From Azolla caroliniana (lineage: Eukaryota; Plantae; Polypodiophyta): 64,000 nucleotides of DNA. This document shows positions 1 to 64,000 of the stretch, one piece after another. The notes under the pieces were generated by a model that saw only the letters and a program-made list of their open reading frames with translations, had not been told where the DNA came from and made no database searches. The stretch is taken from the NCBI GenBank assembly GCA_043228905.1, contig JBHGNT010000021.1, forward strand, positions 11,532,001 through 11,596,000, written 5' to 3'. Made by a program: the position numbers and the translations under genes. Position 1 is the first letter of the stretch. Every line of letters begins with the position of its first letter.

Positions 1-1620
1 TTGGCATACATTGTCGAGTTCATCTCGTGGGAGTCGAGGATTAAGATCCGACCTTCTCTCCGACAGCGAGCAATGAGTTGGCCGTCTGTTTCGATGAAGC
101 ATCCTCCATCATTGAAACGGACTTGTATGCCTTGTTTGACTATCTGGGCAACTGAGACCAAGTTCTTTGTTATTGTAGGAACATGCAGAACATTCTTGGT
201 GTAGGTTTGGTTGCCTTCTTCCCCAATAGGACATTGCCGACATGTTGAATGGGGTGAATTGTTTTATCCCCAGTTTCCACATACCCGGGTCATTTAGGCT
301 TTCGAAGGTCCTTAAACCAATCCTTGTGGGATATGATATGGTTGGATGCACCTAAGTCAACAAACCATACATCTTCTGGTTTGGAGGTTTTGGTCGGATT
401 GGAGGCTATCACTAAGTTCGCTCTGTACGTCATCACAAACTCTCCACCATGATTGTATTAGTTGGAGGTGGAGGTGTAGTTTGTGAGTTGTCGGCTTGTG
501 GAGGACGACTCACTCTTCCTTTTTCGACATTTTACCTCATAGTGTGTGAATTTACCATAGTATCTGCATTGGGCGGGATTGTTTTGTCGGCTGAGTCTGA
601 CCTGATTGCTCCCCCTTCCTCCAAAAGCTCCCCCTAGCGCGTTCAACACACCTTGTCGGTAATAGAAAGTATGTTCTCTAGGTTGCTCTTGGTTGTGTCA
701 GCCTTGGCCGAATCAGCCTCTTCTTCCCTACCCTCCTTGTCCTCTTCCTCCCTCGAAGTTCGAATAGAGAATTTTTCCCTCTTGCGCATTGCTTATTGTT
801 CGAACATGATTCTCCTCAACTAGCAGCATCGACTAGAGATCAAAGGAGGGAGGATTCTCCCTCGTGAGGACTGTCAACTGAATGGCTCTGAACTGAGGTG
901 CTAAGCCTCCCAGACAAATCAGTACCATTTCATTGTCATGAATGCTAACATTGATCGACCCGAGGGCATCGCACAACTCCTTGATCTTCAAGGTGTTGCT
1001 AGGTGTAGCTACCAATTGACATGTCCCTCTATTGTATACCGTTCAACTCTTGACGGAGTTGACGTTTTCTAGCGGTCATGTCGGGAGAGAAAATATTCTT
1101 GATGTTCCCCCACGTCTCCTTCAGCGTTTTGGCCTCTTGGATGTAGCCGAGCATGTGATCATGGACGCATGATGCTAGGCAATACAACTCACAACTTGCC
1201 GCTTGCTCCCAAGCTGGGTAGTCGACATGTGTTGGGTTGAATTGATTTTTGTTTGCTCTTTCAACATAACTCCAATAACCTTGCTCGACAAGATATTGGT
1301 GCATATTGTACTCCCAAGATGCAAAGTTGTTTTCGTTGAGCTTCTCGGTGTGAACAACACTTTCCATCTGAGTGTTCATTGTCGAACTTTTTCTGTTTGA
1401 TACGAACTGTGCAGATTACTGCTACAACGATCAACCAGTTCATTCCGAACATGGGATTAAGCACATCACACGCAGAGGCGGCGCACTCTAATGTCATGTA
1501 AAGAATTAGATGGATTCTGTGTAGCGGAAAAACTGTGTGTGTGTGTGTGTGTGTGTAGAGAGAGAGAGAGGAAGAGAGAGAACTCATTATTACAAAAGAT
1601 TGTATTAACAAAGAGACAAG
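1..1620 (-). mobile_element. Degraded Ty1/copia 5' part (LTR remnant, degenerate PBS, gag, protease)
   Basis: ORF 1029-1379 EKLNENNFASWEY (copia gag N-terminus); VLICLGGL at 833-1015; protease-region remnants at 1-370; degenerate TGGTATCAGAG-like PBS near 1485-1496; (TG)n(AG)n tract at 1533-1580. Confidence 0.85.
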
Positions 1621-3720
1621 AATGATGAATAAATCCAGTCGGATATATGGGGACCGACACAGAAAGTGAGGATAAGTGGAATACTATGTAACCTTCATCG
1701 ATGACTATGCTTGACACACTTGGGCATGCTTGATCGAGAAGAAAAGGGAAGTCTTCTCCTACTTCTTGAAGGTGAAAAGCCTTGACGAATGGGAGACCGA
1801 TCGAAAGATCAAGTGCCTAAGGTCTAATGGCGGAAAAGAGTACTTTTTTTACCAGTTCTCGTGGAAGTCGTTACTATGTAACCTTCATCGATGACTATGC
1901 TTGACACACTTGGGCATGCTTGATCGAGAAGAAAAAGGAAGTCTTCTCCTACTTCTTGAAGGTGAAAAGCCTTGACGAATGGGAGACCGATCAAAAGATC
2001 AAGTGCCTAAGGTCTGATGGCGGAAAAGAGTACTTTTTTGACCAATTCTCTACAGAAGGAGGAATTCGACACGAATTCTTTTGCAGATATACACTAGAGT
2101 AGAACGATGTGGCCGGGCAGAAAAATCGGACAATTGAAGAGGCGACTAGGGAAATGCTTGAGGAGAAGCACATGCAGAAGTTTTATTGGGCCGAAGTGGT
2201 CTGAACAACCGTATACTTGTAGAATTAGACTTCTGCAAATGGAGGATTGTCACCAAATGAGTTGTATTTCTAGAAGAAGCCAAACTTGGCACACTTGAGG
2301 GTATTCGGTAGCATCGCGTATGTGCATGTGCCGAAGGAAAAGCAGAGGAAGTTAGACACGAAAGACGAGAAGTGTATGTTGGTCGGCTACTCAAATAAGC
2401 AAAAGGGTTATAAATGCTATAACCCCCGAACAAAAGAGGTTCGAGTAGGCCGAGATGTCATTTTTGATGAATCGGCTTTGGGCTTACTTGCCTTCATCTC
2501 CAACCCCCCTCCACTCCATTATGAATTCTGAGGATGAGGCCAGTGAGGCTGAGATGCCCCTGGAGGAAGAGGAAATTGGAGCTCTAGAAGAGAGTCCGAT
2601 CTCATTTCAGTTAAGTGGGCTGAATGAGAGACAGAATTGGAACGACCAGTCAGATGATGAGCCGATGAGCCAGTTGTGCAATCCCCGCAATAGAAACCGA
2701 GGAGACGGTTTACGCGCAAGGAGAAAGGGAATATGAAGATGCCGGAATACAACATCGAGGCTGAAACATCGTATCGAAGTGAATCTGACGTGGCCAGGAG
2801 CAAGGAGGGACCTCCGAAAACAAGGTTGAAGGTGGTCGAGAGGTCCATGAAATCGGCGAACCAGTAGTTGCGCCGATCCACCTACCAGAAGACCCCCATA
2901 ATTCGGTACAGTTACAATGAGTATATGGCGCATCATGAGCTAAAGAGCTATGCCGAAATGGAGTGCAAATTCATCTCAACCTCTCTGGACAAAAAAGTTA
3001 AGCTTCGCTAAAGTTCGGGAATGGCGTGTGACCCAACACGGTTCCAAAAGATTGTTGGTAACCTCATTTATTTGACGATCACTTAACCAGACTAAGTTAT
3101 CTGATCGGCTTGATTAGTCAATTCATGTCACAGCCAAAGGCCAAACACCTTCAGTGTGCACAAAGGATATTGCGATATGTCAGCGGCATTAAGGATAGGG
3201 CGTTGCTGTATCGGGCAGGAGTAGCTAAGGAGTTAGTCGGCTACACGGATGCCAATTGGGCTGGAATTGCCAGCGATCGCAGGTCAACATTTGGATTCAC
3301 GTTTTCATCAGGAAGCGTTGTGATCGCCTGGAGCAGCAAGAAGCAGTCGATAGTCGCACTATCGAGTGCTGAGGTCAAGTATCGAGGGGTGGCTGCCACC
3401 ACGTGCGAAGCCATTTCGCTCAGAAGGACGTTGAAGGATCTGCATATAGAGGTGTCCGAGTCAATAGTTATATCCTGCGACAACCTCAACAGCATCCAAT
3501 TGGCGAAGAACCCCGTCTTCCACGCTCGGACAAAGCACATCGAAGTGCACTATCATTTCTTCTACGAGCGAGTCCTCTTTGGTGAAGTCGAACTTGTGTA
3601 TGTTTCGACTGATCGGAAGGTTACCAATATGTTCACCAAACCTCTTGGCCTGGACAAGTTGTGACATTTTTCGACTGTGGTTGGCTTACAACATCTGGAC
3701 ATGTTGAACTTGAGGGGAGG
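1620..3720 (+). mobile_element. Degraded, internally deleted Ty1/copia pol (integrase, RT remnant, RNase H)
   Basis: IKCLRSDGGKEY and HLRVFGSIAYVHVP..KLD..GYKCYNP (integrase); GYTDANWAG..DRRST and PVFHARTKHIEVHYHF (RNase H, ORF 3110-3664); PPT-like TTGAGGGGAG at ~3710. Confidence 0.92.
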
Positions 3721-4013
3721 AGTGAAGCAGAAAAGAAGAGAGACAAAGTATGAAAAGCTGAATTAGATGCAAAATTCAATTTCAGCACGACTGAAGAAGT
3801 TGGAACGTCTAGATCAGTTGAACAAGCCTATATTCCTAATATAGTAAATAGGAATATTATACGCAGAACTTGTGTCAAGCTCGTTTATGAGCATTCAAGA
3901 ACTGATGGTACTTGTGTCAGCCCACTCATCCGGGCTTGTATATAAAGTGCACTTTGAGCACTGTTATATGTACTAAGTCTATTTGTAATCGAAATATTGT
4001 TGTCTGCTCCACT

Positions 4014-4016
<3 letters not shown>

Positions 4017-4112
<96 letters not shown>

Positions 4113-4397
4113 ATATTCTCTGTGTTTACGTAACTGTCATGTTTCCGAATAATCGACTGTGTACTTGGTGTCTTTCGCACACGCTTCCACACACGCAACC
4201 TTTTTGAAGCTCGCCCTGAGCCTTTAGCGAAGTGTGATTGGTGACGCCTATCTACGTCTCCTTTGCTTGATCCAGCTTTATTAGAGCGATTTGTCAGTAC
4301 TTGACAGCCCTCTGTTAGGGCTTGTATAAAAAGTGCTCTCTAAGCACATTTTGTATACGGAGAGTTTCGTAATAGAATTTTGTGTTGTTGTCTACTT

Positions 4398-4454
<57 letters not shown>
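4017..4454. repeat. Two (CT)n microsatellites inside duplicated copia LTR remnants
   Basis: (CT)n at ~4017-4108 and ~4400-4454, each followed by the same LTR-plus-inverted-gag segment (4110-4290 resembles 4455-4640). Confidence 0.85.
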
Positions 4455-4458
<4 letters not shown>

Positions 4459-4539
4459 TCTCCGTGTTTACCTAATTGTCGCGTTTCCGAATAATCGACT
4501 ATGTACTTGGTTTCTTTCGCACACGCTTCCACACACGTA

Positions 4540-5700
4540 ACCTTTTTCAGGCTCGCCCTGAGCCTTCGGCGAAGTGTGATCGATAACGCCTATTTGCATC
4601 TCCTCTGCTCGATCCGACTTTGTTAGAGCGCTTTTTCCAACACTCGCTCTCTTTGTGACCCTTCCTAGCTATAGTACTAGGAGTTCGTCGCGGCTTTTGA
4701 CTCCCCCTGCTTGTAGAGGGTCTGGAACTACTATCGGCGCCACCTCTATGCCTTCTTACGTCAACCCTCCGAGGCAAACCTGCACCATTTTGTCCTCTTC
4801 CACTATCATGTTCATGGAGTTGAGCAAGTCACAGATCTCCTTGATCTTGGAGGCGTAATCAGCCACTGACATATCTCTTAGACGTTGATCAACTCCTATC
4901 TAAGTTGTTGCTTTTTGGCTGTGGTGCTTGCGGCAAAAATCTTCTTCAGATTTCCTCAAACATCCTTCGGCGTTTTGGAGTCTTGGATGTAGCTCAATAA
5001 TTGATCGCTCACACACGATACAAAGCAGTAAAGAACTCTGTTTGTTGCATATTCCTAGGCCGAGAAATCTCTGTGTGTCAAATCTAGTGCTGCTTCATTC
5101 GCTCCTTCCACATAACTCTAGTATCCTTGCCCGAGCAAGTACTGGTGCATCTTGTAGGACCAAGATGCGTAGTTGCTCCTATCAAATTTTTCAGTAGGAA
5201 GTGAGCTTCCCATACATTTGTCCATGTTCCTGTCTTGTCTTTTTTGGAAGATGAAAACTTATCTTTGTCTTTTTCATTTTGTTGACAATAGAGGATTTTT
5301 CTAACCCTCATGCTTTGATACCATGTAAATGAATATGTGTGGAAGCGTATGTGACACAGTACAATCGGTTATCGGGAAAGTATAACAGTTAGGTATATGA
5401 GAGAATAGAGATACACAATGAGAGAGAGAGAGAGACTGAGCAGAGCAAATGGAAAAAAAAACTTTCATCAAAATACTCAGTACTCAGCATATACAATGTG
5501 CTCAGTGAGCACTTTTTTTACAAGTCCTCAAAAGGACTGATAGAAGTCAATGCACACTAACATCCTATATTACGCCTATTTCCTAGAATAGGTCTAATCG
5601 GCACGTGTGACATTCCGGAACGACTTCCACAGCCGCTCCGTCATCCAAATCTAACATCTGGTCCGTCATCCGGATTCGGTATCCGGTCCAGAAACTTGGC
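4540..5700 (-). mobile_element. Degraded copia 5' end (LTR, tRNA-iMet PBS, gag)
   Basis: PBS TGGTATCAAAGC on the minus strand at 5312-5323, next to LTR end TACA; zinc-knuckle remnant KGHKESECW at ~4640-4670. Confidence 0.75.
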
Positions 5701-6013
5701 TATTTGCACAACTCATCAATAGATCCTCATAGTCTTCAATATTCTTCATCGAGCTGATTGGAGATGTCCCTTTAAGCCACGTCAGCCAGAGAGGAATCAT
5801 GAGAAACATCTTGCACTTGCTTACGATCAACAAGAATTTGGTGTCACTCTGACAAATCGTCAATCAAGGGCTGCAAGTGCAATTCACTCATCACGGATGC
5901 TTCATCAAGGATGAAGGCCAAATTATTGCGTGAGGATGTTTATCCTTGACACCCATGATGTTGGCACCGCTATGTTTGCGAAAGGAAAACAGGTTGAATA
6001 GGACATTGACCTG

Positions 6014-7360
6014 TGTTGGAACCAACCGTCAGGGAAGCAACTTATTTAGAGACAAGATCAAAAGTGAAGATTTTAAGAGTAAAAGCAACTTAATTAGAGA
6101 CAAGATCAAAAGAGAAGGCAAGGAGAAGAGAGACACCAAAGAAAGTAGGCACAACGCAATGTAACTAACTGTATTACTATGCTCAACGTTATAGTGGCAC
6201 AGTACATAATAAACTACAACAACTAGGTTACAAGGGTCAGATTAAATACCAACTAACTTAGGGCAACTGACCTTTCCACTATTTACATAAATAACCTAGA
6301 ACCTAGTATGTCCAAATAGGATAGTGTGAATACGTCCATTATTTCTCGTATTCGACACTCCCCCATAATGGGCTTATACAACAAACATTTGTAAAACAGT
6401 AAATACAAATTTATACAAAGGATTGTCGAACAAGTTGGCTTTTGTTTGAATCGGCAACATCCGGGAACAAAATACCAGGTCCGAAAGTGAATCCCAATCA
6501 GAGAGTCTTAAAATTGAGTCGGTTATGCCGATTGCCAATTGTTCGAAACCATCCTAAATGTTTGACTCAATCAAACTGATTCTTTGTTATGTTCATCTGG
6601 TGCCGAAGGGATCAGAATTGATCCGTCGGAAGACACATGGTCACTCCATCTACGACATTATCGGCTTTAGATATCTTCTCGAGGCCGATTTTCCCTTAAA
6701 TGACGTAGTCTCGAATGAAGTGATATCTCACGTCAATATGCTTCAAGGTGTTTTGCTGGAGTGGATTTCTCTACAAAATGGCAACACCATGACTGTCACT
6801 ATAGACAACTGGAGCCGAGTCGAAGTTGGCTTGTCAAAACGTGTGTGCCAGCTGACCAGACTATAAGGCCTCTTTCACTGCCTCAAACGTGGACACATAT
6901 TCGGCCTTGGTCGTTGAAGTAGTAGTGCACTCCTAAAGTTTCAACTTCCATGAGATTGCTCCATTGATGAATTTAAAGTAGTATCTGGTTGTCGATTTTG
7001 GATTGTCCACACATCCGACATAGTCCAAGTTAGTATAACCGACTACTCTTGAAGTTTTGGGCTGAACAGGATGTCGTAGTCTTTTGTGCCCATGAGGTAT
7101 CTAAACACATGCTTTACTGCATTCCAATGTGATCGGCCAGGATTATGCATGAATCTATTGATGAATCCTTCAACATGAGCAATGTCATGCCGTGTCATGA
7201 CCATCACGTACATCAAGGAGCTAACTATCGGTGCATATGGTATTGACTTCATATCTTCCCCCTTCAGACCAAATGTCGAGCATCTCAATGAGACAATCAA
7301 AGGTTAATGGGGAGCAGGGTTGAGGTAGATTTTGGTTGATCGCATGTTAAAGCCTTCCAA
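6014..7360 (-). mobile_element. Degraded copia 3' end (RT/RNase H remnant, PPT, 3' LTR 6014-6357)
   Basis: ORF 7043-7300 IPYAPIVSSLMYVMVMTRHDIA..HWNAVK; PPT GGGGGAG at 6358-6364; LTR bounded by TGTTG..CGACA. Confidence 0.75.
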
Positions 7361-7540
7361 GACACGTCTTCTTCGGTTCAGGCTAACTCTGTTGTGGCTA
7401 TTGTTCAGGTTGGGCTACCGAAGTCAGCTCCGGCCGTTGCTGCTATGCAACTTCAGGTTCAGGTTTTGGAGTTGGGATCCACTCTAGTTAGTATTTGTTG
7501 GGTTTTGGGTGGTGTATGGTGATTTGGTTTCGGTTCCTGC

Positions 7541-7973
7541 TGTTAGGAATAGTACTAAAACAGAGATGGAATTAGTACTAAGAACAACAGTACTATTAGT
7601 ACTAAGAGGACGGGACTGCGTAAGATTCCCGAGAGGGGAAGTGAGAAGAGGAGAGAGAGAGAGATAACGAGAATGAAAGAGATGATGACAGCGGTTATAT
7701 ATATTATGTGAAAAGATAAGTACAAGCGGCTAAGAGGCTTAAGACTGGTGTTGAACCAATTTGGTTCAAAACAATGCCTTGTGCCTCCTTTTATAGTGTT
7801 TTTAGGAATAATCCTGAAACTTCTAGAATGTTCCAGAGAGATCTGGAATATACATCAATTTTCTATGATAAAATATAAATGAAAATAATATCCTACAAAA
7901 TACAATTCATAATCTAATGGTAAGAGCTCGACCCATGTAGCATAAAGTCATGGGTTCGAGTCTTGCCATGACA
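7541..7973 (-). repeat. 3' LTR of element A
   Basis: Direct repeat of 12783-13215; adjacent to the PPT. Confidence 0.98.
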
Positions 7974-7984
7974 CTATCTCCCCC

Positions 7985-10900
7985 TTAAAGACGACGAGTG
8001 GAACGAGTCGGCGCTAATTGCGGACCGGGTTTGTCCGGATACTTTCGGTGGAAATCAGCAAGAAGATCTTGTGCATTGGCAACATGCTCGACGGGTTCCC
8101 AAGTACGTTCGCTCGGACTATAACCGAGCCAATCGACCAAGTAATAAAGTTTGTTGCGAACAAGTTTGGAATCGAGGATGGCAGCAACTTCATACTCCGG
8201 GCCGGCGTCCAACTCCAGCGGGGGCGGCGGTGGTGTCACACGATCGGGAATGGTGTTTGCTTTATAAGGTTCAAGAAGAGAACAATGGAAAACCGGATGT
8301 ATCTGAAGCTGCGGAGGGAGATCCAGGCGGAAGGTGACATCATTAATCTTCCCCGTAATGCGGAAAGGACCGAGTCGTCGATAATCCAACTTGTCGCACG
8401 GTCGAGTAGTCTTGATGTGACGACGTAAGAGCCATACTCGATCTCCGATGGCAAAAGAGGAGGGAATCCGATGACGATCCGCATAAGTCTTCTGTGTGTG
8501 TTGAGCATGACGAAGGTGAGTAGAGAGATCCATCTGGATCTTGCGTAGCCTCTCCAAATGGTCCTCAGCACAAGGGTTGGTAGGTAGCTCCGGAGTGTCG
8601 ATCACCGACCAGCGAGGATGGAAACCGGTATAAGCGAGAAATGGGGAGACCCGAGTCGAGGAGTGAATAGCATTATTATACGCAAACTCCGCAAAGTGGA
8701 GAATCTCAGCCCAATCGTCCTGTTGATAACTCAGGAAACACCGGAGATATTGCTCCAACGTTTGGTTTGTTCGTTCTGCATGTCCGTCAGTTTGAGGATG
8801 GTAGCCGGAGGAGAGGTTGCAAGAGACCTTGAGCATCCTGAAGAGATGCTGCCAAAATTTGGAGACAAATTGCGGGCCTCGGTCACTGATAATACTGTCT
8901 GGTAGGCCATGATGCCGAAATACCTCACGCATAACAAGAGCGGCGGTTTCCTCGCTAGTGATGGCTTTAGTACATGGCACAAAATGTGCCATCTTCGTAT
9001 ATCGATCGACGACGGTTAGGATAGCATCGAACCCCTTCGAGACCGGCAGATCTGTGATAAAATCAAGACAAATAGACTGCCATGGCTTACTTGGAATTGG
9101 TAAAGGTTCCAACAAGCCATATGGATGGTGTCGTGGCATCTTTGCTCGGCAGCAAGCATCACAGGTCCGAACGTAGTCGTCAACAAAACGGCGCATGTGG
9201 GGCCACCAAAAAGATCGTTGCACTAACTCCAACGTCTTGGTACTACCGAAATGTCCCGCCGTATGGGTGTCGTGACAATGTTGGACGATTTGAAGGCGAC
9301 AAGAGCAATCGGGGACATATACGCGCTTTTTAAAGAATAACAAACCATCATGATATTCGAATTGTCGGTAGTCAATACCTGGTTGTTGAGACTGAGAACA
9401 GGATGCCCGAGAAGTATCAATGTGCGCCAGGATGTCTTGAGCAAAACTATCCGTCTTCAAGGTTGCACGTATGTCATCGGTAATCCGTGAATCCATCGGG
9501 GTGTGAAAAATCCGCGTCGTGTGCAATCGTGTTGGTCCCAAGATTACTTGCTTTTGATTATCAAATGTTGCGTCACCAGGACGAGGTGCAAGATATGAAC
9601 GCCGTGATAGTGCATCTGCTTTTCCTTGCTGCTTCCCCGGTCGATATGTGATTTCGAAGTTGAAACGCGTGAGGAATTGCGCCCACCGAGCTTGTCGTCG
9701 ATTTAGTACGCGAGCGTTCTGAAAATAAGCAAGATTTTTATGATCGCTAAAGACAATGACCTGATGTGGAGAGCCCTCTAAGAAATGCCGCCATTGTACA
9801 AATGAATCCACGATGGCTAATAACTCCTTGTCATGTATTTCGTAGTTGATTTCTGCGACATTGAATTTGCGCGAATGGAAAGCCACCGGATGCAACTCTT
9901 CTTTATCGCCTTGTTGAGAAAGGATGCTACCGAGGGCGAAATCTGATGCGTCGGCCTCCATGATGAATGGTTTGCTTGTATCCACATGAGCTAGAATCGG
10001 TGCTGATGTAAAGGCTTTCTTAAGATGCCGAAAAGCCATATCTGCTTCGATGGACCAAAGGAATGCTTGGCCCTTTTTCGTAAGTTGTGTGAGAGGTAAA
10101 ATAATCTTCGAGTAATCCTGTATAAACTTACGGTAGAAGTTAGCAAAGCCTAGAAAACATTGTACATCTCGTACCGACCGTGGAATTTGCCACTCTAGTA
10201 CAGTTTGGATTTTAGCTGGATCCATGGCGATGCCCTTTGAGGAGATGACGTAGCCTAGAAATTCCACTTGCTTGCAGTCAAAGCTACATTTCTCTAGCTT
10301 GGCATAAAGACCATTCTCGCGGAGTCGCTTTAGTACTAATAGTACATGAGAATCGTGCTCTTCCTGGGTCTTCGAATAAATCAACAAATCATCCAGATAA
10401 ATGATCAAACAGATATCCAAGAGGTCTCTGAATATATCATTTGCCATGTGTTGGAAGACTGCGGGTGCATTGGTTAGGCCAAACGGCATAACAGTATACT
10501 CGAAATGCCCATACTGCGTGCGAAAAGCGGTCTTCCACTCATCTCCCGGTCGGATCCGCACGAGATTATACGCTCCTCGTAGGTCGATTTTAGTAAAAAA
10601 CTTGGCACCATTAACTCGCTCTAAAAGACTTGATATAAGAGGAAGTGCATACCTATTCCGGATGGTGACTTTATTCAATCTGCGGTAATCAACGACAAGA
10701 CGAAGTGAGCCATCTTTCTTCTTGACAAAAAAGATGGGTGCACCGGCCGGAGATTTTGAATGACGGATGAACCCGCTTGCCAAGTTCTCCTCTATGTAGG
10801 CTCGAAGGACTTCTAACTCGGTGGGTGACAAGTTGTAAATTGGTCCCCATGGTGGCTCGGTTCCTGGTTGTAAATCGATGGGACAGTCATAGGGACGGTG

Positions 10901-11569
10901 ATGAGGAAGGGTACCGGCTTTTACCTTGTCAAATACATCGGCATAAGGATGATATTTTGCCGGAAGTTGTATTGAGGAGTCCTTCTTAATAGTGCTAGAA
11001 GGATGTACTGATATGGCAAATAGGAACATTGCCTCCTTGGGTCCTTCTTCGCGTAGTTGATGGAGTGAAATGGTCGAAACTCGGTGAGTTGATTCTTGGG
11101 GTGGTCGATATCGGACTTCTCTTGTTCTCCAATCTATGGCTGGATTATGTAATTCAAGCCAAGGTAATCCTAGGACAATGGGATGCTCTGGACTACTAAT
11201 TATATTAAATGATATTATACACACAAAACTACCTAGGACAACTTGAATGGGTTCTGATTCTTCTACAATATTCCCGGAAGCAATGGAACGACCATCAATG
11301 ACCACTACAGATGCGGGACAAGGAAGTTTTCTTAAGGATATCTGAGAAGCTTGGGCAAAATTTCGATCCATGAAACAGGAATTAGCTCCGGAATCTAAAA
11401 GTGCTAGGACGGGTACTGGGGGAGTACTTTTAGTACTAACAATGACTTGGGCTAGGAACACATTGCTAACTTGCTTGGAAGGAATGGAACCACTAATGGG
11501 CTGTACAGATCTAGGGCTGTTGTCCAACCAAATGGCTCCTATTTTGGCTGGACTCAATCGTTTAACTCT
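7985..11569 (-). CDS. pol: Gypsy Pol polyprotein (protease, RT, RNase H, integrase, chromodomain)
   Basis: LLDSGA; IIYLDDLLIYS; EADASDFA; H..H..CDAC; LDFITDLP/SDRGPQF/AERTNQ; YEVAAILDSK..YYLVDWLGY..TWEP. Frame is open from 11569 with no proximal ATG, so frameshift expression is expected. Confidence 0.97.
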   Translation of the reverse strand, partial: RVKRLSPAKIGAIWLDNSPRSVQPISGSIPSKQVSNVFLAQVIVSTKSTPPVPVLALLDSGANSCFMDRNFAQASQISLRKLPCPASVVVIDGRSIASGNIVEESEPIQVVLGSFVCIISFNIISSPEHPIVLGLPWLELHNPAIDWRTREVRYRPPQESTHRVSTISLHQLREEGPKEAMFLFAISVHPSSTIKKDSSIQLPAKYHPYADVFDKVKAGTLPHHRPYDCPIDLQPGTEPPWGPIYNLSPTELEVLRAYIEENLASGFIRHSKSPAGAPIFFVKKKDGSLRLVVDYRRLNKVTIRNRYALPLISSLLERVNGAKFFTKIDLRGAYNLVRIRPGDEWKTAFRTQYGHFEYTVMPFGLTNAPAVFQHMANDIFRDLLDICLIIYLDDLLIYSKTQEEHDSHVLLVLKRLRENGLYAKLEKCSFDCKQVEFLGYVISSKGIAMDPAKIQTVLEWQIPRSVRDVQCFLGFANFYRKFIQDYSKIILPLTQLTKKGQAFLWSIEADMAFRHLKKAFTSAPILAHVDTSKPFIMEADASDFALGSILSQQGDKEELHPVAFHSRKFNVAEINYEIHDKELLAIVDSFVQWRHFLEGSPHQVIVFSDHKNLAYFQNARVLNRRQARWAQFLTRFNFEITYRPGKQQGKADALSRRSYLAPRPGDATFDNQKQVILGPTRLHTTRIFHTPMDSRITDDIRATLKTDSFAQDILAHIDTSRASCSQSQQPGIDYRQFEYHDGLLFFKKRVYVPDCSCRLQIVQHCHDTHTAGHFGSTKTLELVQRSFWWPHMRRFVDDYVRTCDACCRAKMPRHHPYGLLEPLPIPSKPWQSICLDFITDLPVSKGFDAILTVVDRYTKMAHFVPCTKAITSEETAALVMREVFRHHGLPDSIISDRGPQFVSKFWQHLFRMLKVSCNLSSGYHPQTDGHAERTNQTLEQYLRCFLSYQQDDWAEILHFAEFAYNNAIHSSTRVSPFLAYTGFHPRWSVIDTPELPTNPCAEDHLERLRKIQMDLSTHLRHAQHTQKTYADRHRIPSSFAIGDRVWLLRRHIKTTRPCDKLDYRRLGPFRITGKINDVTFRLDLPPQLQIHPVFHCSLLEPYKANTIPDRVTPPPPPLELDAGPEYEVAAILDSKLVRNKLYYLVDWLGYSPSERTWEPVEHVANAQDLLADFHRKYPDKPGPQLAPTRSTRRL

Positions 11570-11573
11570 TCAT

Positions 11574-12713
11574 CTAATTGACTAAGGATTTCAAATTTAT
11601 TTGAGATATACTTGGGCTATTAGTACTATGAATACTATCTGACACTCTATTAGTACTATTAATACTATCAGACACTCCGAAGGGAAGAATTGACTCGGGT
11701 TTAGTACAGGCGACGATTTGATTTACCTGTCTTCTTGGCCTATGGGGACAATTGATGGCGATATGTCCTAGTCCACCGCAATAAAGACATAATCGATTGG
11801 CACGTCGTCGTTGCTTTTCTTCTTCCGATAACGGGCCGCGTCGACGCATGGTATCGATCTCCATCGGTGTCGAAGTATTTGCTTGAGGTATGTCTCGTGC
11901 AAACGGTTTAGCCGCGACTGCGGCGTAAGTGGGCTCTGGCCTAGAGCGTGGTATCTGTAATTGACGTTCTGAACGCCGTTCAAAAAGGCGGTTGTCACAT
12001 CGAACTGCTCGACTGATTGCCTCCGTAAGAGACTTTGGTTCTTCGGGGAAAGTTAGAAGTAGATCTTTGACATCGTTTCGCAAGCCATAGCGAAACTGCT
12101 CCATTAGTGCTTGATCATCCCAGGGTATATCTGAAGCAAGTAGGCGGAAATCCGCCGCGTAGGCAGAGGCTGGACGATCGCCTTGACGCAATCGCCGGAT
12201 CTTGTTGATCGCCGTCCTGATGCTGTCGGTGTCTCCAAAGCAGGCTTTAAACTCACCAATAAAATCTTCAAAGTTATTAAGTAAGGGTGATTGTTTTTCT
12301 AGAAGCGGAGCAAACCATGCCAAGGCTGAGCCGCTAAGTAGCGTGCCTATTAGGCCGACTCGAGATGCATCAGTGGGATATCGGGAAGGATGCATCTGGA
12401 TGACTAAGCGTACCTGATTAAGGAATCCCCGGAATTGCGAACGCGTTCCATCAAATTTCACAGGAAGTCCAATCTTGGGCTCTTTATGAAATCCTTGGGG
12501 ACTGGATCCTTGTTGTTGCAACGCTGCTTCGAGTTGTTGTACCCGTAACGCTAACTCCCCATGTTGTTGCTGCGTTTGTTGTTTTTCCAGAGCGATTTGT
12601 TGCAGATCCCCTATCAGCCGTTGGTTTTCTTGTTCCAGGGCAACAAACTTTTCTTTTAGGCACTGTAGCTCGGAGAAAACGGATTGGTATTCTTGGGCGC
12701 TAACAGTAGCCAT
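11574..12713 (-). CDS. gag: Gypsy Gag (coiled-coil N-terminus, retrotransposon capsid, CCHC knuckle)
   Basis: 379-aa ORF with EPKIGLPVKFDG, LRQG..ASAYAADF, TPMEID and CLYCGGLGHIAINC. Confidence 0.95.
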   Translation of the reverse strand: MATVSAQEYQSVFSELQCLKEKFVALEQENQRLIGDLQQIALEKQQTQQQHGELALRVQQLEAALQQQGSSPQGFHKEPKIGLPVKFDGTRSQFRGFLNQVRLVIQMHPSRYPTDASRVGLIGTLLSGSALAWFAPLLEKQSPLLNNFEDFIGEFKACFGDTDSIRTAINKIRRLRQGDRPASAYAADFRLLASDIPWDDQALMEQFRYGLRNDVKDLLLTFPEEPKSLTEAISRAVRCDNRLFERRSERQLQIPRSRPEPTYAAVAAKPFARDIPQANTSTPMEIDTMRRRGPLSEEEKQRRRANRLCLYCGGLGHIAINCPHRPRRQVNQIVACTKPESILPFGVSDSINSTNRVSDSIHSTNSPSISQINLKSLVN

Positions 12714-12768
12714 AGTATAGGGAAAAGGGTAGGAGGATGAGGGAGAGTGACAAGTAGGCTAGAGGAAA

Positions 12769-12782
12769 AAATTGGTTCAAAC
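12769..12782 (-). promoter_or_regulatory. Non-tRNA primer binding site (self-priming type)
   Basis: GTTTGAACCAATTT follows the 5' LTR with no TGG; 12 nt are complementary to the LTR sequence AAATTGGTTCAA (13004-12993). Confidence 0.8.
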
Positions 12783-13215
12783 TGTTAGGAATAGTACTAA
12801 AACAGAGATGGAATTAGTACTAAGAACAACAGTACTATTAGTACTAAGAGGACGGGACTGCGTAAGATTCCCGAGAGGGGAAGTGAGAAGAGGAGAGAGA
12901 GAGAGATAACGAGAATGAAAGAGATGATGACAGCGGTTATATATATTATGTGAAAAGATAAGTACAAGCGGCTAAGAGGCTTAAGACTGGTGTTGAACCA
13001 ATTTGGTTCAAAACAATGCCTTGTGCCTCCTTTTATAGTGTTTTTAGGAATAATCCTGAAACTTCTAGAATGTTCCAGAGAGATCTGGAATATACATCAA
13101 TTTTCTATGATAAAATATAAATGAAAATAATATCCTACAAAATACAATTCATAATCTAATGGTAAGAGCTCGACCCATGTAGCATAAAGTCATGGGTTCG
13201 AGTCTTGCCATGACA
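12783..13215 (-). repeat. 5' LTR of element A (TATAAAA at 13037-13031)
   Basis: Direct repeat of 7541-7973; TATA lies 33 nt upstream of the putative transcript start at 13004. Confidence 0.98.
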
Positions 13216-16200
13216 CCTGCCACTCTTCGCGTGGAATTGTTCTTCGGACCATTGGCTTCGACGTTGGTCGTGACGGCCGCCCCTTCTCCTTCCTTGGGGT
13301 TTTACGCTGGACGTCTGTGCTGGGTGTCAGGCATAAAACTGTAAACCACTGAGGCATGCGGGCGGCACTCTTGGTAACTCTACTACTAGATGGCTGAGAA
13401 GCCAATCCATCTTCAGTTTTTTCTCGCTTAACACATTGATAATGCTAGTATCATATTGCCAACAAAAATCGGCTTCCCATTTTGCACCCCTTGCAACTGA
13501 TCCCTTAGTGTGATTCCAGTGATCTACCCCCAATCGATTTTTTCCCCTTCGTATGTTGCTATAATGAACCCTGCTTGTTTGGGCATGCAGTAGGAGCGTG
13601 GACTTACACATGCGACTTCTAACAAAAACTTTGCCACTTCTTGAAAAAATTCGTCATTCTCCCCCTGTGTTCGGTAGGCTTTTGCCGATGGAGAGTATTC
13701 CCTGAAATACGATTGCAGAATGTCAACTTTGAGGGTATCCATTCCATTATACCTTTCTCTTTTCAAATTCAAGAATCGATGTACCTATTTATTGGTTATT
13801 TTGTCGATGTTGATTCTCATGATGATGTCTTCGACATGTGGGTGAGGTTCTACGTCTGGTACTCATGGGTACCCTTCTAAGCATTTCAACTGCAGCTATT
13901 GCCATAATCACTTAGACACTTGAATTGGCATTACGTCTATTTCGTCTTCGTAACTAAGGTCATTGTTGTCAGCGCTTGACTGAGAAAGCCCGAATGCTCA
14001 TGTGCTCTATTGCTGTTTATTCCATGCGGTGTTTTGTTCTTGGCGAGTGCTTTGTATAACGACGCTTCACGCTCTATTCACATGTAGACTTCTATGTTTT
14101 TCTATAACAAAGAATGTAGCCAGAGGAGTTTTTGTGGAAAGTTGGGCCATTTTCGAGATACAACGTTATAAATAGAATTTGCTATTATTAGCTCTTTAAT
14201 GACCACCACTCATAATGAATAATAAATCATTAGCATGCCTGTCCATTTATAGTCTAAAATGGAAAGTACCAAGAAGTAATGACGACAAGATTGATTTTTT
14301 TGTTAATTTTCTACCACAATGATTTATTTTTATTTTTATTAAATAACACTAATATTTACAATAATGTCCTCATCACCAACTTACGATGTAGTCGGCGGAC
14401 TACCCGTGTCGGCGCTTTGTTTAAATGGATTTGGCGGGGTCGGTCCTTGACATGGCTTGAGTTGGAGTCCGTTGACCCATTTTGGCAAGATCTCCCCAGC
14501 TAATGTGCCAACTTGATATGTACCATTATTGTTGTCGATGATCTAGTACGGGCCGGTCCATTGAATCTTAGCTTTCCCGGCATTGAACCCATCTTTGTTT
14601 GAAAAACCAATACTAGCTTGCCGACTTCAAACATCTTTTCTTTATTGTGTTTGTATCCTTAGTTCGCCTTTGTTTCTTTTCTAACTGACACATCGCTTGC
14701 AAACCGACTCTCCTCCAGCAACAACAATTGTTCCTTTCTGACTTCTCCTCATCCAGTCGTTCAGTTACTTGTATACTCAATATTGGAATTTGAAATTCAA
14801 TCGGCATAACTACATCGAATCCGAACGCCATTCGGAATGGAGTCGACTTGATCATTGTTTTGTAAGTGGTGCGATAAGCCCTATAAAGAGCACTATGCAG
14901 CTTTTGATCCTATTTTGTTCGATTCACATTGACTATCTTCCTCATAATCATCTACAATGTCTTATGGTTGATTCGGCCAACCCATTGGCTTGTGGATAAT
15001 ACAAAGTACTCCTTTTATGCACAACTGCATAATAAGTTGACAGTTCATGAACAATTTTGTTAACAAAATGGGTACCCTGATCACTTACTAACTTGATTGG
15101 GCAACCGAATCAACACCATATTATTCATAAAGAAAATTCGCTATCCACGCTATTGTATTATCATGAAGCGCTTTGGCTTCGACCCATTTCGTGCAGTAGT
15201 CGGTAGCGACTATGATATACCTATTGCTTGTTCTTGTTGCCGCAAGTTTGAATGATATTTTAGAGGTGAATATGCCGGACTGGTGCCATGGTTTTGTTAA
15301 GTAAATTGTGAATGGCAAATCATACAATGAGTACGCAAACTACATTCCATCGTAGAATGCTCCGTATTGAGACACGTAGTGCATTGCACGGCTCGTCGGA
15401 ATCTTAACTCTTCTTCCACTGCAGGTAAAGACCTGTGTAATGCTGCCATAGTCATAGTGTTATTGCTTTGGGTTCTATCCATTGCTAGTGCTTTATCAAT
15501 CTCTTTCTCTAGTGATTGATTCTTGAAATCAAACAAAGTTTAAAGCTTTTTGGAGTGGCTCACGCAATGCCTTCAAGAATATGCCTTTCAGCTCTTCCTC
15601 TGAAATTGGTCGCACAATGTAGAGATGAAAGATTCTGAAATCGAATGACAAACTGCAGCACTATTTTATGAGGCTCCTAATATGCCACATAAAACTGACT
15701 AATTAGATCTTTCTATGCGATTTGTCGATGAATTAATAGAATGAATTTTGTAGTTAATAGTTCGAAAGATTCGAATGCCCTCGGCCCATTCTGGGCATAC
15801 CAATTCGCCAACGGCCCATTGAGCGATAATACAAACTTGGTAATTTTAGACTTTTCTTCCTCCATAGCCGACAATTGTCATGAAACATGGTTCACCTGCC
15901 ATGTTGCAAGAAAATTGCACACATGCACTTCCACATCGGCTGCATCCCGATACTTTGATCCTCTTCCCAAATGTTGTAAAAATACCTTTGATCGGACTGC
16001 TCCTCATCCGAGTTACTATAAGTTAGATCGAGAATTGCACTCCATTCCCCTTTAGCTTCTTGTTGGATCTGGTTAACAACTTCCCAACTCTCAATAATAC
16101 CACCTTTTGCAAGCCGAGTCTTCGATCTCGTGCATGGTCTTTTGCTGCCTACAATTCGCTCTGGACTAGACGACATCCATTCCTCTTGTTCTCTGCCTAT

Positions 16201-16750
16201 AGTAGATGTAACACGGCGTGCCAAAATATTGTGTTGATTTACCGACAGTCGACTGTTGTATCTGATAGACACAATAAGTTAAATGTTCTATCAAGATGAT
16301 TGTGGTTGGAAATTGGATTGCTATACTCAGAACTTGATATACAAAGAACACTACTTTTATTGCTAAGTACTTGATGATCGACTATTCAGCTTAATATGGT
16401 TAATTAGCAAATGCGTTAATCAGAAGTTCAACATAGACACAGAATAGTTAAGCGTACAATATGATATAGCCAACACAGCAGAGAACTAACTACTAGCTTA
16501 TATTAAACCAAAAATAGAACGATAAAATAAAAATGCGTTTGGTCCCTTTTTATAGGTGATTGAGAGTCTCTCTTCCAAGATTTACTTTGGAAAGAACAAT
16601 AACAAAATTGTTTTAACTAATTCTATTTTTTCTACTTGGAAAAAATCATATTATATTTCCTTCTGTCTTCCGACTCCGACTCCGACTCGTTTCCACACTT
16701 GTCTGACTCCGACCTTCCTATCCTGGGTAGTCGGCCAGCTAACACTAACA
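13216..16750 (-). mobile_element. Old degraded gypsy element(s): gag remnant, integrase and a downstream accessory ORF; host of element A
   Basis: [18 protein letters not shown] (15121-15327); TPFRMAFG (14613-14855); gag-like remnants at 15300-16270; broken ORF at 13220-13900 continuing at 7360-7540. Confidence 0.75.
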
Positions 16751-17860
16751 TTGTAAAGGGTGTCTTCGAGTAAAAAAGAGTTCCAAAGAAGAGAATAAGA
16801 GAGAACTTCCATTGAAGCTTAATTTGTGTCTATCTTCTACCTTCCTCCTCCTTCTTCTTCTTGCATAACTATGTTGTTTGTTGTACACATCTTTCCTTGC
16901 AAGTCCTTATCATAGTTTTCATCTAGCATAGTACAACAAGTGGTATTAGAGAGATCTTGTTGTCTAGTGATGACAAATAGCACAAAAACTAAGAAGAGAA
17001 GTCATCTAGCTGAGAGAAAAAGACAAGGTCAACAACATCTACTTCCAACAAAAAGAATCGCGACACAATCTGACACAATTATGGAAATCCAGAAGTTTGA
17101 CAGGAAGAATTTCACCCTTTGGAAGGAAATGATGTAGCAGGATGTCCTCATCATCCGATGGCAGATTGAAGCCATTCGGCATAGCACTAAGCCTGCTTCA
17201 ATGTCAACAGAAGAATGGCGATCTATGGACGAAATAGCTAGATCGATCAATCGAATGCACCTGGCTAAAAACATCTATTTCAGTATGGCAAAGGAGACAA
17301 CTGCATTCTCTTTGTGGGAGAATCTACAAGCGGTGTATGAGAAGAAATCCTCCTCACCAAAGTTCATATTGATTCAACAGTTATTCAACATGAAGATGAG
17401 AGAGATGGATCCAGCAAGCTCCCACTTCAACACCTTAAGTGGGTGTTATTTGAACTCTCCTCCCAACGGATTAACTTCGAAGGAATAGGTAAAGCCCTTG
17501 CTCTCTTTTCGAGCTTGCTGGCGAGTTGGGAGGTATTCTCCATGACTTTTGTCAACAACAGTTCGAATCTAAATCTAGATGAGACAATGAAACAAGTCCT
17601 CTCTGAGGAAATTCGGTGAAAATCGATGGGACTCACCATTAATGAGTCGGCAGAAGCCCACCATTCGATCAACTTGATCGAACAATCCAATTGATTGAGA
17701 GAACAAGTCAAAAGAATCGGTAAAAACTCCAGTCGACCAAGAAAGAGGACAACAAAGAATAGACGACCAAGTGATTTCTGCACCCATTACAGAAAAATTG
17801 GTCACAATGTTTTGAACTGCTTATCGATTAAAAGAAAGGAGAGGGGTTGACGATTCGAGT
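16750..17860 (+). mobile_element. Degraded copia 5' end (LTR, PBS, gag)
   Basis: TGGTATTAGAG at ~16940; IQKFDRKNFTLWK, LWENLQAVYEKKS, LFNMKM. Confidence 0.8.
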
Positions 17861-17862
17861 GG

Positions 17863-17962
17863 TGTTGAGGAAATCCTTGCATGTTCGCGAAATGAAGCAG
17901 GACCACCGAGGTCCTGGACTGGAAGGAATCAAAGTTTTTAGCAACGTAAGCGAGAAAGTATT

Positions 17963-18004
<42 letters not shown>

Positions 18005-21000
18005 AGATAGAGGTTGAACCCTTGACTTTAGTTTTACGAAACAAGATACATCACCATTAGGATAACTCAGATCTTTGGTTAAAAGTTTCTTTTTTACTTA
18101 CATCATTTGCCTCCCTTACACAAGCCCAACTATAGGCTTTTATAGGTCTCTCCATGCAAAAACCATGGGCTAAAACCACGACCTGAAACCATGGGCTAGA
18201 ACCATGGTTTTGTGCCCACAGTTTCTATATGTTTGCTTCCTACAAAATACTGAATATAAAAAGAAAATATACAAATTTAAAAGTTGTCTCCTATCTTGGA
18301 GGTGCAAGGTTCAAGCCTTGCTTTCACCCCTATTATGTATCCACTTAAATGTTACTAGGCTTTAGTCTTATTTTTATATTTACGATTGAGTGCACATCAC
18401 ACATGAACATGCTTAACTTTACATCTAGCTTTTCTTTTACGATTCTCATTTCAGTCCTATTTACAACATGCTACCATATGTGTGTGGCCTTCACCCCTTT
18501 CACACGTGCACATTGTAGCTTCTCGATTTCGTTCATTGCACACAATTTTCACACCGTTGCCGAAAATCTTTACGACATCCACCCCTACCAAACTGCACGT
18601 CCTCCAGTACGTGCCAAGAAGAGAGAGTGTTAGATTTCGGATACAGTGATCAATCAAATTCCTCCATGTCCTCGTGTACATAACTCAAGTTTGTAGGTTC
18701 TGTCCTACTATCTTCATCGTCAAGGTGATTGAGGTCAGGATCCTCGTCTTGTCTTTTCTTGAAAATCTTTACTCTTTTTCCTGCAATGGGCATGCCCAAC
18801 ATTGATCCATCTAGCTCTGCAAGGTGGTATGTGGCATTGTCGTTAGCACTTATCACTATATACAGTCCGAACCATCTTCTTGCGAACTTCCTTGTTGTAC
18901 TGTGTTGATTGTCAAGGCTGTTGTCATAGACCAATACCCAATCTCCTTCTTCGATCTTCTTGGGATGTTGTCGATGCGTCTTGTTGAACCGAATTTTGTT
19001 CTTCACTCGGGCTGCCTCCATCATCTTTCGTGCTTTTTCTAGACCTTTAGGTCTCCTTTCAAGTTTTCTTATCCGTGCCGCTAATAATTCTTCTCAGCTC
19101 ATCTCATTCTCCTATGGTATCGCTACCCATGAGGCGATCGTCCTTTCGATGGGCATTACCGGCTTTTGTCCATACATAAGCTCCGTTGGCATATACCCTG
19201 TCACTGAACTATGTGTAGTTTCTGTCGGCCCACAAGGCATAGGGCAATAGTCATGGCCAATTCCCGACTCAACCATTGCATGCCCGTATGACGGTTTTGA
19301 CGATTGGTCCATGCCCTCGCGCGATCATCCCATTCGCTTTTGGATTGTAGGCAGTCGTGAGGGAGAGCTTCATGCCTAGTCTTTCAAAGAGCTCTGTTGC
19401 TTCATGTGCATCCAACTATCTTTCCAACACATCCATATCGGTAAACAACCTCTTTGAGTAAAAATTTGCAAACAACCGACGTCATCTTATTTGTCAAGGC
19501 TCGTCCTTCTACTTGATTTGTCAAGTCTTCTCTCACTAGAGCTAAGTCCTTCATTTGTCTCAGTCCCATTGGCATCGAGACCAGATCCACCATCCATTTG
19601 AAGTGTATGGTGAGCGGGTATGTCGGCCATAGCTCATCACGATGACGTATATTCCAATGTACTTGACAAGTTTCGCATGTGGACACGAAATGGAGTACAT
19701 CTTTGTACATGCTTGGTCACCAGTACTTCTCCTTCAACTTTTCGAATGTCGCCCATGTTCCACTATAACATGCCCAAGGACTCTCATGAAATTCGGTCAT
19801 CAACGTCACTTGCTCTTCTTTCTTTACCACCACTCGACGTTGCATTCCTGTCCTTCTTTTTGGGTGACGCCAAAGGAATCCTCCCCTCAAGAAGTATTGG
19901 TAAGCTTTCTTCTGGATTCGTAGAGCCTCCTCCTTCGTCAATGAAGCATCCGTCGTCATTGTTCTTAAGAATCTGCCGATCAGTAACCACTCTCCTTCGT
20001 ACTTGTCCTCGTTGAAGGCGTGTAAGGTTAGCATGCCCTTGTCCCCGATAGTCGAGCCATCTTGAAGAAGTCGAGGGTGATGTCTTCATCATCTGAAACC
20101 ATGTCACCTTCATTCTCAAATCTTTCCCTCAACAGCATGTCAGCCATGGTGTTCTTCTTCCTTGCAATGTGGCAGATCTCTGAGCATAAAGACTTAATAT
20201 AGGCGATCCACCTTAGCATAGCTAGATTTGGGGTCGCACATCCTGAGATCATCCCGAGGATTGGGAGACAATCTGTCTCAATTATCACTTTTGACCCGAT
20301 CAGGTAGTCTTTGTATGTCTTCACTGCCGACACAATACCCCAAAGTTCCCGTTTGACTTGGGTGTATCCTCGTTGTCGTTCGCTGAGAACTTTTGCTCCG
20401 AACCGTATGGCATACCGGACATTATCTTCTCCTTCTTGGTTGATGACCATCCCAATTCCGGTTGGGCTCATATCTACACTCACATAAATTGGCTTCCATT
20501 CGGTATAGTCGGCCTTTCTTAGTGTTGGAGCTTCAAGAAGTAGTTTCTTCAATCTTCGCATCGCGTTTGTGTGCTCGTCTCACCATTCGAACTTCATTCT
20601 TTTCTTTAGCAATCCATATAAAGGCTCGGCGACATGAGCGTAGTGTGGAATCTAGATATGATAAAACGCGCATGCTCCAAGGAACCTTCGAACCTCCGTT
20701 TGGTTTACACATTCTTCTTTCATATCTTGGATCGTGTTCAGCTTGGAACCTTCCGGCCATATGCTCTGCACAAGTGACCTACCACCAAGATCTCTGGTTG
20801 CCCGAATGGGGATTTTTCTCCCGAAAATGTCAAATTCGCATCTTCGAGCTTTTGGAGCACCTTCTCACAATATTTCATATGATTCATGACGAACTTCCTA
20901 CACCCTTCCTTATCTTCCGATTCATATTTCTCCTCATCCGAACATCCTTTTATCGGAATATCATCCAAGAATGGCATTTGTGATGTTTGGGATGTAATCC

Positions 21001-21320
21001 TTCAAGACCTTGTTCATGGCATTCACCATATCAACCACCAAGTTCGTTGGACCTTGAGGCAAGGTACACATCCGCATGAGCCCGATCGGAGTCCTCATGG
21101 TTGTAATGTCACAACTGTCGATCGCCAACTGGAATTGGTCGTATCTAGAGTAGAGATCGCCAATGGAGTAGATGGACCGCCCCGCCCCGCAAACGCTTCA
21201 GCAAATTCGTCCACGCTTGGACCGATTCCAGTATTCTGAATTGTCACCTTGTTGACGGGTTGAAGATCATGGATGAATCGAAATGATCCATTCTTCTTCA
21301 GCACAGTGAACCATGTGTCA
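17863..21320 (-). mobile_element. Degraded gypsy (element C), same lineage as element B: RT, RNase H, integrase, 3' LTR ~17863-18577
   Basis: PFLDDIPIKG, VDMSPTGIG, ETDCLPILG, WMVDLVSMP and RKFARRWFG all parallel element B; LTR begins TGTCGTA at 18577 after purine tract AGGGGTGGA. Confidence 0.9.
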
Positions 21321-22830
21321 GATGTCGACACATGGCTACAAGCCATGAGATCTGAGATGGACTCAATACATATGAACAAGACATGGGAGCTGGTTGAACT
21401 ACCAACTGGAAGGAAGTTGTTGCCTTGCAAATGGGTCTTTTGATACAAATATGTATCTAATTCAGAGAAGCCCAAATACAAAGCTCAGCTTGTTCCAAAG
21501 GGATTCAAACAAGAACATGGGGTCGACTATGACAAGATATTCTCGCCAGTAGTCAAGATGATCACCCTTCGCCTCCTACTTGGAGTTGTGGCAACTGATG
21601 ATCTAGACCTCGAGCAGTTGGACGGCAATACGACATTCCTATATGAAGACTTGGAAGAAAACATCTATATGTCTCAACCGATAGGCTTCACAATGACGGG
21701 GGAGGAAGGTCACCTCGTATGTTGACTAAAGAAAAGCCTTTATGGCTTAAAACAAGCTCCAAGGATGTGGTATTAGAAATTTGATACCCACATTCAGCAG
21801 CTCAACTATCGCCAGTCCGACTCTGACCCTCGTATTCAGCAATTGGTCGATGAGTCCTAGATATATCTAAATCCTATATGTCAACGACATGCTCATTGTA
21901 AGGAGAAATTGAGTAGAGATCGGAGAACTAAAGTGGAGCCTTCATGATAAATTTGCGATGAAGGAACTCGGACAAGCCCAACACATATTGGGCATCAGGA
22001 TCGAGTGAACTTAGATGACTAAGACTACCCGACTTTCCTAATCCAAGTGCATTCGTAAGGTATTGAAGCGCTTCAACATGGAGAACGCAAAGCTAGCATC
22101 GACTCAGCTACCAACGTCCATCAGACTATCAAATAGAGACTCTCCTTCGATAGATGAGGAGAGAAAGATCAATAGAAAGATACCCTACGTATTGGCCGTA
22201 GGGAGTATCATGATGGTGGCGATCCGGCCCGACCTTGCCTATGCCGTAGAGGTTGTCAATCGGTACATGTCAAATCCAGGATGGAAGCATTGGGAGGCCT
22301 TCAAGAACATCATTAGGTATTTATGAGGAACCAAACATGCAAACTGACTTTTGGATCAGCCAATCCAATTGAAGTCGAAGGCTATATCAACTCTGACTAT
22401 GCCGAAAATACGCATAATTAGAAGTCAACATTAGGCTATCTTTTCACCTATGGCAACGGTGCCATATCGTGGACGTCAAAACTTTAAGAGTGCGTGGCCA
22501 TGTCTATCACAGAGGCTGATTACATAGTAGCATCAGAGGCAGCGAGGAAAGCCATTTAGCTGCACCGACTATCAGGTGACTTCTCGGCGACAAGACGAAT
22601 TGACCATCTAGCGCCGACCATCTATTGCAACTCTCAGAGCGTAATACACCTCATTCGAAATCCAGTCTATCGCACGAAGATGAATCCCATTTATGTGCAG
22701 TTTCATTATATTCAGGAGCTCGTAATGTAGAAGAAACTCGAAGTCAAAAAATCGACACTCGAAGCCACTTCCAGATCAACGCTTCAAAACATTGAGGACA
22801 ATGATGGGACTATTACAAGTCACCAAGATG
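21320..22830 (+). mobile_element. Degraded copia RT/RNase H
   Basis: [13 protein letters not shown]-type DNA at ~21725; IPYVLAVGSIM..RPDLAY (22063-22326); many stop codons. Confidence 0.85.
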
Positions 22831-23084
22831 AAAGAAGCCAAATGAACAACAATAATAGAAGGGAAAACAAAGATAGACCCGGTCAGACAAACCAAGAAGG
22901 CAATTTATCCAAAGAATCGGAATACTAAGAGGATGAAGACACAATACTGAGCGAGGATACCGACTGGGGAGAAAATGATCGAAAGGCGTGCAAAGCCAAA
23001 GACAGATGGAAGATCCAGCGAGGAGCTCGAGAACCAGCACAAGTAGAAAGCAGTTCGACTAAAGAACAAAAGTCGGAATCAGAT

Positions 23085-24640
23085 GTTTATCTTGGTCCGG
23101 ACTACCCACAAACAGAGGGTGTTCCCTTTCGGAGCACGTATCCAAAGGGGTGGCCGGAGATATGGATGATGGTTTGATACTTATTCACTTAACACTATCC
23201 AGTAACTTTCCGGAATGTCTCCTGAAATCACACAATTATCCGGGTCTTAATTACACGCGTAAGATTAGGACCAGACGGCAAGTACACAAGACAATAAGAT
23301 TAACAACAACAACACTTAGCACTTGTATTACTTCCATAAAATATACATCAATCCGGATCCTTTTATAGGCATCCGGTTAGAGTTACAAAGCGGTGCCTTT
23401 TGGCTATTGGCTACTAAACTGTTAGTACTCTTCCCTCCTCTATAGTCGTTCGGCTAATCTTCTCTCTCACTCGGCCACTGGGTCGTTCGTCTGCCTAGAC
23501 ATCCATTCCCCATTGTGTTTGTTGAGAAATCGTTTCAGAATTTAAATCACAATGAACAGACAATGCTAAAATACGAATCATAGAAAAAAAACAAGATAAA
23601 CAACTATGCACAAAGATTTACGTGGAAACCCTAAAACGGGAGAAAACCACAGGAATAGATCTTCACTATGGATAGTCGATATACAAGACTGAGAGGGTTA
23701 TAACACTCTGTCGAGTGTATCAGCCACGCAGGGCTCTTCGCGTCTGTTGTTACTCACACAGCTATGGCGCGACACACACTTCTATCTCACACTCACAATT
23801 ATGTTCTCTTCTATTCTACTTCTTAAAGTTTTCCCTAGTTGCATATATACTTACACAAATTTCTGGCTATTTACATACCTAGCCCTCATGGGGCGCACAT
23901 TCAGACTATTTACAAGTATAGTCTCTTGTATTGGCTATATACACAATTCTAGTTTCGGCCTCGGCTGAGTCCCTCATCAACTCGGCTCCTCTCTCTCCCC
24001 ATCCAGAGTGACTTGTTTCCTAACATCATCATTATTATTACCATAATAATAATAACAGTCGAATCATTGTTTTCGACTCTTCGACAATCGGCTCTTCCTC
24101 CCACTGGAGGGACATATTCCCAACACATTGTTCACTACTCTATGTAGGAATCGTAGTCGCCAAAACTGTGTTAATCCCGGGCTGGACTTAGCCGCAAACA
24201 CAAGGTGTCTGTACCAGGACACCTCTCTAAAGGAGTGGTTAGGATATGGATGTTATCCGGTGTTTATCTGATTCTAATCTGACTATTTCAGGATCTCTTC
24301 CGGATTACTTAATACTCAACCATTTACTTCTAACATGCGTAAGATTAATAGTTAAGCACACAATGGACAATAGAAATAAGAACCAAAACACACTAATCTC
24401 TTATTACTTCCATTAATCATTTACATTGATTCTGGATCCTTTTATAGGCCTCCAGTAGGGATTATAAAACGATGCCTTACTGGCTACCGGCTATCAATCG
24501 GTGCGGATCCGGATCGGTACAACTATCCGGATCCGTCCGTTCCTATAATATTAACTAATAATTATGCTACTAATTATATTACTATACTCTGAGTCGTCCC
24601 CGTCCACATTACTCGTCCGAAACATACTCTAGGCCAACAC
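23085..24640 (-). repeat. Cluster of solo or truncated LTRs from two families
   Basis: 23085-23500 resembles 24170-24638 and 52130-52404 (shared ATCCGGATCCTTTTATAGGC core); 23520-24025 has the TTTACGTGGAAACCC..GGGAGAAAACCAC motif also seen at ~34630, ~56825 and ~61030. Confidence 0.7.
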
Positions 24641-26245
24641 CTACACCCCGATGCAAAACGATGTAGTCGAACACATGAACCAGACAATCTAGGAATGAGT
24701 GACGAAAATGCTCCAACAAGTAGGACTAAAGTTCTGGGTAGAAGCATTGCATACGACTATCTATTTGATAAATTTGTTGCTGTCAAAAGCAATTAGGCTT
24801 CACATGCCACATGCACTATGGTTGGGAAAGCAGTCGACCTACAATCAGCTTTGATTCACACATACCATGGAAGAAACGGACCAAGTTGGCACCCCATTTG
24901 ACAACACGTATTTTTCTTGGATATGGGACGGATGGGGAATTCAGCTATTGGCAATGGAACCCAAAGAACCGGAAATTGATCTGGAGCAACGATGTGGTCT
25001 TCAATGAAAACTCCATCATCTTGGGCCAATCTTAGCCTCCCAATCCCAGCCTCGAATCGGCAAGAGAGTAAGTTTGGATCTCTCCCAATCCGATTCCGAG
25101 ACTGAAATGCAATATGCCAAACCCGATTTGGCCAGCAATCCCCCAGCCGAACCCAAATCTGTAAATGGTTCAATGGCCAAATTCTAATAAGCTATAAAAA
25201 TGAGTAGGGTTGAATCGGCCACGATGCCAAATGATTGATTTGAATAAGCCAAGGCACCAACTCACTAGTCGAACACTCCCAAGGGGTTAACTGACACATA
25301 AACAAGATCATTGCCACTGTGGATCCCCAAATAAATCTCCATCGAACTAGAGTTCACAGAATGTCGACCGGCCAAGTGCTCAGGTCGAAGAATCCAAACC
25401 TAACAATTCAGCACCGAGGAGATCCAGATGAGTCTGAAAGTCGTCAGACTTCTATCAACTGGGCATGGACTACATCAACTATACAGACACAAGATAATCG
25501 AGCTCATATGAAGAAGCCACCATTGCGCCGGCTGCCAAAACATGGCAACAAGCCGTACGATCCGAAATGTACTCAATCCGACAGAACAACACACAAGAGC
25601 TGGTCAAATTGCCGATTGGAAGAAAGATGCTATTCTGGAGATGGGTTTACATATCTGATTTGAACAAACCCATATAAAAAGCTTAGGTCGTCGCCAAGGG
25701 TTTCAAACAAGAATATGGCGTTGACTACGACCCTAGTCAAGGTGATGACCCTTCGGCTCCTATTGAAGTCGTGGCAACAAAAGAACTTGAGCTTGAGCAA
25801 TTGGACGTCAAGATGACATTCCTTCATGGATCTGGAAGAGGACATCTAAATGTCCCAACCGGTAGGCTTCACGGCGACAGGGGAGGAATGTCATCTCGTT
25901 TGCCAACTGAAGAAAAGCCTTTATGGCTTGAAGCAAGCACCGAGGATGTGGTACCAAAAGCTCTATTCCTACATCGGGCAACTTGGGTAAAGCCGGTTCG
26001 ACTTCGACCCATGTATGCACATTTGCAATTGGCCGACGAGTCATGGATCTACAAGATCCTATATGTTGACGACATGCTTATCGCTAGAAGCGATAAAGCC
26101 AAAACCAGGAAGCTGAAAGGGCAACTTCACAAGAAATTTCAATGAAGGAACTCGGAGAGGCCCGACCTATTCTGGGCATGAGGTTAGTCCGACACAAGAC
26201 GAAGAAGATCCTACGGGTTTCCCAATCTGACTACATCCGAAAAGT
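24640..26245 (+). mobile_element. Degraded copia integrase-RT
   Basis: KRTKLAP..IFLGYG..DVVFNE; LELEQLDVKMTFLHG; ILYVDDMLIA. Confidence 0.85.
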
Positions 26246-26784
26246 GTGTTGAGTGGACAATCTCAACATGTGCCGATTAGCTGAATAAGCCAGATCAGAC
26301 ATGGGTCGATCAGCTAGGCCCGAATCAGCTAGTCAAATCGGATGGAGTCCGACAGGCCGTTATAGAGCCTATATGCCTAGTTTAGTAAATAGGCCTATTA
26401 TAGGCTAATTAGTGAAAGGCTCAATTAATGAGCATTTAAATACCTATCAGTACTTCTCAACCCTCTGTTAGGGCTTGTATAAAAATTGCTCTCTAAGAAC
26501 ATTTTGTATACAGAGAGTTTCGTAATAGAATTTTGTGTTGTTGTCAGCTAGGCCCGAATCGGCTAGTCAAATCGGATGGAGTCCGACAGGCAGTTATAGA
26601 GCCTATATGCCTAGTTTAGTAAATAGGCCTATTATAGGCTAATTAGTGAAAGGCTCAATTAATGAGCATTTAAATACCTGTCAGTACTTCTCAACCCTCT
26701 GTTAGGGCTTGTATAAAAATTGCTCTCTAAGAACATTTTGTATACAGAGAGTTTCGTAATAGAATTTTGTGTTGTTGTCTACTT

Positions 26785-26833
<49 letters not shown>

Positions 26834-27460
26834 AGTCTGCGTTTACCTAATTGTCCGTTTCTTTGTTTATGTGGTATTAGAGCGTGAGAGTTAGAACAAT
26901 CCTCTGCAAACCGACATGCGAACAAGCACAAAGACAAGCATTCGTCTTCCGGAGAAGAAAAGATAGGAACATGGATAGAGGCATGGGAAGCTCACTTTCG
27001 ACAAAAAAGCTCAATAGGAGCAACTATGCATCTTAGTCATACAAGATGCACCAATACCTGCTTGTGAATGGGTACTATTATGTCGAAAGAGTGAATGATG
27101 CAGCACTAGATGTGACACACACGAACTTTCCGACCTGAGAGCTGGCAACAAGCAGAGCTATGTACTACTTCCCATTCAGTGTCAAAGATCAACTACTCAA
27201 CTACATTAGGGATGCCAAGACGCCAAAAGATGTGTGGGCGAATCTCAAACGAATGTTTCCCGCAAGCACAACGGCTAGGAAGCTGTAGCTCATGGAGGAG
27301 CTCAGTAATGTCCAATAGAGGGACATGCCGGTGGCCAACTATACGATCACCCACGCCTCCATCACCGTGACCGTCGAGGAGGACAAAATGGTACAAGTCT
27401 ACCTCGGAGGGCTGGCGTCTAGATTTGGATCATTCTGAATGGAGAACTGCTTGAGAGAAA
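26246..27460 (+). mobile_element. Copia 5' LTR, PBS and gag; resumes at 31411-32340 after nested element J
   Basis: PBS TGGTATTAGAG at ~26872; gag reading interrupted at 27460 and continuing ENTSSVFGLQS at 31411; CWYCGQKG knuckle at 31660. Confidence 0.8.
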
Positions 27461-30400
27461 TGTTGAGAGACAAGCTCAACATTTGTGCGTAATACGATAC
27501 GTAAACCAGTGCGTAGACTGGGTGCGTAAATCGGTATGCATAACATGGCCATATCGGTGCGTAAACCATGAGGCCGTTGGGAAGATATTCCTCGTAAGGA
27601 ATAATTTTGGGAGTTAGTGTAGTAGGCTCATTTATGAGCGGTCAAGTACTGTCAATACTTGTGTCAACCCTATTGTCAGGGCTTGTATAAAAGGTGCTCA
27701 TTGAGCACGGTGTATGTATAGATTGAGTATTATTTTGAATTGAGTTTCTGTGTGTTCTCTCTCTATCTCTCCCGCGTACTGTGTGTATATCCTAAGCTCC
27801 CCATTAAACCTGCGTATCTTCTGTGTTCGGTTTTCAATTGCTTCTGCACATATTCTTTTAGATGGTATCAGAGCACAAGGGTTGAGAACCTCTGCAGCCG
27901 ACATAGCTTGAAAAGAAAACTAACCAAGAAGAACAGGAAAAACAAAATGGACAGAGGCATGCCTAGCTCGCTTCCTACCGAGAAGCTCGACAGAAACAAC
28001 TACGCATCTTGGTCCTACAAGATGCACCAAATGACACAACACCCGAATCGACACACAGAGATTTCCCGGCGTGGGAACAGTTGGCGAGCAGAGTACTAAA
28101 CTGCTTCATGTCTTCGGTGGGCGAACAGCTCCTGAGCTATATTCGGGATGCGAAAACGCCAAAGGATGCTTCGGGAAATCTAAAGAAGATTTTCGCCGCG
28201 AGCACCACAACCAGGAAGCTTCAACTCTGATAGGAGCTGAGCAATGTACGACAACACGACTTGTCGGTGGCTGATTACACCTCGAAGATCAAAGAGATAT
28301 GCGACTCCTTAGCCTCTATTGATCTGAACGTCGAGGAAGGCGAGATGGTGCAAATCTGTCTCGGGGGACTGGCATCGAAATTCGGTGCGTTCCGAACTGT
28401 TGTGTGTACACGGGAGAATACGTCGTCGTTTTTTCGACTTACAATCGATGCTCCTTATAGAGGAGAACCACACGGGTGCATCGACAAGCACGCATGCCGA
28501 CAACAAGATGTTGTACACAGAGGGAGATAGGCCCCGTGGTCGTGGCAGATGAGGTGAGTCGGTGCGCAATGGAGGCGGCCGACGGGATCAAGGAAGAAGG
28601 CACCGAAGTGATGCCGACAACAATTCCGGACCCTCCGGAAACAGGGGGAGTCGAGGCGATGAGAATCGGCAAGGGAAATCTGCCACAAAATGCTGGCATT
28701 GTGGCAAGAAAGGCCACAGAGAGAGCGAGTGCTAGAAAAAGCGCGCTGATTCAGAGAGGACCGGGTCCGGATCAGGTCCCAGACAAACCGACAAAGGAAA
28801 CCGGCAGCGATCGCACTACGCCGAAGGATCCGAAAAAGGGTTAGTCTTCATGACTAGATAGAAGCAAACTCAATGAAGAAGATCACCCCGAAGTCGGACG
28901 AGGTGTGGTACGTCGACTCTGGCACGCCAAACCACATGACGTGCCACAAGGAGTGGTTCTCGTACTTGGAAAAACCGATGCAACCGGGAGTAGTCGCAAC
29001 CGGAGACGACACTACGCATCCGATTGCGAATGTTGGTGAAGTTCCCTTGAGCCATGTCGAGCAGAAAGGGAAACTTATGAACGTGTTACACGTCCCGACA
29101 ATCACGAAGAATTTGGTGTCGGTCGAGTCCGCGTCCTGGTACTTGCCTCTGACTCTATACCTCACCTCTAATCTGAGTTCTGATGATGAGGTCAGCGAAG
29201 CCGAGATGCCTCCGGATGAGCTTGAAATCGGGACCCGCAAAGAGAGTCCGATTTCGTTTCGGTTAAGCGGACCGAATGGACGAGTGAGTCGGTTCGACCA
29301 GTTTGATGAAGAGTCGGCGAGTAGTGGAGACTCGGTTGTGCATTCCCCGCGCAGGAAGCTGAGGAGACAGCTTACGTGCAAGGAAAAAGGGAAGATCAAG
29401 TTGCCAGATTATGGCACGGATAGGAACGAATCAGATTGACACAAGTCCGACTCCGAGGGAAGTGATGACGGGTCTTCGAGAGCGAAATCCGCGTCGGCCA
29501 AGAAAGCCTCAACCTCCCGAGTAGTGGAGACTCGGTTGTGCATTCCCCGCGCAGGAAGCTGAGGAGACAGCTTACGTGCAAGGAAAAAGGGAAGATCAAG
29601 TTGCCAGATTATGGCACGGATAGGAACGAATCAGATTGACACAAGTCCGACTCCGAGGGAAGTGATGACGGGTCTTCGAGAGCGAAATCCGCGTCGGCCA
29701 AGAAAGCCTCAACCTCGGCTAATGAGCAATTATGCCGATCTACCTGCCAGAAGAACCCTGTTGTGCGGTTCGGTTACGAGTACATGGCGCATCACTACGC
29801 GTACATGACGCATATAGCGGAAGTGCGTGAGCCAGAGAGCTACGTAGAAGCGGTGAAGGACATGAATTGGCGTGCCGCAATGGAGGAAGAGATGCGCGCA
29901 TTGGCAGAGAATGAAACCTGGGACCTAGTTGACGCACCGAAGGGTGTGAAGCTGATCAGATGCAGGTGGGTGTACAAGGTCAAGTACAACACCGACGGCT
30001 CGGTCAACCGATACAAGGCCTGGTTAGTAGCGAAAGGCTACGCGCAGAAACACAGCATCAACTACGATGAGATGTTTGTGCCGGTCACGAATATGACGAC
30101 CATCCGTGTTTTACTCGCGGTAGCTGTGGCAAAGGAGTGGCACTTACATCAGATGGATGTAAAGAATGCGTTCATGTAAGGTGAGCTTGAGGAACAAGTG
30201 TACATGGTACAGCCCCTCAGATTTCACCTCGGAACGAACACTTCGGCGGTCTGCCGATTGAAGAAGTCCCTTTACGGACTAAAGCATTGCGTCGGTTGGG
30301 CTTTGCGACGTCAAAATCAGACTCCTCATTGTTCATCCGGAAAGGTCGACTCAGGCCGGTTAGTATCTTACTTTAGTATGTTCCGACTGATCGGCAGAAC

Positions 30401-31410
30401 GCCGACATCTTCACCAAGCCGCTTGGTTTGGACAAGTTGCGGCAATTCTCCGGTGCGCTGGTGTTGCATCACCTCGATGTGCCAAACTTGAGGGGGAGAG
30501 ACGTCCCAGATGACCACAAAAGGGAACATGAAAGGAGCGGAAAAGACCATGACGTTGAGGTAGATGACGAATTTGATTTCGGATTGGCTGAAGAAGCCGA
30601 GGGCGGATTTGCGGAAGAGTCCGAAAGCGAACATAAGGGGAGTAGTCGAAAGAAAGAGCTGAAGCCAATCAAGTGAGGGGGAGACGAAGCCATCAAAGGC
30701 AAGAAGACTGAAGACGAGTTGGAGACAGCCAACTCGGACGAGAGCGAAAACCAATCGAAGGAAGCCGAGTTGGTTCGGATACGCTGAATCAACCAAGGGC
30801 CAAGCGGAAGAGAAGGCAGCAGAAGAGGTGCCAACACTGCAACAACAAGGAAGCTGAGGAGGGCCGTGTAAGCAGACAAGCCGACCGGAAGGGTCGAGGT
30901 GCGCGGAATCGAATGGGTCAAGGAGTGTGAGTGAGTCGTGAAGCCAGAAGGAACCAGAGCATAGATCCGGCGGAGTAGGTGGAACCTCAAGTTGAGCTTG
31001 AGGGGGAGTGTTGAGAGACAAGCTCAACATTCGTGTCTAATACGATGCGTAAACCAGTGCGTAGACTGGGTGCGTAAATCGGTACGCATAACATGGCCGT
31101 ATAGGTGCGTAAACCGCGAGGCCGTTGGGAAGATATTCCTCGTAAGGAATAATTTTGGGAGTTAGTGTAGTAGGCTCATTTCTGAGCGGTCAAGTACTGT
31201 CAATACTTGTGTCAGCCCTATTGTCAGGGCTTGTATAAATGATGCTCACTAAGCATGGTGTATGTATAGATTGAGTATTATTTTGAATTGAGTTTATGTG
31301 TGTTCTTTGTCTGTCTCTCCCGCGTATTGTGTGTATATCCTAAGCTCTCCATTAAACCTGCGTATCTTTTGTGTTCGGTTTTCTATTGCTTTAGCACGTA
31401 TTCTTTTACA
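27461..31410 (+). mobile_element. Internally deleted non-autonomous copia with both LTRs (element J)
   Basis: 402-bp LTRs at 27461-27862 and 31009-31410 (moderately diverged); TSD AGAAA; PBS TGGTATCAGAG at 27863; PPT GAGGGGGAG; integrase core and most of RT/RNase H deleted (joins at ~29120 and ~30375). Confidence 0.93.
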
Positions 31411-32649
31411 AGAAAACACGTCATCCGTCTTCGGGTTGCAGTCGAAGATTCTCATTAAAGAAAACCACATGGGTGCGTCGACAAGCATCCACGGCGACAA
31501 CAAGATGTTGTACACAGAGTCGGATCGACCCCGTGGTCGTGGGGGATGAGGTGGGTTGGCACGCAATAGAGGTAGCCAAGAAGAGTAGAACTAGTGGCAT
31601 CATAGAAATGCCGACAACAATTCCAGACCCTCTACGAGTAGGCAAAGAAAGGCCGTGATGGATTGTTGGTATTGTGGCCAGAAGGGCCAAAAAGATAGTG
31701 AATGCTGGAAGAAGAGAGCTGATTCAAACAATGCCAGATCGACCCATGTTAATGTAGATAGGCGTCGGAGATCGCACTTAACAGAAGGCTCAGGGCTAGC
31801 CAGAATATACCCTGCCCGCCTTCATCATGAAGGACAAGGCCAATTTGATGGTGGTGACCACCTCGTAATAAAAAAAGGTCTGGTATATGGATTCCCACGC
31901 CCCCAATGACATGATGAACCATGAGTAATGGTTCTCCTACCTTGAAAAGCTAGAACAATCGGGGGTCATTGAAACCGATGATGACACTCCTCACCCCACC
32001 GAGCATATCGGAGATGTGCCTCTGAGCCATGTTGGCTAGAGAGGGATAATGAGGAACGTCTTACATGTACTGACAATCACCAAGAACTTGGTGTCGGTCG
32101 GACAAATTGTTGACTAGGGCATGCAAGTCCGGTTCACTCATCACGACGGCTTCATTGAAGATGAAGGCCAAATAATCACGCGTGTGCGAAGAGAGGGGAG
32201 GATGTTTATCCTCGACACAAACAACACTACTATGTTTGCCAAAGGGCAAAAGGTCGAGTCGGACATCGACTTGTGGCACAAGAGGTTTGGTCACATCAAC
32301 TTCTTGCGGCTTCGAGAAATGTAGATGAAGAATGTTGTTTCTAGCATAGTACGTAAAATTCATGTTCGTTTAGCATAACATTTGTTTTCCTATGTTGGAA
32401 AACGATTGCAAATGTTATTCAAACATTCTTGTGTTTTTTTTTTGTTTTTTTCCCATTTTTTAATGTTTTCTTTTTTGTTTATGGCCATTTTTTAGGCTTA
32501 TTTACCTCATAATAAATAGATAATCCAAAAGTATGATATTTATCATTCATTGAGGGTGTTTTTCTTACGTGAATGGTTTAATCATTTGCGAATGCATGTA
32601 TGGTACGTATGGTTCATACTATGGAACTTTCTAGCTTGCAGAAATTCAG

Positions 32650-34530
32650 TGGTCGGGAGGGCCAAGTCTATGAATATGAAGCATGTGAGCTAGGGAAGAA
32701 TCACCGGCTTCCAATCCCCAATGAGCGTAATCAGTGTCGAAATAAGCTTGATTTGATCCATTCGGATGTGTAGGGACTAGCGTAGAATGTGAGCATTGGT
32801 GGATACTGTGGTAAATTCGGGCACTGTGAGGTAGAGTATTGGAAAATAAAGAGTGAGTTAGCCTCCACAAGCCGACAACTCACAAACTACGCCTCCAACT
32901 CTGACTACGATAATCGTGGCGGAATGTTTGTGATGAGGCATAGAGTGCACTCAATGACAGCCTCAAACCCAACGAACACCTCCAAACCAGAAGATGTATG
33001 GTTTGTCAACTCGGGCGCACTGAACCGTATGATATCCCATGAGGATTAGTTCAAGGAGCTACGAAAGCCCGAATGACCCGGCTATGTGGAACTGGGGATG
33101 ACACAATTCACCCCATTTAGCATATCGGCAATGTCCCATTTGGGGAAGAAGGCAACCAAACATACATCAAGAACGTTTTGAATGTTCCTACAATAACAAA
33201 GAACTTGGTCTCAATTGGCCATATAGTCGAACAAGGCATGCAAGTCCGATTCAATGATGGAGGATGCTTCATCGAAAAAGAAGGTAGACTCATCGCTAGG
33301 GGTCGGAGAGAAGGTTGGATGTTCATCCTCGACTCTTACAAGATGATCTCGACACTATATGCCAAGGGCCAGAGAGTCGACGTTGACATAGAGTTGTGGC
33401 ACAAGAGGATAGGCCACATCAATCTCCAAAAGCTCAAGGGAATGCAGTCGAAAGGAGTTGTCACCGGACTACCAACCTTCACCGAAAAGGAAATTGCAGG
33501 AGTGTGTGAAGCTTGTCAATTTGGCAAACAACACCGACAACCGTTCCCAAAAGAGAGGAACAAAAGAAAAGGTATCCTAGATGTAATACATTCAGATGTA
33601 TGGGGACCAGCCCAGACGGCAACATTCGGTGGTTGCCGGTACTACATAACCTTGATCGACGACTTCTCCAAACATACCTGGATCTACCCCATGCGGTAGA
33701 AGAGTGAAGTGTTCAGACACTTCCGAAGGTTCAAAAATGAAGTCAAAAAGGCAACCGGTCGGCATGTCCAATGCCTTCGATTGGACGACAACAAGGAGTA
33801 CTTCTCCGACGCCTTCACGACATATCTTTGACAAGAAGGAATACAACGGTGTACCTGCCGACACACACCTCAACAGAACGGAGTAGTCGAACGCAAGAAT
33901 CAGCACATACTTGAGGTGGCAAGGGCAATGATGAACGAGAAACATCTGCCAAAGTCACATTGGGCTAAAGTGGTGAATATGGCCATTTATTTGATGAATC
34001 GCTGCACAGCATCATGAGTGCACAAAGTTACCCCCTGCGAAAAGTTCTATGGGAAGAAATCGGATCTATCTCATGTTAGGATATTCGGTTCAATTGCATA
34101 TGTACATATGTCCGACGACCTGTGGTAGAAGCTCGATCTCAAGTTAAAGAAATATATACTCGTAGGGTACTCACTCGAGCAAAAAGGGTATAAGTGCTTC
34201 AACCCTTCCACCAAGAAGGTACGAGTGAGGAGTGATGTAGTATTCGATGAATCAACATCTTGGTATACAATCGAATCAGGCCCATTTGACACAAATGCGG
34301 AGGAGGATGATCGATTGAAGTTCACATAAGAGGAAAGTCCAATCTCTTCCAGGTTGAGTGGACCACAAGAGCCTCCAAGAGACCAAAGTACATCGCGTTT
34401 GAGTCTGAAACAGGACAAAGGAAAGGACAAAATGCCTGAGTACGAAGACTCAATAGGAAAGAATTGATTCAATTATCCGACAATGAGATTGGTAGATTGG
34501 ATGTGCCCATCATTAGGACACCAGGATGTT
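32650..34530 (+). mobile_element. Degraded copia gag end, protease, GAG-pre-integrase and integrase
   Basis: CGKFGHCEVEYW; VWFVNSGA; LWHKRIGH..CEACQFGKQ..IHSDVWGP (33178-33699). Confidence 0.9.
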
Positions 34531-37500
34531 AGAAATTGACCAGCCACAACTGGTTCCACGTTCATATTCATGTGCAAAGAACAAGAAGTAGTACATAGAC
34601 AAAAAACGTGTAGACACAGAAACACCAATATTTTACGTGGAAAACCCGAAATGGGAAATACCATGGGGGTCCACAAACCCCAAGAAAATAGATCACTATA
34701 GTAGAGAGGAAGTACAAATACGGAACTCGAAGGCAACGACCTCGAGTTCTCCTTCGTCTGATAGACGGCTACAGAGTTACACTCTCACTCACGGTTGTAG
34801 AGGCAACTACCTCGTTCTAACTTTACAATAATGATCAACTACCTTACTTACTAAAGTTTGCCCTAGTAGCTTATAAACAAAAGCAACTTTCTGGCTATTT
34901 ACAAGTGTAACCTACAAGGGCATTTTAGACTATTTACAATTATTGTCTTTCGAAACGATTTCGGTGGTCCTTTTCTTCTACTCTCTCTCCGAGCCAATGA
35001 TATCTTCTCTAGATGTGTTTGGTCCTTGAGTGGTAGGCGACATTTTTCGCAAAGTGGATGACACTTTGGTTATCGAAATGGAGTTCGAATTCCTCCTGCC
35101 GAATTCCCAACTCAACAATAAACTCCTTCATCCATATGATTTCCTTGCCGGCTTACACTATGGCCATATATTCGTAATCTTCCGAAACGATTTCAGTGGT
35201 CCTTTTCTTCTACTCTATCTCGGAGCCAATGATATCTTCTCTAGATGTGTTTGGTCCTTGAGTGGTAGGCGACATTTTTCGCAAAGTGGATGGCACTCTG
35301 GTTATCGCAATGGAGTTCGAATTCCTCCTACCAAATTCCCAACTCACCAATCAACTACTTCATCCATATGATTTCCTTGCCAGCTTACACTACAGCCATA
35401 TATTCGGCTTCCGTGGTTGACAGCGCCACGTCCTTCTGTAACCTCAATTTCCACGAAACGGCTCCCCCTTATCATACGTCATTACGTACCCAGACGTGGA
35501 TCGACTGGTTTCTAGGTCAGCCGACATGTCTGAGTCAGTATAACCTTCTAGTGTGGGCTTGGTTACCTGAACAGAAACGCAAACACACGTTTGAGGTGCC
35601 TTTTAGGTACCGAAGTATCCACTTCACGATAGCCCAATGCTCTCTTCCAACATTCCTCATGTATCGGCTAACCATGCTGACTACGTATCCTATGTCCGAC
35701 CTGGTACATACCATCACGTACATCAGGCTTCTGACTGCTGAGGCATAAGGAAAATTTGACATCTCAGCCTTCTCGGTTTTCGATTTTCGATATTGTTCTT
35801 TGCTTAGGTTGCAATTTGATAGCAGTGTCGAGCCGACCGGTTTCGCACTTTCCATGCCGAATAACTTGAGCACCTTTGTCACGTATTTTTCTTGTGACAG
35901 CCACAACAGTTTCTTTGTTCGATCCTGAACAATGTGCATCCCCAAGATTTGCTTTGCCGGACCCATATCATTCATCGAGAACGATTTGCTCAAATCCTTT
36001 TTCAGCACTCGGATCTTCGTATTATCCCGTTTGACAATCAACATGTCGTCCACATACAACAGAAGGATGAGGAATTCTCCTCCACCGAATTTCTTCACAA
36101 ATACGCAGTGATCTGCATGTGTTTTGTGGTACCCGTTGTCGGTCATGAAGGATTCAAATTTTTGGTACCATTGCCGAGGAGCTTGCTTCAACCCGTACAA
36201 GCTCTTCCTCAATTGGCATACAAGGTTCTCTTTACCTTTCTCCACAAATCCTTCCGGCTGGTACATATAGATCTCCTCTTCAAGATCACTGTGCAAAAAC
36301 GTCGTCTTCATGTCCAGTTGTTCGACTTCGAGATCCATGTTGGCTGCAATGCTCAGCATGGTTCGGATTGACGTCATCTTTACGACTGGGGCAAATATTT
36401 CGTCGAAATTGACACCCTTCTTCTGCTAAAAGCCTTTGACGATGATTCCCGCCATCTCCCGGTTTCAACTTGTATGGCATTTATTCCGAAGTGCCTTCTT
36501 TCCTCTCGGCAGTTCGGTCAGTTCATATGTGTGGTTCTCATGCAAGGAATCCATCTCCTCTTGCATGGCACTCAACCACTTTCGGTTGTGGGTATCTTCC
36601 TTAGCTTCTTTAAAGCTTTCCGGCTCCCCCTCATCGGTTAGTAGTACACGCTCTTCATCCATAAATCTTCGGGGGGGGGGGGGGGGGGGGCTCCTTTCCC
36701 TTAGGGGATATCTTCGGCCTCCGTTCGGCACGGTCGGTTCTTCTTTGACTTCTTCGGCCGAGCCGAATTCGGTTCCTTGTTTGGCCAATTCCCCCTTGTT
36801 CTTCAATCGGTTCTCGATTTTGCCGAATATTAAATCGACCGACTGGCTCGAATTCGATTTCGATCGAATCCCCTGTTACTCGATTTGGCCGAGCCTCGAT
36901 TCGGTAGTTGGAGACTTATTCTCAATCTCCCAATCAACTATTGTCTTTTCCTGCATAAAGATAATGTCGCAACTCCTAATTACCTTCTTCTCAGCCAAGT
37001 TCCATAGTCGATAGCCAAATTCATCATTGCTGTAGTCGAGAAATATGCATGGCCGAGATTTCGGGTCCAACTTCCCCCTCTGCTCCTTTGCCACATGCAC
37101 ATAAGCAAGATAGCCGAACACCCTCAAATGTCGGTACGATACGTCTTTGCCACTGCACACCCTTTGTGGAATATCACCGTCCAAGGGCACTGAGGGTGAT
37201 TGGTTTATCACATACGCCACCGTCATTAGTGCCTCAGCTCAGAACGTCTTCGGTAACTTAGCATGTGCAAGCATACTTCAGACCCTTTGCATTACAGTCC
37301 GGTTCATTCTTTTGGCCAACCCATTAACCGTCTTCGACATGATATACTCGAGCCGGATTCCTTGATTTTGGCAATATTCCTCGAACGGTTCATGGTACTC
37401 TCTGCCATTATCCGCTCGGACTGCCTTAAGTTTTTGGCCGGTTTCTCTCTCGGCCCTCGCTTGGAACTCTTTGAAGAAGGATAACACTTGATCCTTCGTC

Positions 37501-37746
37501 TTTAGCACGGAAGCCCACCACTTTCGGCTACAGTCATCAATGAAGGTCACAAAATACTGCGCACCACCATGCGACTTCATGTCCACATAGCATACGTCCG
37601 TATGCACAAGTTCCAACGACATTTTTTTCCTCATCGGGGGCCTCGTTCGAAAGGATGTTCGATTCTATTTCCTAGCCAAGCAATCCGCGCACTTCTCAAG
37701 TTGCCCAAGCTTTTGCATCCCCATCTGGCTCATATGGCACAACCTC
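34530..37746 (-). mobile_element. Degraded copia (Tnt1/Tork-like): integrase, RT, RNase H, 3' LTR remnant
   Basis: LELVHTDVC, RADNGREY; 280-aa RT ORF 35535-36377 with LLYVDDML. Confidence 0.9.
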
Positions 37747-40700
37747 TGTTGGGAATATGTCCCTCCCGTGGGAGCAACTGACTTTCTGGAAATAGCCAAT
37801 AATCGAAGACAAGGAAGAACCGACTGTCTAGAAGTAGCCGACAATCGAAGACAAGGAAGAACCAATTGTCTAGAAGTAGCTGATAGTTGAAGACAAGGAA
37901 GAACTGACTATCGAAGAAAAGGAAGAGCCGACTGTTCGGGTCGAGGAGAGCCGACTATCAAAGAGTTAACAAATAGGGAGTCAGACTGATTAACTGTTGA
38001 CTCTTATTATTATAGTTATAATAATAGTAGCGATGTGTAGTAGGGGCTATACTTGTAAATAGCCCATGTGATGTATTAGTATAAATATGCCTAGGGAAAA
38101 TGTATAGGTGTTGTTGCAAAGAGTGTGTGTAGAGTGTAGGTTGGAGTTAACCGTGTGAGTAAGAGGAGTAGAGTGAAGAGAGGGAGAGTGTCATGCCATA
38201 ACTGTGTGTGTAACAACAGATGCAGGAGCCCTATGTGGCTTATACACTCGATAGGAGAGTGTTGTAATATTCAACATTGTATATCCACTGTATATTGAAG
38301 TTCTGTTCTCTAGTGGTTTTCTCCCATTACAAGGTTTCCATGTTAAATCTGCGTGCATTGTTATCTTGTGTATCTATGTTGTGTATTTCAATATTTTTGT
38401 TCTTGTGAATTAACGATCCGATTCTCATCAAACTGGTATCAGAGCTTGAGGTGCAAGCATGCAACGAGGTGCGAGCGGCTTCCTAGGCATAATAGTTCTA
38501 AACTCACAGAACTATGCGGACTAGAAGATAAAGATGGAAGACCTTCTCATAGTGAAAGACCTATATGAGCCCGTTGACAGAGCAAATATACCTAGGGGGG
38601 TATTGGAGCCGGAATGGAAACTTCTTAAAGGTGGTGGCCACCATTTGACAGTGCGTCGATGTAAGTTTCCTTCAGCATGTGGCAAATGACACAAATGCCC
38701 ACGAGTTGTGGCAAAAGCTATCGGGTTTGTATGAGAAGAAGAATGCCCTCAATAAAACTTCACTAATGAGAAAAATCGTGTGGCTGAAATATAGAGACGG
38801 TGAGAGCATCATCGAACATATCAACACTTTCATGGGGTATGTGAATCAACTTGCTGCAACCAAGTTTCCCCTTGATGATGCGATGCAGGTCATTCTATTG
38901 ATGTTCACACTGCCGAATAGTTGGGGGAACCTGGTGGTTACTCTCAACACCTCCCATCAAAAAGAGAACTTGTCTTTACAAGTGGTGAAGACAAGCATCC
39001 TTAATGAGGAAGCACGGAGGAAGGACAAGGGAGTCTTGTCCCAGTCGGAGTCGAATGTGACCCAACAGATTGTAGAGGAAGGAACCAGCGAAGAAGCCCA
39101 CAACGAAGGGAAAGGTCCCAAGCCAGATCAAAGTCTAGAGGTAAGCTCGTGTGCTTTTATGGTGGAAAACTTGGACACTTCCAGAAGGACTGTCAACACA
39201 TGAGAAAGACAAGGGTGTCGGAAACAATATCGAACCCAGGAAAATTCCTGATGAGAAGAACACTTCGGCCATTGCTACGAGCAATGAAGAATTTTGTTGT
39301 TCATTTGTGAACAAACAAGTGGAAACCTTGCAAGAGAAGAATGCACTTGGGTTATCGACTCTAGGGCATCTTTCCACATATCTCCATCGAGAGAGTATTT
39401 CTCAACTTACATAGTCGGGGATCATGGCTATATAAAGATGGGTGATAGTGGAGAGTGCAAAATAGCAGGAAGTCGGAAGTGTCCACTTGATGACGTCAGT
39501 AGGGTGTCACCTAACTTTGAAGGATGTTCGACACATCCCCAATATCAAATTGAATTTGATATCGACTGGAAGGATGGATGAAGAAGGCCACCCACATTGG
39601 TAGCTTTTAGAATGACACGTGGAAGTTCTGCCAAGGAAATCTTATAGTGGCCCGAGCACAGAAAGAAGGCACATTATATATGATATATGTCCGACTGTGC
39701 ATGTCGGAAGTGAACGTGGTAGCCGACTTAGCAGGAGAGATATGGCATAAGAGGCTAGGCCACATGAGCGAGAAGGGATTGCATCTGTTAGCCAACCAGA
39801 AACTCCTACTAGAAGTCGAGTGCACCTAGAGAAGTGCGTCGATTGCTTAGTTGGTAAGCAGAATAGAGCAACATTCCACACAAGACCACTAAAAAGAAGA
39901 GAAGTGCCATTGGAACTAGTACACACGGATGTGTGCTATGTAGATTCTCCATTGCATCGAGGAGGATAGTACTTTGCGATGTTTATTGGTGACTATAGTC
40001 AGGAGACATGGGCCTTCGTACTAAAGTCGAAGGATCAAGTATTGTCATTCTTGAAGGAGTTCCAAACAAGAGGCGAACGAGAGTCGGGTCGGAAGTTGAA
40101 GGTTGTCTGATCCGACAATGGTGGTGAATATAAAGGGAAGTTTGAGGAATATGGCAAGGCCCAAGGTATTCGAGTTGAATACATAGTGCCAAAGACCCTT
40201 GAATTGAACGGGCTTGCAGAGAGGATGAATCGAACAATCATGGAGAGAGTGATGAGCATGCTCTCTCATGCTAAACTATCGAAATCCTATTGGGCTGAGG
40301 TGATGTATACAACTATTTACCTGATCAACAAGTCTCCCTTAGTGCCATTGAAGGATGATGTCCCACTGAGGGTGTGAATGGGAAAGGATCTCTCCTACCA
40401 GCATCTGAGGTTGTGGATGGGAAAGGATCTCTCCTACAAGCATCTGAGGGTGTTCAGATGTCTGGCATATATGCATGTACCAAAGGATCAGAGGGCGAAA
40501 GTCGACAGTAAGTTGAAAGCATGCATATTCATGGGATACTCTGAAGATGAGTTCGGCTATAGGCTATGGGACCTAGTCGACAAGAAAGTAATGAGGAGTC
40601 AGAACGTAGTCTTCTTAGAAGACAAGACCATAGAGGACTGGAAGCGACAGAAGTTGGAATCGACTAACTAGTCAACCTCCACTACTATCAACTTGAGGTC

Positions 40701-40975
40701 AAGTGAACCAACTCCGACGACTGTTCGGAGATAGCTAGTCGGCACAGCTGAATCCGAGTCGATCGACTCAAAGAGACCGGCCCGACTATGAGTTTGAGTT
40801 GGAAGAATTATTAAGGTCGATCGAGGAATATGAGTTGGAGTTGTTCAACCAGGAGATGCCGATCGACATATATGAACCCGAGCAAAGAGGAGAGTCAGGA
40901 GAGAGACTCGAACAAGAGCCGACAACAAGTGGAAGGAGATACCCACTCAAAGAAAGAAAAGCATCGACAACATAT
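37747..40975 (+). mobile_element. Degraded copia 5' half (LTR 37747-38430, PBS 38434-38444, gag, protease, integrase)
   Basis: TGTTGGG..ATCA then AAC TGGTATCAGAG; gag ORF 38679-39203; WVIDSRAS; IWHKRLGH; NGLAERMNRT; three 42-bp tandem units in the LTR at 37801-37915. Confidence 0.9.
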
Positions 40976-43468
40976 GCTCAAAAGTTAAAACAAATGTTAA
41001 GATAAATGTAAATACTTGAGTTATATCAAGAAGATGAATGGGATGCTCCTCGTATTGACTCCTTCCAACACGTTTCCTGCATAAACCTTTCTTATTGGGT
41101 GAAACCCTACTCTCATTAGTCCAAAATATTGTGATTATATCATTGATTTCTGATGTTATGGGTCTCATTGGCTTACATCTTGTTGTTAGCTTTAGTGGAC
41201 TAGTTCTTTCACCCAAGGAAACAATCCAGTTCAATGTGCTATACACACTTTTTCCACTAACACCAATTATTGTAGATAGCATAGTAATGTTAATATCGTC
41301 AACATCACTATTAAGTAACATAATTAGACTAGACCTTTTTAAGACAAGCTCATCTTCTGACCTGCTCAAGGATACGAAACTATTACGGAGATTATTTACT
41401 AGTACAGATGTTATGTTTGCATTAAGACCATCATAATCAACTAACTCCTTTATTGATGGATCATTTAATATTCCATAAAGTACCCCACCTTCTTGTCTTC
41501 ATTGCTGATGTGTTTGGTTTGAGCATTGAAATAGTCTACAACCTTTCTCTCTATTATAATAGTCTCATTACTTCTATTCTCAGTGATATTTAGACCTATA
41601 TCGCAAACAATACTATCTTTACCTTTAGTGAGTGTGGCTTTCGTATCCTTCAACAATTGACGATGTTTTTTTTCTGCCCAATACTTTCGTATCGCTTGTT
41701 GTGTCCTGATAGCGTCATCCCTGTCTTGATGATCATTGAGGGGTAATTCTAAACACCCTCCTTCCCCTTCCATTTGGCTTGACGGGTTTAAACCCTAATT
41801 TTCCCCAAAAAAAGACACGTATCAAAGATGGCTATGGGCAACAACAATACACAAAAATATTCCGCAATACACAAGATTATACACAACAATACACAGGATA
41901 ATCAATAGACAGAATAGTTATTGCAATCTAGGACCAAACAGTGGCGGTAATCCAGGGCCGAATAGTGGTGGCAACTGTGTAGAATGGCGGCAGTGGAGGA
42001 GCGAACTCCGTTTGCTCGAACAGTTTTGGCAATCTAAGACCGAACAATGGCGACAACTAAGTGTAGAATGATGGCAATGGAGGAGTGAATTCCGTTGGAT
42101 CAAACAGTGGCAGATGATGCTTGGAACGCATTATGACGACAACTAAGAGTAGAATGGCACTAGTGGAGAAGGAGTGAACTCCCTCAGATCGAAAAATGGC
42201 AGCAATCCAGGACCGAATAGTAGCAGCAACTGAGTGTAGAATGATGGCAATGGATGATTGAACTCCGTCAAATCGAAAAGTGACAACAATCCAGGACCGA
42301 ACAGTAGCGGCAACTGAGTGTGGAATGATGGCAATGGAAGAGTGAACTCTGTCAGATCAAACAATAGCAAATGATGCTTGGAATGCACAATGATGGCAAC
42401 TGAGAGTACAATGGCGGTAGTGGAGGAGGAGTGCACTCCCTCAAATCGAAAAGTGGTAGCAATACATGACCGAATAGTAGCGGCAACGTGTAGAATGATG
42501 GCAATAGATGAGTGAACTCCGTCAAATCGAAAAGTGACAACAATCCAGGACCGAACAGTAGCGGCAACTGAGTCTGGAATGATGGCAATGGAGGAGTGAA
42601 CTCTGTCAGATCGAACAGTAGCAGATGATGCTTGGAATGCACAGTGATGGCAACTGAGAGTACAATGGCGGTAGTGGAGAAGGAGTGCACTCCCTCAGAT
42701 CGAAAAGTGGCAGCAATACACAACCGAACAGTAGCAGGCAACATGTAGAATGATGGCAATGGATGAGTGAACTCCATCAAATCGAAAAGTGGCAACAAAC
42801 CAGGACTTAACAGTAGCGGCAACTAAGTGTAGACTGATGGCAATGGACGAGTGAACTCCGTCAAATCAAACAGTGGCAGATGATGCTTGGAACGCATATG
42901 AAGGCAACTAAGCGTAGAATGGCGGCAATGGAGAAGGAGTTAACTCCGTCGTATCGAAAAGTGGCAGAAATATACGACCTTCATAGTAGCGGCAATTGAG
43001 TGTAGAGTGGCGGCAATCGAGGAGTGAACTTGGTAGATGATGCTTGGACTGAATAGTGGCGGCAACTGAGTGTAGAATGGCGGGAATGGAGGAGTGAACT
43101 CCGTCGGATTGAACAATGGTAGATGATACTTGGACCGCACAGTGGCGGCAATGGAGGAGTAGACTCAATAGGGTTTAGCAATAGTTGTAGTAATCTAATC
43201 CAGGATACTCAACCAAAGATGGCCCACGTGATGTGCAAAGGATTATGTATATTGGAGCTAGGAATTCGGTATATAATTTATGGTGCACATATCAATTTAT
43301 GTTGCACATTTATGGTGCTCCTTTATATAATTAAAACTCTCAACTATTTTTAATGGTAGCTTTTTGCATAGCTAATTTAACAATGGTAGCTTTTTGCAAA
43401 AAATAACTATTTATCAATGGTAGCATTTTGCATCACTAGCTATGTCAAGGACATAGCTAATTGTTTCC
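40975..43468 (-). mobile_element. Probable DNA-transposon fragment (Mutator-like terminus) with a broken ORF and an internal satellite
   Basis: End reads GGAAAC on the minus strand; three AATGGTAGC(T/A)TTTTGCA subterminal repeats at 43353-43431; 10-bp hairpin at 43437-43459; broken ORF from 41773 to ~40980. Confidence 0.45.
41915..43165. repeat. Tandem satellite, ~84-87-bp monomer, about 14 copies, with ~254-bp higher-order period
   Basis: GTAGAATG(A/G)..GAGTGAACTCC anchors at 41979, 42063, 42149, 42236 and onward; near-identical trimers at 42261, 42515 and 42770. Confidence 0.9.
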
Positions 43469-44354
43469 ACTCCCATGCTTTCACCCTTGTTCTTGTCCTC
43501 AAGTGATAGGCAACATTCTTTGCAAGGTGGATAGCACTTTGGTTGTCAAAATAGATTCGGAATTCTTCTTGTCGAATTTCAAACTCTCCAATAAACTCCT
43601 TCATCTATATGATTTCCTTGCTAGTTTCGACTACGACCATGTATTCGGCTTCCGTGGTTGACAATGCCACGGCCTTCTACAACCTCAACTGCAATGAGAC
43701 AACTCCCCCTACATAAGTCATTACGTATCTAGATGTGGATCGGCTAGTATCCACATTAGTTAACATGTCTGAATCCGTATAACCTTTCAATATGGGGTTA
43801 CCTGAGCCGAATCGAAGGCACACGTTCGTGGTGCCTCTCAAGTACCAAAGTATCCATTTCACCGTAGTCCAATGCTCTCTTCAGGGATTTCTCATGAATC
43901 GATTCACGACTCCGACTGTGTATCCAATGTCCGGCCTGGTACATACCATCGCATACATCAGGCTTCCGACTACTGAAGCGTAAGGCACCTTCATCATCTC
44001 AGCTTTCTATCTTCGTCTTTGGACATTGTGTCGCAGATAGCTTGCTATTCGTCGAGAGTGTCAAACTGACCAGCTTCGCACTTTCCATGCCGAATATTTG
44101 GAGCACCTTCGTCACGTACTTTTCCTGTGACAACCACAATAACTTCTTTGTCTGATCGCGAACAATGTGCATCCCCAAGATTTGCCTTGCCAAACTCATA
44201 TCCTTCATTGAGAATGACCTTCTCAAGGCCTTCTTCAGCATGCAGATCTTAATATGGTCCCATACGACAATCAACATGTCGTCTACATATAGCAGGAGTA
44301 TGAGGAAATCTCCTCGTCAAACTTCTTCACAAACACGCAGTGGTCGGCCTGCGT

Positions 44355-45044
44355 TGTCGTAGTGTATTCCACACACTACGTGAAAACCATAAAATAATAT
44401 ATCCGAATTTAGATACATATAAATAAATAAATAATATATCAAAAGAATTTATCACATGCATAGGGTAGGATTCAAACCATGCACCTCCATGTAGATAAAC
44501 CCCAACTTTACCATTGTAATAACTTATCTTTAGTGTTATAAATATAGATTTAATACGTATAAGACCTTTATTAAAAGGTAAAAATCATGTATTCTTTAGA
44601 GTGTGAATATTTTATTTACACGTGACATTAAAAGTGACTCATGCACATCTAGCGTGCACGAGCCTTATATTTAGGAAATGACAAAACATCACATGCACAT
44701 TTAGTGTGCATGGGCACTTTAGGTGAAAAAGCATGAAGCCATGCTTAGCCTCTTCCATCTTTATATAAGGAGGAGAAAAATATGTATATGGTTGTTGATT
44801 AATATACAAGTTTTTGATCAATCTAATATATTCATGGGATTCACGAATTTTGCCATCTAATTGCTCTTATAATCTAAATATTGTTTTAAAATACACTAAA
44901 CTCGTGGGATTCACGAGATTACTATCTTACTTCTCTTCCTATTATTCATAACTAGCCTTAAGTTGTATTCCTCTTCCTCCTAGTCCAAAACCTCGGCGGT
45001 TCCCACCCGACTCACGCAACGATCCGGAGCCGAAGGGCTCGACA
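44355..45044 (+). repeat. 5' LTR of element B
   Basis: Direct repeat of 50716-51405. Confidence 0.97.
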
Positions 45045-45050
45045 GCGTCT

Positions 45051-45068
45051 TGGTGAACCCGACGTGAA
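45051..45068 (+). promoter_or_regulatory. PBS complementary to the tRNA-Trp 3' end
   Basis: TGGTGAACCCGACGTGAA matches the complement of the plant tRNA-Trp 3' end TTCACGTCGGGTTCACCA (recalled from memory). Confidence 0.85.
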
Positions 45069-45084
45069 AACGGGTGGCAAGGAG

Positions 45085-47127
45085 ATGGAAAATCAACAAG
45101 AGGCTAGCAACATGATGATGATGTTCGAGCGCATGCTACAAGAACAACGCGCGATGTCGGAGATAGCGGCCTCAGTGGAGCGGCTCGTGCAACGAAACGG
45201 GCAATTCAACGGGAAAGACGTGTCGCGGTATCTTCGGGATTACAAGGCGGAGATGCTACGGTGCGGAATATCGGAAGGACTGCAAGTGACGTCCTTCAAC
45301 CGGGTGGCGACCGACGGGCTTCAAGCAAGCATCCATGGGCTACGACAGCAAAATCCGACATAGGAGGCGTTTGAAGTAGAGCTAAAGAGGACGTTCGCCA
45401 TCGAGGATTCCTCCAAGGCGACGCGAAGGGGATTCGAAGATTGGGTGGAGACGCCGGACAAGGGATTGAAGGTCGTTGATGTGTTTTCGGCATTCGAAAG
45501 CCGGTTCGGGAGGTTGTCCGCGAGAGATCAAGCTATCCTCGTACCGGACAAGGTGATCATGTTCTTGCGAGCCGTGGACGTCCGGGACCGGAAAGATCTC
45601 AGAGTGCTCTTGGAGGACACGACCACGGAGAGCGGCCTCACCGAAACATGGGAAAGCGTGTGGGATATCGTCGCGCGATACACGAAGAGGGGGCAATGGC
45701 TTGCCGACGAGGAAAAGAGGGTTTCGGAACCGATTCCGAAACCGAGAACCGGATTGGAAGACCATCAACTGAGGGCTCGAGAGACTACAACCGAGAAGGG
45801 GATTGATGCATCTACGGTGGAGCAACTATTGAAGGAGATGGAGAATCTGAAGATCACGATGGTGAAGAAGTCGGATGACCGCACCACAAGCTCCAAGTAT
45901 ACGGACCGACGGTGCATATGGTGCGATAGCGCCGAACACGATCGGAGGGATTGCGACGAGCATAAGGAGGCGCTACGGGGGGATCTCATCTACTACGAGG
46001 GAAACCGGATTCATTCGATGGACTCTCGGAAGCCACTCCGACCGAACTTCCGGAAAGGCGGCATGAAGAAGGTGCTCGAGGAGGAATTGGCGGCGAGAAG
46101 CAACTATGCGACAACCGCGGGAATATGTGTCGGGGAGTCATCGAGAGCAAAGACGTCTTTTTGGCCGGAAGTTCTAGAAAACACCGAGAAAACCGACTCC
46201 AACGAGATCCGAAGCACCGCGGAAGGCGTCCGGGAAGCTACGGGATGGGAGTGCCCTGTCGACAAGAATAGCGTATACGCCCTGTGTCAATTGCATAAGG
46301 TGTATGTGGACGAGAAACGACGACGAATGGAGGATGCGGCCGGTCCATCGAAGATACCGGAAAGCTGGAACTCCGGAGGTAAGGGAAAAGAAAAGGCGAC
46401 TCCGGCATTCAAGCTCGCCTCGGACATAGAACAACAAACCGACTTGAAAAGAGTGTTCGAGGAAAGAATCTTGGATAGCCGGGTAGATTTCTCGCTTCGG
46501 GAGCTACTCGGAATAGCAAAGAAGGAGTTCCACGATCTTCTCGTGGATCTTGTGAAGCGAAAAAGACAAAGTACGGAGGAAAATGCTCCAAGGGTGAATG
46601 CGAACACCGTTTTAATGAACGACACCGAAGTGGAGGACGAAATTCCGAACTCCCACTATACAAGGCCACATTGGGCACGCGCGACTACGGAGACTCCGGT
46701 CCGAATCGGCAACATCAAAGAACCCGTGCTAGCACTGATTGATCACGGATTGGAGATCAACTTGATGTCCAAGGAGTTCTACCGGAAGGGGAAGTGGCCT
46801 ATTAACACCAACCATGGATGGAAGATTCGGGCGGCCACCAAAGCAACGGAAGATCTATTTGCGGCTTGTCCGGATGTGACGGTGAAGATCGGGGATGTCG
46901 AGATTGACCAAAATTTCTTCGTGCAAGATGAGGTTTCACATTCCGTCATCCTCGGCCAACCCTTTATCACGGCATCATGGATGGAGACGAAGGTGCTCGA
47001 TAGCGGTGCGGCTTTTGCGCGAATTCGGAGCCAAAACGGTGGGAAATCCGTCCAATTCCTAACGGTGCCGGCAAATCACGAAAGGAACAAGAGGGAACTC
47101 TTGTCCCAAGTGAGAATGGATTTTTAA
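45085..47127 (+). pseudogene. gag: gag-protease ORF of element B with an internal TAG at 45361
   Basis: GQFNGKDVSRYL; knuckle CIWCDSAEHDRRDC; protease-like ALIDHGLEINLM..VILGQPF; same frame either side of the stop. Confidence 0.88.
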
Positions 47128-50100
47128 AGCGGACTGTTGCGGAGTGGGGAAGTGATAGTCCGAGAAGCCCTGATACCCCACACAGGAAGAAAACTCTCGG
47201 AGCAAAACATGTACGAATCGGTCCGGATGGGGCATCTACGTACACGACCGTAACCGGAGGATTGAAGAAAGGATACTGACAAGTGGAGGATAAGTTGCTG
47301 TCGGCATCAATAATAAAAGAAGATGAAGAAATCGTGGGGATAGTCGAGGAAGTGTTCTATGGGAGCACGCTACAACGACTTGAAGAGCTTGCGGAAGATA
47401 AAAGCCAAGGGAACCGGGTAGTCCCGGTGGAATCGGTCGAGATGTACGAGATCATTGCGAAAATGGAGCCGGATACGCTCCGTAAAGAAGAAGCAATGGT
47501 AAGTACGAAATACAAGACCATGGAGAAGAAGGTGAAACCGGCCGCGGGACCACTACCCGCCGATAGCGAACAAAAGAGGAAAGAAGTCTCAGGAGATCCG
47601 ACACTTCGGAAGTCCGTGGATATCGGACATGCCTTCACGGATGAGACCCGGAAGAAACTTCGGATCGGTGGAGGTGGGTTCCTATTATAGAAAGAAGAAG
47701 AACGGTTTCGCGAGATGTTGGAGCAACACGGCAAAGCGTTTGCATTTACATCAAGGGAGATAGGGTGCGTCGATCCGAGAATAGTGGAGCCGATGGTGAT
47801 CTTTACGATTGACCATGTACTGTGGAATCTGAAGCCGATTCCGGTGCCACGAGTGCATATTCCGAAAGTCATTGACTTGCTCAAGGAGAAGGTGGCGATG
47901 GGGATTCTAGAGCCATCAACTGCTCCGTACTCAAATTGATGGTTTACGGTTCCGAAGAAGAATGGGTCACTCCGATTTATCCAAGACTTGCAACCGGTGA
48001 ATAAGGTCACGATCCGGAACTCGGGAGTCGGTCCGATAGTGGACGAATTTGCGGAAGCTTTTGCCGGTCGTGCGATATACTCCATCGGAGACCTATACTC
48101 GGGGTATGACCAATTCCAACTAGCCGTGGAGAGCCGAGACATCACAACCATGCGAACACCGATAGGATTAGTCCGAATGTGCACACTACCACAAGGAGCG
48201 ACAAACTCGGTTGCTCATATGATGAACGCGATGAACAAGGTGCTCCGAGACTGCATTCCGGAGATAACGATGCCGTTCCTCGATGACATTCCGATGAAAG
48301 GATGCGCGGTAGAAGAAAAAGATGATACTATGGATGATTGGGGATGCCGAAAGTTCGTGGTCGACCATATTCATGATTGCGAGAAAGTGTTGCGAAAGCT
48401 AGAAGATGTGCACCTAACACTTTCCGGGGAGAAATCGGCATTCGGGCAAGAAGAAATATTGGTGGTCGGACATCTATGTGGGCCCTACGGTCGAAGACCG
48501 TCACCAACAAAGATCGATGCGATTCAAGCTATGGAGGAAGTATGCGAGTCAACATCCGAAGTCCGAAGGTTTCTCGGTGCATGTGCATTCTATCACATAT
48601 GGATTCCGCACTATGCACATATAGCGGATCCACTCTACCACTTGTTGCGGAAAGGTAAGAAATTCGAATGGAAATCGGAACACACCAAAGCCATGAAGAA
48701 ATTGAAGAAGACACTTCGGAGGGCGGAAGCACTTAAGAAACTAAGCTATGACCAACCGATCATAGTAACGGTTGATACAAGTCCAACCGGTATCGGGTGG
48801 GTCATCAATCAAGCCGACTCGGATGGTTCGCGGTATCCGATCCGATTCGGAGCAAAGGTTCTCAACGAAAGGCAACGTGAATATGCACAAGTCAAAAGAG
48901 AACTGTGGGGAGTCGTGTCGGCGATAAAATCGGATCGGGATTATTTGATCGGAGCCGAAGTGGTGATCGAGACGGATTGTCTTCCGATACTCGGGATGAT
49001 GCGGTGTTGTACGATACCAGATGTAGCTATGCTAAGGTGGGTTGCATGTGTCAAGTCGCTTAATCCGGAGGTTCGACACATCTCGGGGAAGGAAAACGCG
49101 GTAGCGGATATGTTATCAAGGGCTCGGTTCGGAGACGACATAACCGAATCGGATAATGAAGAAGTTTCCGAAGACTACTTCGCGTCGGAGCACATATGCC
49201 GAGTGAACGTAATCCGAGAATTTCGGGAAGAAGAATATGAGGGAGAAAGTTTGATGATCGGAAAGATGTTACAAGAGGCCGAGGACTCAACAAACGATAA
49301 AGGAAGAAGAGCCGAGATCCGAAGGAAGAAGAGGCAAGTCCAAAAGTTCTTCTTGGAAAACAGATTAATATGGAGGGCGCCGAAAAGACCGGATGGTATA
49401 CCACTTCGAGTAGTCGGGACAAAAGAGCAACGAAACCGGATAATGTCCGAGTTTCACGAATCCGATTGGGCTGGACACCGAGGAACATGGGCAACATTTG
49501 TGAAGATCAAGCAAAATTATTGGTGGAAGAAAATGTACAAAGATATCGCGGAGTTTACGGAAAGCTGCGAGAAATGTCAAGTCTACTCCGGGGTTCGACA
49601 TCGAGATGAGTTACATCCGACATTCTCACCGACAATCAACTTCAAGTGGATGGTCGACATAGTGGCCATGCCGACCGGGATCGGACAAAAGAAATACTTG
49701 GTATTAGCTCGGGAAGATCTCACGAATCAAGTAGAAGGTCGAGCGCTTTAGAGGAAAATGTGTTCCGCGGTATGCCAATTTCTTTTGGAGGAAGTATTTT
49801 GCAGGTACGGGTGCGTAGGCCAAGTGATTGCAGACCGGGGAGAACTCGACTCGGTCAAAGCTAGGGGATTCTTCGCCAAACACGTAGTTCGGTTATCGCT
49901 GACAACGGCATACAATCCGGAGGCCAACGGGAAAATCGAACGAGGACATAGTCCGATCGTAAAAGCACTTGCGAAGGCATGCGATGGAAAGGTGAAGGAC
50001 TGGCCGCAGATGCTTCCATATGCACTATGGGCGGATCGGACGACGCATAGCTCCATAACCGGTTACATGCCGGCAGAACTCATGACCGGACAAGCACCGG

Positions 50101-50715
50101 TAATGCCGACGGAAACCGCGATCGCAACATGGACAGTGCTACCGTGGAAGGAAGAGATGAGCCGGGAAGAACTACTAGCGGTCCGGATACGACAACTAGA
50201 GGGAAGACCGGCAGACATAGCGGAAGCAATACGCCGACACAAGAAGCACGATTAAGGAACAAAAGCCGGTTCGACACAAAGCACCGACTACGACCGAGGA
50301 GGATTGAAGAAGGAGACTGGGTGATCGTCTATGACAGTAGTTTGGACCATCAACATACAACGATGCGGAAATTCGCGAAAAGGTGGTTTGGGCCATAAAA
50401 GGTTCGGAAAGTCTTCGACAACGGAACGTACCGACTGTCCGAGTTGGATGGAACAATACTACGAGTGCCTATAGCCGGGAAGCGGGTGAAGATTTTCAAG
50501 AAGCGGACCGGCGACAAACCCTATGTGATCCAAGCCAAGGCCGACTACGAGGAGCAATCAGATGAAGACCACGGGGATGCGGGAAGCGAAGAACGTGAAT
50601 TACAACTCATAGTCGACATAAGGGGAGAATCGGAGGAAGCTTTGGGTGAAGACGGATATGGGGAATCGAGAACTTTGGCACATACCGGAGGATGTGCGGG
50701 TTCGGAGGGGGCGAG
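47118..50715 (+). pseudogene. pol: pol (RT, RNase H, integrase) of element B in the -1 frame, with several stops
   Basis: DLYSGYDQ, LPQG, FLDDIP, VDTSPTGIG, ETDCLP, H..H..CEKC, VDIVAMP/ADRGE/KIERGH; stops at 47277, 47688, 47938, 49749 and 50396, plus a frameshift near 50240. Confidence 0.92.
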
Positions 50716-51405
50716 TGTCGTAGTGTATTCCACACACTACGTGAAAACCATAAAATAATATATCCGAATTTAGATACATATAAATAAATAAATAATATAT
50801 CAAAAGAATTTATCACATGCATAGGGTAGGATTCAAACCATGCACCTCCATGTAGATAAACCCCAACTTTACCATTGTAATAACTTATCTTTAGTGTTAT
50901 AAATATAGATTTAATACGTATAAGACCTTTATTAAAAGGTAAAAATCATGTATTCTTTAGAGTGTGAATATTTTATTTACACGTGACATTAAAAGTGACT
51001 CATGCACATCTAGCGTGCACGAGCCTTATATTTAGGAAATGACAAAACATCACATGCACATTTAGTGTGCATGGGCACTTTAGGTGAAAAAGCATGAAGC
51101 CATGCTTAGCCTCTTCCATCTTTATATAAGGAGGAGAAAAATATGTATATGGTTGTTGATTAATATACAAGTTTTTGATCAATCTAATATATTCGTGGGA
51201 TTCACGAATTTTGCCATCTAATTGCTCTTATAATCTAAATATTGTTTTAAAATACACTAAACTCGTGGGATTCACGAGATTACTATCTTACTTCTCTTCC
51301 TATTATTCATAACTAGCCTTAAGTTGTATTCCTCTTCCTCCTAGTCCAAAACCTCGGCGGTTCCCACCCGACTCACGCAACGATCCGGAGCCGAAGGGCT
51401 CGACA
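50716..51405 (+). repeat. 3' LTR of element B
   Basis: Direct repeat of 44355-45044. Confidence 0.97.
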
Positions 51406-54400
51406 GCGTCTTGTGGTACCCTTGGTCGGTCATGAAGCATTCAAAATTTCAATACCATTGCCAGGAAGCTTGCTTCAATCCATATAAGCTCTTCCTCAAC
51501 CGGCACACCAGGTTCTCCTTTCCTTTCTCCACAAATCCTTCCGGATGTTGTATGTAGATCTCTTCCTCTAGATATCTCTCCATGCAAAAAAGCAATCTTG
51601 ACATCTAACTATTCTACTTCCAAATCTATGTTGGCTGCTATGCTCACCACCGTCTGAATCGACATCATCTTTACAACCGAGGCAAATATTCCATTGAAAT
51701 CCACACCCTTCTTCTACTGAAAGCCTTTCACCACGATTCGGGCTTTAAATCTGGGTGGATTCCCTCTTTTTCCTTGATTCAATTTGTATACCCACTTGTT
51801 CTGGAATGCCCTTTTCCCTTTTGACAACTCGGTCAACTCATACGTGTGGTTCTCATGCAAGGAATCCATCTCGTCTTGCATGGCACTCAACCACTTTCAG
51901 TTGTGGGTATCCTCTTTGCTTCTACGAAGCTTTTCGGGGGGGGGGGGGGGGGGGGGGGGGGCTTCTCTCTCTTAGACTGTATCACCTTCCTCCATTTGTT
52001 GGAGTCACCTCCGAATCAACCTCTTTTGTCGGTTCTTCATCGGAATTGAACTCGAATCCTCGTTCGGCCGATTGTCCTCTTTCAACCGGTTCCATTTGTT
52101 CCTCAGTCGGCTCTCTAAACCCTAAAGGGGTGGGTGGGATATGGATGATTGTCCGGTACCGATCCAACAAGTTATACGTAACACGCTAGTTGTGATCAGA
52201 TTGCCCTCTGAACCACTTAATACGTGTTCGATTTTTAATTACATGCATATGATTAATAGTTACAACATAGACGACAACAAGTACACAAAGGAGAAAATAG
52301 GATTAACAACAAAGCACACTTAATCTTGTATTACTTCCGTAAGATTTATACATCGATCCGGATCCTTTTATAAGCATCCAGTAAAGATTACAAAACGGTG
52401 CCTTTGCCCAGAACGTCTTGGACAACTTGGCATGTGCTAACATACTTCGGACCATCTCCATGATGGTCCAGTTCATCCTCTGGGCTAGCCCGTTGAGCTC
52501 TGGCGTTTTCGGAACTGTGTACTCGAGCCGGATTCCCTTCAATCGGCAGTACTCCTTGAACTTCTAATGGTATTCACCGCCATTGTTCGCTTGGACTGCT
52601 TTCAGCTTTCGGCCAGTCTCCCTCTCGGTTCTCACTTGGATTTCCTTGAGGACTAGCAATCAAGGAAATCAATCTGTCATGGGGAAGCTGATGGCAATGA
52701 GTAAGAATATCTATTCCACGACAGGTGTTGATTTCCTTGATGTTAACAATGAAGATCAACCCTTTTTATACATGTAGTGAAGCATGATAAGCATGCTCAT
52801 GCCAAGTCTTACATACTATAATATCAAGCATACTAATTCTTGCATGCCAAGTCTTACATACTCAGTCTTATATACCACCACTCTTTATACAAAGGTTTAA
52901 AATATAAAGTTTGTCTAGGAGAAATATATATATACAAGAACCTAAGGCTAAAATTCAAGTCGATGTTCATGTCACACACCCCAGCAAAATGGAGTAGCCA
53001 AAAGAAAGAATTAGCACATACTCGAGGTAGCATGTGCCATGATGCCTGAGAAGCACATGCCGATCTATTGCATCCATGGCCGTCTATCTCATGAACCGGT
53101 GCACCACCAATGGAGTGCATGAGCTAACTACATATGAGCTCTAGCCGCTAATAAAGATGTTTGCTATCTATAGAATGAATACTTATAAACTTGGAGTTGC
53201 TCAAAACAAAATGATCTTAAATCGAATTTTAACTGAAATGAGAATGTTTTTGGAGATGTTGGTTAAGATTTACACAAGATGTTTTGAGAACATTTTCTGA
53301 GTGGAAGATATGGATAAACATTGCAAGCTCAACTTTACCTTCTGGTCTGTGCGTGATTTACCTTAGGCTAAATTTTATTGGGTAAACTTTGCAGAGTCAA
53401 ACAGTCTTATAGTCTAACATTCTAACAATGTAACAGTCTAAAACTCTTTGGTGATCAAAATCTAAATACAAAAGCAATATACAATGCTGGTAAGAAGAAC
53501 TGTCTTGTGCATTAAACATGGATTCACGACCTTAAACAACATTAGTGTACTACATTCCAATGTGTAATTGACAACCATCCAATGTTATCAAAACATTCGA
53601 AATGCGCAAATGTGTATCTATATTTGAACACCAAAACATTGGTAATGCATGGTCTAGAAGAAAACTTACTATAACAAGAGACAACATTATATACCATTTT
53701 GCCATTGTAACGTATAAAAAAGAGTCCACCAAGAAGGAATTACTCATCCAAATCCTGTGTATAAAAAAGCTATCTTGTTTATTCTCCTAGTCGTTGTTTT
53801 TAGGATTCTCATCCAAATCCTATGCATTAGAAATTGCTCCAGATAGGCTGGCAATGGTGGGGTCCTCTAAAAGTTGACCATTGAGCTCAATTGGCTCCCC
53901 AACCAATGGAAGAATCGGCTCACGAGAAACATTTTGAAAACGTTTAGTATCGACGATCTGCTTTGCCCCAACATCCTCATCTTCATCCAGGCATTCCCAC
54001 AACGCTTTGAAAACTTACTTGCTCCTCGTCCTTCTCCAATGCAACAGAATTGAAAAGATTTTCAACGCACATGCTGATGTTGTGCATGTTACATAGTACA
54101 GAAATGACTTGCTTCATAAGAAGTATCGATCAACCTATACCATAATGATCAATTAAAATAAGGCGAACATACCCATGCTAGAGAATAAGTCCAATATTCA
54201 ATCCCCTTTGCTTGAGAACATCTTGATAAGGCACATTATCAGACGTTGGGGCTTTTGGTAAGGATTTACAAGACCACGTTCCATTGTGGTGACATGTCTC
54301 AACTTACGAGTCACTATAGGATAAACAAGCATATTAGAACCCCCCCAACCTCATTCGAAAGCTCCTTTATCCGTTGTTTTCGTATTTCATCGAAATAGCC

Positions 54401-54436
54401 AACTATGATGTATTCAATTGCATTGACAAACCGAAA

Positions 54437-55345
54437 TGTCGGTCCTCTATTTACGTTGGTCTTAATCCTGCCAAGTTAAAATCCAGAAACCATAATTGCC
54501 AGAACCAAGAATAAAAGATAGAGTGATGGAAGAAGGATATAAGAGAACACAAGAAGAAAGGAACGAAATGATTAGACAAGAATGAGTGTATAAGAGAGAA
54601 AGAGAAAGAATATGCAATGAGAGTTAAAGACTGGTGTTGATTCGAATTGATTTGAGAAGACATGTTATGTCTTTATTTATAGGTTCCTATACAATAGCTT
54701 GGAGATTTCTATAATGTTCTAGAATGTTCTTGACCTAGAATATTCTAAGATGTTCTAGGAAATACTAGAACATTCTAGAATGATCCAGATTTTTTACAAT
54801 AATCAATATATTACAAAAGTAGCTTTTATCCTCTGATATGACAATAAGTTATCTTAATGGTTAGGGTTTTCAATTATGGATTACACGATCCTAGGTTTAA
54901 GTCCAAGTGATGCCGTAATGGTCATGTGTTCATGACACTATCCCTCCTTCAAGAACAACGAATGGAAGTTGGTCAACATTGTAGGGTTGGGTTTGTTTAG
55001 ATAGTGGCTATGGAAGTCGTCGGCAAGAGCTTGAGCATTACAAACGTTATCGACAAGTTCCCAAGTGTGATCACTTGGAGGATAGCCAAGCCAATCGACA
55101 AGATAATAGAGCTTATTGTGCACAATCTTAGAATCAAGAATAGAAACTACCTTGTATTCAGGGCCGTCATCAAGTTGGATACAAAGCAGAGGTGGCACGA
55201 CACGGTTAGGAATTCAAGAGGTGCAGCAAGGTTGCAAAAGAGAGCTATGAAAGACTGGGTGAAGCCGCATGTGTGCAGGAAGGTTAAGACGAAATGTTGC
55301 ATCATTAATCTGCGATGCGATTACCAAAGGGCCTAAGCGTTGTGT
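54437..55345 (-). mobile_element. Truncated older Tcn1-like chromovirus 3' end (element D): integrase tail, chromodomain, PPT, LTR ~54437-54937
   Basis: GPEYKVVSILDSKIVHNKLYYLVDWLGY..TWE closely matches element A; PPT AAGGAGGGATAG; LTR starts TGTCATG like A and shares AAGACTGGTGTTGA. Confidence 0.88.
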
Positions 55346-56248
55346 TGAGAATCGAACTCAACTTCCCCAATGAACTGCTTTCACACTAGCCAATAGACAT
55401 ACTAGGCTAGTTTTGTAAATATTAGAAAGGGTAGTTGCCCTAGACTAGTTGGTATTTAAACCAACCTTTTGTAACTTAGTTACTGTTGGATGTAATTTTA
55501 TTTTTTCACAAATATAGCATCTTGTTCTAAGCTCTCTCTCTCTCTCTCTCTCTCTCGACTTCCTAGAATTGCTTGGGAAGCAAGCGAAAAGATCCAAAAG
55601 ACGTATAAAAGCAAAATTTTGTGTTCTGGTTGGATGCAAGATATAGAAAAATGGTTTGGTAGATGGGATGTGAGACACTTGCTTCATGATGCATCATTAG
55701 ATTCCTTTGTAAATAAGGCCTTTTTGCAATGCGAATGTATCATAACATGGGACAAATGTGGAGGCTCACGCTTCACACATTATACTACACATGTTGCACC
55801 TAACTACAAAACCATATTCTTTGCGGAACGGGGAAATCGTACACATCGATACATGTTAGAGCCCATACCGTTATTTGCCATTTGAACCATTTCTTCCATG
55901 CGACTAAGCTCACATGCATTGCGATGTGAGACATAGCGTTAGGGCACAAATGATGAGAGTGGTTATCTATGCACCCTTTTCCCTAAACAAGTTCGCGAGT
56001 CTGAGTATCACACTTTGATACAAAGCTCTGCCTTTAATCATATTCGACCATGCTTTCCACATCTCTTTGATCGAGCCCAATCCTTGCATGAATTCCTCTC
56101 ACAACCACAATGTGCACTCTCGATTGCAACATTCATTGGTAAAGTTCTTGAACATCGAGAGTCACTACTCACTTTCACATGTATCACGTGAAATGTAATA
56201 TTTTTGGTCTCATAGGTCATATTTGACCTCCGAAGACGACAATATAGT

Positions 56249-56259
<11 letters not shown>

Positions 56260-56282
<23 letters not shown>

Positions 56283-56711
56283 CTCTGTGCTTGTCTTACG
56301 TACACTTACACACATACAATCTATCTCCATTGCACATCATCTCCTACACTCACATTTTCTTACATGGTATTAAGGTGCGTGGTTTTCTGATCGAGCTTAT
56401 TCAACTGTGTTGTCCTACACACCGATGATCAATAGAACCTATTCAACAACAGAGAAGAAATCGACACCATGAATACTCAGATGGGAAGTGCTCTTCCTCT
56501 GGAAAAGCTCGATAGAACAAACTTCGCATCCTACAAATACAAGATGCATCAGTACCTTGTCGAACAAGGTTATTGGACTTATATTGAGGGAGCTCACGAA
56601 ATGCAACCCAACCCGACACACGTCGACTACCCAGCCTGTTGAGCAGGCCGCAAGTCATGTGTTGTATTGCCTCGCATCATGCGTTCATGATCATATGCTC
56701 GGCTACATTCG
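56260..56711 (+). mobile_element. Copia LTR remnant, PBS and gag; resumes at 61190-61660 after nested element F
   Basis: TGGTATTAAGG at ~56365; LYCLASCVHDHMLGYIR (same family as 1029-1379); continues WANLKKIF-like after 61190. Confidence 0.8.
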
Positions 56712-59700
56712 TGTCAGGAATAGTGCAGAATACTGCTCGGCCATGACCGAGTCTTGAATTACTTCGATAAGAGTGCAACACAGGAATGGAATAGACGTAC
56801 ACACAAAAGAGAGTACCTAGGATGTTTATGTGGAAAACCCTAAATGGGAAAAACCACGGGAGCCCACAAACTCCAACTATCACTATGAAGAAAAGAGGGT
56901 ACAATCAGAAACTTGGAGGCAATGATCCCGAGCTCTATTTCCTCACCAACCGGCAGTTACAACAGAGTATTTCTCTATATCTCACTCTCTCTCTCAGTCG
57001 CTCTCGCTCTGTACAACAATATATAACAACAATAATAACAACACACACACAAAGTGATTGCCCTAAGTCATATTTATACGTATATGAACTTAGGGCTATT
57101 TACAAATATAGCCTCAATAGGCTTGCTCAAGACATATTTACGAATATGTCTCTCTTCCAGTTCTCACCGCGTCCTCTTCATTCATCATCGGGTCCCATCC
57201 GGAGAGTCCGATTTCCCAACAATCTCCCCCTTCACTCCGGCATCGGATGTCTTGTCAGCCCGATCTGCTTTCGGCACACGGCTAGCTTGTCGGTTGTCAA
57301 CACCTTGGTCAGCATATCCGACCCGTTCTCCTCCGTGTGGATCTTCGTCGGCACGAACTCTTGTTTTTTTACTTTCTCTGGGATCCAGTGGTACCTCCAC
57401 TGGATATGTTTCATCCGGGAATGGTAGGCCGCATTCTTTGCAAGGTGGATGGTGCTTTGACTATCACAGTAGAGCCGGTATTCCTCCTGTTGGATCCCTA
57501 GCTCTCCGATGAAGTCCTTCATCTAGATTATCTCCTTGTCGGCTTCTACAGTTGCCATGTACTCCTCCTTCATGGTTGACAATGCAACCGTCTTCTGCAG
57601 CCTCAATTGCCACGAAACAACTCCCCCTGCATAAGTCATGACATATCCGGATATAGACCAGCTAGTATCTGCATCAGCTAACATATCCGAATCCGTGAAA
57701 CCATTGAGTTGGGGTTTTCTAGAGCCAAACCGGAGGAGGCACATACTCGACGTGCCTTTCAGATACCAGAGTATCCACTTGACCGCATTCTAGTGCTCTC
57801 TTCCGGGATTGCTCATGAACCGGTTCACCATTCCGACTGCTTATCCGATATCCGGTCGGGTACACACCATCGCATACATCAAGTTCCCGACGACAGAGGC
57901 ATATGGTATCTTTATCATATCCGTCTTCTCCGCCTTTGTCCTCTGGCTTTGTTTTCCGAATAGCTTGCAGTTTGCCGAAAGTGTCGATCCGACCGGTTTC
58001 GCCTCCGACATGTTTAACCGTTGAAGCACCTTTGTCACATACTTTTCCTGTGACAACCACAACAGCTTCTTCGACCAGTCTTGGATGATGTGTATTCCTA
58101 ATATTTGTCTTGTTGGCCCCAAGTCTTTCATTGTGAAGGTTCGGTTGAGAGCCTTCTTCAGCATCCGAATCTTGCCTTGGTCTCGTCCAACGATCAACAT
58201 ATCATCCACATATAGGAGTATAAGGAAACCTCCTCCATCAAATTTCTTCACAAACACGCAGTGATCGGCCTGCGTCTTGTGGTACCCTTGGTCATTCATG
58301 AAGGAGTCAAACTTCCGATACCATTGCCGGGGAGCTTGCTTCAGTCCGTATAGGCTCTTCTTCAGCCGGCACACCAGGTGCCCCTTCTCTTTCCTCTCAA
58401 ATCCTTCCAGTTGATGCATGTAGAATGTCGTCCTGACGTCCAGTTGCTCTACCTCAAGGTCCATGCTTGCCACTATGCCCAATACCGTCCGAATGGATGT
58501 CATCTTTACTACTGGGGCAAAGATCTCATCGAAGACCACTCCTTTCTTTTGCTGGAAGCCCTTCACCGCGATTCAGGCCTTATACCTGGGTGGATTTCCG
58601 GCATCTCCTAGTTTCAACTTGTACACCCACTTGTTCCGGAGTGCTCTCTTCCCTTTCGACAACTTTGTCAGTTCATATGTGTGGTTCTCATGCAGGGAAT
58701 CCATCTCATCCTGCATGGCACTCAACCACTTGCGGTTGTGGGTGTCTCGCTTTGCTTTTTCGAAGCTTTCCGGCTCCCCCTCATCGGTTAGCAACACATG
58801 CTTTGCATTCGGAAATCTCCGGGGGGGCTCTTCTCTCTCGAAGAGGATATCTCCATCCTTGGTTTCTAACTGTCGGTTCCTCCGTTTGTTCCTCATCCGA
58901 ATCTGATTCGGGATCTTGTCTGGGTCCGGTGTCTTCTTCTTCTTCTTTGGTTGGTTCGGTTTCTTGTCCATATCCGGCCGGTTTGTCGAGTGTCATCCGG
59001 TTACCAGCTACCGTCCCATTTTCAAACGGGTAAGTCCTTGTGTCCTCAAACCGGTTTTCATTGAATGATCCAGAGTTCTTCTTCTCCGACTCCTAGTCGG
59101 CAATGGTCTTGTCTTCCATGAAGACTATGTCCCGACTCCGGAACACCTTCTTGTCGACTAGATCCCACAACTGGTAACCGAACTCATCATCGCCGTATCC
59201 AAAGAATATGCATGGCATGGACTTCAGATCCAGCTTTGCTCTCTTGTCCTTTGCAACATGCACATATGCGAGAAACCCGAACACCTTCAGATGCTTTCTA
59301 AGGTGAGTCTCCTTCCAAGGGTGCTGAGGGTGATCTATTTATCACATAGGTCGCCGTCGTAAGTGCCTCAGCCCAAAACATCTTGGATAACTTTCCATGT
59401 GCTAGTATGCTCCAGACTCTCTCCATTATGGTCCAGTTCATCCTTTCGGCCAGCCTGTTTAGTTCTGGCGTCTTCGGCACAATAAACTTGAGCCAGATTC
59501 CCTTCAATCGACAGTACTCCTCAAACTGCCCCCGATATTCTCCTCCGTTATCTGCTCGAATTGCCTTCAGCTTCTGGCCAGTTTCTCTTTCTACTCTCGC
59601 GTGGAGCTCCTTGAAGACGGATAGCACCTGATCCTTCGTCTTCAATGGTGAGACCCACAGCTTCCGGTTGTGGTCATCTATGAACGTCACAAAGTACTAC

Positions 59701-61185
59701 GATCCGATATGTGACTTCATGTCCACTTGACACACATCGGTATGCACCAGCTCCGGTGGTGCATTCGGTCTCATCGGTGGTCTTGACCGGACATCCTTCA
59801 GCATCAATTTGCATCCGGTTGATGTCGTCAACAACACATCTCATATGCCGATAATTCGGCATGTACCTTCATTCTCCATCCGGATACAACCATGATCATC
59901 GGCTGTGTAGGATGAGAAGCATTTCCGATCCGGTGTCAAGTGGAACGACGCTTCAGAATCGACAACCCATGTTGTGTCGTCACCAACAAGGTTTAACTCA
60001 TTCTCTTCGGTAATGAGCATTAGTTCTTCTTCATTGTCGCGATTGCTGATGATCCCTTCCGATCTGGGCCTCTCCGATCCGAACCGTTTTGATCGGAACT
60101 CTTCTTCAAATCAGTAGTGCCAGTTTCTTTCTCCTTCCGGAAATGCCGACAGTTCTTCTAGAAGTGTCTCGGCTTCCCACAATAGAAGCACGTGGGACTC
60201 CCCCTTGATTTCGATCTCGTCCCCGATTTTTCCTGGTTTTGGGGACTCCGATAGCGGCCTCGTCTCCAGTTGTGGTCATCTTTCGTGACCAGGGCCTTCG
60301 GATCGGTTCCGGACTCCCGGTCCTTTTGGTGAGCTTCTTCATCTAGTAAGCTTGATTTTACTCTTGCTAGGGACAAATGTTTTCCTTCCGGCCTGGCGTT
60401 GCCTAACGTGACAACTAACGAATGTCTCCCAGCTATCCGGGAGGGAACCGAGCAGGAGCAATGTGAGTACCTCATCAGTGTGAGGTACTTCCAACGAGGT
60501 TGCTGGATGTATCAGCCCCTAGAAGGCATTCATGTGCTCTGCCATACTGGAGCCGTCCTGGTACCGGAGCCTCACTAGCTTCCGGAATACTAAAACCCGA
60601 TTAACCACATTCTTGTTCTGGAACATGATGTCGATCTTCTCCCAAAGTTCATGAGCCTTGCTCTCTTCATTGAAGTTGTTGTACATGCTCATGTTGATGA
60701 AGCACCGGATGTATGCCGTCAGCATCACCTCCCACACTTCGGCATCGATCTTATCTGGTCTCTTGTCCCCAAACTGAATTGGCAACCAAAGATCTTTAAT
60801 CACCAATATATCCCTCATCTTCAACTTCCACACTGAGTAGTTGGAGCCGGTGAGCTTGAACATGCCGCCGAACGATTCTTCCATTTCATGTGTTGTTCGC
60901 TCTGATACCAGTTTGTCAAGAATAGCGCGGAATACTGCTCGGCCACCATCGAGTCTTCAATTACTTCGATAAGAGTGCAAGACAGGAATGGAATAGACGT
61001 AAACACAAAAAAGAGTACACAGGATGTTGACGTGGAAAACCCTAAATGGGAAAAACCATAGGAGCCCATAGATTCTAACTATCACTATGAAGAAAAGAGG
61101 GTACAATCAGAGACTTGGACGCAACGACCTCGAGCTCTGTTTCTTTGCCAACCGGCGGTTACAACAGAGTATTTCTCTGTATCTT
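56712..61185 (-). mobile_element. Near-complete degraded copia, Tnt1/Tork-like (element F)
   Basis: 3' LTR 56712-57221 with PPT AGGGGGAGAT; truncated 5' LTR from 60914; PBS TGGTATCAGAG at 60900-60910; gag MFKLTGSNYSVWK, CFYCGKPRH, RADNGGEY, LLYVDDML. Confidence 0.93.
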
Positions 61186-61660
61186 ACAAAGTTTGGGCCA
61201 ACCTCAAGAAAATCTTCGCAGCCAACATTGTGGCCGTGTTGGCTGTGAAGATTTTCTTGTCATCATTGACAATGATGAAATGGTGCAAATATGCCTCAGC
61301 GAATTAGCACCATGATTCAACATGATTAGATTGGTCATTCTCGCAAGGGAGAATCCTCCTTTCTTTTTCAACCTTCAGTCGAAACTATCGATGGAAGAAA
61401 ATGATGCCCAACAAAGGAGCAATGCACCTGATGGTCAGATACTCTACTCCCAGTCCAATGATGAATGAGGATTTTGTTGAGGAAACAGAGGCCGATAGGG
61501 TCAGTCGTCCCGAGAACGCAATTCCCATCATTGGCACGAGGCCATAAACACTCCTAGGGAATTCGATAGAAGGGGGAGCCATCCTACCGGACCAAGCCAC
61601 CAAAACAGCTCAATTGAATGCAGGTATTGTGAAAAAGTCGGCCAATACAAAGAGTGTTAG

Positions 61661-62935
61661 AGTTATGATCTAACGTAAGCATATGATAATGATAAAACAT
61701 ATATGAAATAAGAAAGGAGAAAGAGAAAGAAGGGAGCTGATCCACCCAACCACCCTCGAGCGAAGGGATCGAGACGGACTTGAGCGTTGATCGATATCCC
61801 ATACCACCGCCGTGGCGTCGAGTTATACCTGGTGTTGGCGCGCTCGCTACAAGAGTTCACCCACCTCAAGAACAGAATCTCGACATAGTCAAGAGATGAT
61901 AAAATGAGGGTAGCTAGGCCTCATATTTATAGCGAAACCCAAGGCCCCCAGGCAAGTTCACACTTGGCCTAATGGGTTGTCTCAATCCCAAGGATTAAAA
62001 GTAATCCTCCCCTTCTTTACACTCTCGTTTAACCCTCACACTTATCCACATGTATAGAATACTACGTTAAATTCTCACCACGGGATATTATATAGTTATG
62101 CCCATAACATACTGCCCCCCTCTCTAAAACATTGCACTCTTGCACTGGAAAGTTAGGGAAGTTAGTTCTAAGAGTATTTTTGCATTCCCATGTGGCATCT
62201 TTGATAGATTTATCCATCCATTTAATTTTAAATTCACGGATTATTTTAGTACGTAGATTTTTTGTTATAACATCGAGAATTCTTTCTGGTACATGTCGTT
62301 TAGAAGATAATTCTTCAGAAGTAACTAGAGTTTCAGTTGTAACTATATTGTCGCAAGAACCTAAAAGTTCTTTTAGATGACTTACATGAAAAATGGGATG
62401 AATTTCAACGCCATCGGGAAGAGCGAGACGATAGGCTAATGAACCAATGCGTTTGAGGACTTGAAAAGGTTCACAAAACCATGGGGCTAACTTCGCGCAC
62501 TTACCCGTACACAATGTCTTAGAATTGTGAGGTACACGTAAAAATACCTTCTGTCCAGGGTTGCATACACAAGGTTACCTATTATGATTGATGTAAAAAC
62601 GCGCTCTATCTTGAGCTATTTCTATATTACCTCGTGCAATATACAACATACCTTGCATATCCCGAAGAAGGTTTTGCGTACTTCGCAACTCAACATGATG
62701 AATATTAACATCAATTGGGGCACGTGGCTGAAAAACCATACATCAACATAAAACGACTATATCCCGTTGACGTATGCTTGGAGCTATTATAACCAAACTC
62801 CAAAATTGGGAGATAACGTTCCCATTTTGCTGGTTTTGCACTAACGTATGCTCGAAGCATGTGCTCAATAATTTGATTTACTCGTTGTGTCTATCCATTG
62901 GATTGAGGATGATCCGTTGAGCAGATGCTAAACGT
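61661..62935 (-). mobile_element. Truncated gypsy chromovirus 3' end (element E): integrase tail, chromodomain, PPT, LTR ~61661-62109
   Basis: STDHPQSNG; KLAPWFCEPF..AYRLALP..IHPIFHVS; PERILD..KIKW..ATWE; PPT AGAGAGGGGGGCAGTA before TGTTA at 62109. Confidence 0.85.
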
Positions 62936-64000
62936 TGTCGTGATGTGGTGGGCTCGAGAGTAGGAAACCCCCCTTCTTTTTTTCCTATAAAAGGAGGTCG
63001 AGGGGGGCTCATTGGGGGGGACGTTTTGGGAGGAGGACACTATCGTCATTTTTCCTTCGGAGCTCTTCATCTTCTTCTTCACCACTTTGCTTCATCTCAT
63101 ACCCCGTCATCCTCTCATTGCCATGTGCTCGTCTTCTTTGCATTGGCACTCGAAGTGCTCGTTTACGGTGCTCGTGAGCCAGAGCTTCATTGGTTCGACA
63201 TTGCTTCGCCTCGTTCATTGTTGCAAACCCGTGTGCTCACCTCGCCGTTCGAGTGGTCGTGGTTCTTTGGGGTTGGCATTTTTGTGGTGGTCGTGTGTTC
63301 GTCTTCTTCGTCTTTGTCTTCGTCGTCTTCGTGCTCCGTGTTTGGATTTGCTCGTCTCTAAGGGCATTTAGTATTTATGTTTTGTGGAGCTTGTGGTTAA
63401 CTACAAGTTGCCACATTATAATCAAACCCTATTTTATAAAGGGCCCTCCTGCGTTGGAATTGAACACGTATTTATTTCTTTAGCCAATATCATTTGTTTT
63501 TTCTTTTTCTTTTTTTCTTTCTTTGTTCTCGTCCACTTGTACGTTCAGTCGTCTTGTGACGAGGGAGCATTTCGGGCGTGCCCATGCACCTCTCCTCATA
63601 AGGGCATACGAGCATTCTTGCGTGTGTTTGTGTCTTCCTTGTACGTTCGTTCGTCTTGTGACGAGGGAGCATTTCGGGCGTGCCCATGCACCTCGCCTCC
63701 TTATAAAGGCGTACGAGCATTTGTTTGTGTGCTTGTGTCTTCCTTGTACAATCGGTCGTCTTGTGACAAGGGAGCGTTTTGGGCGTGCCCATGCACTTCT
63801 CCTCCTCATAAAGGCGTACGAGCATTTTGTGCCTGTGTTCATGTCTTCATTGTATGTTCGCCCGTTTTGTGCTGAAGGAGCGTTTCGGGTGTGCCCATGC
63901 ACCTCTCCTCCTCATAAAGGTGTACGAGCATTCTTGTGTGTGTTTGTGTCTTCCTTGTACGTTCGGCCGTCTTGTGACGAGGGAGCATTTCGGGCGTACC
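62936..64000 (+). mobile_element. Probable LTR of another element inserted into element E, truncated by the window end
   Basis: Integrase frame of E is cut abruptly at TGTCGTG (62936); TATA box CTATAAAAGG at ~62986; pyrimidine-rich leader. Confidence 0.5.
63539..64000. repeat. ~105-bp tandem repeat, at least 4.4 copies
   Basis: Unit starts at ~63539, 63641, 63746, 63852 and 63957; core GAGGGAGCATTTCGGGCGTGCCCATGCAC. Confidence 0.93.

Follow-up and report, generated by a model that had tools for sequence, protein, structure and literature searches.

A degenerate tRNA-type A/B-box pair lies antisense in the U3 of protein-coding gypsy retrotransposons of Azolla caroliniana

Promoters for RNA polymerase III (Pol III) are already known from long terminal repeats (LTRs) in miniature elements, where they serve self-transcription, and in a few retroviruses, where they give rise to miRNAs. 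The closest described systems are the Helenus TRIMs, or TRIMp3, non-coding elements of 311-1263 bp with one family in Selaginella (Kojima 2024, PMC10886601, here from the excerpts available). Like the modules reported below, Helenus LTRs contain tRNA-derived sequence that is conserved at boxes A and B and is mostly not a functional tRNA (PMC10886601). However, the tRNA-like part of Helenus-1_SMo lies in the sense direction and is proposed to drive transcription (PMC10886601), whereas the modules here lie antisense in U3, and the non-coding Helenus elements contrast with hosts that are coding Tcn1 and Phygy elements of 5.7-7 kb with a TATA box, one of which (element A, 5675 bp) has intact gag and pol. 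Other Repbase LTRs with tRNA fragments are mentioned in the same paper, whose analysis, in the available excerpts, is limited to TRIMs. Cassandra and Ajax also have a Pol III promoter sequence fixed in both LTRs, but it is derived from 5S rRNA, the elements are non-autonomous, and the promoter of Cassandra transcribes the element itself (PMC10886601).

A second precedent comes from simian foamy viruses, whose LTRs contain Pol III miRNA genes, as was shown experimentally (Kincaid 2014, PMC3993851, excerpts). The likeness lies in A/B-box Pol III units within the LTR of an autonomous, Pol II-driven retroelement and in a hairpin RNA such as is predicted for the subfamily of element A. The viral units, however, have terminators at the base of the hairpin (PMC3993851), whereas A lacks a terminator in its LTR, the hairpin is absent in elements D and B, and A is known from sequence alone. 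The model for the function proposed below comes from tDNA and TFIIIC-only (ETC) sites, host loci in yeasts and animals whose B boxes bind TFIIIC without Pol III, a binding that is impaired on methylated DNA (PMC11346459, excerpts). In comparison, what is described here is a predicted TFIIIC site, and T56 stands in three of the seven complete U3 copies.

Chromodomain targeting of heterochromatin has been suggested for RLG1 of Physcomitrium patens, which, compared by description, resembles the family of A in being very abundant (PMC7466625, excerpts). No tRNA-like LTR module is mentioned for Tcn1, Phygy or RLG1 in the available portions of Neumann 2019 (PMC6317226), Novikova 2010 (PMC2864245) and PMC7466625, the last of which does not contain the word tRNA at all. 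An incomplete coverage of the literature turned up no publication in which autonomous plant gypsy elements have a tRNA-type module antisense in their LTRs. What appears to be new is thus that plant gypsy elements which are abundant and code for proteins contain an A/B-box pair that is reversed and, by the comparisons below, selectively kept. Because such a pair cannot transcribe the element, some other role of the Pol III machinery is indicated.

LTR retrotransposons pack the window, the 64,000-nucleotide stretch of DNA analysed here. Among them, element A (7541-13215, minus strand, 5675 bp) is an intact and very young Tcn1-type chromovirus that belongs to a very abundant family. It has a chromodomain, a self-priming site and a 5-bp target site duplication (TSD), CCTGC, at 7536-7540 and 13216-13220, and this combination is described for the Tcn1 clade (PMC6317226, excerpts). 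The features of A and of its modules are as follows.

7541-7973, minus strand: 3' LTR, 433 bp, TG...CA, with no differences from the 5' LTR
7974-7986, minus strand: polypurine tract (PPT)
7985-11569, minus strand: pol ORF (PR-RT-RH-INT-chromodomain), 1194 aa, no internal stop
11574-12758, minus strand: gag ORF, 394 aa, no internal stop
12770-12782, minus strand: primer site of the self-priming type, complementary over 11 nt to the part of the LTR where the RNA is predicted to begin (7751-7761 / 12993-13003)
12783-13215, minus strand: 5' LTR, identical to the 3' LTR
7789-7795, minus strand: TATA box, putative in function, of the Pol II promoter predicted for A itself; this is the copy in the 3' LTR, and it lies inward of the module by about 110 nt
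7903-7973, plus strand, antisense to A: tRNA-derived module of the 3' LTR at the outer end of U3, with tRNA position 1 at 7903 and T8 at 7910
13145-13215, plus strand: module of the 5' LTR, same as the 3' LTR copy and pointing outward into the flank
7910-7920, plus strand: A box of the 3' LTR (the 5' LTR copy starts at 13152)
7953-7963, plus strand: B box of the 3' LTR, from G52 to position 62, with C56 intact

The A-box/B-box pair is present in both LTRs of A with the sequence and positions that the earlier note had reported. In the whole window, GGTTCGANYC is matched exactly only by its B box, GGTTCGAGTC at 7953-7962 and 13195-13204. Once a single mismatch is tolerated, a B box on its own is at chance level, with 26 occurrences in the window against 25.2 expected, and the signal is therefore the A+B pair. 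The distance from T8 to G53 is 44 nt and agrees without gaps with the register seen in class I tRNAs whose variable loop is 5 nt long, in keeping with the tRNA-like spacing that had been claimed.

Three further elements of the window bear on the claim that the same antisense module sits in the U3 of B, C and D. Element D is a second Tcn1 subfamily (LTR starting at 54937, minus strand), and its LTR and that of A are homologues that can be weakly aligned. Element B (44355-51405, plus strand) has LTRs that differ at 1 of 690 positions, a 4-bp TSD of the form NCGN (GCGT) and a primer site beginning TGG at 45051, which we take to be of the tRNA-Trp type. A 4-bp NCGN TSD and a tRNA-Trp primer site are features of the Phygy clade (PMC6317226, excerpts). 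Element C is a degenerate Phygy-type element, a decayed relative of B. The PPTs of A, B and D are of the ordinary kind, and no insertion was seen immediately upstream of the module in A or D, which leaves a role of the module as a landing pad without support in these elements.

54843-54914, plus strand: module in the U3 of D, whose B box reads T56 A57
44460-44528, minus strand: module in the U3 of B's 5' LTR (44355-45044), with the A box at 44521-44511 and the B box, with T56, at 44478-44468
44444-44441, minus strand: T4 run inside B's 5' LTR, about 84 nt after position 1
50821-50889, minus strand: module in B's 3' LTR (50716-51405), same as the 5' LTR module
18285-18328, plus strand: 3' half-module in the U3 of C, whose B box, GGTTCAAGCC, occupies 18308-18317; model R1, a profile that combines 10 modules and was not trained on C's U3, detects it at E=0.053
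18002-18072, minus strand: second complete A+B module, on the sense strand of C, within the C LTR and downstream of the TATA box there

The claim thus stands for B and D, and for C it is reduced to the 3' half: the antisense pair in C's U3 has lost the A-box GG and is not significant, with 71 of 200 shuffles scoring as high. The second C module has an A box close to that of D, and no counterpart of it was found in B.

All pairs were scored with a template of fixed tRNA invariant positions, a textbook consensus that was not trained on these copies. The antisense strand reaches 23.6 bits in A, 18.2 in D and 15.2 in B (0, 1 and 2 of 200 dinucleotide shuffles as high, respectively) against 7.8, 7.8 and 1.4 on the sense strand, which bears out both the strand bias and the excess over shuffled LTRs that had been predicted for these elements. 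Across the window there are four matches of at least 20 bits against 0.47 expected from shuffled windows. Two of the four are the LTRs of A; the remaining two (40278 and 17519) look like chance, the match at 40278 scoring 23.3 bits within copia-like sequence and lacking the A-box GG. Comparison with two copia LTRs as controls was divided: one control gave 4.6 bits (148 of 200 shuffles), whereas the other (27615 and 31163, plus strand) gave 15.6 bits in the sense direction (8 of 200), with a near-perfect A-box-like word and a poor B box.

Relatives outside the window came from a metagenome scan with an integrase alignment, in which the best 80 of 582 matches were kept, giving 79 loci (L001-L079) on the Tcn1 side. 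Among these best 80 of 582, the 3' LTR begins with the antisense pair in all four loci with more than 54% integrase identity (L001, L002, L003 and L014), where it scores 20.7-23.3 bits with 0 of 200 shuffles as high in each. Of the 75 more distant loci from the same best 80 of 582 matches, 51 extend at least 500 nt downstream, a flank in which the presence of an LTR is not established for all; at least 18 bits was reached antisense in 1 of the 51 (L060, 19.4 bits) and in the sense direction in none. Model R1 gave no match in L004-L013 and L015-L079, and it found no free SINE-like copy in the window or in L001-L079. Scans of viral contigs found nothing, and pattern scans of genome contigs returned first no match and then four, all unrelated and tRNA/SINE-like. 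All told, antisense bias and a significant pair are found in seven of seven module-bearing LTR sequences (A, D, B, L001, L002, L003 and L014; 0-2 of 200 shuffles), and the distance from T8 to G53, 44 nt in A, B and L001 and 45 in D, stays within 43-46 nt across the modules. The module accordingly occurs in two distant gypsy clades, Tcn1 (A, D) and Phygy (B), as the earlier note had proposed.

An integrase tree was drawn for 24 of the 79 loci together with A and D. In it, A with L002 and L014 and D with L001 form one supported clade, and L003 groups with L004, L006 and L007, which have no module. The presence of the module takes two changes within Tcn1 on this tree: a single old gain with one loss, or else a gain on two occasions, besides the Phygy occurrence. 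Such a pattern would fit convergent capture, as the earlier note proposed, as well as an old single capture with later losses or exchange. L004, L006 and L007, the sisters of module-bearing L003, are without it, so related Tcn1 elements can dispense with the module. Downstream of pol, these three loci have tandem repeats in U3 at the place taken by the module in A, D and L003.

Some tRNA-like pairs lie elsewhere in the outside loci. An extra antisense A+B pair is found in both tandem D-type elements of L001 (1000-1065 and 6322-6395, minus strand; 20.7 and 25.2 bits), within the pol frame in the variable protease-RT linker; the boxes of the two are alike and the spacer has diverged, and element A has no such match. 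In L037 (10251-10600) and L074 (4335-4667), both on the minus strand, there are repeats whose first 68 nt are common with the neighbouring chromovirus LTR (L025, L027, L037, L074) and which continue into a sense tRNA-like A+B pair of 28.3 and 23.9 bits. These repeats make up a candidate, probably fungal, Helenus-like partner of a gypsy element. The predicted RNA start and self-priming region of A (7750-7771) and of L001 (about 4470-4495) is a near-palindrome with B-box-like GGTTCRA words on both strands.

It had also been proposed that the boxes are more conserved than their surroundings, and both levels of comparison agree with this. Between subfamilies, A and L001 are identical at 11 of 13 invariant positions against 20 of 43 elsewhere (p=0.015), and A and D at 11 of 13 against 17 of 43 (p=0.005); these Tcn1 subfamilies have integrases of about 70% identity, and most of the likeness in their inter-box and flanking U3 is gone. 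The corresponding test of A against B is partly circular, because B was noticed through its boxes. Within families, variation was taken from the Logan contigs of four runs aligned to A or B, excluding contigs less than 80% alike; contig depth in these data is not copy number. In the B family, where all 35 variants were considered, none of the 14 invariant positions is variable, compared with 29 of the remaining 85 (p≈0.005, or 0.0045 when stratified by GC/AT), and all four D-stem positions 10-13, inside the A box, vary. For the A family, among the 40 of 181 variants listed, the majority letters at 7912 and 7946 shift toward the tRNA consensus: G makes up 67-89% of depth at 7912 in four of four runs, completing a full match to the A box TRGYNNARYGG, and 97-99% at 7946, again in four of four, where the variable-loop-like stretch then reads AGGTC. 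Most of the A family, among these same listed variants, therefore has a better A box than the copy of A in the window.

The conserved positions coincide with tRNA invariants in both boxes, and the pattern argues that the boxes are selectively kept. C56 is critical for TFIIIC binding. It is present in A, L001, L003 and L014, whereas B, D and L002 have T56 (3 of the 7 complete U3 modules), and no C variant at position 56 was found at 4% or more in the B family across the four runs. An AATGGT core is common to A, D, L001, L002, L014, B and the second C module, which exceeds what the tRNA consensus demands.

The shape of a tRNA has not been kept along with the boxes. Neither an Rfam search nor ARAGORN (window and 72 of 83 loci) matched the module to a tRNA, a form of detection suggested in the earlier note, and a functional tRNA gene is rejected on this ground and for want of a cloverleaf. 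On a 10-row alignment, cloverleaf pairing reaches 50.7% of cells, with 100 of 500 shuffles as high; the acceptor stem pairs in 37% of cells, the anticodon stem in 40%, the inner pairs of the D stem in 59% and the T stem in 74%, and no consensus fold of the alignment was found. Since the cloverleaf is not kept, the constraint is on the promoter letters and not on RNA shape. What is seen, then, is a degenerate tRNA-type box pair, antisense in U3, kept at its promoter positions and with the cloverleaf lost. The ancestry in a tRNA or SINE head that had been suggested is supported by the template scores, the register and the conservation.

We tentatively prefer, at a little short of an even chance, the reading that these protein-coding gypsy elements hold a degenerate tRNA-type A/B pair backwards in their U3, that it probably came from a tRNA gene or SINE head, and that it is probably kept as a dock for TFIIIC rather than for an RNA. 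TFIIIC sites at tDNA and ETC loci can act as chromatin barriers. By analogy, TFIIIC would bind the boxes, and TFIIIB would load on the AT-rich middle of U3 where the upstream signals allow. The docked TFIIIC would then make the chromatin accessible, or would act as a barrier that separates the flank from the element's Pol II TATA box, which lies inward by about 110 nt. Either effect would be useful to chromodomain elements landing in heterochromatin, possibly shielding the element's own promoter from silencing. The backward orientation would be favoured because any Pol III firing then points away from the Pol II promoter and not through it. Since U3 is copied into both LTRs, every new insertion would bring two sites, the first at its 5' edge and the second where its 3' LTR meets the internal region. 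Against the dock stand T56 in three of the seven complete U3 modules, the missing U3 A box of C and the absence of the module from L004, L006 and L007; the second C module, being sense, also breaks the strand rule. If TFIIIC does bind, the continued expression of chromodomain elements inserted into heterochromatin would have an explanation open to test, and a major repeat family would be a source of chromatin boundary sites.

A broader version of the TFIIIC reading is more speculative and, in our estimate, rather unlikely as a whole. Unrelated gypsy clades may have repeatedly captured tRNA promoters, mostly reversed (the U3 of Tcn1 and Phygy, the second site in the C LTR, the protease-RT linker of L001), as portable TFIIIC barriers that let heterochromatin-inserting elements stay transcribable. 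Thousands of mobile boundary sites would have been seeded in the genome in this way, and what was captured as a head would, in the youngest subfamily, have been turned into a Pol III hairpin.

The strongest alternative, to which we give about one chance in four, is that the module is an active antisense Pol III gene. Its product would be either a short RNA, with a length of about 85 nt in B and folded as a 21-bp hairpin in the subfamily of A, or a read-through into the PPT and integrase, with small-RNA self-regulation after the manner of foamy viruses. Two features of A bear on this.

7874-7898, plus strand: TATAAA (-29) and CAA (-7 to -5), counted from tRNA position 1, in the A copy, an upstream layout like that of plant tRNA genes, in AT-rich U3
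7917-7969, plus strand: long hairpin, not a cloverleaf, with 21-nt arms (7917-7937 and 7949-7969) and an 11-nt loop, in the A subfamily only

Plant tRNA genes have an upstream TATA near -35 and CAA at -7 to -3 (PMC3082873, excerpts), and the signals of A favour an active gene. Against this, C replaces the T of the TATA at 7874 in 65-91% of the A family's depth, among the 40 of 181 variants listed. The hairpin also speaks for a transcript in the A subfamily, with z=-5.97 in A and -2.75 in L014 and a like fold in L002, but it is absent in D, B, L001 and L003 (z between -1.3 and +0.7). As to termination, B has a T4 run inside the LTR at about +84, whereas A, D and L001 have none there, and in B it is T56 that counts against an active promoter. 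Reading on from the module of A, one meets the first T4 after about 155 nt, in the flank, in the case of the 5' LTR, and only at 9327 in that of the 3' LTR. The T4-free antisense tail is 1354 nt in A and 977 nt in L001, against 17 nt in L002 and 23 nt in L014; since the long tail is not common to these relatives, a selected T4-free read-through was rejected. The foamy virus LTRs remain a precedent on the side of an active gene (PMC3993851).

A use unconnected with Pol III is considerably less probable, at roughly one chance in eight. Here the two motifs would be Pol II enhancer sites for other factors, or the inverted repeat of the A subfamily would act in reverse transcription or integration near the PPT. 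U3 is the usual enhancer region of LTRs. Such roles would tolerate T56 and could account for the sharing of the AATGGT core beyond what a tRNA consensus demands, and the sense strand of the A module folds too (z=-3.97). They fit poorly with the constant 43-46 nt spacing and with conserved positions that are the tRNA invariants in both boxes, and the hairpin is limited to one subfamily.

About as improbable, and ranked marginally lower still, is a neutral relic: an ancestral LTR would once have received a tRNA pseudogene or a SINE head, which has been handed down since without function. The lost cloverleaf is what a relic would show, as are the C-to-T decay at position 56 in B, D and L002, the loss in L004, L006 and L007 and the half-loss in C, and 'not a few' Repbase LTRs are said to have tRNA fragments (PMC10886601, excerpts). 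A relic, however, does not predict that the boxes persist where the inter-box and flanking U3 of Tcn1 subfamilies has largely diverged, or that the B family varies at none of 14 invariant positions and at 29 of 85 others.

Least credible by far is a tRNA mimic acting as decoy, primer or packaging signal, raised in the earlier note, which the pairing of the inner D stem and T stem favours but which is unsupported because the acceptor and anticodon stems pair weakly, shuffles reach the overall pairing, there is no consensus structure or match by Rfam or ARAGORN, and the module strand is opposite to the genomic RNA of elements of which one, A, is self-priming.

Two minor observations may be added. 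In element B, the 8 nt that follow the 5' LTR (45045-45052, the spacer with the beginning of the primer site) recur without a difference in the target DNA that follows the 3' LTR (51406-51413), possibly a sign of homology-assisted target choice on top of the NCGN preference. Copia-like sequence of the window harbours, at 41931-43161, a complex tandem array whose unit measures about 84/255 nt.
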